From IMG/VR virus record IMGVR_UViG_3300028394_000034: a DNA stretch of 64,000 nt, one strand, 5' to 3'. Below are positions 1 to 64,000 of this stretch, piece after piece. A program made the position numbers and the translations under genes. The notes beneath the pieces are model-generated. The model saw only the letters and a program-made list of their open reading frames with translations. It made no database searches and was not told where the DNA came from. Every line of letters starts with the position of its first letter. Positions within the stretch are counted from its first letter, which is position 1. The DNA comes from a virus.

Positions 1-477
1 GACCTGACCAACACTGTTGTCAAAAACTCCTCTATACTTATCCTTAAAGTCTGAACGAACAGCCTTATAGGCGAGAAAGAAACCATCCTCAGTAATAGGA
101 AGATGCTCATGCTCCAAGAAATCATAAAGTTCTTTCTGACTCTGCATACTTGGATTTTCCATGATATTATTCAGGAAATTAACAAGGGGCTGAAAAGGCA
201 ATCCCTTGCTCATAAACTCCAGAATACGCTTACTAATACTACCATGAACTTCCTCACCCTCGTAGAGAACCTGTCCATTCTTGATCTCCACAAGACCATC
301 GCTAAAAGTAGCAACAGCTTTCTGAACATCAACAACTTCCAGTAGTTCATCTGCCGTAGCAGAGGGAAGTCTTTCCAGAATCAACTTATAGTTGATATGA
401 TCTGGCAACACCTGATAACTCTGATTATTAAGAACCAGTGTCAAATTACCATCCACAAACATAAACGGAACAGCCAT
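1..477 (-). CDS. rIIB-like protein (N-terminal part; runs off the window edge)
   Basis: My translation from ATG at 477: MAVPFMFVDGNLTLVLNN...FLNNIMENPS...ELYDFLEHEHLPITEDGFFLAYKAVRSDFKD. This matches the rIIB pattern (L..NPS....ELY.FL....LPIT.DG..LAYK) and the gene lies directly downstream of an rIIA-like gene. Confidence 0.8.
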   Translation of the reverse strand, partial: MAVPFMFVDGNLTLVLNNQSYQVLPDHINYKLILERLPSATADELLEVVDVQKAVATFSDGLVEIKNGQVLYEGEEVHGSISKRILEFMSKGLPFQPLVNFLNNIMENPSMQSQKELYDFLEHEHLPITEDGFFLAYKAVRSDFKDKYRGVFDNSVGQV

Positions 478-570
478 AATCCAAACTCCTAGTTTTTAGT
501 TACGATACCTGTGATACTGTCATTTTACACTAATCGGCAAGCTTGTCAAGGGGTCTTGAGAAATTTCTGA

Positions 571-3261
571 CTACTTGACTAAACTACTCAACTGAATTCT
601 AAATAGGTCAATATTATCTTGGCTCATCTGCATTATCCAATCCTTACCATCATTATTATAATACGAGTGACGTTCATCAAGTTGATTAATAGGATTTTTC
701 TTGGCTCTTAGATCAGCAAGAACTCCAGTAACTTGATGACTACCAAGAATATACTTTAGCATAGGATTCTTATCAAGTTCAGTCCTGACGCTCTCTCTAA
801 TCTTAGAGATTGCTGGCAGTTTAAAACTTTCCTTAGACTCGCCCTTAATAATTTTCAGATAAGTTTCGGCTTTATCAGAATTAGATCCAGTATAAAGTGA
901 TCGACTAATCAAACTGGTCAAGACATTGTAGGCCAAACTAGCCTTACGAATATCCTTACTATCTACTGATCGGATATTGGCTTTGTCCATTAACTTTGAG
1001 ATATGAGAGAAATAATCTGATTGAGAAAATCTTTCAATCCTAAAGTTACTATCATGAACAGTATTAGCAAAGAATTCCATAAGCATAGTAGTATCTATGC
1101 ACTCAACTAGAGTCTTGCTACCAATAAACTTTTCATAATTCAACCCAAAGATATTCAGCATATGAAACATGAACTGCTTGTCCATAGTTCCGTGATTATA
1201 ATATCTATAATGGTTATTCTTATGCTCTTCACTTGCATATTCTTTCTTACAGAAGTCAACAAGATCATTGAAAGAAGCCAAACTTGAAAAATGTTTCTGA
1301 GTAACAATCTTCAACTGACGCTTAAAGAACTCATTAAAACTGACAAGATTATACCCATCATTTTGAAGCTTTTTAACAAAAGCGTTTTTGATAGCATAAA
1401 TCTTACTATCTCCCAGCAAATCCTTGACTATAAACTTCAAGCTATCATCACCAAGAGTCGTGGTAATATCATTAATCTCAGGATGACCGGATTCAGCCTC
1501 AGTCTTATATCGAAGCATGGGAACGTACACTATCTCATCCTGCTCTAGAAAATCTTCCAGTTGTTCTTCTGAAAGAACTCTAAGACAAGTAGCATCATTA
1601 TAAGGATTAGTGATCTGCTTACTATCCTTGTCATAGCCATGAATAAAGAATACATCTTGATCGCTTACGCTACCATTAGAGTTTCTATTATAAGACTTTC
1701 TTGGGCCAGAACTTTGAGTAAGATGTTTGTAGTCTGAAACCTTGAGCAGATTTTCGGAACCAACATCTTCGATCAGCTTATCAAAACCTTTTTGACTATT
1801 AGTATAGTCTTTAGTATCAAGAAGCATATAAGCAAAGCAATCATTTTGATTGCAATACCTAGTGATAATCTTCTTTGCTGTTTCTTCACTCTTAACATCA
1901 CACACAAAGAAAGCTATATTTCCTCGCTTCTTGACATTATTCCAATAATAAGAACCCTTACCCGTCAAAGTTCCATGATGAATTTTTTCTGTAAGAGCAA
2001 CCAATCGACGAGAACGATAACCAGAACTTGTATAGTTAAAGACGTACAGACTCTTTCCAGCAGGAATTTTATATTCCAAATCTTTCCCAGAATTAATATC
2101 ATGATCCTTACCATTAGCATCAGTCCAAGTTGCACCAACACCCCAACCTCCAGCCAATTCATTCATAGTATAATATGAACTAATTGCTTCTACCTTGGTC
2201 TTGGATTCTTTAATTTTCTTGGAGAATTCTTCCTTCATCTCCATGTAAATTTCTTGGGTCTTTTTACGCAGTGCCTTAATTACATCCTTAGTATACTGCA
2301 AACCTTCGCGGCTAACATCCATCTCAAGTTCACCGATACCAAAATCAAGTTCAAGATAAAGGCCAGAGTTAAGAATCTCTCCCACAAAACTCTTCCAAGA
2401 ATCAATGTCTGCTTTCTGGAAAGCCCTATTCCACTTCTGAATATGGTCGGGCATTTCTTCCTTTTCTTGACCAACAATCTGTGCGGTTTGAACAGGATAC
2501 GCGATATTCCCCATGATAGCGATGATACCACTATCAATTCGATGATAATTGCTGGGAAAATAACTGTTATCATTATTGAGTCGGCAAACTCTCCAACCCT
2601 CACCACTAATAACGATATTGGTATTGCTATACTTATGATCCATAAGATTACCACCAACACCACCCTCAATGATGGGTTTCATTCGGAAGTAGTGGAAAAT
2701 TCTCTTAGCCTTATCGGTGAACTCTTGAAAGTCATGCTGCTTAACAGCAAAACTAATCTCAAGACCATTAAGCTCAGATGTTTCGGAAGTATTAAAAAGA
2801 TTCAGAGTAGGAACACCACTCTCGTCAATTGCTGCAATATAGGTGTACTTCTTACCATTGTAATATGATGCAGTGGTGAAGCTCTTGGTATAAGCAAACG
2901 GACTCTTAGACCCTAGACCAAGACAACCAACAAAATCATTGCTATCATTCTTGTTGGATGCTCCGTAGGTTGTATACAAGTCCTCCATATCGGCCTGACT
3001 AAGACCAGTACCATAATCTCTCACCATAAAGGTAGGATTAGCAGCGGTGGGCAAAGTAACCTTAAAGGGATTCTTATTACCGGCAGAGATATGACTATCA
3101 TAAGCATTAGTAGAAAGCTCACGAATTGCAGCCATAACCTTATCAGAATAGAGAGAGTCTGAAAGGATTTTAAACATCTTGCTCGTCTGAGCAATGTTAA
3201 ACTGATTCCTGCTTGCAACACCAACGCTGTGAGTCTCAATCGTCCTATCTGCCAACTTCAT
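571..3261 (-). CDS. rIIA-like protein with N-terminal GHKL/HSP90-type ATPase domain
   Basis: Motifs IRELSTNAYDSH, VRDYGTGLS, STNKNDSNDFVGCLGLGSKSPFAY and SREGLQY; 896 aa; adjacent to an rIIB-like gene. Confidence 0.85.
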   Translation of the reverse strand: MKLADRTIETHSVGVASRNQFNIAQTSKMFKILSDSLYSDKVMAAIRELSTNAYDSHISAGNKNPFKVTLPTAANPTFMVRDYGTGLSQADMEDLYTTYGASNKNDSNDFVGCLGLGSKSPFAYTKSFTTASYYNGKKYTYIAAIDESGVPTLNLFNTSETSELNGLEISFAVKQHDFQEFTDKAKRIFHYFRMKPIIEGGVGGNLMDHKYSNTNIVISGEGWRVCRLNNDNSYFPSNYHRIDSGIIAIMGNIAYPVQTAQIVGQEKEEMPDHIQKWNRAFQKADIDSWKSFVGEILNSGLYLELDFGIGELEMDVSREGLQYTKDVIKALRKKTQEIYMEMKEEFSKKIKESKTKVEAISSYYTMNELAGGWGVGATWTDANGKDHDINSGKDLEYKIPAGKSLYVFNYTSSGYRSRRLVALTEKIHHGTLTGKGSYYWNNVKKRGNIAFFVCDVKSEETAKKIITRYCNQNDCFAYMLLDTKDYTNSQKGFDKLIEDVGSENLLKVSDYKHLTQSSGPRKSYNRNSNGSVSDQDVFFIHGYDKDSKQITNPYNDATCLRVLSEEQLEDFLEQDEIVYVPMLRYKTEAESGHPEINDITTTLGDDSLKFIVKDLLGDSKIYAIKNAFVKKLQNDGYNLVSFNEFFKRQLKIVTQKHFSSLASFNDLVDFCKKEYASEEHKNNHYRYYNHGTMDKQFMFHMLNIFGLNYEKFIGSKTLVECIDTTMLMEFFANTVHDSNFRIERFSQSDYFSHISKLMDKANIRSVDSKDIRKASLAYNVLTSLISRSLYTGSNSDKAETYLKIIKGESKESFKLPAISKIRESVRTELDKNPMLKYILGSHQVTGVLADLRAKKNPINQLDERHSYYNNDGKDWIMQMSQDNIDLFRIQLSSLVK

Positions 3262-3326
3262 CTTTATTCTCCAAAAGTGTTATCGTTCCTGTTATGGCTC
3301 AAGTATACCATCGGCAAATCGTCTTG

Positions 3327-3898
3327 TCAAGCACAACTTTTCTTTTGTTGTCTGTCGGAGATTATTTTAAAGCCTATGGCTATATCTATCAGACCCAAAA
3401 CTTTTAAAAATACCACAGGCAAGGTAAATGTCATACCTCCAACTAATATGCACAGCAATCCCATAATCCATACGACAAATTTTGGCATCCAATCAAATAA
3501 TGATAGCAAGTAACTCATTGGTCCTATAATCAGCACAGATAAAAATATTATAGTTACTAATAGTGCTAAACTAGCCATCAGTTTTCTTCATCTTCTTCTT
3601 CGTCTTTATCGTAAGAAAAGTTTCTCTCATCATAAGGAGTCCAATCTTCTTCTTCATTTTCTTCGTCATAATCTGCTTCTGAATCTGCCATCTCTACTTC
3701 GTCCATAACCATAGTTATTTCTTGTAGAATCTCAAATACTTTTTCTAAGGTATCATCTATCTTTTTTATTTTAGTTTCGATATTCTTAACACTTTTCTTA
3801 AGCTCATTAATGTCTTTAGATATGTGAGTATCCATATTATGAATATCTTTATTGCTTTTCATCACTTCCTTAATCACATCATCAATATTCTTGGACAT
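3327..3898 (-). CDS. Two hypothetical proteins: a membrane protein (3327-3578) and a coiled-coil protein with an acidic tail (3578-3898)
   Basis: ORF track; hydrophobic stretches in the first, heptad pattern and D/E-rich C-terminus in the second; the two ORFs are coupled. Confidence 0.6.
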
Positions 3899-3908
3899 TT
3901 TGGCCTCT

Positions 3909-4226
3909 TTATTTCAGGCGTTTATATTCTTTAATATCGCCATTTTCTACAATCTTTTTATCTTCGTATGGTTCCGCTACCCTACGATAAAATTCTTGCT
4001 TTATATTCTCTAATACACCAGTAACCATAGCGATTTTAGGATAGGAAGGATCGCCCATTAGAGAACTTACAATACGAGAAAAACAATAGTTTATATCTCC
4101 TAACAGAGTAACAAACTCATTGTTATCCATGTGGCCTTGCAATCCCTTTGGGGTATTTATGCAGTCCACTAGTTTATCTATACAAACATCTAGTTGTTTT
4201 CTTAAATCTTCTTTAATATATGGCAC
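3909..4226 (-). CDS. Conserved phage protein (DUF6899-like)
   Basis: MPYIK...GDINY...QEFYRRVAEPYEDKKIVENGDI, a pattern recalled from phage proteins. Confidence 0.6.
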   Translation of the reverse strand: MPYIKEDLRKQLDVCIDKLVDCINTPKGLQGHMDNNEFVTLLGDINYCFSRIVSSLMGDPSYPKIAMVTGVLENIKQEFYRRVAEPYEDKKIVENGDIKEYKRLK

Positions 4227-4227
4227 T

Positions 4228-4782
4228 TTAATCTCCAGTACATTTACATTTGTATCTTAAACAATAAGAACACTTAGGGCCAGGATCAGTATTTCCAAAA
4301 TAATTAGAGTTTCCTTCCCAAGTTTCTTTACCAGTATCAATACATACCAATTTCTTTTTACCTTCTACTCTAATATAGCCAATGTTTTCCCAATGACAAT
4401 CCCAAAATTTAAGTTTGGTTTTTATGTAAATCTCATCAACTAATTTTTGTATTCTAGTTAATGGTATAGAATTTTTATTCAGTGTTTTAGCTATCTCTGT
4501 AATATATCCCCAACCACTTCTTTGACCGGGAAACAATACATCATATTTCATCTTACATAGTTTAGAATATACTTTCGGTGCAAGATTATGTTTGCTTAAT
4601 TTAAGCTGAACTTTCCTAGCATATTCAGCCCTAGATTTAGAGATAAATTCCTTAAAGGCTAAGTTCTTATGATTGAGGATACAATAAAATGTACAATATC
4701 CTCCTTGATCACTATATGAGTGTAGATCAATCTTATATTTGGTGTTTATCATCTCAATAAGAAACAACCTGCGCTTCTTCAC
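4228..4782 (-). CDS. Minimal protein-kinase-like protein (true start probably MINTK)
   Basis: LAFKEF (beta3 Lys), AEYARK (alphaC Glu), WDCHWENIGY (catalytic loop) and CIDTG (DFG equivalent). Paralog at 38913-39506. Confidence 0.6.
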   Translation of the reverse strand: MKKRRLFLIEMINTKYKIDLHSYSDQGGYCTFYCILNHKNLAFKEFISKSRAEYARKVQLKLSKHNLAPKVYSKLCKMKYDVLFPGQRSGWGYITEIAKTLNKNSIPLTRIQKLVDEIYIKTKLKFWDCHWENIGYIRVEGKKKLVCIDTGKETWEGNSNYFGNTDPGPKCSYCLRYKCKCTGD

Positions 4783-5525
4783 CAGTTAAATAATATAGAA
4801 AATTAAGAGCTTTATCTAGATCATAAAACTCTCCAAGAAACATTGGGCCAGACATTACATCATCCATATATCTCTTGCCGTAAACTTGGTAGAATGGCTC
4901 ATCATAAGCATCTCTCTCAGTTGAGAGAAATTCGGCAGCAGTATTTATCTGATCTATATAAGTCCCACCTTCATCATCATGGAACTCTCTTACTGTAACT
5001 AGAACAAAAGTGTCTATCGGAGATTTGGGATTATGATTTTTAATTGATGCCATACATAATCTATTTCCTCTAGATCTCATTTTTACTTCCTGTATAGTGG
5101 AACCACAGAACTTTGATCAACATGAATATTATTACATAAGCGAAGATCGAACAAATCTCCACGATCATTTATTCTAGCCCAAGCAACAGGATTAGCAAGA
5201 TTATTTTCTTGAAATTTTTTTAATTCGTCTTTAGCATTATTTACCACAAAACGATCAGCACCATTTGCCCAAGCAAACTCAATCAGATACTCAATAGGAT
5301 TAGAATTTTGTTTCATTAAGAATCTTTCTTTATAACAACTTCAGCACCAACAAACTCAGGCTTATAATAGCCAGTCAAACTATCTTTTTGATAAACATCA
5401 TGAACCATAAATTTAACATCTAAACCATTGGGTGCTTTGATAATCTCACTATCAATATATCTTTCAATAGCTTTTCCGATATCGTCAGGAGTTAAAGTTA
5501 TGTGCGTTCTATTGTGGATCTTCAT
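4754..5525 (-). CDS. Three small hypothetical proteins (4754-5080, 5083-5316, 5316-5525)
   Basis: Tightly packed, co-oriented ORFs. Confidence 0.55.
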
Positions 5526-5544
5526 AATAGTTCCTTCAAATTAG

Positions 5545-5819
5545 TAGGAGCGGTGAGAATCGAACTCACACTGGATGGATTTTCTTACCACTATAGTTTT
5601 CACTACCATTTCTGTTTGTGGTCTGGACTTTATCTTAACCATAACTTTCGTTTTAGGTTCCTGCCGTCAAGTCTCTACACCTTCATAATATTTCTATTAA
5701 GCTTGGCTCGGTATTAGCAGTTAAGCTTTCACCGAATTTGACAAGTTCTACATTAAAGATTTCTCTCTAAGCACTCAAATTGTATAAGTCCATTGTCTCT
5801 GCCGTTGGACTACGCTCCC
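5545..5819 (-). tRNA. trnL: tRNA-Leu(UAA), short variable arm, interrupted by a group I intron
   Basis: 5' exon 5819-5786 GGGAGCGTAGTCCAACGGCAGAGACAATGGACTT; 3' exon 5583-5545 AAAATCCATCCAGTGTGAGTTCGATTCTCACCGCTCCTA. The spliced anticodon loop is CUUAAAA. Confidence 0.9.
5584..5785 (-). ncRNA. Group I intron (202 nt, no ORF) in the tRNA-Leu anticodon
   Basis: P1 pairs exon ACUU|A with intron UGAGU, placing a U.G pair at the splice site. P-like AAATTCGGTGAAA, R-like GTAGAGACTT and S-like AAGATAAAGTCC elements are present, and the intron ends in G. Confidence 0.88.
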
Positions 5820-5919
5820 ATATACTTCCAAGCTACATATCATAACGATTAGTTAGATTGTGTCTATGTTGTCTCTACTAATTTTTATGAGGGATGTAGT
5901 TGGAAGTTTTGGGTTAACA

Positions 5920-6231
5920 TCAGCCGTTAGAATGAGCGGCCTTTAGGCGGCGAACAGTCTCAGCCATAGCTTCGACATTATCCACAGTCTTAATGGGCTT
6001 TGCACGTTCCATAGCGGGCAGTTCCTCACCCTTCTTAGCCAGAGAAGCCTTTGTACGAGCATAACGAGCCATCGTACTAGCAATCTTCTGACCAGTCTTA
6101 GTAGCAATCTCAGCATAAGTCTTGCTGGAAAAAACTGCCTCAAGAAACTGGTCATCACTGCAACGAACACGACTCTGCTTCTCAGTAGTAGTAACTTCAG
6201 CCATAATAAAATCCTCCAAATTATTAACCAA
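5920..6231 (-). CDS. Hypothetical protein, possibly HTH-like DNA-binding
   Basis: ORF track; SSKTYAEIATKTGQKIASTMARY resembles a helix-turn-helix. Confidence 0.45.
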   Translation of the reverse strand: MVNNLEDFIMAEVTTTEKQSRVRCSDDQFLEAVFSSKTYAEIATKTGQKIASTMARYARTKASLAKKGEELPAMERAKPIKTVDNVEAMAETVRRLKAAHSNG

Positions 6232-6264
6232 TCTTACAAGCTAGGCTCAGTCGAGCGACTGATC

Positions 6265-6882
6265 TTACCTCGCGTTGTTCCTTCGATTATACAGTATGGT
6301 ATCGTCTATGTCAATGGGCGAACTTGAAATTTTTTTCGTTCTCGCCAGAAATTGCTGTTGAACGTCTTTAAAACTCCAAGGAGTACCAAACGCTACCCCA
6401 TCTCTTTTATTATCGACTCCTACATCAAGCGTGAGACTGCCAGAAGCAACGTCCTCACGATGTAGTCTACCATGAACATGACCATATAGCATCCAGCTTT
6501 TCCTATAACTACCAGCCCAACTCCTCATAGGATAATGACACATGAATATTTTTTGATTAATATACAGAATCATTTTTTGATCAGAAACACTAGAGAATCC
6601 ACTAGTGAACTTAGTCGGCTCATCATGATTACCAAGAATAATGTGAATATTTTCACAAACTATTCTTTCTCTATAAGCTAGAGCAGTCCCGCCTTTATGG
6701 CAGAAATCTCCTATAACGTAAAGAATATCCTTTTGTCCAACTGTTTCATTTATAGAAGAAATAATTTTCTCATCCATTTCTTTCCCGTTAGAGAATGGAC
6801 GATCACAATATCCTATTATATTCCTATGTCCAAGATGAAGATCAGCAGTAAAGAATACTTTCTGACCAACTATCTTATCCAT
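6265..6882 (-). CDS. Calcineurin-like metallophosphoesterase
   Basis: Motifs TADLHLGH, IGDF, LGNHD, MCHYP and YGHVH. Confidence 0.9.
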   Translation of the reverse strand: MDKIVGQKVFFTADLHLGHRNIIGYCDRPFSNGKEMDEKIISSINETVGQKDILYVIGDFCHKGGTALAYRERIVCENIHIILGNHDEPTKFTSGFSSVSDQKMILYINQKIFMCHYPMRSWAGSYRKSWMLYGHVHGRLHREDVASGSLTLDVGVDNKRDGVAFGTPWSFKDVQQQFLARTKKISSSPIDIDDTILYNRRNNAR

Positions 6883-6886
6883 TATA

Positions 6887-7072
6887 TCAGTCCTCTGTAG
6901 GCAACACTAAAGCAAAAAGTAAATAAACCCAAAACAAAATACTTCCGGTAAAAATTGCTCCAAGAACAAATCCCATTCTTAATATGGCAGCATCTACTCC
7001 TAGATTTTCTGCTAGTCCTCCACAAACACCGAATAAAACTCTGTTCTTATTACTTTTGTGAAGTTGGCTCAT
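6887..7072 (-). CDS. pspC: PspC-domain membrane protein
   Basis: LHKSNKNRVLFGVCGGLAENLGVD...R...F.......Y....LVLP is the PspC signature. Confidence 0.85.
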   Translation of the reverse strand: MSQLHKSNKNRVLFGVCGGLAENLGVDAAILRMGFVLGAIFTGSILFWVYLLFALVLPTED

Positions 7073-7168
7073 AGGTAGACCCTTTAATTATTTTTTGAAT
7101 TTGATATTCATTATAGCCAGAGATCAACATGGCTTTATTAAATCCGATTACAGGAATCAATTCTTCTA

Positions 7169-8054
7169 TCATTCTTTTTCCTTTGGAGAGTATAGAGTAA
7201 CCTTAATTATTATATATCCGTCTCGTCCACTGTCAATATTTTGTATTGCTGATATTCTACCCTTACCCAAGAATGAATCTCCAACTAATAAAAATGGGCC
7301 ACCATCTAAATTAGCAGAAGTTATGATTGAAATATCTGATTGACAACCAAATCTTGCCCAATCACTTTCTCCCTCAATCAAATATTCGTATTCACCAATT
7401 TGTGTAATTATTCTTTTATTTTTTTCTTTAGCTCGTAAACATTGGCTCATTAAAAGCCTCACTGTCAAGAACATAACCTTCGTTGTTTTCTGACGTTAGG
7501 CTATTAAGAACGTCTTTTAGATTATTGTTTTCTTTTTCTAGAGTGGTAATAATTTTTTCAGCTTGATTTAAAGCTTTTTGTAAGACCTTCACTCTATCAG
7601 CTAATTGATCATTCATATATTCTACTGTTGTTCTGACGACCATAATTAGCCTCCCTGTTATAAGTTAGGAAACCTTATAATATACACCTTAAAGGCTAAG
7701 TCCACTCAGGAATTTTTGTAAATCTTTTAATTGTTTTTTGTCTAGCACCATCTGATCAGAATAGGGTTTTTTATATACCAAAACCTGAAAACAATATCGT
7801 AGTCTCTGCCATAATGACATCTTATTGCTATAATTTGTATAATGTTCAAATATTGCCAGATCAGCCATATCTATTTCATGATCATATTCAATCACCAAGA
7901 TTTCACTCTTGCATGAACAAGGAATGAAAATTGTTTTATTTTCTTTTAGATTCGTTACGCTTCCCATCTTTTTTCTTTCTAAAAATTCTTTCGTAGTTTT
8001 TGTCCCAAGTCTCTTGAGAAACCATACTAACTCGTCTTTTAGAACCCTTACCAT
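7169..8054 (-). CDS. Three hypothetical proteins (7169-7474, 7428-7643, 7689-8054)
   Basis: ORF track; real starts are probably downstream of the longest-ORF starts. Confidence 0.5.
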
Positions 8055-8063
8055 TCTGCATAA

Positions 8064-8762
8064 TTAGCTCTCCAGAACATAACTCCAGTAACGACTATCT
8101 TCCTTCTTTTGCAGATCATCCCAATAGATTGATCGGGCAACATACGATGGAACTTTAAGCTTTCCACAATTCACCATCCAGTGACGCTCCATCTTTTTAT
8201 AAATCTCTGAGCCAGACTTACTCTTATTATACTTGAGAGCCTCAACATCGTAAAGCCTAAGTTGATGAATATCTCCACAGAGTACCCTTGCCTCATTAGG
8301 ATGGATCATCTCAAGAGCAAAGCTAATCTTAGCCAGTCCAATACCACTAATCTTATTCAGAATACTATCACGCTTCTTAACATGATACTTCTTAGTGGTA
8401 AGATAAAAATCTTTAGGACTAGACCAAAACTTGGTACTAAAATCCCAAATATAAGTGGTACGATTATTGTGCAGACCAACGCCGCTCTTGTGGAGTTTTT
8501 CTAAAAGAATCTCTCTACTATCCACCCATTCGCTAAAATTCTTGATAGCATTATATCCTTTGACATTACCCTGCCAAGTGGTGTGAACGCTGCAAAAAGC
8601 AAAGAGATAGCGACGAAAAATATCTTCATCATTCTTAGGACGAACACTCTCCCAATAGTCTTTATAAGCAGCTACCTTGTCCTTGGGAAAATTCTTAAAA
8701 AACTCGTCGGCTTTACTGGTACTCATCACCACCGGCTTTTTCTCAACAACTGTCTCTGTCAT
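8064..8762 (-). CDS. HhH-GPD superfamily DNA glycosylase-like protein
   Basis: HhH motif ISGIGLAKISF with Lys at the lyase position, followed by CGDIH carrying the putative catalytic Asp. Confidence 0.65.
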   Translation of the reverse strand: MTETVVEKKPVVMSTSKADEFFKNFPKDKVAAYKDYWESVRPKNDEDIFRRYLFAFCSVHTTWQGNVKGYNAIKNFSEWVDSREILLEKLHKSGVGLHNNRTTYIWDFSTKFWSSPKDFYLTTKKYHVKKRDSILNKISGIGLAKISFALEMIHPNEARVLCGDIHQLRLYDVEALKYNKSKSGSEIYKKMERHWMVNCGKLKVPSYVARSIYWDDLQKKEDSRYWSYVLES

Positions 8763-8840
8763 AGTGTCCTCAAAGAGTTGGTTCCAAAGTGTATGCTGCG
8801 ATTCTACACTAGTCCTATCGTCTTGTCAAGTCGCTGCTCT

Positions 8841-9320
8841 TTAGTTTTTCTTATCCAACTGAGCTTGTAGCATCTTCTCTTTTTTTTCTGCTATTATTTT
8901 ATCAAACTCTTTAGTGTGATAATTATATTCCCAAGGTTTCCATCTTACTTTTGTACTAACTATAGTTTTAATTTGTTGTCCAGTTTTTACATCAGTATAT
9001 TTAGCTATTGCCCAATAATACTCATGTCCTTTAACAACATCTTCAAGAATTTCAAAATCATGTGGATAACCTAATTCAGAATGTATTCTATTTTTACCCA
9101 TCCATTTAACATAATTTTCGATATTTTCATCATATGCAATTGGAAAAAAGATATTATTAATTGATCTTTCTATAACAACAGCTTTTTCTCCAACATATTC
9201 TGAGTTACAGATAAATCCTATAGCAACACCGACAAATAAGAATAGCCAGTGATAAAAAATTGACCGGATAACAATCTTGTGCATGGGTAGGCTCCATTTA
9301 GGCGGGACTATACCATACAC
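8841..9320 (-). CDS. Hypothetical membrane-anchored protein
   Basis: N-terminal transmembrane segment WLFLFVGVAIGFIC. Confidence 0.55.
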   Translation of the reverse strand: MYGIVPPKWSLPMHKIVIRSIFYHWLFLFVGVAIGFICNSEYVGEKAVVIERSINNIFFPIAYDENIENYVKWMGKNRIHSELGYPHDFEILEDVVKGHEYYWAIAKYTDVKTGQQIKTIVSTKVRWKPWEYNYHTKEFDKIIAEKKEKMLQAQLDKKN

Positions 9321-9338
9321 CAGAATATATTCTCGCCT

Positions 9339-9602
9339 TTGTTAGTAAAAGAGTTGAAATAATGGTGTGAATTCTTTTGGAATAACAGCCTGAATTCTTC
9401 TGCTATTACTAACAAAAACGAAAATACTTTAACTTAGTTATAGCACTGTGAATTCTTTTGGAATAATGATTTAAATACTAAGTTTATTTTATCAGAATAA
9501 TGACCTAAATTCTTGTGGAATGACATTCTAAATTCTGATAAATATAATCTCAAAAATAATGAAAGGGTAAATATTTTTAGTAATGATTCTCTGAATTATT
9601 TA
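9339..9602 (-). ncRNA. Array of four dual-spacer stem-loop units (candidate guide-RNA array)
   Basis: Units at 9554-9602, 9490-9540, 9433-9482 and 9339-9415. Each reads: closing stem, ATT, 9-nt variable segment, ATTC-CA(A/C)AA-GAATT loop repeat (ATTACTAAAAATATT in the first unit), 9-nt variable segment, AT(T/A), complementary closing stem. Confidence 0.75.
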
Positions 9603-19098: not shown

Positions 19099-19746
19099 TT
19101 ATACATTTTCATTTCTCCATCCTAATGCTTCTGATACTATTGGGAATTGTTGACAAAAAATTTCTTTAGCTTCATTCGCAATAATCATATGTTCTTTTTG
19201 AGTACCATGACCAGAACGAAGTTCAATATAATGAATCCATGAGCGGACTGATCCATTAATATAAAGCCTAGTTGGAGTAGATAATGGCAATACAAATCTA
19301 GCACATTCTTTAGCGATACCATCCGATATCATACCATCATAAATAGCCTTAGCTTTAGAAAAATGCTCACGAATTCTACTATTCCATTTAACTTTAATCT
19401 CATCGGATATGTCATCAATACTATTTTGACGATTCTTAGTATCTTGTCTCCTAAGTTCAAACAATGGAATATCTTCTGCCAATAATGTTGTATCGGCATA
19501 TCTTTGTGAGAACTCTTGAAAATTAAAACTTCTATGTCTAAGAATTTGAGCGGCTATTCCTCTTGTTGTATTTAGTTCAAGACTCATGTTAGCCATTTCA
19601 AATATTGACCAATGTTTATTTTTTATACAGTATGCCAATAGCTTTGCATAATTATCTGAATCTTGATTGTTCGGGTTGCTGACCCTCGCACAATAGCTCA
19701 TAAGTTTTTCTGCGTCGGGAGTGACGCTAATTAGTTTTACATTCAT
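19099..19746 (-). CDS. thyX: Flavin-dependent thymidylate synthase
   Basis: ThyX motif RHRSFNFQEFSQRY; also HWSIFE and LRSGHGTQKEH. Confidence 0.95.
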   Translation of the reverse strand: MNVKLISVTPDAEKLMSYCARVSNPNNQDSDNYAKLLAYCIKNKHWSIFEMANMSLELNTTRGIAAQILRHRSFNFQEFSQRYADTTLLAEDIPLFELRRQDTKNRQNSIDDISDEIKVKWNSRIREHFSKAKAIYDGMISDGIAKECARFVLPLSTPTRLYINGSVRSWIHYIELRSGHGTQKEHMIIANEAKEIFCQQFPIVSEALGWRNENV

Positions 19747-20152
19747 ATTTGATCCTCTGTATATGATATTTCAAATTCTTCTAGTGGGCAAAGTTCTTCA
19801 TCCCAAAACCCATTTTTTAGTCCGCGACCAAGAATATTTCCAGCTTTTAGCCAGATACTATTATAGTCATCAATAGTCATTCTCTTTATGGTTCTTCCCC
19901 AATCGCATATTGTAGCGTCAAAAACTTCTGTACCAGCATCAAACCATTCATCTGTCTTAGAAACAAACTTAATGTATTTCATTATTCTTCCAATAATTAG
20001 TAATCTTATTCCATATCGGAGTAAAAAAGTATACTGCAATAAAACTAACAATACCACTCACAGAAGCATTAATAATTCCAGACATAGTTAGTGCTGGAAT
20101 TACTGGTATCATTTGAGTTTTAGTTTCGTCTTTATTTTCCATCTTTATTCCC

Positions 20153-20536
20153 TTACATCATGTATGATTCCCAAAGCTCTTTTGGGATCAATATTTTATA
20201 GTCAATAGTTAGTTCTTCATTTTGTTTGATATCCCTAGATGCAACACAAGAATTTTCATCTTGTTCTATGATATTAGGATCGTTTGAATGATTCACAAAC
20301 CTACTATCGTCTATAGGAATTAAATAGTTTCCATCGTCATCTAGCCAATAATAATCTTTCTGTATTATAAAATCTTTTTCTATCTGTGATAATTCTTTAT
20401 ATTGGTTAGGACTAATTTTAAATGATGAAATACTGGTCATTTTCCATATTGAATCACCCTTTAGAATATCTTGATCTGCAAATAAGCCTATTCCAGATAT
20501 TAAGCTTCTATCTAACTTAGTTTTTACTACTATCAT
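20153..20536 (-). CDS. SET-domain protein
   Basis: SLISGIGLFA, RFVNHSNDPN and RDIKQNEELTIDY. Confidence 0.88.
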   Translation of the reverse strand: MIVVKTKLDRSLISGIGLFADQDILKGDSIWKMTSISSFKISPNQYKELSQIEKDFIIQKDYYWLDDDGNYLIPIDDSRFVNHSNDPNIIEQDENSCVASRDIKQNEELTIDYKILIPKELWESYMM

Positions 20537-21036
20537 AATCTATCAAACCTCTTTGTTTTAGTCTCCCACCAAAACGAAACCATATGCTCATCTCCATTAA
20601 AATATACTGGACAAAAATCTGGACGAAAAATACTATTAAGATCACAAGCTACACAAGTAAAAAATAATTGTGATCTTGGATAGCCATAATCTAAAAGCTT
20701 TTTCTCTATTTTTCTAAAGTTGTTTCCACTAAGACATCCACTATCTATTACTATTAATGAATAATATGGGTCTAATTGATCTGGATGAATAAAGGCTTCA
20801 AATTCATTTTTGTAAGGAATATTAACTGGCTCTACGTCTATTGGCTCATCTTTGTTAGATAGTTTATGAGCCATTAACTGTGCCATCAATCCAGAATATT
20901 CATAGCTTAACTGCAATATTGCTATTTTACTAGCTAAGTTAATAAGACTATTCTCACGAATTTCTTGACATATTTTATCTATGCATTTAGTTTCCCATTC
21001 TCTATCAATATATAAGCTTTTAGTAGCCATAATCAC
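20533..21036 (-). CDS. Phosphoribosyltransferase-like protein
   Basis: LIVIDSGCLSGNNF resembles a PRPP-binding loop. Confidence 0.5.
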   Translation of the reverse strand: MIMATKSLYIDREWETKCIDKICQEIRENSLINLASKIAILQLSYEYSGLMAQLMAHKLSNKDEPIDVEPVNIPYKNEFEAFIHPDQLDPYYSLIVIDSGCLSGNNFRKIEKKLLDYGYPRSQLFFTCVACDLNSIFRPDFCPVYFNGDEHMVSFWWETKTKRFDRL

Positions 21037-23560
21037 TCACTGTAAATTTAGCATATTCTTTTTCTTCTTTGAACTTAAGTTGATATTCAACAAACTTATC
21101 TTGTGTAATATGGTTGAAAATTGCAGTAGCTACTCTACTAACACTTTTTGCTACTCCACTAGCGTCAGGCCCATCGTTTAATTTAGCCCAATAATAAAGA
21201 CCATCCTCCTTGTCTTTAATGATTTCATAGCCTTTTTCTTTAGCCCACTTTTTGATTTCTGAAATCATCATTTTTGCATTTGCTCCTCATAAGATATTCT
21301 TTTCTTATGTTCAAAACCCATAGAAAATCCTTGCATATAAACAGTCTTGAGTAGACGAGAATTTTCTCCAATAAATTGTCTGTTGTCTTTCGCCCAAAGA
21401 ACAAAACTCTTTTCTTCGTCACAAATATCGGACAAATCTGGATAATAAATTTCATCAAACCACAAATAGTGTTTTTGTAGCATAGTATCCAATGCTATAA
21501 ATACTGGTGGTTTTGGATCATAATTATGTTCTATTTGAGATATAACAAGTTCATCCATGAATACATTAACAATCTTGTCTCCAACCTTTAATCCCATAGC
21601 CAAATCAAGACGCATCACTAGTCTCCTTAGTAAATTGATCCATATAAGAATTGTAAGCATCTTCTAAGTTTTCAATAAGCTTAAATTTCCAGATAGGAGC
21701 ATCTGCCCACTCTGTACTTTCATCAATACTTTCAATCAAACATTGAAGTGCTTTTTCTGTTCCTATTGTTTCTAGTGCTTTTTTAATTTGATCTTTGTTG
21801 GTCATTTTTTACCTCTTATACAAATAACTTCCTGCCCAATCACATTCTTCCAATAGTTTATCAAAATCAGCAAACAAATTATATCTAACATCTTTATATG
21901 GAGCAGAGTAACTTGCTGGCTTATATATGTCTCCAGTAATCTTATTCACAAAAGCATGGGTAGTTTCAACACCCTCCCATACCTGAGTAATCTTGTAATA
22001 TTTGTTATTTTCCTTGAAAAAATAATAAACCGTTTGTTCATCACCATACGTTTGTTTCTTGGCTTTTTCTTCTAAAACATCTAGCCAAATATGTATACGA
22101 TCATAAAAATTAAGTTGAGTTTTATTTGTAGTAATATTCACCAGAGTAATCCTAATAGATAACCTAGACTAAAAAACATAGTAATACTTAAAACAAGCTC
22201 AATTAGTAAAGCTAAATCCCATTTCATACAGTGTCTCCATTATATCTTATCGACTACCCTTTGTCAAGACTTCAAGCAAAACCAATTCTTTGCTTTGTCG
22301 TAGATAATGTACTCTCAATCTCATAGTCGGCAAAAGACTTGCAATCATAACTTCGCCCGTTCCACCAACCAATTTCATAACTAATAGAATTATTTCCACG
22401 AATATTGATTCCTGTTACTTTGCCGAATACATCTTCGGCTAACTTAACATCAGTACCAATAGCAAAAACTTCTGTCTTATCCTTCATTTGATTCTCCCTA
22501 AAAAGTAACTGAAACTACAACACCATGTAAAAAGAGTTAAACAAACTATTGTTCCTAAAATATGAATTGAGTAGTTATTGGGATTATTTAAAAGTCCAAG
22601 AACTAAGCTCACAAAACAACCAGTCATCATATAAACAAGAAAAGACTTTAAAGAAAAGTTAATAGATGAACCAAGAGCTTTAAAAATACTCAATAAAAAA
22701 TTCACTGTTATGGTTCCATCTGTTCATTCAGAGAAATAATTTCGCTTTTAAGAGATTCTATCTCATCTTTTTGTTCTTCTATTATTTTTTCTAGATGATT
22801 AATATAGGTATCAATATCGAAAAATGGATTAGCTTTATCAGTCTGATTCATGTTCCCATATCCTCTCCAGATGATTTAGCAACCTATCTGCTTTGGTATC
22901 ATTATAAAAGCAGTCTAGGTCTGTGGCAACAAATTCTTTATGTTTTTTAGGCCAAACCTCTGCCAAGCAATTCATTACTGTTTGACCATATCTTAACTGA
23001 TATTTTTTAAGATCATTATCAATTTTATTCCTAAACTCAGAGTAACTCATGGTTTTTTCTTTTTCAAAAAGGAAACAATATCCCCAGCAGTATTAGGAAC
23101 AGTATTACCACCAAGATAATATTGTCCAGTAATCTGAATCATTTCATCCAAAGTCTTTTGAGCATTATACATTCTCGCCCACTTTGGCTTGTATTCCATC
23201 TTCATATAATTCCACACACTATTATAGAAATCACAAATAGCTTGATTAACTGACTCGTTCATAATTTATTCCTGTACTTTAGTTCCCATATCATAAGGAT
23301 ATCCATCTTCTATTTCTTCACTATAAGTATCTTCGTAGTGATTATCCCACCAAGGAATTTTAGTATCTGGTAATTCGTTAAAGTTGAACATATTTTAGTA
23401 TAGTTAGGATTCTTCGTGCCAACGCAGCCCCACCAACAATCCTACCATCATTATAATCTTCACCATATCCAGAAGTAGACTCATGATCTTTTTGTTCTTT
23501 AATCTTTCGATTACACAATTTGATAATTTCAAGTATATTAGCTTTTTCTATTTCGTTCAT
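21020..23560 (-). CDS. Run of small hypothetical proteins
   Basis: Co-oriented 65-130 aa ORFs in the track: 21020, 21268, 21605, 21809, 22272, 22484, 22838, 23047, 23378. Confidence 0.55.
23266..23391 (-). CDS. 41-aa acidic microprotein, copy 1
   Basis: MFNFNELPDTKIPWWDNHYEDTYSEEIEDGYPYDMGTKVQE; paralog at 23722-23841. Confidence 0.7.
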   Translation of the reverse strand: MFNFNELPDTKIPWWDNHYEDTYSEEIEDGYPYDMGTKVQE

Positions 23561-23721
23561 ACAAATAGTCTATCTTGTAATAGCTTTCTAACGGTTTCTG
23601 TTACATTAATTCCATCAACAATAATATCGTTGTCTCCACCCTTGATAGGATTAGAAGGCATCGTTTTAGCTACTCTGTTGTATAGCCAAAATATAACAAA
23701 TTTTTCATCCTTAGTCATTTA

Positions 23722-23841
23722 TTACTCCTGTACTTTAGTACCAACATCATATGGATAACCATCTTCTACTTCTTCACTATAAGTATCTTCATAATGATTA
23801 TCCCACCAAGGAATTTTGCTATCTGGTAATATTTGGCTCAT
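23722..23841 (-). CDS. 39-aa acidic microprotein, copy 2
   Basis: MSQILPDSKIPWWDNHYEDTYSEEVEDGYPYDVGTKVQE. Confidence 0.7.
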   Translation of the reverse strand: MSQILPDSKIPWWDNHYEDTYSEEVEDGYPYDVGTKVQE

Positions 23842-23979
23842 ACAAATAATTTCTTTATATTAAAGCGGAATTTCTCAGTATTACACAGAATCCCGCTAAG
23901 AGTCTACGGAAGTTGATTGTGGGAATACCCGCGATCCCTACCATTGTGGCATCAACATTGTTATTGTACCTCGTCAGAA

Positions 23980-24648
23980 CTAAACTGTCAATAGTTCCGT
24001 TTCCAATTCGTTTAAACACCTAAAGTCTGTACCGCTTATATTCATATTCCAACTTTGATGCCAATGACCAAAACGCCAAATCTTTGGTTGGTGAATATTA
24101 AATAGCTCCTGCAAAGCCCATCCTGTTAAATTCTCATATTTCCTTTGAAAAGGTTTCAATAACCGAAAACCAACCTCGTCTGGGCAATCGTGTGTGATTA
24201 CAATATCTGGCTTAACTATTCTATAAAGCTCTCTAGCTTTCATAAATTGATCTATAGTAACCTGTTCATCTTCCCACCAATCAATTCCTACTGTTCTATC
24301 TTGACGATCAATACTATATGCTCCCCTATAATAGAAAAATTTTACTCTATTTAGAGAAGTATATCCATAATCTCCTAGAAAATGAGAATGGTTATAGCAG
24401 TCATTGTAGTTGTCGTGATTGCCAGGCAATATTAAATGTCTGGTAGAGTCAATATTATTTAATGTATCATACTTAAATCCAAAATCTCCTAGCTGCAAGG
24501 TATATGGGTGACGATCTTTTTCTCTGATAATTTCATGATAGTTTTTATACTTACCATGAACATCACCAATGAGAGTAATTGAGTTGGTCATTTTTGGTGT
24601 ATATTGTATTGTGAGAATGTGTTGCAGCCATCTTACAAAACCGTACAA
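23980..24648 (-). CDS. Metallophosphoesterase
   Basis: Motifs IGDVHG, LGDFG, PGNHD, ITHDCP and FGHWH. Confidence 0.85.
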   Translation of the reverse strand: MYGFVRWLQHILTIQYTPKMTNSITLIGDVHGKYKNYHEIIREKDRHPYTLQLGDFGFKYDTLNNIDSTRHLILPGNHDNYNDCYNHSHFLGDYGYTSLNRVKFFYYRGAYSIDRQDRTVGIDWWEDEQVTIDQFMKARELYRIVKPDIVITHDCPDEVGFRLLKPFQRKYENLTGWALQELFNIHQPKIWRFGHWHQSWNMNISGTDFRCLNELETELLTV

Positions 24649-24725
24649 TAAATTATACCAGAAGCCTGAGTGTTTGTCAACTGCAACTTGACAACATTTG
24701 GGCTTTCTGTGTTATAGGTGTTAAT

Positions 24726-25301
24726 ATGAAAAAGAAAATTTGTGCTAAATGCAAAAACAAAAAACCTTTATCTGCATTTCATAAAAAGGCAACAGCTTTA
24801 TCAGGTAGGGCTTCTCATTGTAAAGAATGTAGAAATACGTCCAATAGATCGAAATATAGAGATAATATAGACCTAATGAAAGAAAAAGCAAAACAATATC
24901 GCTCAAATAACAAATCAAGGATAAGAAAAAGTCAAATTAAATATTTAACGAAAAAACGTAAATCAGATCCAGTATTTAGAGCAAAGGATAATTGTAGAAG
25001 AAGAATTAATCAATTTTATAGAGGGATTGGTAAAAGTAAAAGAACAGACGAATTATTAGGATGCACTTGGGAGGAACTTATGATACATCTTGAAAACCAG
25101 TTTACAAAAGGTATGACTAGAAATAATTATGGTAAATGGGAAATAGATCATATTGTTCCTTTGTCCTTAGCAATAACAATAGAAGAAAGCGAAAAACTTT
25201 GTCATTATACTAATTTACAGCCATTATGGAAAAAAGATAATCGTACTAAAGGTTGCAGTTTATCCTATTCTCCATTAAGAGGGTCTATAGAAAAAGGATA
25301 A
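24726..25301 (+). CDS. Free-standing HNH endonuclease (homing-type), on the opposite strand to its neighbours
   Basis: CAKC/CKEC zinc motifs; WEIDHIVPLS...LCHYTNLQPLWKKDNRTKG. Confidence 0.85.
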   Translation: MKKKICAKCKNKKPLSAFHKKATALSGRASHCKECRNTSNRSKYRDNIDLMKEKAKQYRSNNKSRIRKSQIKYLTKKRKSDPVFRAKDNCRRRINQFYRGIGKSKRTDELLGCTWEELMIHLENQFTKGMTRNNYGKWEIDHIVPLSLAITIEESEKLCHYTNLQPLWKKDNRTKGCSLSYSPLRGSIEKG

Positions 25302-28300
25302 CTAAATGGCCCTAGAACACTCTTTCTTTTTTGTTTTAGGAAATCTAGTGTATCGTCAAAACAGCTTTCACATATATGAATCTCGTATTTTGATCCATCA
25401 TTAGTTGAACCATATCCCCAATATGATTCAAGAGTAGCAAAGTCTGGCCCAACTTCTTTATAGTTGGTTGTACTTTTACCACAGACATCGCAATTTATGT
25501 CATCGACAACTTTTCTTATTTCTTCTTTAAATGTTCTCATTTCCAACGTCGTGAAGGATCACGCCTTTTTGGTGGACTAAAATGTGTAGTTGTTTTTGTA
25601 ATAGTAGTACAAGGTTGGAAAAATTTAATGGTTTGTTTTGGTTTAAAACCAGCAGGAAGAATTACATCGCTACTTTTAAAGAGATCAGGCATACCAATAT
25701 ATTCTGCCCAATAATCCATAGTTTTCCTGTATCCTGCAATAATAACATCTTTAGAACAAGTTTTCTTCAGTAAATCTTCAAAACTCTTAGCCATTATTAA
25801 TAATCTCCAGAATAGTTTCTGCTAGTGTTGAACGTCCCATAACTTGCCCATCCTCATAAGGTCTGTCGTAAAAAGGTTCATTATATGAAGATTTTTGGCC
25901 CCATGTTTCCATGATGCCAGAGCATAGTCTTTTAATTTCTTCTAACTTTTCTTCATTACTCATCACGGTATGCAATCCCGGCAGCACTCCAGTCGGCCGG
26001 GAGTGGCGTTGCACAATTTGTTGCCTTCGTTTGAGAATATTGGGTGTAAAAAGTTTGGTTGACATTACATCGCCCAAGAGCAATTCTAACACCCAATTTC
26101 TTATTATAGTTCTCTTTCTTACTACAAATAGCTAATCCTTCATAGTGACTGCCATGTGGACTATCAATTATAATTTGGGTTGAACCACCTTTAGTATCTG
26201 GATCAATAGGCCCATAGCCATAACCCTCCACAGGTTTGCTTCCTACTTGCCATTTATAATAGCCATTGTAAAGGCGATTGTGAAGAACCCTCACTTTATA
26301 TCCGCAATTACGCAATTCTTGAACTGTCATATTTTCTCCAATTAATTAGTGTAGGCCACAAACTTCCACAGTACGAGTAATAATAATCTTATTGTATTCT
26401 GACAAGAATTTGTCTAGGTTATCTTGTTTGATAGATAGCTCATAGTTATTCTGACCAATAAAATACTTGTCAATCAAATCTTGAACTTTTTGTTGAACTG
26501 TTGGACTCATAAAGTTTCTCCAAAGGATGCCCTCAGTATACTACGTTATCGGCGTTTGTCAACAGCCACTTTACAAATCATTCATGTTTGGACATTGTTT
26601 CTCTGATTGAACGCTTAATCCATTACAAAAACATACCGACTTATCCTGTCTAATTCTTACTTCGCATTGTTCTGGCTTGTATTCAGACTGATAAGATAAA
26701 ACAGTTACAACAAAAATAATAAGAAATAGAGGGAACAGATTAATTAACTTTTCCATTTTAGGAGTTATCCTTATAAAGACCCACACTTATTCCAGAATCA
26801 GCATTTTGATAATATTCTCCCTTACGATATTCTGGGAAATCAACTTCATTGACCCCAAATTCTATCCTAAGATATTCATTAGTATAAGCCTCTCCTGCAA
26901 AATAATCATTAAAGACTTTAACTCTCTCTATAGTGCTATTTCTTGCTACAATAAAAACCCAATTCATTTTTGTTTCTCCATAAGACAGTTCTTAGCGTAA
27001 ATTATACCACGTTTGGCAGGAGGGTCAATGGGATTTTTAAATTTTTTGACTGATTGTACGATCCATCCAAACTTAGGCTTATTATTCCAACAATACAGCT
27101 TATTATTAGTATCTACTTTATGCCTAGTCTCATCAGATTGCCATTGTTCTTTTGAGGAATATTGAATACAACTACTAAAAGTAATTGTTCCAATAATTCT
27201 ACTCTTAAACTTAGCCGATTTCCCCGGAGTTTCAATAAGTGCCAACTCAACTCCCTCTAATCTTTGTGGGAGTGTATAGGAGCGAGTTTCGACCGTTTTC
27301 TGACCATTAATTAAAAGGGTAGACCACGGGGCTTGAATATTTAAACCAGTCACAAACTACGCCTCAAAAGGTTCAAAATTCACACTATAAAGCTTACCCT
27401 CTTTATTCTTGTATAACAACTGAGGGTTGTCTGGATCAGTATACAACCAGACGAATGTGTTGTCAATAGGTGGACTTTTCCAATCTTTGGGACTTGAGGC
27501 TGTTCTAGTTAGTCTTATTTTCATTGATCTATAAGAACCACCATTATTCATATAAAAACTTCCATCAAATCCAACCTCAATTGGTTTCATTAGATTTTGA
27601 CTCCCATGAAGATATTATACTCCAAGTATTATTTAGTAATAGTCTATAGTGAGTATATTTTATATTGACAATTTCTCCTAATTTCACTTTTATGTGAGCT
27701 AATCTAAAATCCTCATAGGTTTCTGGTTTTTCTAAGGAACCAGTTTCGTAACCGCAATATTCAATCCATGTTTGAGTTAAATCTTTAACGTCAAGATTTA
27801 GTCTGCCCTTCATGACCGGCATAAAATAATCTTTACGACCAACAGGCTGAACTATATCTCCGTACATAACCCACTCATCACAATATTCAAAATATTCCAA
27901 TTCTATACCTTTTATGGGAACAACTTCTGTACGTCCCCAAGGATGAATACTTTCTACAGTACCAATAATATTGTCGATGATAATTTTCTGTCTATCTGTT
28001 GGTTTGTTTGATTTTAGCTTTTCTATATTTTTCTTATGGATAGGATTAAGAAAAAGGGTACATAATACTGCTGTAACTACAACTAATCCCCCAAACAACA
28101 TGATGTTGTCAACGGCTAATTCTTCTTTTCTCATGTATATTTCTCCCTTACTTCGCTCCATTTTGGATAATTACTATCCCACACATTAATATAACAGTCT
28201 GAATTTTTAGAGAAACTCATACAAGTAGTCCAATTTTCTCTAATCTTGGATATGCAAGCTATACAATATCCTTCTTTAAGATGTTCACAGTTTCCTTTAT

Positions 28301-30469
28301 ATGGTATACTCATTATTTATTGTCCATATCCAATAGGTCAGGATTAATAAGATCAATCATATAGTCCTTCATCAAATCATCAAGACAGTCATCGTCTGTT
28401 GCTGTATCCCAAATATCTTTTATGATTCTATCAACCAGATTACTGACTGCCATAAAATCATTACGGTCAAGATTTTGTAGTTCTATTTTGATGTTGATTG
28501 CCATTAAAATAAATCTCCATATCCATTCCACCAATCATAAATTCGTATACAAGCCATATATCCTAGTATACCAAATAATACTAAACCGGCCATTATTTAT
28601 TCTCCTTTGAAAGATATTAATGTATACGATCTTCCCACGGTGGATCTTCTGGTGGATTATGTCCCCGATATTTTAGCTCATCAGTAATATATGATGGGCA
28701 TTTATCAAGATTATTACAACACCACAACAGGTAATCAGATTCTATATCTGTAATAGAAATACCTTTATACTTGCCAAATGTTATCTTTTTAACCTCATCT
28801 GTTATTGGACGATTTTTCCTTGCATTTTCTTGCTCAATATTCCTTTCAAGAATATGTTCTCTGGCTGGTCTACCACCTTTAGTAGTGACTCTTATTCTCA
28901 TTATTTATTCTCCACATACCATTTCTCAACAAATACTACACTATCCAAATATCTCGTTAACTTAATAATATCTGCATTAAGCTCAGTACCACTCACGCTA
29001 TTTTTCTCAAGACTTTCCAAAGCCTCAAATAAAATATTAATCTGTCTAGTTGTCAAATCCAAATTTAATCTAGTCATTAATTTTCCTCACAAATTTAGCA
29101 CTAGTTTCATGATCACAGCTAAAAGTTTGACTTACCCAATTTGACCCAACATCAATCTTTTCTTCCATACCATTATTCAAACCAATCATAAAATCATCAA
29201 TTTGATCTTTATCCAGATCAAGGTCTGTTGTAATTTCAACAAGAAATTTCATTAGTTATTCTCCATAGTTGTCCAATAAGTATAAATCCAATTAGCTTCT
29301 TGATTACTGTTAAATGACCACAATATTCTAAATTGATGAGGACTAACTTCCCTCACAATATCTTTCCCATCAACACTCTCATTACCTTGAGGCTTGCCCA
29401 AAAGGTCTGTCCAAGTTTTTTGAATTACCATTAGTTTTCCTCCACAAACTTATTAAGAAAATTAGCCAGCCCCTTAACTTCTTCTTTGGTTAGTTTAAGT
29501 TTTTGCCAATCCCAACTAATCACATTATTAATTGTGAGGTTCAGAATAGACCCAAACTTCTCCATTTCAAAAGTAAAAATATCGGCCTTATAAGTATCTT
29601 TAGTCACAATGCTCATAACCATCTCCTTCAAAAAGTTCCAAATAATTATTGTCGTTAGTTTCGTATAAAAATTTATAGATGAAATCGGCCAAATCTTTTA
29701 GTTCATCCCTTTTCAAGACTGTCTCATACTTTTGATAAATATCATTCTTAATCCTGAGCATATAGTTACGCTTTGACAAGTTAGGATTGTATAACAATTC
29801 GACCAAATCTATGGTTAAGTTCAGATATTCTGATTTCATTTGATTTGTTTTTCATTTGGGCTTATCGCCCACTAAACACTATTTGATTTGAGCCTTTGCG
29901 GGAGTTAATCCCACTAATATGACGTAGCATGATATGAGCATTATTGATTTCAAAACCGGGTTTGTCCGATTTTTCACCAATATAATATCGAATCATGGAC
30001 GCTAAAAGTTCTAGTTCCTTATCGGTTAGTTGAATCGTCTTGTACATTCAAAATCTCACTTTTTCAGCCTAAAATTAAACTTTCTCTCCCTACTACCAAT
30101 AGCAGTATACATCAGAGAAACCACTGTGTCAAGTATCGGATAAACTGGCTTGACAACTTGAGTCATATCTGGTATAATTTCCCCTATGAGAACCCTATAT
30201 TTCACCACGGGCGCATTTAATAAGTGAATAAGTGATCAATTAACTTATCAAAACCTTCATAAACACTGAAAAACCTATGGTTTCATCTCAGAGTAGGATT
30301 GGGCAGGCGGAAAAGTATATGATTTTAATGACTCTGGTAAGAAGTTTGTGAGAAATATACGCACAGAAATCATAGAAACTATAGTAACTAGCCCCACAAA
30401 TGCTAGTTCCTTGATAAAAGGGATATGAAAATCCTTATTTTTTGAAAGTCTACTCATTATAGTCCTCAT
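25265..30469 (-). CDS. Run of about 20 small hypothetical proteins
   Basis: Co-oriented, tightly packed ORFs in the track. Confidence 0.5.
26964..27353 (-). CDS. ASCH/PUA-domain protein
   Basis: GLNIQAPWSTLLINGQKTVETRS matches the ASCH GxKxxExR motif. Confidence 0.75.
   Translation of the reverse strand: MTGLNIQAPWSTLLINGQKTVETRSYTLPQRLEGVELALIETPGKSAKFKSRIIGTITFSSCIQYSSKEQWQSDETRHKVDTNNKLYCWNNKPKFGWIVQSVKKFKNPIDPPAKRGIIYAKNCLMEKQK
28617..28901 (-). CDS. Protein with a FGKYKG...YL.W motif (DUF3820-like)
   Basis: ITFGKYKGISITDIESDYLLWC. Confidence 0.6.
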   Translation of the reverse strand: MRIRVTTKGGRPAREHILERNIEQENARKNRPITDEVKKITFGKYKGISITDIESDYLLWCCNNLDKCPSYITDELKYRGHNPPEDPPWEDRIH

Positions 30470-31344
30470 ATAAAAAACGCTCTAAATACCAGATCAAAGC
30501 TGATCGAATGATGATGCAGGAGAAAATGATATGTGGGCCATATATAATCAGGTTATTATTTTCCATTATTATAATACCTAATTACCCTATATAGGGTGGC
30601 AGATAGAAGTAATAGTCCGGTGAGACAAATGAATATTCTTGTAAAGTCATCATGTACCAATACTGGAACTGGAAACTTAGTCGCTATGCTTATTAGAATC
30701 TGATTGATTAACATAACTAGTCCAGTAATATGATAATAGGGGAATTAAAATTTCCACAAAAATAAAACATATTATAAAAAACCCAATGAAATCAAAACCA
30801 TTACTCATAACCAAATGCCTTCTTGATCATAGTAAAAAGTAGAGCAGTTTTAGATAGTGGTTTAATCTCTTCTATTGGAGCCTCAACCTCTTTCTTTGCA
30901 ACACTCTTTTTAGTAACTTTTTTGATCGGCTTCTTTTTTGCCATAATATCCTCGCTGACTGTTTCCATAAATTCCAAACCCGGAATTTTAGGTGAGACAA
31001 AAATACACTACTATCTCATTGGTATAGTAAAATGGCCGGACTACTCTAACAAGATTTAATTGGTATTAAAGGTTAATTTTGGAATAAGATCAATATCGCT
31101 ACTAGGTTTCCTAATATCTATTACTACCATAGTATCGGTCATATCTTCTGACTGTATTTGATTATCCAACTGATACTTCACAATTGCATCATGAACTCTT
31201 TTGCAGATATATGCGCAGTCCATTTGGGATTCTATTTTAATGGTAGTTATCATAATAAGTTCTCACTGACTGTTACCATAAAAACCGACCCGACCATATT
31301 AGCTGAAACAAAATCTTAACAATCATCATAATTTACTTATAAAA

Positions 31345-31416
31345 AGCAAGAGAAGAGACTCGAACTCTCAACATTCAGGTTGGAAACCTAACGCTCTACC
31401 ATTGAGCTACTCTTGC
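31345..31416 (-). tRNA. tRNA-Gly(UCC)
   Basis: Full cloverleaf; anticodon loop TTTCCAA; U73. Confidence 0.92.
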
Positions 31417-31425
31417 CTGAAGGAC

Positions 31426-32117
31426 TTACCTCCACGACCTTACTCGATACCACTTACCATTACGACCTTGTGCTGACGCATCTCCTGTTAGTCTCATATT
31501 GTTTCTTGGAGTACAAGTGTTACAATTGGGACTAGAACCATAACCTACACCTTCAAAACTACCAATACAACTCCACACATGACCAGTAATGTTATTAGCT
31601 GCCATATAATTTGCTTCAGCCTGACAACGATCTTGATCACTGCTTGAACTATAACTGTTAGTATAACTCTGTACCATTTTTGGCCCAGCAGCGTGTGCGG
31701 CAAAAGTAGTCACAAAAATTAGGGCAACTGCAATCATAAAATTCTTCATAAGTTCCTCCTTGAGTAAAGTAAATCCTATTAGAAAAACCCCCGAGTTTAT
31801 TCGGGGGAGTTTCCTTGAGACCTATAATCTAACAAATCTTTATGATCCTTCAGATTATCAATCAATAATATTTAACGAACAACACTACGAACGCGAGCAA
31901 CAGTTCTACGGCCCACATTTCGTGTAGCCTCAACAGTTCGGCGAGTTACCATAACTGGAACATTAATAACTTCGCGTGTTACATTTACAGCACGACTGCG
32001 TAGAGAACAGGTGCCATTAGCACATTCACCAGCAAAAGAAGTTGAACCAACAATCATTAGAGCTACCACTAGAGCATACTTAATCATAAAATCTCTCCTG
32101 TTAAAGTAATGTCGCAT
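31426..32117 (-). CDS. Two small signal-peptide proteins (31426-31749 Cys/Gly-rich; 31872-32117 Arg/Val-rich)
   Basis: MKNFMIAVALIFVTTFAAHA and MIKYALVVALMIVGSTSFA look like Sec signal peptides. Confidence 0.65.
31781..31814 (-). terminator. Rho-independent terminator
   Basis: CCCCCGAA-TAA-ACTCGGGGG hairpin followed by TTTTT. Confidence 0.7.
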
Positions 32118-32635
32118 CCCTGCGACTGTCGTTTAACCTATAATAGTTTTGGAGGATTTGCGGTCAAGTTGCCACTTCTTACAATCTCACTGACTCCCGA
32201 AAACTCGCTGACTATAACCACAAAAACCAAATCCCGCAGATTAGCTGATACTAACCTACCGGACTTAATTAGTAATTATTTAATAGTTGGAGGAGAACAA
32301 TGACATGAGTAGTAATATAATGATACTAACGCTATCAATGCTATAACTCCACCAAGACCCCAATACAATAATTGATAATTCATAAATCACCTCATTGGTT
32401 AATTGTAAAAGTTTCTGTGTCTGCTTTATCGGTTTTTCCGATTTTATTCTTTCGCACTATTTTAGTAATGCGTCCACGACTGTCATCATGAGATGATTCT
32501 AGGAAACATTTATCCTCATGATTGTCATGAAATCCTTTAAAGTGCCACTCATAGCTTCTTAGAATATCTTCTGGAGATGTAGAATGGTCATAAAGTTCAC
32601 CTTCTACCTCAAAAGAAATTATTCTATGGAATTTT

Positions 32636-34542
32636 TTAGGCATGATAATGCTCCTCTTCTGTGAGAGTAGCAGGCCCATTAAAATCTTCCCAATTTTCCA
32701 CTAGCACTTCTGGTGCTTCTTTTCGTATCTCTGCTTCTAAGGCATAATTAGATTCTTTATCTTTTTCATGTTCAAGATAGTCTCTTAATCTATCTTTGAT
32801 TTGCATGAAGTCTAATTCACCCAGAATCTGATCAATATACTTTCTTTGAACTTCCTTACGATTGTTCTCACTAACATATCTAGTACGCATATTACACCTC
32901 ATGGTTAAAAGTTAAAAACAACTCTTTGCCCATGATTCCACTAGTCCTGCATCTGTCTCACCACATGCTTGGCTACTGGCTTCGTTGACTATTGTATTAT
33001 ACCAGAGAGAGGTGGTGGAGACAAATACTATTTCTTATTTGGGCCGCATAAACTCGCTGACTATAGCCACCTTCGCCAAATCTATAGTATTAGGTGAGAC
33101 TAAAAGCCAAGTCCTGTATCTTCATCATCCATATAATTATCTGCTATGAAATTAGTAAAATTTTCTTGCTGAATTGGTTTCTTAATAAAAACTATTTCTT
33201 CTTCGGTATTAAAAATAATATCACAAACTATACTTCCAATACCAATAAGAAATAAGAATAAGATGCCAACTAGTATGTAATAACCTTCCATAAGATTTTT
33301 CTTTCTTGACAGACCCCCTTGGAAATGGTATATATTATGCAGGTGCGTATGATTAATAGAGTTAAGAAGTTAGAGAAGAGTATACTACAAGTAGTAGCTT
33401 CTATGATTCTAGAGTATCTACCTTAACAATATTCTCAGGACCTATCTCACCAAAAAACTCAGGGTCTTCATACATTTTAATATTTAGATAATTGCAAATC
33501 TCATTTCTGCTCAAGCATTCACAATCATCATTTGGTATGGCCAATTCCATTTGTATGGTAACAACCCGGATATTCTGATTTTTATTCATAGATATTTAGT
33601 TACTAAACCCCTGAGTTACTCCAAAGAAAATAGCGGCACAAAAGAAGATTCCAATCATAATGTTAATCCTAAGAAGAGGAAGTTGACCGCTCGCGCCATC
33701 GACCTTAGTATACCATATCGTCACATTCGACGCAAATCCTTGAGACCAAACAACTTACAATACTAACTGATCTCTCACCGCCAGTTACTATTCTTTGACT
33801 ACCTCCTTTAATTTTTTAGTAATAGTATCGAAAGTTTTATGAACAGGCCCAGTAACAGTATAGTCACTCATATAAGCTTTGATAGCATCCATTAGTTTCC
33901 ATGCTTCTTGTTTTGTAATATCTATTTGCATTAATAGTCTCCTTAAAAATTCCTAATATCAATATCCCAATTACTCTTAGCAAATCGTCTAAGAGGATGA
34001 ATAGCCTTTTCACCAATATGTAGTGAATAAAATGGCTTACTCTTATCTGATGGATATAGTTTAGCAATACTACCATCACCATGTTCGATAGTAAAACCTA
34101 GCTTCTTAAACTTCCGCATGATCTTATCAATGTTCATCTTTAGTTCTCCAGAAGGTCAGGATAATAATCAACAATCTGTTCTTCCAACATCTTATTAGTC
34201 AACCCACTCTTATTATCCACAAGCATCTGATAAGCAAAAGTATACAGAGTATTAAAGTCCATATCATCTAAAAGCCTATGGCAATAGACTGTTGTAATAT
34301 CACCCCTATTCTCATCAGTAATCTTAGAGCAACTCATTATTAGTCTCCAATACTTGTGGGTTATATTCACTAAATAACTTTTTCAACTCTTTATTAGTCA
34401 TACTAGATAATTTATTCTCAATACCCTCCCTAACAATACTCCTAAGAGTACCCATATCCATCTGATCCACAACAGATTCAGCATGTTTTGATATGAGAAA
34501 ATTCCTGGTATTATTATCTACCTTAATTTTTTCTTTCTGCAT
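32636..34542 (-). CDS. Small-ORF region including three paralogs (32636-32902, 34140-34370, 34324-34542)
   Basis: Shared pattern (I/L/V)(L/V)(D/G).(M/L)D(F/M)..(L/I)...........(S/T)N..L......P.(V/L)L. Confidence 0.6.
33943..34137 (-). CDS. Possible HicA-like small protein
   Basis: KKLGFTIEHGDGS...YSLHIG resembles the HicA fold; a weak match. Confidence 0.35.
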   Translation of the reverse strand: MNIDKIMRKFKKLGFTIEHGDGSIAKLYPSDKSKPFYSLHIGEKAIHPLRRFAKSNWDIDIRNF

Positions 34543-34902
34543 AAATATCTCCTGCCCAAAGGGGTCTGGAATTCTCGCTGACTATCGCCACGACCGCAAT
34601 TCTGAAGGATAAGCTGGTACAGAAGATAGGTCACAAATAAACTGATGATTAATCTCTTTATCACCACTTATATCAATCTGGCTGTTCATAAGTCAAATAT
34701 GATTTTAACGTAAGTCCTTACCAGCACACCACTTACGTCTCATTGTATCGTCACTTACGTCAAGTGTCTACACCCTAAGTACGAGATTCTTTGACAAACT
34801 TTCCGTAAGTCGTTGGTACCAAATAACTTACAAAAATCGCGGCGGGCCGGGTTTTCCCTAAGTGCTTTATTGATAAGGGTTTACGTCAAGTGGTCTAGGT
34901 AC

Positions 34903-34940
34903 AAAAAAAGAACCGCCACCCATTGCTGAGTGGCGGCTCC
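34903..34940 (-). terminator. Rho-independent terminator after the DUF932 gene
   Basis: GAGCCGCCAC...GTGGCGGTTC followed by T7. Confidence 0.8.
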
Positions 34941-34964
34941 CAAGTCAACCCCCATTGCGAGGGA

Positions 34965-35990
34965 TTAGAGTGCCTGAGCGAACTCCATAGCCTTCTCCAA
35001 CGCTTTCGTGTTGTCGTTGGCGTTGAGTCCGAACCACAGGCTGTCGAGACGGTTATCTTCCGTTCGACCCTTGTTGTAATTCAGATACTCGTTGTAGCCG
35101 TTGTACGCGGCCCACCAAGTTCCACGAACACCCGTCGCACTCTGCTTCGGGCCTTCGACCAGATTCAGAATCTCGTCCATAATATTACGGGTACGAGTCT
35201 TGATCTGATCGTCCGGCGTACCGTCAATGTCGAGCATCGCCTTGACATAGCGACGAACGTCGGCCTGATTGAAATTCTTGGACGCAAGGAATTTGAACTG
35301 CTCCGCAGTCGCTTCAAACTCCATGTTGATGTTGTCCATAATATCTCGCACATTTTCCAGATTGGTCTTGCTGGAACGGGTGTGACGAATACGAATCAGC
35401 TTGGAACCACTGCTCTTGCTATGGGCCATTGCCATAGTATTAGCACACACAACGCGGATCGGCGTATAGCCAACCCGAATAGCAGTCGTGCCATCGTGCG
35501 AGTTGCTGAGAAGAATAAACTTCCCAACCTCGTCACCCTTCACGATCTCGCTATTGTCGCGGTTCAGTTGGGCCAGCACCCAAACCTTCTGACCGCTGTG
35601 GAGCGAACCAGCAGTATGCAACGCACACTCGCCAGCGTCCAGAAACGGCTGGAACCAATCGAACGCTTCGCTGTTTTGCAGCGGAGTGTATCGTGGGCCG
35701 ACAACGCCCAGAATACTATCGTCGGTCTTGCGATAGGTTGCACGAGCCGGAACGGGTTGATTCGTTTCCAGCGTGATCAAATCTCGCAGACCAACTTCCC
35801 AATCCAAACCGGCGGCAGTCATCGCCTCCGAAACCGTGGGAGCCTCGTCGAGCTTGTTGCCCAAACCGTGCCACGGGGTCGCACCAACAAACATCATCTG
35901 TTCAACTGCATGAGCCATAATCATCCCTTTCGTGTTACTGTTCAATCGTTCTACTCCACTCATTCTACAGTATGTTATCGTCACTGTCAA
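34965..35990 (-). CDS. DUF932-family (TIGR03299-like) phage/plasmid protein; real start probably MAHAVE
   Basis: PWHGLG, YTPLQN, TAGSL..GQKVW, LLSNSHDG, TPIRVVCANT, IRHT and GTWWAAYNGYNEY. Confidence 0.9.
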   Translation of the reverse strand: MTVTITYCRMSGVERLNSNTKGMIMAHAVEQMMFVGATPWHGLGNKLDEAPTVSEAMTAAGLDWEVGLRDLITLETNQPVPARATYRKTDDSILGVVGPRYTPLQNSEAFDWFQPFLDAGECALHTAGSLHSGQKVWVLAQLNRDNSEIVKGDEVGKFILLSNSHDGTTAIRVGYTPIRVVCANTMAMAHSKSSGSKLIRIRHTRSSKTNLENVRDIMDNINMEFEATAEQFKFLASKNFNQADVRRYVKAMLDIDGTPDDQIKTRTRNIMDEILNLVEGPKQSATGVRGTWWAAYNGYNEYLNYNKGRTEDNRLDSLWFGLNANDNTKALEKAMEFAQAL

Positions 35991-36078
35991 GCGAAAACTT
36001 TGGAAAAATTCTTTTTGCCGTAAGTCGTTGGTGTGTAAGCACTTGCGTCAAACGCGGCCGGCCGACCTTTCCCTAAGT

Positions 36079-36618
36079 CTAATCAGGATAAGGGTTTACG
36101 TAAGGGTTTAGAATAACTGTCCCAAACTGCTTCTCAAAAAGTTTAGAATTGGAAGCATTGTAGGCACACTCCTCACCCATGTAGAAATATGCACCAATAC
36201 ACTTTGCTCGTGGAACATCATCATGAATATTATTCATAATGCGTTTGATTGTGCCGCCCGAACAAATCAGATCATCTAAAATAACATAATTAGATGGAGC
36301 AACACCTTCAATAAAAAATTCACTATATCGTCGCTCACCTTTACGAACAACAATAATATTCTTATTTAGAATCTCTGCAATCTGTGGCACTACCATAAGA
36401 CCACTCACCCCACAGCAGGCGATACTATCAAAATCTTTTTCTATCTTACGCAGAGAACAGATAGCCTTGATAATCACACTATTTCTATATTTGTGATTTA
36501 ATACTCTACTAGTATGAGCAGCACCTTGAATGATCTTACCATCTGGGGTACGACGAAAATCATCAAGCTCTTGCTGGAAAGCGTTCATAAAAGTGTGTGG
36601 CCGGATTTGAACCGACAA
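36079..36618 (-). CDS. Type I phosphoribosyltransferase
   Basis: YVILDDLICSGGT PRPP-binding motif; also IIVVRK. Confidence 0.8.
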   Translation of the reverse strand: MSVQIRPHTFMNAFQQELDDFRRTPDGKIIQGAAHTSRVLNHKYRNSVIIKAICSLRKIEKDFDSIACCGVSGLMVVPQIAEILNKNIIVVRKGERRYSEFFIEGVAPSNYVILDDLICSGGTIKRIMNNIHDDVPRAKCIGAYFYMGEECAYNASNSKLFEKQFGTVILNPYVNPYPD

Positions 36619-36915
36619 TCCCGAGAAGAAGAAAGGAATAAAGAATAGGGTCTAGTCCCACCTAGAAGCACACACAAAAATCAATCTTGTTCATCTTCAA
36701 TACTAGGATAGTAATTCCTACCATATGAAGGAACCTCATCATCTTCCTCAGAATCTTCATAACCATCCATCCAAGGTTCTTCGTCCAGACCAAGATCCTC
36801 GGTATTTTCTACCAATTCATCGTAGTCATAATTATAACCATCGTAGTGATCTTCATATCTCATAATCATTCCCTTTCTTACCTCTATTCTACACCAACAA
36901 TCAACAACTGTCAAG

Positions 36916-36988
36916 TGGGCCCTCGGGGATTTGAACCCCGAACCTAAGAGTTAAAAGCTCCTTGCTCTGCCAATTGAGCTAAAGGCCC
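36916..36988 (-). tRNA. tRNA-Lys(UUU)
   Basis: Cloverleaf; anticodon loop CTTTTAA. Confidence 0.92.
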
Positions 36989-37290
36989 ATCTAGTTATTC
37001 GTTTACGGTAATTTCCTCGTAAGAATAACTTTGGACACTCTCGGTTGTAAAATCATAGAGCTTATCGAATACATCCGACCATTCAAAATCCTCTTGCATG
37101 GATAGTTGAATGTCTGCCAGAGTTTTACCATCCTCGGTCACAATGTCGTAGATACGAAGATTCTTCATACAGTTTCCTTTCTTGTTCCAACAGTCTACCA
37201 TACCAATATCGTCCTGTCAACACCCAAAACTTTAGGATTCTCGCTGACTATTCCCACAGCTTCCAAATCCGCAGGATTAGCAGAAACAAA

Positions 37291-37362
37291 TGACCCCACG
37301 GAGAATCGAACTCCGATCTCCACCGTGAAAGGGTGGCGTACTAGCCGTTATACAATGGGGCC
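37291..37362 (-). tRNA. tRNA-Glu(UUC)
   Basis: Cloverleaf; anticodon loop CTTTCAC. Confidence 0.92.
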
Positions 37363-37400
37363 ACACTCGCAACTCAACATCAGCCTCCGATTCTTAAAAG

Positions 37401-37485
37401 CGGCTGGAACAGGATTCGAACCTGTGGAGGATTTCTCCTCGTCGGTTTAGTAAACCGGTGCATTAGACCGCTCTGCCATCCAGCC
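37401..37485 (-). tRNA. tRNA-Ser(ACU), long variable arm
   Basis: Anticodon arm CCGGT-TTACTAA-ACCGA; variable arm GAGGAGAAATCCTC; G73. Confidence 0.85.
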
Positions 37486-37489
37486 AAAA

Positions 37490-37561
37490 CTGCCCCGGTA
37501 GGATTCGAACCTACAACCTCGATGTTAACAGCATCTTGCACAACCGTTGTGCTACAGGGCA
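37490..37561 (-). tRNA. tRNA-Asn(GUU)
   Basis: U1-A72 pair; anticodon loop CTGTTAA; G73. Confidence 0.9.
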
Positions 37562-37896
37562 TCATGTATTTCTTTATGACAGTTAGAGCATACTAAAATG
37601 CACTTGTCTGCCTCTTCTTTCATTCTATCTAGTTTTAATGTATTGCCAGTGCTTCCAATCCCAAAGTCTTTCTTAGATGGGTCTAAGTGATGAAACTCTA
37701 ATGCGGCTAGACATTTGTTATATCCGCACCTCTCACACTTACCTCCTTTATATTCAACTAATAATGATTTGACTTTTCTTCTTCTTTTAGATACGGCATC
37801 TGAGCGACATTTTGTACAGCGATATGCACCACGACCCTCAAGCACATACTTGCATGAGCCGTGTGTTTTACACTGTTTTTCTATATATTTTTCCAT
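37552..37896 (-). CDS. HNH endonuclease inside the tRNA cluster
   Basis: CERCGY...LEFHHLDP...CILVCSNCHKEIH. Confidence 0.85.
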   Translation of the reverse strand: MEKYIEKQCKTHGSCKYVLEGRGAYRCTKCRSDAVSKRRRKVKSLLVEYKGGKCERCGYNKCLAALEFHHLDPSKKDFGIGSTGNTLKLDRMKEEADKCILVCSNCHKEIHDAL

Positions 37897-37937
37897 GGTA
37901 TAACTCCGGTTGTTATACCATTTAATACACCAAATAA

Positions 37938-38008
37938 TTCCGGGACTAGGATTCGAACCCAGACAAAGAGAACCAAAATCTCTGGTGCTACCGTTACACT
38001 ATCCCGGA
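37938..38008 (-). tRNA. tRNA-Gln(UUG)
   Basis: Cloverleaf; anticodon loop TTTTGGT. Confidence 0.9.
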
Positions 38009-38009
38009 G

Positions 38010-38081
38010 AGCCGACAACAGGACTTGAACCTGTAACCTACTGATTACAAATCAGTGGCTCTACCATTGAGCTATGTCGGC
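38010..38081 (-). tRNA. tRNA-Thr(UGU)
   Basis: Cloverleaf; anticodon loop TTTGTAA. Confidence 0.92.
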
Positions 38082-38912
38082 AGTCTATGTATTATAATCA
38101 ATAGTCTCCATAATCGCAAGCCCTACGCTTTTCAGCGGATCGGGTTCGCAGACGCTTGGGGCGATTGTCCATAATAGTATTGCGGTGTTCCTTGTGACCC
38201 GTAGGAACTTGCCACTGCGGCCTGACCTTGATCTTGATATGGTTGCGGCGTGGTCTGGTATCGTCGTTGTTGTGGAGCGTAATCATGCCATTGTCCGTTT
38301 TCGTGTAGGTAAAAAACTTTGTCAATATTAGGGTCGTAAGCCATCAGACAGTATTGTACCGGATAAGTTGGTTTTGTCAATACCTGTTTTTGTTGAGAGG
38401 GATGACGCAGTGGCGGAATTTTAATATCACCTTTTTGATAATCTTTTACACCAGTATACGCCAAACCAACAATCGTAATCAGAATCCCGATCCATTGTAT
38501 CATAATCTCAGTCCTTGTCAATATCCTTCTCGTTCTCATATCTATATTATCGACCAACCACCACCAAATACTTTAGAAGTTTTTTGGAATTTCTCTAAGT
38601 CCTTATGCTGCAACAACTTACGTCAAAACCGGGCGGCCCCGCTTGCCCTAAGTGCTTACGCACCAAGGGTTTGCGGCGAGTCTTATTCAATACTCCATCC
38701 TGCGTCTTTTAGAATATGGCTAGTATGCAACACACAAGTTTTACCATCAGCATTTTTATAGTCTCTATATCCACGCTCATCAAGATAGATATACTCATCT
38801 AGTGTATCATTTTCATTTGTTTCCCAGATAGCATCCATAGCAGCATATCGTGGAGCCTTATCACAAGAGTAAATTAGTTCCAGAGTTCCACACTTGATAT
38901 AGTATTTGCTCA

Positions 38913-39506
38913 TTATTGTTCCTCCCGGAACTTTTGACATAGAACACAATTACATCCCCCGTAATCATCAAACTCGACAGCATCATCAGCATCATAATCA
39001 AACTTCCCATAAATATCTTCATCCCATTCAGTAAAACTCTCAATACCAAGATCGATAACAACCGCTACCCATTTTCCCTTGCGTCGAATATAACCAAAAT
39101 TACCACTATGGGCATCATTATAGTCTAATCCGTGTTCACTCAAATCATGAACTACTTCAGAGATAGCAGTACCGTTTTTACATTCAGACCACTGAAAACA
39201 ATCACCAGAACAATCTTCATCATTACACTCTGGCATAGGCCGAGCAACTTCGGTCAAATAACCATAAAAAGTCATTTCGCCATCATGTTTACGAATAAAA
39301 CCAACATCCCCATATACCATAGGGGCCAAATCAAACTGAGCCAGATGCTTTTGAACCCGATGGGCAAACTTAGCTTCCTGCTCATTCTCAAACTCTTTGA
39401 AGCCCACACGCTTCCGGCCAATCTTTTTATCTTTGATAATATAGAAAGCGTTCTTGCTTCCTGCATCATCATACAATCCAACGTAGCTCATTTTTATTCC
39501 TTTCAA
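38913..39506 (-). CDS. Minimal protein-kinase-like protein (paralog of 4228-4782)
   Basis: VGFKEF, LAPMVY, YGYLTEVA, NDAHSGNFGY and VVIDLG. Confidence 0.6.
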   Translation of the reverse strand: MKGIKMSYVGLYDDAGSKNAFYIIKDKKIGRKRVGFKEFENEQEAKFAHRVQKHLAQFDLAPMVYGDVGFIRKHDGEMTFYGYLTEVARPMPECNDEDCSGDCFQWSECKNGTAISEVVHDLSEHGLDYNDAHSGNFGYIRRKGKWVAVVIDLGIESFTEWDEDIYGKFDYDADDAVEFDDYGGCNCVLCQKFREEQ

Positions 39507-40207
39507 TGGGCTGGAAACAAGACATTAGCTAAACCACGAACACACAAGTCACATGATATACTATCTTTGGTTCCGGTGCAAGTGATTTCTGCACGACCAC
39601 GACGGATTTCGGGGCATACCACAAACTTTGTAGCATTGAGAACAACCAGCTTGGGCAGTGCTTTTCGCCATGCTTCGGCCTTGACTTTGCTCTTAGGACG
39701 CTTGGGAGCAACTTTCATGTCACTATCGCACCATGCAAACAACTTGAAACCTTGTGCCAATGCTTCGCCCATATCATTATCGTCATGCACACTAGCATAT
39801 ACATTCATATACTTTTCCAGACTCACAAGCCGAGCATCGTAGATATGAGTATAAAACCACATATCGGGCAAAGTATTACCATCGGCCAGAATACTCTCAC
39901 AAGCCCATGTTACATTCGCAACATAGTCTAGGTCAAGTTCTCCATTGAGAAACCAGTCGCCACGTTCATGCCAGCGAATAGACTTCTCACGACGCTTTGC
40001 TTCCAGAATCATAGCACGGATTTTATTCTTCTCCGTGATAACATTAGCAAACCCGGCAGTACGAGCATTTTTATACTGATTCTCGGTCGCTTCGGCATAA
40101 CAGCCGTTACCAAGATAGTCACAATCGGGAGGACAAGTATCGCCAACCGGACGCGAAACTACAATACAACCCTTACCCAACTTATCATTACCATCAGCAG
40201 TTTTCAT
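39503..40207 (-). CDS. GP88-like protein with a radical-SAM-like Cys cluster
   Basis: GNDKLG, TCPPDC...GCYA, IRWHERGDW and WFYTH. Confidence 0.6.
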   Translation of the reverse strand: MKTADGNDKLGKGCIVVSRPVGDTCPPDCDYLGNGCYAEATENQYKNARTAGFANVITEKNKIRAMILEAKRREKSIRWHERGDWFLNGELDLDYVANVTWACESILADGNTLPDMWFYTHIYDARLVSLEKYMNVYASVHDDNDMGEALAQGFKLFAWCDSDMKVAPKRPKSKVKAEAWRKALPKLVVLNATKFVVCPEIRRGRAEITCTGTKDSISCDLCVRGLANVLFPAH

Positions 40208-40510
40208 GTTCTTCTCCTGTGTCTACCGATTCTACACTATAGTATCGGCATAGTCAAGCGAAAAACTTGGAAAAATTATTCTTGATGCAAGTCGTTGGTA
40301 GATAAGGACTTACGACGAACCGGGGCGGCCGGACTTGTCCTAAGTGCTTATGCAGTAAGGGTTTATGACAAATAGCCCCAAGAGGAATCGAACCTCTAAT
40401 AATTCTTTAGAAGAGAATTGTTATGTCCATTTAACTATGGGGCCGTCAATACCGCAAGCCCCCACAGCGTCCTGTGGAGGCTCGCAGTCATTATAACTCC
40501 ATAGAGTCGA

Positions 40511-43500
40511 TCACGCAACCGTCTCGACTTCCTTCTCTACCTTACCATCATGGGCATCACCCGCAGCTTCCGCAGTCACACCCGTAACCCTAGCTCGCCA
40601 CACCTTATACCCCTGCTCACTAAAAGCCTTGATACCAGCGGGCTTGACATTCGCATGAACATCACCAGGAAGCTCATCATTCAACGCCTTGGTCAGCGTA
40701 GCCACAACATCAGCCGAATCAATCTCGTCGCCAACAATATCAACCGCAAAGCTAAACTTCTTCATCTTACGTTCTCCAAAAAGTGTTACAGTTACCAATC
40801 GTTCTAGTATCAGTATACGTTACTGTTACCCACTTGTCAAGTCCGTCGTGATGGTTTCTAGTGTTGGCATCATCGCGGAGTCTTGTCTCGTGATACTCCC
40901 ATTCTACAGTATAGTATCGTCATTGTCAAGCAGGAACTTGAGTGAGCCTCAAAGATTTTTGATTTTGTCCTAAGTTCTTTCCAGATAAGGACTTACATCA
41001 AATTCGGCGGGCCGGCCTCTCCCTAAGTTCTTTAGGGACAAGGCTTTAGGTCATGAGAGAAAACCCTCACAACCCAAGGTGGTCAACTCACGCAGCAGTG
41101 CCTCTGCCGCTTCCGGCGTTTTCAGAGTCATGCTGTGCTTAACGCCTGCTGGTGCTGGATGCCACTTGTCGTACTTCCAGCCACCAACCAGATAATCACT
41201 CCAATCCTTGGCTTCCTTCAGACCCCATCCGGTGTGGAGGCGAATAGCCTTGATGCAAGGGATGCGATTGTCCAGATTCATACCACCCGTGATCGTCACA
41301 ACACGTCGCTGGTTCACACCCAGTGCCACCTCCAACGCACACACAATCTTGTCGAACATATCCAGACTGCAACCGTTTGCAATCATGTTCAACGACTCAC
41401 GGACGCTCAGTTCGATCTTGATCATAAATTCCAAAACTTTCTGTATACTTAGGGTCTATCTCGTAAATACCGTCAAAATTTCCGTCACGTTCTTCCAGAA
41501 TATGTACCTGTCGCCCATCGGTAACTAAGGTATCATACTCACTGTTATCCCAAACAAACTCACCACCATCACTCTCCCTACGCCAATGTACGTCTTTGAT
41601 TGGGTTATAATACAACTTCTCAAGATTGTCAATAGGTAAAGAGGGATAAAAATCCTTGCGAAGCATAACCTCCTCGCATTGTACCCAACCACTAACATTC
41701 TTTTTCTGTTTCTTATTGACCCATTTTGCCCTAGCTACCTTATTTACCAGTTTGCAACCACGCATCTCCAACTGGTATTCTGTAGGGTCTACATAAAATT
41801 GGTCAACCCTTTTCTTACCTTGCATCACGTTTACCTGCCATTTTTTATAATTAGGCCCGTTTAGTAGATGAAATCGTACTTCGGCGTGTTTTTCTACCGT
41901 TTTCATTTACCTCTCCAAAGAACAACACAATGCGTAATCTCATCTTCAGTAGGACCGAAAGACATAGAATGTCGTCCATTATACCAGCTAATCTTCTCTT
42001 GTCCATCCCAATTATCATTTAGACGAACAGCAGTATTAGGTCTAATTTCAACATTATCATATCCACACTCATAACCCGGCACCAGTACAAGCATATCTTG
42101 GGGTAGCTTGTTAAGTTCTTCGATCAATTCAGCAACAGTCATCATATTCCCTTTCGTGTTACCACTATCTTACACTACTATTATCGACAAGTCAAGAGGA
42201 AATCTTGAAAAAATATGGCTAATCGTAAAGTCTTTAGAGATAAGGACTTACGGCAGATTTGGCCGCCCGCCCTTGAGCTAAGTTCTTTAGCACCAAGGAC
42301 TTATGTCAACCACTAGGATAATCGGGTGGAACTGGTCGGCTAGGCTTTTCTGGCTTCTTAGTAATACCTTCCTCATAAGGCATCCACCACGGAGCATCCA
42401 TACGGTCTACAAGACCAATAGATTCATGGCAAATTAAAATATGAGGACTAACAGGATCGTCAGCATGATATTCATAATGACCAAGCCACACACCAATATG
42501 TTGCCCGTAATAGAATATCTCTTGATAATCTTTTGGTTGCTTCTCAAAAAAACTAATCCATTCCATTATTTATATACCTCTATTTGCCACCGATCATACT
42601 TCAATTCAGCCGTTACACTCATGCCCAACTTAACCAGTTCAGCCACAATTTCGGCCAAACGCTCAATCTCATTAATATTTAAGTAGATCATTATATCCTC
42701 AATGTCATCTTTTCCCACACTTCGATCAAATCTTTAGCAGTTATACCATGCTCCTCTGCTAAAGTCAATGCTTCATCCCTATTAGGTTTACACATCACCA
42801 TCATGGCGCTTTTCAAAACTTTCAGAATCTTAATAATCGCTTCATCCTTGCTCATAGAAAGCCTCCCTCTCTGCATATACTTCTGCCACTGCAATTCTAA
42901 CTTCTATCCAATCTTCTAGAGTATCAAAACTCTCAAGGCTTTCGGCCAACTCACTATCCTCATAGCATTCCACTATGTATTGGCCCCAACTCGTATAATT
43001 ATCTTGGGCGAGTTGTTTTGCTTCAGCAATCAGTTCTTTTGTAGCAATCATTATCTTTCTCCTTTGTATTGTATACCGGGTGTTAATGGATCGACTTATC
43101 GAAGCGACGGGACTTGAACCCGCAACACCGCCACATATAGTGTGGAACTCTACCAATTGAGTTACGCCCGACGATAGTTTTACGAATAATGTCCGGTATC
43201 ACGCATTATCCAACCCAGCCAGTAAACTTGGTTTCTATCCGACCCCTGTTTGTAAACGTGGTGAGGACGCGATCCCCCATAGATTGGTACTACTATCCAA
43301 CGTACAGCCCCGTTGGCAACCAACTATAGACATTATCCATAGCCGGTTTATCGTAGTAGGCTATCCCAACCTAGTCCAAGGCATGGACCCACGAGTTTTG
43401 TATTGTAAAGCAGATAGGGTTGAGCCATACTCGACAGCCATTTAACCGTGGCTACTTTGATATCATTCTGCCAGCGGCCGCTATCTGCTTATGTGCTAAG

Positions 43501-46500
43501 TATACATCTATTATCGTCACTTGTCAAGAGCTATCTATAGGAATTCCAAAAATTTTTTAGAGTTGATGTAACCCTATGATACACAAGCACTTACGTCAAA
43601 TTCGGCCGCCCCGCCTTACCCTAAGTTCTTTAACTATAAGGGTTTATGTCAAGGGTCCCATGTTCTGGCTGACTATACCCACTCAGCCCAAATCCGTAGG
43701 ATTAGGCGGGACAAACTTTAGAGATTCGCTCAATGAGCAAATTATTTCCATAAAGTTTCTCAGCCTGACGCAAAGCATGGTAGGTACTGTACGCTTGAAC
43801 ATACCCAACAATCTTGCTGCCCTTCATTACCATGTAGGTATCGGTACTCATTCGTCCTCCACTAGTGCAGGAAACATTCTATCCCAAGACTCACTATCAA
43901 TTCCCGTTTTGAGAATCTCACGATCATCAGCATTGAGATACGGGAAAGCAGTTTGAATCAACTCTCCATTGACCCAACGCTGGGCATCTTCAAGCTTAGT
44001 GACTATGGAAAACTCACGAAGGCCAGTAGACAACCCACTGAACTCAATCATATCCACACCGTCCACAGTCTTGATCGTTCGCGTTGTCCGATTTGTCAAA
44101 GCATATGGCGTAAACAGCATCTTTTTCTCCTTTAGGTTCCTCGTATTGTACACTACTAATATCGGCGTGTCAAGAGAAAAACTTTGAGAAAAATTATGTG
44201 ACGTAAAGTGTTGATGAATAAGGACTTACATCAAACGCGGCCCGCCGGCCTCGCCCTAAGTGCTTTCGCAGCAACGACTTAGGGGTTGGTCAGCTTTTAG
44301 GCAGTACCTGCTATCTTTTAGAGCAGGCTAGCGACTCCACTCTTGAACAGAACCTTAGCAAGCAAAGGCTTTCGGCAGTTGCTCACACGCTCTGCATAAA
44401 AGTTACGAATCTTACCGTCAGGAGTCTGGCAAGTCACCAGATTCGCAGTACGAATGAACTCAGGATCACCGATACGATATCGGCTCTTGCGATTCAACCT
44501 CGCAATCTGGTCAGCAGTCAACGTCTGCTTGCCAACAACCTTAGCAAGAAAACGCTCATGCGTTCCATGCAACGGCTGCTGATAAACAAAGTTGTAAACC
44601 TGACCATCCTTAGCATTCGCCAAGCTGGCCTTGCTTCCACCGTAAACGGAATAGAAGACAAACCCTACAACAGCACAAGTAACCGCAAACAGAATACCAG
44701 TCAACACAACAAAATCACTCATAAGAAACCCTTTCAAATTGAAAACCAATCTAACATCCATGCCACAAGTCTACACTATATATCGACCGTTGTCAAGCAG
44801 AAACTTTAGAAAAATTTTCTTCCCAGTATTCTGCCATTTCAGCCATGTTGATACCGCTATCGTTCCAAGCAACTCCATCCGAAGTTTCATATCGGATTCT
44901 GGTCTTTTCAAACATTTCACGAAGAACAATTCTGAAATGACTGAAACATTCGCATTGTTTAGCGATACCGTACAACATTTCATCATTACTGATCCACAAG
45001 CAAACATTCCACGTTTGATAGTTTGCGTAACCGTTATAGCTTCCGTCCGGACTCATGCTTCACTCTCTCTTTCTTGTATACGTCATTCTACTATACAATA
45101 TCGTCTAATGCAAGGGCTAAACTTGAATCTTACAAGATTGTAAGGATCGACGTAAAGCGTTGATACATAAGTACTTACGACGAAGCCGGCCCGCCGCGTC
45201 GGCCCTAAGTGCTTGAACACAAAGGGTTTACGACGAGTGATAGTTTACTCAAAATCAACAAAGATAATTTGAGCATAACCGCGAGGCTTGACGGTATATC
45301 CGTCTCCGTAATCGCACGTATCAGCCTTGACCGCTGTCATACCAGCCAGAGCCTTAGCCTTACGAACAACGCTACGCTGGCTAGCATTCTTCTTGGGGAT
45401 AAACTCGTAACGATTCACCCAGCCATAGTTAGCTTCGCCACCAAACGTATCCGTATGAGTCACAACACACTTCATTTTGCCAATTCCTTTGCTTTCATGG
45501 TTTCAAAATACAACTGTTCCAACAACTTAACTCTACTTACTGCACGACCAGCTTCACGATTCATGAGTATAACAGCTTTTTCGTGTGCTGTCAATACCTT
45601 CTTTTTCGTTTTCATTTCAGTCTCCGTAAGTATCAGAATCGTTCATGTAAATTAATCGACCAACTCGGTTAGAACAATTATATTCCTTATTCCAACCAGC
45701 TTCAATTTCTGGAGACTTTTCAGGCAAGCCTACAGACTTACGATATTCAATCCATTTTTCTTCATTAGTCATTTCTGCTCTTCATCTTTCTTTAATGGGC
45801 CACGATAGCCTTTAAATCTTTTCAACTCACCATAGTAATTACGACCAGCAGAACCGTGTTGAGTCTTTTTCTTTTTAGGCTTTTCGTACATAACCTTCAA
45901 CAAAAATTCATAGTGTAAATCCATTTTATACTCCTAACCAAACATCTCATATTCTTCATCAGTCAATGCTACCTCATCTGGACGATAACAATTGTTGCCA
46001 TACAGATCACGATTCTTAGGACGCTTTTCCCATTCATCCATGAATCGGTTATACTCTTCGATACGCTTTTCTTCTTCACTTTTCATCATTCACTTTTTCT
46101 TTCTCTAATACCTTATATCGACAAGTATAGCAGACAATCTTTAGCTGTCAAACAGAAAGTTTTCTTACAATATCGTAAGGTTGGCGTAAAGTGTTGGCAT
46201 ATAACGACTTATGTCAAATTCGGCCCGCCGCGCCGGCCCTAAGTGCTTATGCACAAAGGGTTTACGGCGAATTTTCAATCGTCGTATGGGCCATCATCAT
46301 TATAATCAACAAATCCGACAGCTTCATCAGCGTGGAAATCTTCCTGGTAATCTAAATCTTCCCCGTAATAGCCGTAGGACTCATCCATTCCATGTCCTGC
46401 GGAAGCCAACGCAGATTCAGCATCACCATCCATACTATCATCAAACGAATCATCCTCAACCTCATAATCGGAAAGGTCAGTGTCCATGCACTCACCGTAG

Positions 46501-49500
46501 AAATCTTCAACATCGTCGTATTCGTAGCTCATGGTCAATCCTTCACAATGGTAGTAATGTAGAGCAGGCCAACATAGGACGCAACGAACGCAATCGCACT
46601 AAGCATCAATATACTCCTCTGGAATGAAATCGTCAACAGCACCCACCACTTCTGCCCAATCCCAAAAATTCACTTCCACGCTGGGATCGTCAATCGGCTC
46701 GACCATCGGTTCCACAATCCCCTTTTCGGCCATGTCGTTCAGAATGTCATTGATCTCGTCGAAGTTCAGCATGATTCTGTTTCCTATGGGTTTCCTTGTG
46801 ATGCTTCGATTATACACTTATCATCGACATATTGCAAGCCCCCCATAAAATTTCTTTCCTTATATTTTTGTAAGGTTCGCCGGCTATCGTTTGGCACGGC
46901 ATTTGCTGTTGGGGGGTTTTCGTAAAGTGTTGCAGGATAAGCACTTATGGCTCGCTGGGCCGGCCGAACTCGACGTAAGTCCTTATGAGTTAAGGAGATA
47001 CGTCAAGCCACACCCAAGAACAAAAGCTGTACCTAATAGAATATAATCACTAATTTTCATCATTTTCCTCCATATACATGATATGTGACATACTAGCAGA
47101 GAGTAAGATACCGACAATATAACCAAAAGCAACGCTAATAAAATCAAATTGATACATCCCTGTATCTCCAGTGTTATTGGGTCAATCCCCATATCCTACC
47201 CAGAACTCATCACCATTTTCATCTTTCATAAGAGTAAAGCCCCTAGACTTCATCCTCTCATATTCACCAAATCTCTGCCAGACTTCACAAATCGTTTCCA
47301 TACACTTGAGCATCATCCCCATAACCCACACAAACGGATATTGAATCATTCTCATAACCCTCTCCTATTCTGCACCATTCTACACTATTGTTATCGACCC
47401 GTCAAGGGCCCCGACTTTAGGCTGACTATACCCACCCTACCCAAATCCGTAGGATTAGCTCGGACAGTTATCTGTCCTTACTTGACAGACTCCATGTGTT
47501 CAAACGTGATGCACTTGTCCAGATAGATCGACCGATACCCCTGTTCGGCCTTGACCGTCAGGAGAACACGATCTCCAAACCCACGCACATTGACAACTTC
47601 ACCATTGACGATTTCACCGTTGTCATAATCCGCAAAAACAAAGTCACCGATTTTCATTGTTCTACCCTTTTCCTTTTCTCTTACTTGTTATATCGACATT
47701 ATACCAAAGGATATTTAGCTTGCAAGCGAAAAGTTTCCTTACAATTCCGTAAGGTTCGCGGAGAAAGTTTGGCACACCATTTGCTATAGAGACTCGACGT
47801 AAAGTGTTGGCACATAAGCACTTAGAGCAAATTCGGCCCGCAAAATTCGTCGTAAGTGCTTTAGCAGCAAGGGTTTACGACAAGTTTTTGAGTTTGCGCC
47901 TGTACACCCGTTTACCATCCACCCAAATGGGGAGGTATAGCTTAGGGTACAACTGAACATATGTATTCTTTACTAGACGCTCAGTCTCTAGTGTAACGTC
48001 GTACACTAGTATACAGTTGTTCATTCTTCCCCCTTGAAGCTGAACGGGCTGATTTCGAGATGAGCAACAACACCGTATTGCTTGGTCAGTTCCTCGACAC
48101 GTTCACGGCTACCCGGCTTACCAACCGGAACGATCATGGTATCCTCGCTACCGATCATCCGCGGGTCAACCTTTTCCATCTTGCTCTTGCCCATATTCTT
48201 CAATGCTGTCCGATTGAACTTCAGAACCTTTTCCACTTGGATCATCTCACCGTCGATGTCTTTCACTTCGGTAGGAATCGCCATACCAAGAAAGCACAGA
48301 CGGGCTTGACGCTTGGCAGCTTGAATGATCGGGAACTTGGTAGCCATGTTTCTTATCCTCTAGGGTTATCGTTCTCTTGTGAGTGTATTATACCAAACTG
48401 ATTTTCAATGTCCAGCAAAATCTTTCCTTACATTTTCGTAAGGTTTCTCGTCTCTCACACAGGAGTCGGATTCGACCGGTAGTATTTTGCCCACAGATCA
48501 TCGATCACGAACTGGACAACGCGATCATGTGAACCACGGCAGACATAGTAGCCCATGTGGATATCGAACAGAGCAAACGATCCATCCTCTTTCGGATGAA
48601 ACGTAAACCCACACTTGTAGGCGTAGGCGTTGATCTTACCCTTGACAGTCGAACTTTTCGGAGGCTTTCTCATTTTCATTCCTTCTTTCTTCTCTTGTTC
48701 TTATATCGACATTATACCATACCCTCTTTAGGTTGCAAGCAAAATCTTTCCTTACAAAGTCGTAAGGTTTGCCGGCCGTATTGGCACAGCATTTGCTATA
48801 TGCAATTATCATGCCAAACTTTTTTGGCACAGCATTTGCGTTACCGCTTGACGTAAAGTGTTGGTATATAAGCACTTATGGCAAATTCGGCCCCGAAAAT
48901 TCGTCGTAAGTCCTTTGGTATCAAGGGTTTACGTCGAATCTTTTGTACACTACTATACTACTGTATAGTCATCCCCTCGATATAGGGGAATACCTTACCA
49001 TTTGTATGTACGTTCCACTCTCCCTTTACTTGTCGAACATATCCCGGAATATACTGATTTATCCTATCCTTAGTCGTTGGGGTATACCATCCCCCTGTTC
49101 GTAGGGTATAGGTATTATCCTCATGGATTGTGACCACATATGTACTGTGGAGCATTACCCCTACGCTACCATCTGGCATAATCTCAGCATATGTATTGTT
49201 ACCAATCTTTCGGGATTGCCGGCCCGTCTTACCATGTACCATCTTTACTGCTTCAGTGTGTGTCATTTTGCTCACCAGCTTTCGCTGATCATCCCTAGTA
49301 ATTGTTGAAGAAACTGTAGAATCTCTTTTATGTTATATGTGGCATAATCCACATAACCATCGGGCAGATACCTAGACATAATTTTCTCAGTCGTTGTCGT
49401 GAAGGATGGAATGGATAGCGTTACCTACCTCGTGGGCAGTGTAAGACATGAAACCAGCAAAACTAATCAGGGCAAACAGCTGAACGTATTCGATAGGCGT

Positions 49501-51284
49501 AATCATTTAGGAGTCTCTCTTTCTTGTTTGTCTATTATACAGTATCGGCTATTCTCTTGTCAACCACTTAGAAATTCCAAATGCTTTTTGAATTATAGGG
49601 GAGCAGATCGTCAATCGGGAAGCCCGTAGCTTCTGCAACAATCTTTCGGGCTACCATCCAATCGGCGGCGGATGCTTGACCGATAAACTTGTGATCACCA
49701 TAGCTGAAGAAGTAAAACGTTTTCATTTTCTTTTTTCCTTTTCTCTTGTTTCTCTATTATACTCTATCGGTTATTGTCTTGTCAACTCTTGAACCTTGCA
49801 ATGTCGTAAGGTTCAGGCAAAATCCTCTTCACCAAAGAAATCATCGAGCCATTGGTCATCAGTCTCGATATGATCCTCAGTATCCCCCATAATGGGGTCC
49901 CAACCTTCCCCATCGTCAAGGCCCGGAATGTAGTCGGCTTCCATGCTATCGTCTGCAATGATCGTGCAATGCTCACCACACTGGGAGCAAATCTCATGAT
50001 CGACATTGCTTTCAGCATTGCAGCAATCGGAAACGTATAAGGTATTCTTTTCCATTTTCTTATCCTCTTTTCTTTCTTGTTCTCTTTTCTCTTATATCGA
50101 CATTATACAGTAGATTCTGAAACATTCAAGCAAAATCCAAAAAGATTTATGTCAAGAGATTTTGACAAAACTTTTCATCATTTTCTATACGATTGGCATA
50201 CCATTTGCTCTATGCAATTATCGTGCCAAACTTTTTTGGCATGAAATTTGCTGTGTGTTAAGATAGGTAAGATTGGGCCAAAAACGTGTCGTAAGTCATT
50301 GCAGCATAAGCACTTACGACGAGCCGGCCGCCGCGAATTTGACGTAAGTCCTTTATCCATAAGGGTTTGCATCAAGCCGGCCAGTATACAAGCGTATACC
50401 CTACAGAATAGAGTATAATTCCCCTACGATCACAAAGAACCTATACGCTAGAACAGTTAGCAGTATACAAGCGATCAGGTCTACAATTATCATGATACCA
50501 ATTCCTCTTTTGCTTGAAGTGATTCCACAAGAGCCCAACATTCATTGAACGTAATATGTCGGGCGATTACCACCCCACCATACCATACCTCATACCGATC
50601 CCCTGTCCGATTGGAAGTATTCCAGTAGATCATTTTCTTTTGCATGGCTTGTATCCTCTTTTCCGTATTGTATACGTTGTCCGTTTAGGTGTCAAGCGGT
50701 AGCCAAATAATTGCAAGAAACACACTTGTCGAGATACATTGAACGATATCCAACATTCTCGATTTTCAACGTGAACAGGAGTCGATACCCTTCCATATAC
50801 TTGACGCTCACGATTTCCCCAACAAACTTTTCACCCGTAGCATATTCGACCGAGACGTTGTATCCGATTTCCATTTTCATTTCCTTTTCTTTATCGTTCG
50901 TTTCTTGTTTCTGTATTATACTGATCGGCTTTTTTGTTGTCAATACCTTAGAAAATATTTTTACCGATAGATTCCATCGTTGATAACGTATCCGTCATTA
51001 TCCACTTCGATGAACTCTCCTTCATCACCCATCGGAAAGAAATATTCGATCATGTTTCGATTATTCTTCGCTTCGTCAAGCAGTTCTCCACCGATTGCAT
51101 ATTCGGTACCAACCAGAGTATCCAGTTCAATCGAATTGTTGTAGAGCACTTCGTTCAGTTCTTCCCGATTCATGATGATTTTCGTATTCTTCATTTTCTT
51201 ATCCTTTTCTTTCCTTGTTTTCTCTTGTGCTTTCATTATACAGTATTTATCGACCACTTCAATAGGAAAAATAAAAAAATCCAA
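40511..51284 (-). CDS. Early-region modules of small hypothetical proteins, each behind its own promoter
   Basis: Minus-strand ORFs at 40511, 41397, 41903, 42306, 42691, 42842, 43848, 44318, 44793, 45245, 46275, 46599, 48021, 48455, 48958, 49813, 50692 and 50961. Confidence 0.6.
41051..41434 (-). CDS. Ribosomal protein bL12 (L7/L12) C-terminal-domain-like protein
   Basis: RIPCIKAIRLHTGWGLKEAKDW matches the bL12 pattern KI.VIK.VR..TGLGLKEAK; also AEALLRELTTLG. Confidence 0.7.
   Translation of the reverse strand: MEFMIKIELSVRESLNMIANGCSLDMFDKIVCALEVALGVNQRRVVTITGGMNLDNRIPCIKAIRLHTGWGLKEAKDWSDYLVGGWKYDKWHPAPAGVKHSMTLKTPEAAEALLRELTTLGCEGFLS
43099..43171 (-). tRNA. Degenerate tRNA-like element; identity cannot be assigned
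   Basis: D-arm ACTC-AATTGGTA-GAGT and T-arm GCGGG-TTCAAGT-CCCGT are intact. The anticodon arm CCACA-CTATA-TGTGG lacks U33 and a 7-nt loop, and the acceptor stem is bulged. Confidence 0.6.
43172..43492 (-). ncRNA. Candidate ~320-nt structured non-coding RNA
   Basis: No ORF in the track; consensus sigma70 promoter directly upstream; many hairpins including a 10-bp AAGCAGATAG/CTATCTGCTT stem. Confidence 0.55.
45128..49811. promoter_or_regulatory. 7 copies of the palindrome CCTTAC-N6-GTAAGG upstream of -35 boxes
   Basis: Starts at 45128, 46163, 46858, 47737, 48426, 48750 and 49794. Confidence 0.75.
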
Positions 51285-51334
51285 AATATATTTTCATGCC
51301 AAATAACTTTTTTCTTTTTGGCACACCACTTGCG
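46891..51334. promoter_or_regulatory. Nine sigma54 (RpoN) -24/-12 boxes
   Basis: TTGGCAY-N5-TTGC with GG-N10-GC spacing. Plus strand: 46891, 47769, 48781, 48824, 50193, 50236, 51318. Minus strand: 48801-48817 and 50213-50229. Confidence 0.8.
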
Positions 51335-51674
51335 TTAAAACTTGACGTAAACCGTTGGCACATAAGCACTTACGACGAATTTTCGGGAGAGAGATCATCA
51401 TAAGTTGTTTATTTTCATATACTTACAGCTTAGGGGGTTTTTTTGTTTTAAATAGGCTAGGTAAATTGGGGAAGAAAAACCTGGGGTGGTCCAAACATAG
51501 TAAGCGACCTCCAGTATAATTGGCCAGTTTAATGACCACTTATTCTTTATTATATACTGATCCCATTAATCATATATCAAAAGCCCCCAATCTTTCTAGA
51601 ATATCATCGATCAACAGGGGGTATTTTACCAGCTAATTGAAAAACTAGAACGACCCATCTCTGATCCATAAAAT

Positions 51675-51708
51675 AAAAAAAAGAGGCAAGCATTTCTGCC
51701 TGCCCCTT
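51675..51708 (-). terminator. Rho-independent terminator
   Basis: AGGGGCAGGC-AGAAAT-GCTTGCCTCT followed by a T-tract. Confidence 0.75.
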
Positions 51709-51735
51709 TTAAAAGCCAGTAAGCTTTGATAGATT

Positions 51736-52258
51736 TCAGTAATTATAGACTCTATAACTCTGATAATTCACAACCGGAGTTGTTACATATTGAATATTAG
51801 GAACCACCACATCAGTATAATATACTGGTCTAGTAACCATTACCTGAACAGGAACCATAACCACCATTGGAACTTGAACAGCCCCATAATAAACTGGAGG
51901 TTGAGCAACCAATGGAGCAGAGTATACAGGAGGTCTAGGATGATGCTTTTGCCAACAACTTTCAAAACCAAAAGTTTCATTCCCATAACATAACCCACCT
52001 AACACTGCACAAATTAATAAAATCTTTTTAGTCATTGTTTCAACCTTCTGAGTTGATTTGGATTGTACTATTCTTCCTTGGACGACCACGTTCCTTTTTC
52101 AAACTCAACTTCCTACGTTGACGACGAACCATAGCTGTTGTTACAGATTGTCCCGTCATCTGACTAAGCTTACCAGCTAAAGCCTCATCGTTAAACAAAA
52201 GATGGTTATTTTGAATATAGTCTGTTTCTGTACTTGTCCACTTTTTATAATTGGCCAT
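51736..52258 (-). CDS. Signal-peptide Pro/Val/Tyr-rich protein (51736-52089) and a small basic protein (52040-52258)
   Basis: MTKKILLICAVLGGLCYG signal-like start. The second ORF has KKWTSTETDYI and an AT-hook-like RGRPRK. Confidence 0.55.
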
Positions 52259-52462
52259 AAATTTTGATCCTTTTCTAAATATTGACTAAAACCATATTGA
52301 CATTATTATATTAGGTATTGACAAGTTTCGCGCAAGGAGATTTTATGACAAGCAACGACCTTAATCTGATAGATTCCATTTTGACAGTAAAGGCTTCTGG
52401 CGTAGAGGATGTTTCTAAGGATTTGAACCTCCCCGAAGGAAAGAGTATAGCAGAACTATTAC

Positions 52463-53155
52463 ATGACCAACAAAAAACCGACAAAATCGACCAAACCTAA
52501 AATATCAGATAAAAATAATAGTGATTTACCAAATGGCGTTTCTCAAGAAGAATTTCTCATAGTATTGGATAACATAAGCAAAAGACTTGGCCACAAATTC
52601 CGCTTCGGTTATCACGACTTTGATGATATGAAACAACAAGCTGCCATATTCGCTATGGAAGGCTTGGAAAAATACGATAATAGTCGCCCATTAGAGAATT
52701 TCTTATGGACCCACGTAAGAAATCGCCTCTTTAATTTTAAACGTAATAATTATCAAAGGCCCGACAAACCCTGTTTTACCTGTCCATTATTTGATAAAGC
52801 CTATAAATGCTCTAACAATCAGTGTTCAAAATACACAGATAAGAGTGAGTGTGAATTATATTCATCTTGGGCAACACGAAATGATGCCAAGAAGAATATT
52901 ATGCAACCTTCCCATATCGAACATGACATCCACCACTGCAAAAACCAAAATTTCACCACATTAATTCAAAATCAAGAGATTATTAAATTTCTAGATCAGA
53001 ATATCCAGTCAGAACATAGAGAATGTTATCTCAAATTGAAGCATGGACACAAAATTCCCAAGCAACAGCTTAATAAATTACAAAAACATATCTCAGAACT
53101 AATGGAGAAAAAAGAGTGGCAACAAATAACGCCCCCCGAAAACGAGGACAATTAA
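52463..53155 (+). CDS. Sigma-70 family (ECF-like) phage sigma factor with a Cys-rich insert
   Basis: Region 2-like DDMKQQAAIFAMEGLEKYDNSRPLENFLWTHVRNRLFNFKR; first large gene of the late module. Confidence 0.65.
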   Translation: MTNKKPTKSTKPKISDKNNSDLPNGVSQEEFLIVLDNISKRLGHKFRFGYHDFDDMKQQAAIFAMEGLEKYDNSRPLENFLWTHVRNRLFNFKRNNYQRPDKPCFTCPLFDKAYKCSNNQCSKYTDKSECELYSSWATRNDAKKNIMQPSHIEHDIHHCKNQNFTTLIQNQEIIKFLDQNIQSEHRECYLKLKHGHKIPKQQLNKLQKHISELMEKKEWQQITPPENEDN

Positions 53156-53946
53156 GCTTAGAAGAAGAAAAGTTTATAAGAGACCATTTTGACAAGTTAT
53201 CTATTGAACAAATCTCAGAAGTTTTAAATCGAAATCCCCCTCCAATCAAAAGATATATAGAGGAGAGCCGATTAACTGTACCCACCGAAGAAAAGAACGA
53301 CAATGCTTTCTTAAAACAAAAACTCCACACCAAAACATTCTGGACCGAAGTTCAAAGACAATTTGATGAAGAGTCTGGGGAGTTAGCCTATTTTGAAGAT
53401 ACTTGGGTTGGCCTAATTAAACAGTTTAGAGAGGATGTTCTACCCGCCGAAGAACTTCAAATTAAACAATTCATCACTATAGATATTCTTATCAATAGAA
53501 GTATGAAAGAACGTAAACGTCATATTAGCGAAACCGACAAGCTACAACGTTTAGTTGATAAAGAATATGATAAGTCTGAAGACCAAAGAGATGCCGCCAG
53601 ACTCATGAATTTAGAAACTCAATTAAGTTTTGCCCGTAATAGTATAGCCAATTATACAAATGAATATACTAAACTGCTTAACGAACAACAAAAAATAAGC
53701 AAAGACTTAAAGGCCACACGAGAGCAAAGAATTAAAAGAATCGAAGATGGCAAAAGCTCATGGACCGGATTAATAAGAATGTTAGAGGACGAAGTTATTA
53801 GAGAACGTGAAGGCCGTGAGATGGAAATATTAGCATTAGCCACCGACAAAGCCAAGAAAACTCTTCAAGGATATCACTCATACGAAGATCGAACATTAGA
53901 CCGCCCCTTTTTAACCCCCGACAGTGTAGAGGACAATAATGAATAA
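53116..53946 (+). CDS. Helical hypothetical protein, possible terminase small subunit
   Basis: HTH-like N-terminus, coiled coils and position upstream of terL; the function is inferred from position only. Confidence 0.35.
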   Translation: MATNNAPRKRGQLSLEEEKFIRDHFDKLSIEQISEVLNRNPPPIKRYIEESRLTVPTEEKNDNAFLKQKLHTKTFWTEVQRQFDEESGELAYFEDTWVGLIKQFREDVLPAEELQIKQFITIDILINRSMKERKRHISETDKLQRLVDKEYDKSEDQRDAARLMNLETQLSFARNSIANYTNEYTKLLNEQQKISKDLKATREQRIKRIEDGKSSWTGLIRMLEDEVIREREGREMEILALATDKAKKTLQGYHSYEDRTLDRPFLTPDSVEDNNE

Positions 53947-54946
53947 AGTAGCTATGGTAACAGGAGTAACCGGCCAAGACGGATCTTATTTAAGTGAACT
54001 ATTACTTAATCAAAATTATACAGTGATAGGACTTCATCGTAGAAGTAGTGTTAATAACTTTGAAAGAATTAACCACCTATTAAATAATCCCCGTTTTAAG
54101 CTAGAAGAATTTGATCTAACTGACCCTAGCGATTGTTCATATGTTATAGAGTCCTATAGCCCCAACGAGCTTTACAATCTTGCTGCACAAAGCCATGTGG
54201 CCACCAGTTTTAAACAACCCACAACCACCATGGAGATTAATACAATAGGAGTTATCAATCTTCTAGAGACCATAAGAGCCCGATCTCCAAAGACTCGTTT
54301 TTATCAGGCTAGTACTAGTGAGATGTTTGGGGCAAATTATACTTCGGGAGATTTTGGTGGAAAATATCAAAATGAGGATACTCCATTTCTTCCTCAAAGT
54401 CCTTATGCTGTTGGTAAGTTGTCTAGTCATAGGATGGTGCAGATTTATAGAGAGGCATATAATATGTATGCTTGTTCTGGTATTCTATTTAATCATGAAA
54501 GTCCCCGCCGTGGTGAAAACTTTGTTACTCGAAAAATCACGAGATATCTAGGCCGTTTAATTAATGGTGTAATTTCTAAAGAGAATAAACTCAAGCTTGG
54601 TAATTTAGATGCGACAAGAGACTGGGGCCATGCTAAAGATTATGTTGAGGCTATGTATTTAATGATGACTCAACAAAAAGCAGACGATTACGTTATTGCA
54701 ACAGGGTCAGCATATACTGTACGAAACTTTTTAGAAAAAGCTTTTGGTCTTGTTAATCTAGATTATAAAGACTATGTAGAAATTGATCCTGAACTGTATA
54801 GGCCCGCTGAAGTTACTTATCTTAAGGGAGATTATTCCAAAGCTAAAAAACAATTAGGATGGACTCCAACATCTTCTTTGGATGATCTCGTTAAGGATAT
54901 GGTAAATAGTGACATTGAGGCATATTCAAATGCTAAGAAACTTTAA
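53939..54946 (+). CDS. gmd: GDP-mannose 4,6-dehydratase
   Basis: TGVTGQDGSYL, YNLAAQSHV, YQASTSEMFG, SPYAVGK, FNHESPRRGENFVTRKI and RDWGHA. Confidence 0.95.
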   Translation: MNKVAMVTGVTGQDGSYLSELLLNQNYTVIGLHRRSSVNNFERINHLLNNPRFKLEEFDLTDPSDCSYVIESYSPNELYNLAAQSHVATSFKQPTTTMEINTIGVINLLETIRARSPKTRFYQASTSEMFGANYTSGDFGGKYQNEDTPFLPQSPYAVGKLSSHRMVQIYREAYNMYACSGILFNHESPRRGENFVTRKITRYLGRLINGVISKENKLKLGNLDATRDWGHAKDYVEAMYLMMTQQKADDYVIATGSAYTVRNFLEKAFGLVNLDYKDYVEIDPELYRPAEVTYLKGDYSKAKKQLGWTPTSSLDDLVKDMVNSDIEAYSNAKKL

Positions 54947-55202
54947 TGATCCAACATATAAAAAATGGCGCAAAGCTGTATATTCTAGAGATGGTCACAA
55001 GTGTCAGTGGCCAGGATGTTCAATTAGGAAAAAGTTAAATGCTCATCATATAAAAACTTGGGCTGAATTTCCAGCATTAAGATACTGTACTCAAAATGGT
55101 ATAACATTATGTTATAATCATCATAAAATGATTAAAGGAATGGAAAGCATCTATGAGGGCATCTTTTTAAAGATTGCAAATGAAAATGACAAATCACTCT
55201 GA
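54909..55202 (+). CDS. HNH endonuclease
   Basis: RDGHKCQ...LNAHHIK...NGITLCYNHH. Confidence 0.85.
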   Translation: MTLRHIQMLRNFNDPTYKKWRKAVYSRDGHKCQWPGCSIRKKLNAHHIKTWAEFPALRYCTQNGITLCYNHHKMIKGMESIYEGIFLKIANENDKSL

Positions 55203-55665
55203 CTTTACCATCATAATAGATACCCGCGAACAACAACCGTGGACTTTTGATAATTATGCTACAGCCCACAAGAAGCTGGATACTGGGGACTATAGTATTG
55301 AGGGACTAGAAACAATATTAGGCATCGAAAGAAAAAAGAGCGTTAGCGAGTTTGCAAACAATATCATAGAAAGCAGATTTAAAGATGTTGTATTCAGAAT
55401 GAGTCAGCTTAAATACTCATTTTTATTACTTGAATTTGACTTAGAAGATATTCTTATTTATCCAGTAGGATCAACAGTTCCTAAGAAGATGTGGGACAAA
55501 ATTAAAATATCTCCAGCCTTTATTCTTAAACATATTCTAGAGTTGCAGTTAAATCATAACATCAAAGTTTTATTTTGCGGAGATTCTGATAGCGCAAGTA
55601 AAATGGCAGAACATATTCTTAAAAAGGTTCATTACATTGAAAGATTTACAAAAAAAGACATTTGA
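55174..55665 (+). CDS. ERCC4-domain nuclease
   Basis: IIIDTREQ...LDTGDY...IERKKSVSE. Confidence 0.85.
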   Translation: MQMKMTNHSDFTIIIDTREQQPWTFDNYATAHKKLDTGDYSIEGLETILGIERKKSVSEFANNIIESRFKDVVFRMSQLKYSFLLLEFDLEDILIYPVGSTVPKKMWDKIKISPAFILKHILELQLNHNIKVLFCGDSDSASKMAEHILKKVHYIERFTKKDI

Positions 55666-57664
55666 AGATGCATGGTTAGGATTAGGAGATCTGAGCCTAA
55701 TAGACATATCTAAAAACCTTATGATCAATAGATCAGAGGAAGACATAGAGAATCCGGATCTTCATTTGATGAGACTATTACGCAATCCTAAATACTTTGC
55801 TATCTCATGCAAATTACTCTTTAACATAGAACTCCACCCTATACAAGTAGCAGTGTTGCAGGAATTCTGGAATCGACCGTTCCCCATGTTTATAGCCAGC
55901 CGCGGATTCGGTAAGTCTTTTATTCTGGCTCTTTACTCCGTTTTGAAATGTGTTTTCGTCCCTGGCACCAAAATCGTGATTGTTGGTGCTGCCTTCAGAC
56001 AGAGTAAAATTATCTTTGAGTATATGGAGACCATCTGGAGGAATAGTCCAATACTAAGAAGTATTTTTAATGGAAATGATGATGGTCCAAGAAGAGACGT
56101 AGATCGTTGCACTATTAGATTAGGAGATAGTTGGGCATGTGCTATTCCTATGGGTGATGGAAGTAAGATCAGAGGATTGAGAGCACATATTATTATTGCT
56201 GACGAATTTGCATCTATCAGTCCAGATATTTATGAAACAGTAGTCGCCGGGTTCGCGGCTGTTTCTGCTAGTCCAATACAGAATGTAAAAGAACAAGCAA
56301 AGAAAAAAGCAATGACAGAAGCTGGATTATGGAATGAAGAATTAGAAGCTCTAGATACTAAAATGGGAAATCAAGCAATAATATCAGGAACAGCAGACTA
56401 CGCTTTCAAACACTTTGCATCATACTGGAAAAGATACAAGGGAATAATAGAGAGCAAGGGAGAGAAAAGAGTCTTAGAAGATTTATTCAAAGGAGATGTT
56501 CCAGCCAACTTTAATTGGAGAGACTACTCAATCATTAGAATGCCTTATGAATTAATTCCAAAAGGCTTCATGGATGATAAACAGGTAGCTAGAGCCAAGG
56601 CAACAATCCATACAGGCATTTATAATATGGAGTATGCCGCCTGCTTCGTTACAGATAGTGAAGGCTTTTTCAGAAGAAGTTTAATAGAGAACTGTGTTAC
56701 GTCAGACTCCAAACCTATCGTTATCAACGAGAAAAGAATAATATTCGATGTCTCAGTGTCAGGTAATAGCTCTGCACAATATATTTATGGAATTGACCCA
56801 GCCTCAGAGCAAGATAATTTTAGTATTACCGTACTAGAAGTTCATCCAGACCACTCTCGTATCGTCTATTGCTGGACAACTAATAGAAATAACTTTAAAG
56901 AAAGACAAAAAACTGGTCTAGTAAAAGATCATGACTTTTATGGATTCTGTGCTAGGAAAATTAGAAACCTAATGAAAACCTTCCCATGCGCTAGAATAGG
57001 AATGGACGCACAAGGAGGAGGAGTAGCAATAGAAGAAGCTTTGCATGATCCTTCTAAATTGGAAGATGGAGAAAATCTAATTTGGCCAGTAATAGACCCT
57101 AATAAAAAATCTGAAACTGATGACCAAGCTGGCCTTCATTTGATTGAGCTTGTGCAGTTTGCCAAGGCAGATTGGACTAGTCAAGCAAATCATGGATTAA
57201 GAAAAGATTTAGAAGATAAAGTATTATTATTCCCTAGGTTTGATAGTTTAACTCTAGGATTAGCCTTAGATAAAGAAGGTAAAGATATATTAGAAACAGA
57301 TTTAAATCCAATATACGATAGTGTTAGTGAATGTATTTTAGAAATAGAAGAACTAAAGAACGAATTGACCACTATTGTTATGACACAAACAAGTAATGGT
57401 CCTAATGCTAGAGATAGATGGGATACTCCTGAAATCAAATTACAGAATGGCAAAAAGGGAAGACTCAGAAAAGACCGATATAGTTCATTAATAATAGCAA
57501 ACATGCTAGCAAGACAAATGAATAGGACTTTAAAAAATATCTCCTATGATATAGTCGGTGGAAATGCCAGGAATATGGTTGGACAGACAGGAGATATGTA
57601 TAAGGGACCAGAATGGTTTACTTCTTCTGCTAACGATGAGATTTATAAGGGCATTTATAGATAA
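55637..57664 (+). CDS. terL: Terminase large subunit
   Basis: Walker A ASRGFGKS, Walker B IIIADE, nuclease motif YGIDPA and KDRYSS. Confidence 0.9.
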   Translation: MKDLQKKTFEDAWLGLGDLSLIDISKNLMINRSEEDIENPDLHLMRLLRNPKYFAISCKLLFNIELHPIQVAVLQEFWNRPFPMFIASRGFGKSFILALYSVLKCVFVPGTKIVIVGAAFRQSKIIFEYMETIWRNSPILRSIFNGNDDGPRRDVDRCTIRLGDSWACAIPMGDGSKIRGLRAHIIIADEFASISPDIYETVVAGFAAVSASPIQNVKEQAKKKAMTEAGLWNEELEALDTKMGNQAIISGTADYAFKHFASYWKRYKGIIESKGEKRVLEDLFKGDVPANFNWRDYSIIRMPYELIPKGFMDDKQVARAKATIHTGIYNMEYAACFVTDSEGFFRRSLIENCVTSDSKPIVINEKRIIFDVSVSGNSSAQYIYGIDPASEQDNFSITVLEVHPDHSRIVYCWTTNRNNFKERQKTGLVKDHDFYGFCARKIRNLMKTFPCARIGMDAQGGGVAIEEALHDPSKLEDGENLIWPVIDPNKKSETDDQAGLHLIELVQFAKADWTSQANHGLRKDLEDKVLLFPRFDSLTLGLALDKEGKDILETDLNPIYDSVSECILEIEELKNELTTIVMTQTSNGPNARDRWDTPEIKLQNGKKGRLRKDRYSSLIIANMLARQMNRTLKNISYDIVGGNARNMVGQTGDMYKGPEWFTSSANDEIYKGIYR

Positions 57665-57722
57665 AAGTGTATTTAAAGTTAGTAATATAAACGTATTCCC
57701 ATTACAATTCTATTGAAATAAT

Positions 57723-59921
57723 ATGGCTAAAAAATATTCGAAAAACGACGTAATCCAGAATGCCCGAACTGTTCCAGAAAATGCTTACGTTACTTGGGGA
57801 GATGATCTTTCCAGCAAGCAGGAGGCCCTAAAAGAATCTTCTGCTTCTTTGGATGAATTTACAATGGTTGAAAAAGCCCAAGGAGGCAGGCGTTTTGGTT
57901 TGGATTATTCCAATCTAGACGGAGTTTCTGGAGGTCGTCCAGGATTAACTCGATCTGATTATTACTACTTTAGACCAGATGAAGCTCCTCCTCAGAAGAT
58001 CAAAGAGATAATTCGTAGATCAGAAGATATTTATCAAAGAGTAGGTCTTGTTAAAAACGTTATAGATCTTATGGGTGATTTTGCAAGTCAGGGAATTCGT
58101 ATAGTTCATAAAAATAAGAGAATAGAGAGATTCTATAGAAGATGGTTTAAAAAGATAGAAGGCAAAGATAGATCAGAAAGATTTCTTAATAATATTTATA
58201 AGACTGGGAATATTGTTATTGATCGAAGAACAGCAAAATTAAGTTTAAAAGTAACAGATAAGCTTTATCAAAGTATGGGATCTGCTGATCTTCAGATTTC
58301 AGATATTGATGTTGTTCCAGTTGTTGAAAAAAGAGAAGTCCCTTGGAAATATACTTTCATAGATCCAGCATATGTAGATGTTGCAGCAGGCTCTTTATCC
58401 TCCTTTGTTTCTAGTTCAAATAAAACATATGAATTACAACTTCCTGCATCTCTTAGAAAAGTTATAAATACTCCAAAAACAGATGCTGAAAAACAAATAG
58501 TAGCATCTCTACCCTTAGAGATTATTCAAGCAGCCAAAAGCAAGAAACCATATTCATTAGACCCAAACAAAACTCTTGTTTTCCATTATAAGAAAGATGA
58601 CTGGCAGGCTTGGGCATATCCTATGATATATGCTATCATGGATGATATTACAGTTATTGAAAAACTAAAATTAGCAGATATGGCAGCTTTAGATGGAGCC
58701 ATATCAAATATTAGAATTTTTAAGTTAGGAAATCTAGAACACAGAATAGCTCCCACAAAAGCAGCTACTGCAAAACTAGCTCAAATTCTAGGAAATAATG
58801 TTGGCGGTGGAACAATGGATCTTGTTTGGGGTCCAGATATTGAGCTTATTGAATCCAAGACCAATGTTCATCAATTCTTGGGTGAAGGTAAGTACGTTCC
58901 TCATATGAATAGCGTCTATGCTGGCTTAGGTATTCCTCCCACATTAACTGGAACATTCGGAGCTGCTGGTACTACAAATAACTTTATTTCTCTTAAGACA
59001 CTAACTCAAAGACTACAGTATGGTAGAGATGTTTTAATTGAATTCTGGGAGCAGGAAATAGCTTTAGTCCAAAAGGCTATGGGATTTAAACATCCAGCTA
59101 AAGTAGAATTTGATAGAATGGATCTTAGTAATGAAGATACTGAAAAAGCTTTGTTGATACAACTTGCTGATAGAAATCTAATTAGTGATGAGCTTATTCA
59201 AACAAGATTTGGTTTTGATCCAGATATGGAGAAGTCTAGACTTAATAGAGAGTATAGAGAAAGAAAAACTGATCGCATGATTAATAAGGCAGGACCATGG
59301 CATGATCCACAATTTACTAATGCTCTTAAAAAGATTGCTCTTCAAGCAGGAGTAGTATCTCCAAGTCAAGTAGGTTTAGATTTAGAAAAGAAAAAGTCTG
59401 GAGAGAAGAGTGCTTTAGAGATGAGACAACAGGCTATTCCTCCAAAATTAGGTACTGGTCCTAACCCTACTCAATCACTACCAAAAGAACCTGGAGAAGG
59501 AAGGCCTAAACTATCCAACGATAAAGAAAAAAGAAAAACAAAAGTTTTCAAACCTCAGACTGGTGCTAGCCTAATGATCTGGGCAAATAAAGCTCAAGAT
59601 AATATTTCAGAGATAATGAATCCAATATTGCTAGAATTTTATAACAAGAAAAACTTAAGAAGCATGTCTTCTTTAGAATCTCAAGAAGCAGAAATTATTA
59701 AAACAAAAATGCTATTCAGTTTTCAACCATATGTAAAAATAGACGAAAATTCAGTATTAGCTGCTTTTAATAATATAGATAAAAAAGAACATAATCATAT
59801 TATTGAAACCTATAAAAATTGGCTAAAAGAAATAGCTAATGAATTAAATACCCAGTTATCCGTAGAAGAACAAAAACAGGCTAAGGCTTCTTTTTACTCA
59901 ATGGTGTATTCATCTACATAA
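57723..59921 (+). CDS. Portal protein
   Basis: 732 aa, directly after terL and before the protease and capsid genes; VKNVIDLMGDF, AGLGIPP and FDRMDL resemble portal segments. Confidence 0.75.
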   Translation: MAKKYSKNDVIQNARTVPENAYVTWGDDLSSKQEALKESSASLDEFTMVEKAQGGRRFGLDYSNLDGVSGGRPGLTRSDYYYFRPDEAPPQKIKEIIRRSEDIYQRVGLVKNVIDLMGDFASQGIRIVHKNKRIERFYRRWFKKIEGKDRSERFLNNIYKTGNIVIDRRTAKLSLKVTDKLYQSMGSADLQISDIDVVPVVEKREVPWKYTFIDPAYVDVAAGSLSSFVSSSNKTYELQLPASLRKVINTPKTDAEKQIVASLPLEIIQAAKSKKPYSLDPNKTLVFHYKKDDWQAWAYPMIYAIMDDITVIEKLKLADMAALDGAISNIRIFKLGNLEHRIAPTKAATAKLAQILGNNVGGGTMDLVWGPDIELIESKTNVHQFLGEGKYVPHMNSVYAGLGIPPTLTGTFGAAGTTNNFISLKTLTQRLQYGRDVLIEFWEQEIALVQKAMGFKHPAKVEFDRMDLSNEDTEKALLIQLADRNLISDELIQTRFGFDPDMEKSRLNREYRERKTDRMINKAGPWHDPQFTNALKKIALQAGVVSPSQVGLDLEKKKSGEKSALEMRQQAIPPKLGTGPNPTQSLPKEPGEGRPKLSNDKEKRKTKVFKPQTGASLMIWANKAQDNISEIMNPILLEFYNKKNLRSMSSLESQEAEIIKTKMLFSFQPYVKIDENSVLAAFNNIDKKEHNHIIETYKNWLKEIANELNTQLSVEEQKQAKASFYSMVYSST

Positions 59922-59935
59922 AATAGGAGTATATA

Positions 59936-61420
59936 ATGCAAATTTTTAAACAAGAAATTGAAGATGGTTTAGAGGCTAAAGTAGCAGCATCTGCATCGAT
60001 AACCTATGCTGCTTTTGCCCAGCCTTGTGATAAAAATACTAAAAATGCTATGAAACATATTAAGAGTTTAGCTTCTCTTAATGATAGTGATTTATACTAT
60101 GTTCAGTCTATTTTAGTTAGTTCATCATGGAATAAAAATGATGACATCTTCGATAAAACCGAAGTTTGGCTAGCTAAAAATACTCCAGAAGATAAGCCCA
60201 CAAATCTAGAGCATGATGAAAATCTTATTATCGGACATATTACATCAAACTGGCCAATCACAGAAGATGGAATACTAATTGATGCAAATACTCCTATGGA
60301 GAATTTGCCAGAAAAGTATCACATTCTAACAGGCTCAGTTATCTATAAGGCTTTTTCTAATCCTGAGCTTAAGGACAGATCAGACAAGCTTATTGCAGAA
60401 ATAGAAAATGGTCAAAAGTATGTTAGTATGGAGTGCTTTTTTAAGGGATTTGATTATGGTGTCCAAGATAAAAGCAGTGGAGAATATAAAGTTTTAGCAA
60501 GAAATGAGGAAACAGCATATCTTACTAAATATTTAAGAGCCTACGGTGGACTAGGCGAACATGATAATTATAAGATTGGTAGAGTATTACGAAATATTAC
60601 GTTTTCTGGTAAAGGCTTTGTTGATAGACCAGCCAATCCAGATAGTATTATTTTTAAGAAAAACATTTTTAGTGAATCACCAGAAAATATTTCTGATGAA
60701 AAAATTGAAGATTTATCAATATCAGGTGTATCAAATAATCAGTCAACCTCTAACGTGGAGAATCATACTATGAGTTTAGAAAAAGAAGTTGTAGAAGCCG
60801 CCGAAATAGTCGCTGAACAACTCACAGAAAATACAAAAGAATTAGAAGCAACAGTACTAGCTAAAGAAGAAGAAATTGCAAAGCTAAAAGCAGAGCTAGA
60901 TCTTCTAAAGAGCGAAAAAGAAGAAGCTGCTAAAAAGATTAAAGAAGATGAAGACTCTAAGGATGAAGAGAACAAGAACCTCAAGGCTGCTTTAGAAGCT
61001 GCTAATGAGACAATTGCTGGCTACAAGATGAAAGAAGAAGAAATGGCTAAAAAAGAAAAAAAGATGAAAAGAGTAGCCTCTCTTGTTGAAGTAGGTGTTG
61101 ATACCGAAACAGCAACATCCACAGTAGAAAAATTTGAATCTCTAGATGATGAAGCTTTTGATGCTATGACTTCACTATTTGCTGGCAAAATGCCACCATG
61201 GTTGGAGAAGATTAAAAAGGGAGATGACGAAGAAGATACAAAGACTAAAGAAAAGAAAAAGGCTTCAGAAGAGATTACTGATCCTTCAATTCTAGAAACA
61301 GCAGAAGTAGAAGAAACAGTTAATCTAAGTGTTGGCGGCGAAACTGCTGAATCAGCTATCGAAGCCACACGTGCAGATTTGGTAGCATTTGTTTATAGCA
61401 GATTAGGCAAGAAACTCTAA
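59936..61420 (+). CDS. Prohead protease/scaffold fusion
   Basis: N-domain with NLEHD, VSMEC and FSGKGFVDRPAN; C-terminal K/E-rich coiled coil; in-frame internal start at 60770 with a GGAG Shine-Dalgarno. Confidence 0.7.
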   Translation: MQIFKQEIEDGLEAKVAASASITYAAFAQPCDKNTKNAMKHIKSLASLNDSDLYYVQSILVSSSWNKNDDIFDKTEVWLAKNTPEDKPTNLEHDENLIIGHITSNWPITEDGILIDANTPMENLPEKYHILTGSVIYKAFSNPELKDRSDKLIAEIENGQKYVSMECFFKGFDYGVQDKSSGEYKVLARNEETAYLTKYLRAYGGLGEHDNYKIGRVLRNITFSGKGFVDRPANPDSIIFKKNIFSESPENISDEKIEDLSISGVSNNQSTSNVENHTMSLEKEVVEAAEIVAEQLTENTKELEATVLAKEEEIAKLKAELDLLKSEKEEAAKKIKEDEDSKDEENKNLKAALEAANETIAGYKMKEEEMAKKEKKMKRVASLVEVGVDTETATSTVEKFESLDDEAFDAMTSLFAGKMPPWLEKIKKGDDEEDTKTKEKKKASEEITDPSILETAEVEETVNLSVGGETAESAIEATRADLVAFVYSRLGKKL

Positions 61421-61444
61421 AAACCTTTATAAGGGAGAACTGAA

Positions 61445-61903
61445 ATGGCTCTTAAACCACATCGTATCGAATCATACCAAGACGTATCCTTCTTCATGGA
61501 TACAGTAGGCGAAAGAGGCGGTATTGTTGTTCACAATACTTCCGGTAGCGGCGTTGCTATGGATGATGGCAATGCAGTAGTAATGTATCCAACAGGCGTT
61601 GTTTCTGGTACCAAGCCAGCCGGTTTGTTACTAAATGATGTTGTTAGTCTTGATCTAACAAGACAGCACATCAACTGGTTCCGTGACGAAGTACAAGTTG
61701 GCGGCAAGGTCTGCCTACTCCGTCAAGGTCAAGTAACAACCGATAGACTCGCTTCTGGTCAATCACCAACCGCCGGTGTTGACGCTTATTATGATGCCAC
61801 TGGTCTTCTAACAACAGTTAGCACTAACAGTGTTAAGGTTGGCAGATTCCTAGGCGCCAAAGATTCCGACGGCTATGTCAAAGTAGATATCAATATCACC
61901 TGA
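61445..61903 (+). CDS. Head decoration/cement protein
   Basis: 152 aa, Gly-rich beta pattern, lying between the scaffold and capsid genes. Confidence 0.6.
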   Translation: MALKPHRIESYQDVSFFMDTVGERGGIVVHNTSGSGVAMDDGNAVVMYPTGVVSGTKPAGLLLNDVVSLDLTRQHINWFRDEVQVGGKVCLLRQGQVTTDRLASGQSPTAGVDAYYDATGLLTTVSTNSVKVGRFLGAKDSDGYVKVDINIT

Positions 61904-61926
61904 AAACCTGATTAAGGGAGAAAAAA

Positions 61927-64000: not shown

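Follow-up and report, generated by a model that had tools for sequence, protein, structure and literature searches.

A rigidly spaced double-palindrome element, probably an operator, repeated upstream of early promoters in an uncultured large phage

Results and Discussion

Fifteen double palindromes punctuate the early region

The phage behind IMG/VR record IMGVR_UViG_3300028394_000034 is uncultured and has a complete genome of 199,884 bp. A near-identity search against cultured phages gave no match, and its terminase is at best ~22-25% identical to those of cultured phages (Bacillus, Clostridium and Microcystis phages). The window, which is the whole 64,000-nt stretch analyzed here, holds fifteen copies of an element of 82 columns that can be aligned without gaps. 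Genes and sigma70 promoters in this early region lie on the minus strand, with the elements upstream of the promoters. Each copy is made up of a left palindrome (columns 1-29), a GC-rich core (columns 30-53) and a right palindrome (columns 54-82); the two palindromes are imperfect, have an arm-spacer-arm geometry of 11-7-11 and lie 53 bp apart in 15/15 copies. Read in order, the half-sites are an outer TAAgtcgTTG and an inner TAAGTcCTTA, followed by the GC-rich spacer and the mirror image. A first-pass annotation had described fifteen 82-bp double palindromes with this constant spacing, located between gene modules and upstream of sigma70 promoters; all fifteen were recovered at the same coordinates, and the promoters could be mapped to the minus strand.

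The motif is clearly enriched and strictly localized. With up to two mismatches the arm motif was matched 49 times in the window, compared to 13.8 ± 3.9 in shuffled sequence (maximum 23), and a position weight matrix of the 29-bp palindrome found 31 sites in the 199,884-bp genome, all of them within 33731-51374 of the window, while the shuffled window gave none. The genome-wide scan therefore confines the palindromes to the early region (31/31).

Distances between an element and its minus-strand partner promoter are given from column 1 to the T of the -35 box. Copy 1 (34804-34885) lies 34 bp from the promoter at 34770-34742, with the intrinsic terminator of the upstream gene at 34941-34908 (minus strand). 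A distance of 29 bp is seen for copy 2 (36019-36100, promoter 35990-35962), copy 4 (40286-40367, promoter 40257-40229), copy 6 (42224-42305, promoter 42195-42167) and copy 8 (44202-44283, promoter 44173-44145), and one of 40 bp for copy 5 (40969-41050, promoter 40929-40901) and copy 7 (43567-43648, promoter 43527-43499). For copy 9 (45151-45232) the promoter was read by eye as TTGCAT-17-TAGAAT, with the -35 T at 45113 (38 bp), and copy 10 (46185-46266) is 34 bp from the promoter at 46151-46124. Longer distances are found for copy 3 (38594-38675, promoter 38521-38494, 73 bp), copy 11 (46921-47002, promoter 46837-46809, 84 bp), copy 12 (47798-47879, promoter 47725-47698, 73 bp), copy 13 (48852-48933, promoter 48738-48711, 114 bp), copy 14 (50290-50371, promoter 50129-50102, 161 bp) and copy 15 (51346-51427, promoter 51262-51235, 84 bp). 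The core of copy 15, the head of the array, is not GC-rich, as had been noted before, and its right palindrome is degenerate as well; the first array element of one relative (G004) likewise lacks the GC core.

On the upstream side the elements are packed closely against the preceding genes. The right palindrome of copy 2 overlaps the last codons of the ORF at 36079-36618, the stop codons of the ORFs at 41051-41434 and 42306-42566 adjoin copies 5 and 6, respectively, and only 6 bp separate the end of a tRNA-Arg (40373-40444) from copy 4 and its right arm, all on the minus strand. Two solo 29-bp palindromes were also present. The site at 34709-34737, already recognized in the first-pass annotation, is real and covers approximately +5 to +33 of the start of promoter 34770-34742, and a second one at 33731-33759 adjoins or overlaps the -35 region of a TGnTATACT promoter (read by eye). 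The first gene ahead of the array (52040-52258, minus strand) encodes P0001, a 72-aa protein with a helix-turn-helix (HTH) and an AT-hook, and an intrinsic terminator at 51679-51710 (minus strand) separates its operon from the array.

The spacing and specific bases are conserved in relatives

The phage belongs to a large group, with more than 545 terminase relatives in IMG/VR and more than 1,594 homologues of P0001; an attempt to find the host through binned genomes with related terminases yielded just a mixture of MAG labels, freshwater and marine. In IMG/VR relatives we found 238 further non-identical copies of the element. Across the 15 + 238 copies A4, A5, T11, T25, T26, A57, A58 and T79 are invariant, with freely varying positions beside them, and the inner half-sites are more conserved than the outer ones in a mirror-symmetric pattern. 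The spacing, for which a check in relatives had been proposed, proved to be conserved: an independent scan for single palindromes gave neighbor spacings of 53 bp (253), 52 bp (14) and 54 bp (3), i.e. 53 bp in 253/270 close pairs. Beyond the 53-bp pair no periodicity was seen in the long-range phasing of palindrome to palindrome.

The elements are phased to sigma70 promoters

A sigma70-type minus-strand promoter, scoring 9-11 of 12, is present 29-161 bp from each element (15/15), and promoter and element repeat jointly in two repeat families (D5 and D10). In relatives, 138/201 copies have a sigma70 promoter within 250 bp that is directed away from the element. The element-to--35 distances in relatives peak at 19, 29-30 and 40-41 bp, a ladder of one helical turn, and promoters flanking the opposite side fall into the same 19 and 30 bp classes. 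The periodicity was strong (R = 0.59 vs. 0.26 for the 99.9th percentile of the null), a statistic that overstates independence because the copies are related by descent. Not all distances in the window fit the ladder (34, 38 and 73-161 bp). Relative to sigma70 starts, solo palindromes in relatives are concentrated in two intervals, -100 to -71 and +10 to +29, with nine centered in the latter.

Half of the consensus promoters in the region have no element. Dependence on an activator was considered and rejected, as element-linked promoters are no weaker than unlinked ones (consensus match 10.74 vs. 10.65 of 12). The only difference between the two groups was a -10 box of TAGAAT, which is more common in linked promoters (47% vs. 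19%).

The position relative to the upstream genes could suggest another role, in which a bound protein mainly stops or buffers read-through from upstream, as a factor-dependent substitute for a terminator, and does not control initiation. Fourteen copies follow the terminal stop codon of an upstream module, and 13 of them start 0-35 bp past it, with an overlap in some cases; only two intrinsic terminators are found in 18 kb, and the solo sites at +10 to +29 are placed as a roadblock would be. A whole-turn register with the downstream -35 box is, however, not needed for a roadblock, and the element would be redundant at copy 1, the exception, which is 80 bp from the upstream stop codon with a strong intrinsic terminator in between. 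We consider this explanation rather unlikely.

The palindromes show no sign of selection for base pairing

Each palindrome can be folded, and the right palindrome on the plus strand would use G.U pairs, so a structured RNA had to be considered, whose two hairpins might serve as small RNA, processing site, mRNA stabilizer or terminator. Pair counting gave 78.8% paired positions (shuffles, 79.0 ± 0.4) and scored covariation at 0.122 (shuffles, 0.128), the mutual information was at most 0.11, and at variable arm positions the complementarity within a copy did not exceed that to shuffled partners from the same locus. A long hairpin or cruciform of the whole element, pairing outer with outer and inner with inner arms, was also rejected, since within-copy complementarity was below the shuffled value. 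In the left palindrome the G.U bias turns up as its mirror image, A.C, and as the half-site pattern is mirror-symmetric this asymmetry cancels between the strands. Because covariation is absent, on both strands, a hairpin of RNA or single-stranded DNA is not supported. No T-run follows the dyads, a search of Rfam over 33000-53000 returned tRNAs only, and on the sense strand copy 1 is preceded by a terminator. The short two-hairpin RNAs proposed in the first-pass annotation are thus not borne out, and a structured RNA appears exceedingly improbable.

Sister phages carry another palindrome type at the same junctions

In a sister phage (G006) the orthologous junctions carry 18 copies of a different element, a 44-bp pair of CTGCCA-N3-TGGCAG around a GC-rich core, beside homologous promoters; the ortholog of the copy 2 junction (36019-36100) is one example. 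By median ORF identity G006 is about as close to the phage studied here (57%) as are G003 and G004 (59%).

P0001, a three-helix HTH protein, was considered as a candidate binder. It is located at the array head in 43/43 relatives, and two records lack both P0001 and the element: a MAG that holds a distantly related terminase, and one unrelated contig of a phage. Its recognition helix (helix 3, M[IV]RRQRRKL) is identical in CTGCCA-type phages. Since P0001 does not co-vary with element type it was rejected as specificity determinant, and it is an improbable binder. When gene content was compared between TAAG-type (G000, G003, G004) and CTGCCA-type (G006-G008) phages, no clear DNA-binding candidate emerged. 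A 74-aa early protein (48455-48679, minus strand) is 86-88% identical within the three TAAG genomes vs. 52% in G006; no family and no annotated look-alike was found for it, and as other TAAG-type loci carry versions with 41-68% identity it is only a weak lead.

Module shuffling fits homologous recombination between repeated cassettes

Relatives differ by the gain, loss and reordering of modules, and one locus (L010) contains an extra unit of tRNA, element and promoter. Elements are located at 62/94 synteny breaks (66%) vs. 82/180 colinear junctions (46%), where the loci are not independent. Together with the 11-7-11 geometry, which resembles that of recombinase core sites (in geometry only), and with the conversion of an entire array to the other type in sister phages, this could point to a primary function as recombination substrate, by which cassettes are shuffled through a site-specific recombinase (loxP/dif/attC-like) or through homology patches of the kind described for the promoter-early stem-loop (PeSL) cassettes of T4-type phages. 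Integron attC sites likewise consist of two simple sites (imperfect inverted repeats with a 7-8-bp spacer) and a central region, and are located between small cassettes. But attC sites act by strand folding, keep structure over sequence and need IntI, whereas the element keeps sequence without covariation, has a fixed length, comes with a promoter for each cassette and has no integrase to act on it.

The complete 199,884-bp genome gave no match to tyrosine (PF00589) or serine (PF00239) recombinase domains at E ≤ 0.1, and the arms do not co-vary as those of attC do, which speaks against the tyrosine-recombinase sites suggested earlier. Synteny is mostly conserved, breaks occur away from elements too, and homology by itself would require neither base-specific purifying selection nor an exact 53-bp spacing. 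We therefore regard a primary role in recombination as very unlikely. The part of the earlier PeSL-like proposal that holds is that modules move and that breaks are enriched at elements; a dedicated recombination site does not, and the element-linked shuffling fits ordinary homologous recombination between repeated cassettes.

Sigma54-like boxes abut the elements nearest the array head

The motif TGGCAY-N5-TTGC occurs 10 times in the genome, and nine of these boxes lie within 46892-51333, beside the five elements nearest the array head. They adjoin copy 11 (46892-46906, plus), copy 12 (47770-47784, plus) and copy 15 (51319-51333, plus), and three each are found by copy 13 (48782-48796, plus; 48802-48816, minus; 48825-48839, plus) and copy 14 (50194-50208, plus; 50214-50228, minus; 50237-50251, plus). 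Among relatives 23/201 copies have a box starting 22-32 bp before column 1, and the CTGCCA-type elements of G006 are abutted in the same way. Possibly, the palindromes are enhancers for an enhancer-binding protein of the host, or for one that the phage supplies in its place, which fires the adjoining boxes; as most boxes point into the element and not away from it, transcription would run antisense to the early genes. Vibrio cholerae FlrC reportedly binds downstream of sigma54 starts. Usual sigma54 enhancer sites are 16-18 bp, and the palindromes are longer (25-29 bp). Moreover, boxes are present at only a minority of elements (~11-14% in relatives, 5/15 here), and the phasing is to sigma70 promoters. 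The phage genome gave no match to Sigma54_DBD, and a match to Sigma54_activat (12.7 bits alone, 21.7 with neighboring stretches) looks like a generic AAA+ protein, so on the phage side we rejected both an encoded sigma54 and an encoded enhancer-binding protein. Literature searches turned up no sigma54 promoters in the early regions of phages. An enhancer function is, in our judgment, decidedly improbable.

A more far-reaching version would combine these boxes with the type swap in an exchangeable cis/trans system. In this view, 15-18 operator modules at orthologous junctions would have switched together between two palindrome types that are unrelated (82-bp TAAG and 44-bp CTGCCA), each with its own putative regulator. 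They would be wired to host sigma54, such that the boxes nearest the array head fire antisense transcripts through the early modules once an unconventional activator bound to the element acts. If true, this would be a switch, driven by sigma54, by which a large lytic phage turns off its early genes, but we find it improbable.

A four-half-site operator is the favored explanation

Taken together, the sites, their conservation, spacing and phasing, the lack of covariation and the swap at orthologous junctions, all observed directly, lead us to propose that the element is probably a four-half-site operator for a putative regulator, embedded in a PeSL-like promoter cassette. The cooperative two-dimer operator suggested in the first-pass annotation is favored by the rigid spacing, the promoter register, the invariant half-sites and the absence of covariation, from which we infer binding and stoichiometry. 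The element would act as a double-stranded docking site for a sequence-specific protein; as 53 bp corresponds to five turns, two dimers bound to the same helix face are most likely. Directly flanked by the stop codon of one early module and, on its other side, by the UP-like A/T tract and -35 box of the next sigma70 promoter, the site is placed at whole-turn distances, so that a bound protein could touch the RNA polymerase at that promoter, probably via the alpha C-terminal domain or the UP-element zone. As the promoters are near consensus, and a few solo palindromes lie over transcription starts, the protein would be more likely to throttle, time or shut off the early promoters than to activate them; the sign of regulation is a guess, given that half of the promoters lack an element and that linked promoters are neither weaker nor stronger by consensus match. 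Element and promoter form a repeated cassette that, as a side effect, gives homologous recombination a foothold, whereby modules can be gained, lost or moved and an array can be converted to the other operator type.

Relation to known phage systems

In PeSL cassettes the dyad has been described as a stem-loop/terminator, and as in our phage a near-consensus sigma70 early promoter with an upstream dyad is repeated between small early or accessory gene units and tied to indels and module shuffling (PMC2839356, PMC4122927). In contrast, the dyads described here show neither pairing selection nor a T-run, and they have a rigid layout of four half-sites in 82 bp, spaced by 53 bp and in helical register with the promoter. 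By terminase the phage is not T4-like either (best cultured matches ~23%, Bacillus and Microcystis phages).

Dispersed operators are known for global regulators of other phages, such as P1 C1, the stoperators of mycobacteriophage L5 gp71 and SPBRE of SPbeta. These similarly consist of many copies of one motif at intergenic sites (where protein binding is, for our element, a prediction), but they are single short sites in temperate phages, whereas the sites here are paired, phased and restricted to the early region of a phage that appears to be lytic because no integrase was found. Another parallel is the p4 protein of phi29, which acts on strongly expressed early promoters from upstream, contacting the alpha subunit of the polymerase. 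Its paired sites lie between the early A2c/A2b and late A3 promoters and are likewise imperfect inverted repeats of ~27-29 bp, with conserved ends about two turns apart and two per region (PMC3100819). The motifs differ (CTTTTT-N15-AAAATG vs. TAAGTCCTT-N7-AAGGACTTA), and phi29 has four sites in one control region as compared to 15 modules here; we regard the likeness as a functional analogy, not homology.

The phages carrying the element belong to a very abundant uncultured clade, with no cultured relative above ~25% terminase identity, in which the whole early program appears to be organized by one rigid operator module. The element is defined by its invariant bases, the exact five-turn spacing, the one-turn promoter ladder and a second "allele" in sister phages, and because it is so sharply defined it can be tested directly with synthetic DNA and cell-free proteins, without culture of the host, using the type swap as a natural control for specificity. 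The binder, once found, would represent a new regulator in phages and offer a way to study when early genes are expressed in large phages from the environment.

Architecture and conservation of the palindrome array

All 15 elements were found where the first-pass annotation had placed them, and they aligned without gaps across 82 columns, with imperfect palindromes in columns 1-29 and 54-82 and a GC-rich core in columns 30-53. The last copy lacks this core, as had been noted, and its right palindrome is degenerate as well. The arm motif gave 49 matches in the window, as compared to 13.8 ± 3.9 in shuffled sequences, and a genome-wide palindrome PWM scan identified 31 sites, which all lie within window positions 33731-51374, two of them being solo palindromes (33731 and 34709). 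An IMG/VR pattern scan for the element returned 117 loci, and a PWM derived from the 15 window copies retrieved 238 further non-identical 82-bp copies in relatives; these form arrays with copies at intervals of 0.6-2 kb, and the contigs that carry them reach 230 kb. Each complete relative has 16 copies, and the reversed control pattern gave none. Spacing in the relatives was measured by a single-palindrome scan and was thereby not imposed; the 53-bp interval described for the window was kept, with 253 neighbouring palindrome pairs at 53 bp, 14 at 52 bp and 3 at 54 bp. An alignment of 100 copies showed A4, A5, T11, T25, T26, A57, A58 and T79 to be invariant, while the remaining columns varied freely. 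The element is a family trait, and the original observation is both confirmed and extended.

The window corresponds to positions 45155-109154, read on the reverse strand, of a 199,884-bp IMG/VR virus record that carries direct terminal repeats and is estimated to be complete. The phage encodes rIIA, DNA ligase, terminase and portal protein. No near relative was found among 50,697 cultured-phage records; its terminase shares at most ~25% identity with Bacillus, Clostridium and Microcystis phage proteins, and terminase relatives were found in freshwater and marine MAGs with varied labels. Minus-strand genes extend from ~52.4 kb leftwards in the window, and the early region (34-50 kb) has a G+C content of 41-45% vs. 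31-37% in the remaining window and carries ~30 minus-strand sigma70 promoters close to consensus. A 230-aa plus-strand protein with a weak Sigma70_r2 match (52463-53155) probably represents a sigma factor of the phage itself, and its transcription diverges from that of the early array. Rfam gave a weak tRNA match (33.9 bits) at 43099-43170 (minus strand), where ARAGORN made no call, and this may be a degenerate tRNA. Another repeat dispersed among intergenic regions, GGCTGACTATACCCAC ... CCAAATCCGTAGGATTAG, was seen at 33036-33101, 34562-34591, 37223-37288, 43648-43713 and 47401-47466, one copy of which directly adjoins element 7.

The element as a DNA site

The first-pass annotation had considered cooperative two-dimer operators, recombinase sites and two-hairpin RNAs. 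The RNA reading found no support, as neither pairing nor covariation was in excess. Mutual information between putatively paired columns was at most 0.11 bit, the covariation score of the element alignment was 0.122 vs. 0.128 in shuffles, and pair-counting gave 78.8% paired cells vs. 79.0 ± 0.4 in shuffles. At the variable arm positions of both local hairpins, the arms of one copy were not more complementary to each other than arms drawn from separate copies at that locus, and for an alternative long hairpin complementarity was below that level. Apparent G.U pairs in the plus-strand right palindrome are mirrored as A.C mismatches in the left palindrome, and Rfam returned only tRNAs in the early region, with no match for the element. 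These results show that each arm fits a consensus independently, and such a pattern is the signature of protein recognition. The dyad of the entire element is at column 41.5, and the outer half-sites (TAAgtcgTTG, TAAacCcTTG) are systematically unlike the inner ones (TAAGTcCTTA).

A role as tyrosine-recombinase site was likewise not supported, since a domain search of the complete genome found neither Phage_integrase nor Resolvase domains. The independent arm consensus, the rigid 53-bp spacing and the phasing with sigma70 promoters instead argue for cooperative operators.

Phasing of the elements with promoters

The proposed location of the elements between gene modules and ahead of sigma70 promoters was borne out on the minus strand, where the sense order is the last gene of a module, the element, an A/T-rich UP-like tract and the -35 box. 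The upstream stop codon is 0-35 bp from the element start and at times overlapped by the element, with the exception of copy 1, which is 80 bp from the stop codon with a terminator in between. In the window, column 1 is separated from the T of TTGACA by 29 bp in four copies, 34 bp in two and 40 bp in two, and from the T of the -35 box by 38, 73, 73, 84, 84, 114 and 161 bp in the remaining copies. Among relatives, 138 of 201 copies have a sigma70 promoter at most 250 bp away and firing away from the element, with distance peaks at 18-20 bp (13 copies), 28-30 bp (40) and 39-41 bp (23). The distances in relatives form a one-turn ladder, with a periodicity of R = 0.59 at ~11 bp compared to 0.26 at the 99.9th percentile of the null, in a test that is generous because the element copies share descent. 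Promoters on the opposite side of the element again fell into 19 and 30 bp classes, as expected since the element is nearly symmetric.

With the T of the -35 box set at -35, the centre of the promoter-proximal half-site is at about -60, -70 or -81, and the palindrome centres are at about -68/-78/-89 and -121/-131/-142. In relatives the solo palindromes form two classes, 26 being centred at -100 to -71 and 9 at +10 to +29 from the nearest sigma70 start, and the one at 34709 in the window belongs to the downstream class. Element-linked and unlinked promoters match the consensus equally well (10.74 vs. 10.65 of 12). In the relatives, the -10 box TAGAAT was present in 47% of promoters at most 60 bp from an element vs. 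19% of those far from any, and this enrichment suggests that element and promoter spread jointly as one cassette.

Sigma54-like boxes (TGGCAY-N5-TTGC) occur ten times in the genome, nine of them between 46892 and 51333, by the five elements nearest the array head. The seven plus-strand boxes point into the element; the two minus-strand ones give +/-/+ triplets, 37-bp palindromic, at 48782-48839 and 50194-50251. A short everted dyad, CCTTAC-N6-GTAAGG, that shares the GTAAG core with the element half-site was seen at 46157, 46860, 47739, 48428 and 48752, between the -35 and sigma54 boxes and at about -49 to -66 of the promoters at 46151, 46837, 47725, 48414 and 48738. In 23 copies from relatives a sigma54-like box begins 22-32 bp ahead of column 1, and in the sister phage G006 such boxes adjoin a different, CTGCCA-type palindrome element in the same arrangement. 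The boxes accompany a minority of elements and are conserved there. They keep alive the idea that the element acts as an enhancer for sigma54-type boxes, but they fail to account for most copies or for the phasing with sigma70 promoters. Neither a sigma54 nor a convincing activator was found in the phage genome, and we consider an enhancer role improbable.

A second palindrome type in sister phages

Several relatives with ~80% terminase identity have no palindrome of the TAAG type, that of the 82-bp element, upstream of terminase. In its place are arrays of a 44-bp unit, in which a 14-nt GC-rich core is flanked on both sides by CTGCCA-N3-TGGCAG; there are 18 copies of the unit in the complete 224-kb G006 (G006:C1:21890-41870, loci L216-L217), 13 in G007 and 12 in G008; a scan of a TAAG-type genome gave no copies. 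G006 is not more distant from our phage than the TAAG-type relatives G003 and G004 (median ORF identity 57% vs. 59%), and its early region is colinear with the window, with CTGCCA-type elements at the same orthologous module junctions. At the junction of modules 1 and 2, where gene start and promoter can be aligned between the two phages, the 44-bp element stands in for the 82-bp one, 25 bp vs. 29 bp from the -35 box. The two types are thus positional, and presumably functional, equivalents. The TGGCAG half-site of the 44-bp unit resembles the -24 element of sigma54 promoters. An entire array has changed type in concert, as is expected of operators that are matched to a trans-acting factor and homogenised by inter-cassette recombination.

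Candidate binding proteins

Ahead of the array, the first gene (52040-52258, minus strand) encodes a 72-aa protein with a confidently predicted three-helix HTH (pLDDT 81.6) followed by an AT hook. The HTH is similar to the DNA-binding domains of small terminases (N-terminal) and of GcrA. This gene is at the array head, 2.3-4.1 kb upstream of terminase, in all 43 relatives with enough upstream sequence, and the protein has >1,594 homologues in metagenomes, none annotated beyond hypothetical. Helix 3 of the protein, M[IV]RRQRRKL, is invariant and identical in phages of either palindrome type, and the protein is therefore unlikely to determine specificity.

No clear DNA-binding candidate emerged when gene content was compared between the two types. 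A weak lead for a type-linked factor is a 74-aa early protein (48455-48679, minus strand), which shows 86-88% identity among three TAAG-type genomes vs. 52% in G006, the genome-wide median being ~58%; other TAAG-type loci have 41-68% versions, and the protein gave no family match and no annotated look-alike. Possibly, the element is bound by a host factor.

Module shuffling and relation to known systems

The early modules are largely colinear among relatives, with entire modules absent, added or moved in some. A clean case of cassette gain or loss is seen in the closest relative, where an extra tRNA, 82-bp element and sigma70 promoter (L010:8339-8553) correspond to 6 bp in the window (37392-37398). 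Amid the tRNA genes, a 114-aa HNH endonuclease is encoded at 37552-37896 (minus strand); its homologues have differing places and orientations in the relatives and the gene is missing at the L010 site, and it thus behaves as a mobile homing endonuclease. Elements are present at 66% of synteny breaks vs. 46% of colinear junctions. The proposed link to module shuffling holds insofar as breaks are enriched at elements and modules are gained, lost and moved, but we read the shuffling as a consequence of the repeated cassettes rather than as their purpose.

Module shuffling has been described for the PeSL (promoter-early stem-loop) cassettes of T4-type phages (PMC2839356, PMC4122927), and the shuffling at elements seen here agrees with that description. 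The element does not have the stem-loop/terminator feature of PeSL and so corresponds to only part of the definition. It is packaged like a PeSL and, by analogy, would work like the paired upstream sites of phi29 p4 (PMC3100819).

What the first reader, a model, noticed from the sequence alone, without database searches (positions are those of the whole stretch)
43099..43527. Promoter-driven ~320-nt structured RNA candidate fused to a degenerate tRNA
Seen: TTGACA-17-TATACT (43527-43499) points into an ORF-free stretch. Its minus-strand helices include AAGCAGATAG/CTATCTGCTT (10 bp, enclosing TAGCCA/TGGCTG and GTCGAG/CTCAAC), GTCCA/TGGAC, TAGG/CCTA, CTATGGA/TCTATAG, CCAACG/CGTTGG within TTGGT/ACCAA, GGGGA/TCCTC, CGTGG/CCACG and GATAATG/CATTATT. 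GGATA recurs five times. The stretch runs directly into a tRNA-like element with a broken anticodon arm. Established: large phage ncRNAs such as GOLLD and ROOL often lie next to tRNAs. Inference: a novel ncRNA whose 3' end may be defined by RNase P cleavage of the tRNA-like element; the GGA repeats might titrate a CsrA-type protein (speculative).
Basis: partly seen in the sequence, partly recalled or inferred. Interest (0 to 1): 0.7.

Follow-up and report, generated by a model that had tools for sequence, protein, structure and literature searches.

The report
Phage operon of small structured RNAs
This gene-free stretch of an uncultured 200-kb lake phage is not one large RNA but a promoter-driven string of three separately folding small RNAs: one that probably pairs with itself, one tRNA-shaped with a knot where the anticodon arm should be, and one clasped around a non-decoding tRNA look-alike. 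They belong to unnamed RNA families shared and reshuffled among roughly a hundred related phages, and their function is unknown.

Summary
The observation largely holds. There is a near-consensus early promoter (43527-43499, minus strand), no conserved ORF, and a tRNA-like element with a non-canonical anticodon loop.

The interpretation needs revising. The stretch (43490-43073) is three independent modules joined by ACAAUACAA-type linkers:
- **A (43490-43408):** a covarying closing stem around a nearly invariant ~62-nt core. Its loop hexamer is always a palindrome.
- **B (43395-43256):** a four-way junction shaped like a tRNA, with a long arm and a covarying pseudoknot.
- **E/F (43241-43073):** a three-way junction whose hairpin loop pairs with a tail lying beyond the embedded tRNA-like domain F (43171-43099).

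All three have covariation support. G·U pairs outnumber A·C pairs 173 to 20 on the promoter strand.

Relatives shuffle, duplicate, insert or drop modules. In five relatives A abuts a canonical tRNA-Lys.

Nothing matches Rfam apart from the tRNA model on F. The CsrA idea is not supported.

The best reading is a tRNA-operon-like precursor of stable early small RNAs. Processing and function are inferred, not shown.

This scan has met the same families before on other phage genomes.

The parts
43499..43527 (-). Early sigma-70-type promoter: TTGACA, 17-nt spacer carrying a CGATAAT tag, TATACT. Predicted start near 43492.
   Evidence: 11 of 12 match. Conserved in relatives. Belongs to a co-oriented promoter family in the genome. 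The transcription start is inferred.
43408..43490 (-). Module A: closing stem (43490-43481 with 43417-43408) around a nearly invariant ~62-nt core. A 17-nt loop carries the palindrome GAUAUC (43464-43459).
   Evidence: Model R2 gives 74 matches, 53 distinct. 98% of cells are paired against at most 45% when partners are slid, and all 6 closing-stem pairs show compensatory changes. The loop hexamer is GAUAUC, GACGUC or AACGUU, all palindromes. Single copy in the genome.
43396..43407 (-). Linker 1, containing ACAAUACAA (43406-43398).
   Evidence: The same linker recurs between modules in relatives.
43256..43395 (-). Module B, a four-way junction. P1 43393-43389 with 43261-43257. P1a hairpin 43388-43374. 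Long-range P2 43373-43366 with 43287-43280. Pseudoknot 43364-43359 with 43309-43304. Variable hairpin 43348-43318. P5 43316-43297. P6 43277-43263.
   Evidence: Model R1 gives 77 matches, 58 distinct. 93.3% of cells are paired against at most 45% when slid, and 12 pairs show compensatory changes. The pseudoknot strands co-vary: AUAGCC/GGCUAU, AUAACC/GGUUAU, AUAAGCC/GGCUUAU, GUAAC/GUUAC. With filters off, R1's best weak hits elsewhere are true tRNAs.
43242..43255 (-). Linker 2 (UUUACAAACA-type), the point where relatives carry extra modules.
   Evidence: insertions of 160-540 nt at this point in relatives.
43172..43241 (-). Module E, 5' part, a three-way junction. P1 GAUAG 43239-43235 with CUAUC 43177-43173. 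Hairpin 1 43233-43212. Hairpin 2 43210-43185, with loop AUACCGG at 43199-43193.
   Evidence: Alignment A6: 98% of cells paired against at most 46% when slid. Hairpin 2 has 3 compensatory pairs.
43099..43171 (-). Domain F, a non-decoding tRNA-like domain. Acceptor stem of 7 pairs with one bulge, canonical D arm and T arm, and an anticodon stem closing a 5-nt loop.
   Evidence: Rfam tRNA 33.9 bits; ARAGORN negative. Acceptor stem has 4 and T stem 3 compensatory pairs. Relatives carry other non-canonical caps: a GAGA tetraloop, a 6-nt loop, or a mini form lacking the D arm.
43073..43098 (-). Tail of module E. CCGGUAU (43079-43073) is the pseudoknot partner of the hairpin-2 loop, lying beyond F.
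   Evidence: The partner lies 92-95 nt downstream when F is present and 5-6 nt downstream when F is absent, where it co-varies (AGUACCAC/GUGGUACU, AGUACCGA/UCGGUACU). A fourth variant, UACCAAG/CUUGGUA, was read by eye in L006.
43049..43072 (-). Linker 3 (ACAAUACAA 43072-43064), a ribosome-binding site (GGAG at 43062-43059) and the ATG (43051-43049) of a 69-aa early ORF (43051-42842).
   Evidence: No promoter or terminator lies between F and the ORF.

Best explanation
An early sigma-70-type promoter drives one precursor transcript that carries three separately folding small RNAs and then runs into small early genes.

A is an ~83-nt RNA with a nearly invariant core. Its exposed palindromic loop probably lets two copies pair. 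B is a ~140-nt tRNA-shaped four-way junction in which the anticodon arm is replaced by a long helix carrying a pseudoknotted cargo domain. E/F is a ~170-nt three-way junction whose hairpin loop pairs with a tail beyond an embedded, non-decoding tRNA-like domain.

Shown here: the three structures, their independence as modules, their strand, the lack of coding potential, and their spread among related phages.

Inferred: the precursor is cut like a tRNA operon. RNase P would cut at the tRNA-like junctions, and endo- or exonucleases would act in the A/C-rich ACAAUACAA linkers. The tRNA shapes would serve as processing and stability scaffolds. The released RNAs would act in trans early in infection, most likely by binding or decoying a host or phage protein. 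The molecular target is unknown.
For: **Modularity**
- blastn splits the stretch into three blocks. Relatives insert 160-540 nt between blocks, duplicate B or drop E/F.
- A also stands alone under its own promoter.

**Structure**
- B: 93.3% of cells paired, 12 compensatory pairs, 0 of 500 shuffles reach the observed score, plus pseudoknot covariation.
- A: 98% paired, all 6 closing-stem pairs compensatory.
- E/F: 98% paired, 10 compensatory pairs, and the pseudoknot co-varies between forms with and without F.

**Strand and coding**
- G·U 173 against A·C 20 on the promoter strand.
- No conserved frame.

**tRNA link**
- F passes the Rfam tRNA threshold.
- The B model's best non-self hits are true tRNAs, in this window and in T4.
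- A abuts tRNA-Lys(UUU) in five relatives.
- The phage's own tRNAs lack an encoded CCA, so they already depend on host 3' processing and CCA addition.

**Self-pairing of A:** three different loop hexamers, all palindromic.

**Independent transcription unit:** in some relatives the array ends at a fresh promoter.
Against: - Transcript ends, processing and stability are therefore untested.
- The overall fold energy is not better than shuffled sequence (z = -1.11).
- In this window no terminator or promoter separates the array from the downstream ORF, so a cis role cannot be excluded.
- The cores of A and of the E pseudoknot are invariant within their types, so part of the model rests on conservation rather than covariation.
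- The homologue sets were gathered partly with sequence patterns, which limits the variation that could be seen in B's P2 helix and in A's core.
- No partner protein was found. TROVE/Ro60, CCA-adding enzyme and RtcB are absent from the genome.
Confidence: 0.75

Rival explanations
1. A cis-acting structured 5' leader. The folded modules would protect the downstream early mRNA from 5'-end-dependent decay, or tune its translation, and would never act as free RNAs.
For: No terminator or promoter lies between F and the ORF at 43051. The same ACAAUACAA linker sits directly before the ribosome-binding site.
Against: Downstream genes differ between relatives while the modules stay. In several relatives the array ends at a new promoter, or A stands alone followed by no gene in its unit. 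An invariant 62-nt core, a palindromic loop and tRNA shapes are not needed for a simple protective leader.
Confidence: 0.13
2. One large multi-domain RNA of about 420 nt, in the manner of GOLLD or ROOL, with a tRNA embedded.
For: One promoter and contiguous structured domains. From general knowledge, GOLLD and ROOL lie near tRNAs and GOLLD can contain one.
Against: No Rfam match to GOLLD, ROOL or any other large RNA. No long-range pairing between modules was seen. Modules are shuffled, duplicated, deleted and used alone. Every module is closed by its own terminal stem.
Confidence: 0.07
3. A decaying tRNA gene cluster: pseudogene remnants with no function.
For: F resembles a tRNA with a spoiled anticodon loop, B is cloverleaf-like, and the phage has many tRNAs.
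Against: Compensatory changes keep the stems of F, B, A and E. A has an invariant core across 53 distinct copies. The pseudoknots co-vary. The non-canonical caps on F's anticodon arm are themselves stable hairpins, for example a GAGA tetraloop.
Confidence: 0.03
4. A DNA-level element (protein-binding sites, origin or packaging signal) or an overlooked small protein gene.
For: The palindromic hexamer in A could be a dimer-binding site.
Against: G·U 173 against A·C 20 shows that pairing is selected on one strand only. The hexamer changes sequence while staying palindromic. No frame is conserved.
Confidence: 0.02

Closest known systems
Phage T4 small stable RNAs RNAC and RNAD (species 1 and 2 RNAs) of the tRNA gene cluster
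   Same: Small non-coding RNAs of 119-139 nt, encoded with phage tRNAs and of unknown function (PMC9697503). RNAC ends in a tRNA-type T arm. In relatives of this phage, module A sits directly against tRNA-Lys.
   Different: No detectable homology: models R1 and R2 score at most 5.9 bits on rnaC and rnaD. PMC9697503 classes the T4 RNAs as late; here the promoter is of the early-region type. Here the RNAs form a reshufflable multi-family array with a common linker.
Canonical tRNA (Rfam RF00005)
   Same: F has acceptor, D and T arms and passes the Rfam threshold. B has the same four-way junction layout, and its model picks out true tRNAs as best weak hits.
   Different: F has a 5-nt anticodon loop (in relatives 4-, 6- or 8-nt) and a bulged acceptor stem, and ARAGORN rejects it. 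B has no T-loop or D-loop signature and no anticodon arm.
tmRNA, and engineered 'tRNA scaffold' RNAs in which the anticodon arm is replaced by a cargo RNA
   Same: The topology of B, in order: acceptor-like stem, small hairpin, long helix carrying a pseudoknotted domain, T-arm-like hairpin, acceptor 3' strand. The comparison rests on general knowledge of tmRNA and of the tRNA-scaffold expression method.
   Different: No tag reading frame and no Rfam tmRNA match at B. The phage has a separate true tmRNA at 12331-12683. No alanine-identity G·U pair and no encoded CCA.
GOLLD and ROOL large phage-associated RNAs
   Same: Phage-borne, structured, of unknown function and found near tRNAs.
   Different: No Rfam match. 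Here there are several small autonomous modules rather than one 400-800-nt RNA.
Kissing-loop dimerisation sites such as the HIV-1 DIS
   Same: Module A shows a 6-nt self-complementary loop sequence that changes while keeping its palindromy.
   Different: A phage small RNA, not a retroviral genome. Dimerisation is inferred only.
CsrB/RsmZ-type protein sponges
   Same: A repeated GGA-containing motif within one RNA region.
   Different: Only 2 of the 5 GGAUA sites are conserved, and those lie in helices, not hairpin loops.

Membership tests
tRNA (RF00005), for domain F | Cloverleaf covariance-model score above the gathering threshold | tested here: met
   33.9 bits against 29. Relatives score 36.8-37.8 bits.
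tRNA (RF00005), for domain F | Seven-nucleotide anticodon loop with U33 and a readable anticodon | tested here: not met
   CCACA/UGUGG closes a 5-nt loop. The alternative, a 4-bp stem with a 7-nt loop, has C at position 33. Relatives carry a GAGA tetraloop, a 6-nt loop or an 8-nt loop. ARAGORN is negative in the window.
tRNA (RF00005), for domain F | Acceptor and T stems kept by compensatory change; canonical T loop | tested here: met
   4 compensatory pairs in the acceptor stem and 3 in the T stem; the T loop is UUCAAGU or UUCGAAU.
T4 RNAC/RNAD | Sequence and structure homology | tested here: not met
   R1 and R2 with filters off on the T4 tRNA region score at most 5.9 bits on rnaC and rnaD.
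T4 RNAC/RNAD | Stable small RNA processed from a tRNA-cluster precursor | not testable with these tools
   No RNA data. The context is only suggestive: A abuts tRNA-Lys in five relatives.
GOLLD / ROOL | Match to the Rfam models; a single large RNA | tested here: not met
   No match at gathering score or at E up to 10. The modules are autonomous.
CsrB/RsmZ-like sponge | Multiple conserved GGA motifs exposed in hairpin loops | tested here: not met
   Site conservation is 44/58, 2/58, 22/58, 13/13 and 5/13. The conserved sites are helix strands.
Y RNA / YrlA | Rfam match and a Ro60 (TROVE) partner gene | tested here: not met
   No Rfam match. No TROVE domain in the complete genome.
tmRNA, for module B | Rfam tmRNA match and a tag reading frame | tested here: not met
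   The only tmRNA match is at 12331-12683. No frame is conserved in B.

The most novel reading that the evidence does not exclude
These phages carry a reshufflable toolkit of natural 'tRNA-scaffolded' RNAs. Cargo domains (pseudoknots, a self-pairing core) would be mounted on tRNA-like frames so that host tRNA enzymes cut them out and stabilise them. The freed RNAs would form RNA-only or RNA-protein assemblies that disarm a host function, for example a tRNA-directed defence or a processing enzyme, in the first minutes of infection.
Probability: 0.2. Interest if true: 0.8.

Novelty: new variant of a known kind. Interest (0 to 1): 0.6.

Why it matters
Small stable RNAs next to phage tRNA genes have been known in T4 for decades, and a 2022 T4 study still calls their functions unknown (PMC9697503). 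This case offers a much richer system:
- several unnamed RNA families with clear covariation;
- tRNA-shaped frames carrying pseudoknotted cargo;
- a probable self-pairing RNA;
- a pseudoknot clasped around a non-decoding tRNA look-alike;
- all exchanged as cassettes, with a common linker, among roughly a hundred large lake phages.

This gives defined RNAs and precise mutations for testing what such phage RNAs do. If the tRNA frames do recruit host processing, it would be a natural counterpart of the engineered tRNA scaffold used to express RNAs.

Tried and rejected
- **Cultured phage relatives:** blastn of the region and tblastn of a large structural-region protein against 50,697 phage records found nothing.
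- **Thermodynamic fold of the whole stretch:** z = -1.11, not informative.
- **A target for A's invariant 17-nt loop in the phage genome:** no complementary site within 4 mismatches, apart from A's own locus read on the opposite strand.
- **Partner proteins:** no TROVE/Ro60, CCA-adding enzyme or RtcB in the complete genome.
- **Extra copies:** models R1 and R2 each find only this one copy in the genome. Modules seen in relatives (D and others) are absent here by blastn.
- **Elbow-like contact in B:** the P1a loop (AUGC) and the P6 loop (GCAU or GCGU) are complementary but do not co-vary, so this is left as speculation.
- **Cellular homologues of A's core:** only two MAG contigs, both phage-like.
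- **Literature:** no paper describing these families was found. The supplement of the 10,006-candidate viral RNA survey (PMC10690425) is not held, so overlap with that catalogue could not be checked.
- **CsrA sponge reading:** rejected.
Full report
**Setting.** The window is the minus strand of a complete 199,884-bp phage genome with direct terminal repeats from IMG/VR. It has no relatives among 50,697 deposited phage genomes. The finding lies in a GC-richer block (41-45% GC against 31-37% elsewhere). That block is packed with small minus-strand ORFs, nine tRNAs and near-consensus promoters.

**The observation.**
- The promoter (TTGACA 43527-43522, 17-nt spacer, TATACT 43504-43499) scores 11 of 12. 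It is conserved in relatives. It belongs to a co-oriented promoter family with a CGATAA/CGATAC tag.
- Downstream there are only short, unconserved ORFs.
- Rfam finds nothing except a tRNA match at 43099-43170, 33.9 bits against a threshold of 29. ARAGORN rejects it, because the anticodon stem closes a 5-nt loop.
- The minimum-energy fold of the whole stretch is no better than shuffled sequence (z = -1.11). The case for structure therefore rests on comparison with homologues.

**Relatives and modularity.**
- The upstream 101-aa ORF and the downstream 69-aa ORF brought in about 25 related loci from 30-240-kb uncultured phage contigs.
- blastn splits the stretch into three blocks. Relatives carry 160-540 nt of extra sequence between the second and third block, duplicate the second, or lack the third.
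- Reading the arrays shows a string of self-closed units separated by ACAAUACAA-like linkers. The same linker precedes the ribosome-binding site of the next gene.
- This genome holds three units, which I call A, B and E/F. Relatives hold several more, including a near-ubiquitous ~150-170-nt unit (D). By blastn these are absent here.
- Rfam finds only tRNA in five relatives' arrays.

**Module B (43395-43256).**
- RNAalifold proposed a closing stem, a long-range helix CUAGRUUGG/CCAAUCUA and a 3' hairpin.
- A covariance model (R1) was used together with a pattern scan of IMG/VR. This gave 77 matches, 58 of them distinct.
- On these, 93.3% of cells pair, against at most 45% when partners are slid. 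Twelve pairs show compensatory changes, and none of 500 shuffles reaches the observed score.
- The strand just after the 5' half of the long helix pairs with the loop of hairpin P5. The two co-vary, including a matched insertion: AUAGCC/GGCUAU, AUAACC/GGUUAU, AUAAGCC/GGCUUAU and GUAAC/GUUAC.
- P5 itself switches between CCAACG/CGUUGG and CAGUGC/GCACUG.
- The layout is a four-way junction like a tRNA, with the anticodon arm replaced by a long helix carrying a pseudoknotted domain.
- As an objective check, R1 run without filters gives its best weak full-length hits on true tRNAs. In 12 kb of this window, 6 of the 8 tRNAs are among the top 13 hits. In T4 the hits are tRNA-Leu, tRNA-Gly, tRNA-Gln and RNAC. 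These scores are individually insignificant, so 'tRNA-shaped' describes form, not family membership.

**Module A (43490-43408).**
- Twenty-two homologues aligned with 81% mean column identity and a nearly invariant ~62-nt core.
- A 29-nt core pattern occurs in 68 IMG/VR contigs. It also occurs in two lake MAG contigs that look like mis-binned phage DNA.
- Model R2 gave 74 matches, 53 distinct. 98% of cells pair, and all six closing-stem pairs show compensatory changes.
- The inner helices never vary, so their exact pairing is unresolved.
- The 17-nt loop carries GAUAUC. When the hexamer was left free in a scan, the only variants were GACGUC and AACGUU, and all three are perfect palindromes. 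That pattern fits loop-loop pairing of two copies better than a fixed protein site.
- In five relatives the 3' strand of A's stem runs straight into a canonical tRNA-Lys(UUU). There, RNase P cleavage of the tRNA would also make A's 3' end.

**Module E/F (43241-43073).**
- E is a three-way junction closed by GAUAG/CUAUC (both strands invariant), with two hairpins.
- The loop of the second hairpin (AUACCGG, 43199-43193) is complementary to CCGGUAU (43079-43073), which lies beyond the tRNA-like domain.
- In relatives that lack the tRNA-like domain, the partner sits 5-6 nt after the closing stem and co-varies: AGUACCAC/GUGGUACU and AGUACCGA/UCGGUACU. A further variant, UACCAAG/CUUGGUA, was read by eye in L006. 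F is therefore an insertion inside E's pseudoknot.
- On 13 distinct E/F units, 98% of cells pair against at most 46% when slid. There are compensatory changes in E's second hairpin (3 pairs), F's acceptor stem (4) and F's T stem (3).
- F's anticodon arm is always a stable hairpin with a non-decoding cap: a 5-nt loop here, and a GAGA tetraloop, a 6-nt loop or a mini form without a D arm elsewhere.
- F is not a close copy of any of the phage's nine tRNAs. It is a conserved tRNA-like domain, not a decaying gene.

**RNA, not DNA or protein.**
- Across the three alignments, G·U pairs outnumber A·C pairs 173 to 20 on the promoter strand.
- No reading frame stays open across homologues of B or E/F, and module lengths fall in all classes mod 3.

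**GGATA and CsrA.** Five copies are real, but the chance that some 5-mer recurs this often is 0.06. Site conservation is 44/58, 2/58, 22/58, 13/13 and 5/13. The conserved sites are helix strands rather than exposed loops. The sponge idea is not supported.

**Mechanism.**
- Shown: one promoter, three autonomous covarying RNA folds on the transcribed strand, common linkers, and no terminator before the next gene.
- Inferred: tRNA-operon-style processing. The grounds are the tRNA-like shapes of B and F, the A/tRNA-Lys junction in relatives, and the phage's own tRNAs lacking an encoded CCA, which makes them depend on host 3' maturation.
- In some relatives the array ends at a fresh promoter. This argues for free RNA products rather than a mere leader.
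- Function remains open. No Ro60, CCA-adding enzyme or RtcB gene is present, and no target for A's loop exists in the phage genome.

**Comparison with known systems.** The nearest precedent is T4 RNAC and RNAD: small stable RNAs next to the T4 tRNA genes that a 2022 study still calls RNAs of unknown function (PMC9697503). My models find no homology to them. A 2023 survey predicted 10,006 structured RNA candidates in IMG/VR and RNA-virus data, some of them tRNA-like (PMC10690425). Its tables are not held, so overlap could not be checked.

**Earlier notes of this scan.** After forming my reading I looked up earlier notes. The same families were met on at least five other phage genomes, with concordant conclusions: a string of separately folding RNAs, the ACAAUACAA linker, one RNA wrapping a tRNA look-alike, one probably self-pairing, and T4 RNAC/RNAD as nearest precedent. 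One note reports the RNAs in lake RNA samples, which I could not test.

Noticed in passing
window 43650-43715 (minus strand): A small conserved element lies just after the upstream 49-aa ORF: an AAUCC-UAC-GGAUU hairpin followed by a GCUGA...UCAGC hairpin. The same element follows stand-alone copies of module A in relatives (L017, L116, L117, L133, L138). It may be the dispersed motif flagged in earlier notes e1-5800985 and e1-5800976, and it could be a remnant of the 3' half of tRNA-Lys.
   Followed up: partly
L130:12232-12399, L131:4644-4813, L148:3764-3923, L115:3453-3614, L066:13881-14048: In these relatives module A runs directly into a canonical tRNA-Lys(UUU), with tRNA-Thr, Gln, Asn and others following in four of the five loci.
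   Followed up: yes
relatives, e.g. L016:4146-4298, L005:4702-4868, L013:2228-2399: A ~150-170-nt module (CCAGUAAYCG...CGCUGG) is present in nearly all related arrays but absent from this genome. Further modules were seen but not analysed: a ~70-nt hairpin unit, a ~100-nt tRNA-like unit, a ~105-nt unit closed by CCGGUAU/AUACCG, and a tRNA with a large insert in the anticodon region.
   Followed up: no
window 12331-12683 and 5602-5795 (minus strand): Rfam finds a full-length tmRNA (73.5 bits) that ARAGORN missed, and a group I intron (58.9 bits).
   Followed up: no
window 34000-50000: GC content steps up to 41-45% in the early cassette block, against 31-37% in the rest of the window.
   Followed up: no
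window tRNAs (12890-40444): None of the nine ARAGORN-called tRNA genes encodes the 3' CCA, so the phage relies on host CCA addition. No CCA-adding enzyme gene is present in the genome.
   Followed up: partly
L114 (RFNS01000242.1) and L115 (JBILVZ010000050.1): Contigs carrying module A are binned into an Alphaproteobacteria MAG (Lake Lanier) and a Methylococcaceae MAG (Lake Mendota); L115 also carries B. They look like phage DNA, and the binning is at best a weak host hint.
   Followed up: no

Follow-up and report, generated by a model that had tools for sequence, protein, structure and literature searches.

The uncultured phage IMGVR_UViG_3300028394_000034 possesses a genome of 199,884 bp, from which a stretch of 64,000 nucleotides (the window) was analyzed. 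Nine boxes of the sigma-54 type were identified in five consecutive spacers of the early region, extending over approximately 4.4 kb. The genes of this region are read from the minus strand, and each possesses a sigma-70 promoter of its own (scores between 10 and 12 of 12). The opposite arm is opened by the genes located between positions 52463 and 53946, which are kept beside the box cluster in 12–14 related loci. Furthermore, the cluster adjoins the minimum of the cumulative GC/AT skew of this genome. The features of the locus are as follows:

46809–46837, 47698–47725, 50102–50129 and 51235–51262: sigma-70 promoters equivalent to the one at 48711–48738
46892–46906, plus strand: single box TGGCACGGCATTTGC, 14 bp before a CGTAAAG arm
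46917–47010: double palindrome faced by box 46892, with four CGTAA-type arms (family D1)
47770–47784, plus strand: single box TGGCACACCATTTGC, 13 bp before a CGTAAAG arm
47794–47888: double palindrome, its right hairpin preceded by an A-tract and followed by a T-tract
48711–48738, minus strand: sigma-70 early promoter TTGCAA-16-TATAAT, serving the next cassette
48750–48769, minus strand: hairpin CCTTAC-N6-GTAAGG followed by a T-rich tail (family D8; copies at 46858, 47737, 48426 and 49794)
48782–48839: first triplet, boxes at 48782–48796 (plus), 48802–48816 (minus) and 48825–48839 (plus)
48848–48941: double palindrome faced by box 48825, A- and T-tracts flanking its right hairpin
50194–50251: second triplet, boxes at 50194 (plus), 50214 (minus) and 50237 (plus)
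50287–50376: double palindrome, 38 bp past box 50237
51290–51303, minus strand: degenerate half box TTTGGCATGAAAAT, −24 part kept and TTGC missing (family D18)
51319–51333, plus strand: single box TGGCACACCACTTGC, of all boxes the closest to the strand switch
51342–51381: half element consisting of one hairpin and TTTT, faced by box 51319
52463–53155, plus strand, opposite arm: gene for an ECF-like sigma factor with a 4-Cys motif
53116–53946, plus strand, opposite arm: gene for a T5 D5-like regulator

The nine −24/−12 boxes listed in a first-pass annotation of this DNA were all recovered by an exact pattern search, seven of them on the plus strand (46892, 47770, 48782, 48825, 50194, 50237 and 51319) and two on the minus strand (48802–48816 and 50214–50228). 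The pattern TGGCA-N6-TTGC yielded nine exact matches in the window, all fitting TGGCAY-N5-TTGC, and the stricter form TGGCAC-N5-TTGC was found six times versus 0.08 matches expected from shuffled sequences. Beyond the nine, the whole 199,884-bp genome contains a single extra TGGCAY-N5-TTGC match, and TGGCAY boxes with N4 or N6 spacing were absent from it. In each of the nine boxes, GG and GC are exactly 10 bp apart, which is the spacing of sigma-54 sites. As the first-pass annotation had also claimed, both triplets share the offsets 0/+20/+43 (87% identity over 60 bp; repeat family D12), and the plus boxes are antisense to the gene flow, since the minus strand is the coding strand here. The first two boxes of the triplet at 48782 constitute a 36-bp mirror site, TTGGCAY-N5-TTGC-N4-GCAA-N5-RTGCCAA, with two predicted starts facing outward and lying 19 bp apart.

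Bacterial sigma-54 promoters of the glnAp2, nifH and pspA type follow the consensus YTGGCACGR-N3-TTGCW. Among 234 boxes located outside the search seeds, a pyrimidine precedes TGG in 89%, purines occupy the two positions after TGGCAY in 94% and 77%, and A or T follows TTGC in 88%; these flanks (Y, R-R and W) are the positions that the search pattern had left free. The preferences agree with the published consensus TGGCA(T/C)(G/A)nnnnTTGCA (PMC11704786). Within the arrays, the changes in near-miss copies are concentrated at T-15, C-23 (to T) and T-26; G-25 shows none, G-13 two, and G-24 and C-12 six each, so that both the secondary flank preferences and the low tolerance of GG and GC correspond to those of sigma-54. 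The assignment to the sigma-54 type in the first-pass annotation is thus borne out by the four free flank positions and the mismatch tolerance, and the boxes are, as judged from their sequence, genuine sigma-54-type −24/−12 recognition sites.

Other readings of the motif were discarded. The N5 arms of the mirror site are Watson–Crick complementary at only 31% of positions, which argues against an RNA or DNA hairpin; moreover, the stems are conserved in sequence without covariation, and Rfam returned no match. A T4 MotA box was considered for TTTGCT; by eye, the letters past TGCT misfit TGCTT, and the −10-like TAAAGT of this reading consists of letters of the palindrome, which is also found without boxes.

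In this phage, the boxes aim at a mirror partner or at a terminator-type hairpin and not at a gene, and none of the nine showed the position expected of a sigma-54 promoter, upstream of and co-directional with a transcribed gene or RNA. All seven plus boxes face hairpins. Downstream of the two minus boxes, a T-tailed hairpin follows after approximately 20–40 nt; for minus box 48802 this is the hairpin at 48750–48769, about 20 nt past the start predicted for the box. Between TTGC and the first CGTAA arm lie 12–14 bp in the case of boxes 46892, 47770, 48825 and 51319, and 38 bp in that of box 50237. Owing to the shorter gap, a start 12 nt past GC would fall 0–3 nt before the double palindrome, in accordance with the earlier proposal that the +1 of these four plus boxes lies just ahead of it. 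The right hairpin at 47794–47888, being enclosed by an A-tract and a T-tract, has the shape of a bidirectional terminator. Only 5 of the 15 double palindromes are accompanied by boxes, namely the five closest to the strand switch.

The search was extended to other phages and to bacteria. The 36-bp mirror pair was detected in at least 120 IMG/VR contigs, compared to none for a scrambled control, and in only nine stretches within 596 Gb of bacterial genomes. Of six bacterial assemblies with a mirror site, five encode sigma-54 (Sigma54_DBD). Complete phage genomes carry essentially one cluster each, which in the small complete genomes is located at the main strand switch (7 of 7), with the mirror site exactly between the divergent arms. 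A small-terminase-like gene and TerL follow shortly after the arrays in many small phages, where the arrays are sometimes flanked by the DnaA-box-like TTATNCACA. The boxes are arranged convergently, divergently, in tandem or singly, and their occurrence in every relative orientation fits an asymmetric, monomeric reader and autonomous units. Neighboring sites are spaced 19–27 bp apart with a phasing of approximately 11 bp; the convergent gap ranges between 3 and 8 bp, the N4 mirror pair being dominant, although N4 is also the seeded form. In 13 related loci, most boxes likewise face a mirror partner or a hairpin; in relatives, the latter begins 3–6 nt past TTGC, in some with a GC-rich stem, which would place the melting region inside the stem and make it poorly suited for opening.

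The box motif is identical in phages of 35–57% GC with unrelated neighbor genes, and no phage protein common to the site neighborhoods was found across the phage groups, which suggests a universal reader provided by the host. The sigma-like gene and the D5-like regulator next to the cluster are unlikely readers, because they are confined to the large-phage lineage and HMM searches revealed no relatives of them in the small box-bearing phages. A sigma-54 factor or enhancer-binding protein encoded by the phages themselves was likewise discarded: Sigma54_activat (PF00158) and Sigma54_DBD gave no hits in this genome and in 43 other box-bearing viral records (nine of them complete). The search for an AAA+ enhancer-binding protein elsewhere in the genome, recommended in the first-pass annotation, was thereby carried out and returned none, and no AAA+ activator was detected among the phage-encoded genes of these 44 records.

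Regarding the hosts, neither WhiB nor psbA was detected in the 44 records, giving no sign of hosts devoid of sigma-54. In a search for cultured relatives, the region, the sigma-like gene and the portal of this phage gave no DNA or protein match, and its TerL matched only at 22–25% identity. One uncultured box-bearing group encodes a TerL that is 64–66% identical to that of Pelagibacter phage HTVC115P. A sugar-dehydratase gene was uninformative for host inference. In nine cultured HMO-2011-type phages, RB49, T5 and YuA, boxes occurred only at chance level.

Closed complexes of the sigma-54 holoenzyme are stable, and an AAA+ activator is needed to open the DNA. The most likely reader of the boxes would be this host RNA polymerase holoenzyme, and the explanation that we tentatively prefer on the basis of the sequence is that the boxes represent docking sites for it, largely silent, which act as a sink or a boundary. 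Given that the holoenzyme needs an activator, that none is phage-encoded and that the boxes face hairpins, the docked polymerase would remain mostly silent or release only short, terminated RNAs. The module may thus be a sink in which replicating phage DNA retains the host sigma-54 polymerase; alternatively, it may serve as a protein bookend where cassettes meet next to the strand switch. In either case, it would not be an ordinary gene promoter. Of the three roles suggested in the first-pass annotation, the decoy or roadblock fits best, in view of the missing activator, the hairpin-facing boxes and the poor melting region in relatives; small RNAs made of the palindrome are conceivable for the two or three units with a T-run but are not general in relatives. 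Several observations disagree with silent docking. The lone mirror site of one 223-kb relative would be a weak sink, and a single cluster per genome at the strand switch resembles a control, origin or packaging site more than a pure sink. Furthermore, cultured phages of sigma-54-bearing hosts (RB49, T5 and YuA) lack such clusters.

The footprint of the sigma-54 holoenzyme is approximately 35 bp. Mirror pairs and triplets pack their sites at phased distances of about 11 bp, and at the shortest spacings neighboring holoenzymes are expected to be mutually exclusive; the spacings of 19–27 bp with this phasing would better suit a smaller protein jointly binding adjacent sites. A possible, albeit doubtful, alternative is another phage or host DNA-binding protein of the same bipartite specificity, for which a single box would be a half site and the mirror pair a full site, the phased array at the central control region serving as operator, origin or packaging site. 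The phasing, with neighbors too close for two holoenzymes, the single cluster per genome, its position at the strand switch in the small complete genomes and next to the skew minimum here, and the near absence of the mirror arrangement from bacterial genomes speak for such a protein, as does the fact that the flanking genes already have near-consensus sigma-70 promoters. An iteron origin or a terminase recognition site would consist of phased repeats grouped once per genome beside the initiator or terS gene. The cluster is unique and phased, and the arrays of small phages, often upstream of a TerS-like gene and TerL and some with DnaA-box-like flanks, may point in this direction; yet the neighbor genes differ between groups while the motif remains constant. 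The specificities of repressors, initiators and TerS normally diverge, whereas this motif is constant across 35–57% GC, and no protein family is common to the site neighborhoods. In addition, agreement with sigma-54 extends to the four free positions and the mismatch profile, and the variable orientation and gap (convergent with 3–8 bp, tandem, divergent, and single boxes) would hardly suit a rigid dimer, for which two half sites at one fixed spacing and orientation are expected.

It is unlikely that the boxes are productive, enhancer-dependent promoters. With an active host activator, or an unrecognised one of the phage, the plus boxes would yield double-hairpin RNAs of approximately 100 nt or antisense RNAs that enter early genes at their 3′ ends, and early transcription would be supplemented from the minus boxes. 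The early program would thereby be tied to a host sigma-54 signal. The predicted +1 just ahead of the double palindrome in four units agrees with this proposal, and units 47794 and 48848, in which a T-run follows the second hairpin, would give a defined RNA of approximately 100 nt (fold z-scores, −2.3 and −3.7). According to the coordinates, a double palindrome lies at about −70 to −125 of the two minus boxes, which is the classical enhancer distance. Moreover, unpaired boxes across all loci are co-directional with the next ORF in 55 cases versus 18 that are not (n = 73), mostly 25–200 nt upstream, which hints at promoter use in other phages and speaks against silence, and phage YuA offers a precedent. 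However, an activator gene is missing from this genome and the 43 box-bearing records, and the hairpin of relatives, 3–6 nt past TTGC and in some GC-rich, would place the melting region in a stem. A T-run follows the second hairpin or the element in only two to three of five units, ten of the 15 palindromes are boxless, transcripts from the minus boxes would meet a T-tailed hairpin at approximately 20–40 nt, and Rfam gave no match.

That the boxes are passive parts of mobile cassette borders, moved by inter-cassette recombination without a reader of their own, is highly improbable: strong sigma-70 promoters and stem-loops (D1, D8) surround small ORFs in a mosaic that returns in shuffled order among relatives (70–80% identity), resembling the promoter-early stem-loop (PeSL) cassettes known to drive gene shuffling in T4-type phages (Arbiol et al. 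2010, PMC2839356), but conservation is limited to about 11 core positions, with spacers and flanks free to vary, which indicates binding-site selection instead of recent copying. Unrelated small phages without such cassettes carry the same core, and a cluster is missing from the PeSL type phage, RB49.

Extending silent docking beyond this genome, we propose with greater reserve that in many unrelated aquatic phages mirror-paired, phased sigma-54 sites may capture the host sigma-54 polymerase at one control locus, either as a decoy against sigma-54-dependent host responses or for an activator-independent use of sigma-54. We know of no published system with such a decoy or such a use. To our knowledge, sigma-54 is the sole sigma factor of bacteria to combine tight DNA binding with silence until the action of an ATPase. 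If true, a conserved module of overlapping sigma-54 sites, present in at least 120 viral contigs and nearly absent in bacteria, would represent a widespread, unstudied phage–host transcription interaction, possibly sigma-54 sequestration, cassette insulation or conditional bidirectional firing. The 36-bp site would also serve as a compact synthetic tool for sigma-54 titration.

Compared to bacterial sigma-54 promoters, the phage sites share the core, the strict GG-N10-GC spacing, the flanks and the tolerated variants TGGTAY, CGGCAY and a weak T-15. They differ in being mirror-paired, overlapping and phased, a layout limited to the nine stretches in 596 Gb of bacterial DNA, in facing hairpins antisense to the genes in this phage, and in that no activator gene or recognizable upstream activator site was found here. 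Symmetric bidirectional promoters, reportedly described by Warman and colleagues in 2021, generate divergent starts from one symmetric core by the symmetry of the sigma-70 −10 element; we know of no sigma-54 case. The mirror site resembles them in its outward starts, predicted 19 bp apart, and in its place between the divergent arms of small phages, and its transcription is only predicted. In the literature on sigma-54 boxes in phages, only YuA and Xp10 P7 were found, with no paper on a clustered mirror layout, and phage use of sigma-54 is documented essentially for YuA alone. The remark in the first-pass annotation that sigma-54 use is untypical of phages was right, although not absolutely, because the development of Pseudomonas phage YuA needs host sigma-54, as stated in passages of PMC5053324 and PMC10914365 referring to Ceyssens et al. 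2008. In PeSL cassettes, as in this region, each small accessory gene lies between a strong sigma-70 promoter and a stem-loop terminator, and the genes are shuffled among relatives; as described, PeSL cassettes contain no sigma-54-type box (in RB49, none beyond chance), whereas here the box is an extra element at 5 of 15 borders. YuA is a virulent phage that uses host sigma-54-type sites, three of its promoter-trap fragments being annotated as '-24/-12 consensus' in NC_010116; its genome is devoid of an exact TGGCAY-N5-TTGC match, a cluster or a mirror pair, and its sites occur singly, scattered over the late region and in the same direction as the genes, in contrast to the clustered, hairpin-facing boxes of the phage studied here.

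Nine exact matches to the sigma-54-type -24/-12 site (TGGCAY-N5-TTGC, hereafter box) occupy five successive spacers from 46,892 to 51,333 of the window. For the strict pattern TGGCAC-N5-TTGC, 0.08 matches were obtained in shuffled sequences; one more TGGCAY-N5-TTGC match occurred in the rest of the genome, and boxes with altered spacing were absent from the whole genome. The clustering noticed in the first-pass annotation was therefore confirmed, as were its two like triplets (+/-/+), which share the offsets 0/+20/+43 and are 87% identical. All seven plus-strand boxes are directed against the minus-strand genes, straight into a double palindrome, in agreement with the antisense orientation claimed earlier for four of them. 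Of the 15 double palindromes in the early region, only the five nearest the strand switch carry boxes; the distance from the TTGC end to the first CGTAA arm is 12-14 bp in four of these units, matching the four closely placed boxes of the annotation, and 38 bp in the fifth. The right hairpin of units 47794 and 48848 is flanked by an A-tract and a T-tract, which is the shape of a bidirectional terminator. For the two minus-strand boxes, the predicted start lies about 20 nt before a CCTTAC/GTAAGG hairpin with a T-rich tail.

The source record, a 199,884-bp IMG/VR genome with terminal repeats and estimated to be complete, is represented in the window by the reverse complement of one part. Its GC content is 34.6% overall vs. 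approximately 43% in the early region. The cultured-phage collection yielded no DNA match to the phage and no protein match to its sigma-like gene or portal, and the best matches of its large terminase (TerL) reached only 22-25% identity. Between approximately 34.8 and 51.4 kb, small minus-strand genes are each preceded by a near-consensus sigma-70 promoter and a Shine-Dalgarno site. The strand switch follows at 51.4-52.4 kb, and cumulative skew minima were located at window positions 53,339 (GC) and 51,448 (AT). The opposite arm encodes a T5 D5-like regulator, a sugar dehydratase, an ERCC4 nuclease, TerL, and further large head-region genes, and begins with the following feature:

Window 52463-53946, the two genes that open the opposite arm: ECF-like sigma factor and D5-like regulator pair

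In 12-14 related loci, this pair is conserved beside the box cluster. The ECF-like protein (230 aa) shows a weak Sigma70_r2/ECF-sigma match and an invariant four-cysteine motif (C104, C107, C121, and C130), while the D5-like protein (276 aa) matches phrog_323 'transcriptional regulator, D5-like' and features a long helical region and a possibly DNA-binding N-terminal region. Together, the two genes look like a phage late-transcription pair. The stretch from the last box to a strong minus-strand terminator at 51679-51710 (window 51337-51720) is free of genes and contains a half palindrome and a GGGGG-T7 tract; a segment of about 100 bp within it (51432-51541) is conserved at 73-78% in loci L001 and L066. 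Further along the arm, the ERCC4-type nuclease gene (window 55174-55665) overlaps the TerL gene start, the usual small-terminase position.

In each triplet, boxes one and two together make up a 36-bp mirror site (TTGGCAY-N5-TTGC-N4-GCAA-N5-RTGCCAA), for which an exact scan recovered at least 120 IMG/VR contigs; a scrambled control palindrome of the same composition was not found in IMG/VR. In 596 Gb of bacterial genomes, only nine stretches carried the site: five small contigs of three Leptospira isolates, three contigs of two MAGs (Clostridia and Pseudobdellovibrionaceae), and one contig of a Burkholderiaceae MAG, which is itself an IMG/VR contig. The Leptospira contigs (L121, L122, L125, L127, and L128), featuring several boxes and mirror sites, probably represent a Leptospira phage or plasmid, which, if true, would provide a cultivable host with sigma-54. 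Within 129 fetched loci (1.09 Mb), 587 single boxes were counted vs. approximately four expected, and about 300 of them are therefore not part of the seeded palindromes. The carriers vary widely (GC 35-57%) and include small phages related to HMO-2011-type pelagiphages, a small-phage group with a 416-aa TerL, and 120-223-kb relatives of this phage.

Four positions left unspecified by the search were evaluated in 234 boxes outside the seeds. A pyrimidine precedes TGG in 89%, purines follow TGGCAY in 94% and, at the next position, 77%, and A/T follows TTGC in 88%, preferences equal to those of the sigma-54 consensus TGGCA(T/C)(G/A)nnnnTTGCA (PMC11704786). Changes in 72 imperfect array copies affected mainly T-15 (31 of 72), T-26, and C-23 (13 cases, with T as the usual replacement, as in nifH-type promoters); the counts were 0 at G-25, 2 at G-13, and 6 at each of G-24 and C-12. 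A hairpin reading of the mirror site was ruled out: its N5 arms are not complementary (31% Watson-Crick), and it is therefore regarded as a double-stranded protein site. Single boxes as well as convergent, divergent, and tandem pairs were observed, a variety compatible with an asymmetric, monomeric reader. Across the phage groups, the sites have no adjoining protein family in common, and HMMs of local candidates had no match in other groups. The simplest reader is a host factor with a specificity invariant across phyla; to our knowledge, sigma-54 is the sole factor with such specificity. On sequence grounds, there is good support for identifying the site as sigma-54-type.

Host indicators weakly favor a sigma-54 reader. 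A sigma-54 gene is present in five of the six bacterial assemblies that contain the mirror site, and WhiB (actinophage marker) and psbA (cyanophage marker) were absent from all 44 records, i.e., this genome and 43 other box-bearing viral records. Uncultured relatives of Pelagibacter phage HTVC115P (L130-L132 [G006] and L144-L146 [G034], compared with MN698247 and relatives; GC 41-43%) each possess a single mirror site, which lies upstream of the terS-terL operon, the G006 TerL being 64-66% identical to that of HTVC115P. In contrast, nine cultured HMO-2011-type phages of SAR11, Roseobacter, and SAR116 lack the mirror site, and cultured SAR11-infecting pelagiphages lack the box beyond chance level. 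This natural gain/loss contrast could reveal the host factor. One freshwater SAR11 strain was reported to be devoid of RpoN (PMC12113158).

The analysis demonstrated that the boxes are present and enriched, specific to phages, in accord with the sigma-54 consensus, placed at a single locus, directed toward hairpins, and unaccompanied by activator genes; their reader and function are inferred. Tentatively, we favor that host sigma-54 polymerase would occupy the boxes beside the strand switch and, mostly silent, would serve as a sigma-54 sink or as a boundary element of the first early cassettes. In 13 related loci, most boxes are directed at a mirror partner or at a double hairpin specific to the phage. 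The latter starts only 3-6 nt after TTGC and keeps its layout of hairpin, GC-rich GGCCGGCC-like linker, and hairpin (L007:2055-4600, L006, L054, and L065). Its stems differ completely between phages (CTGCCATTTTGGCAG, i.e., CTGCCA/TGGCAG; CCCCCC...GGGGGG; CGTAAAG...CTTTACG), indicating structure-level conservation or concerted evolution inside each genome.

Somewhat unlikely, in our estimation, is that a different protein sharing this specificity works at a control, origin, or packaging locus, a reading opposed by the lack of a shared protein family. Neighboring boxes are 19-27 bp apart, which two holoenzymes could not share, and longer distances increase in steps of about 11 bp (divergent 23, 35, 45, and 55 bp; tandem 26, 38, and 54 bp), a helical phasing that suggests joint occupancy by something smaller. 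There is essentially one cluster per complete genome, exactly at the main strand switch in 7/7 complete small genomes and likewise in this phage, a typical placement for control regions, origins, or packaging sites. In small phages, a few hundred bp separate the arrays from a downstream small-terminase-like gene and TerL, with a consensus sigma-70 promoter in between, and the arrays are sometimes flanked by DnaA-box-like sequences. Caution regarding sigma-54 also arises from RB49, T5, and YuA, which have no box cluster although their hosts all possess sigma-54. Three small podovirus-like contigs (L041:313-456, L052:7738-7881, and L020:500-600) contain two to four mirror sites with an exact 54-bp period, conserved 18-bp spacers, and DnaA-box-like TTATTCACA / TGTGGATAA on the flanks, located between the late operon (TerS-like gene, endolysin, TerL, and portal) and an opposite arm.

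Productive antisense or small-RNA promoters appear improbable, since a GC-rich stem across the melting region, as present in some of the relatives, ill suits a functioning promoter. The AAA+ enhancer-binding protein that the first-pass annotation had proposed to look for is not encoded: neither such an ATPase nor a sigma-54 DNA-binding domain was detected in this genome or the 43 other records (nine of them complete). Nevertheless, unpaired boxes across all phages are co-directional with the next ORF in 55 vs. 18 cases, mostly 25-200 nt upstream; in some phages, they may therefore function as genuine promoters. That the boxes are a passive relic of cassette borders is very improbable.

No published description of mirror-paired or arrayed sigma-54 sites in phages was found. 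Published accounts describe the use of sigma-54 by phages as rare, the example being YuA, which relies on host sigma-54 for its development (PMC5053324; PMC10914365); this bears out the earlier remark that such use is not typical of phages. The YuA record contains three single '-24/-12' promoter fragments, gene-directed and in the late region. The early cassettes share their architecture with the PeSL cassettes of T4-type phages (PMC2839356), from which this phage differs in carrying the sigma-54-type box.
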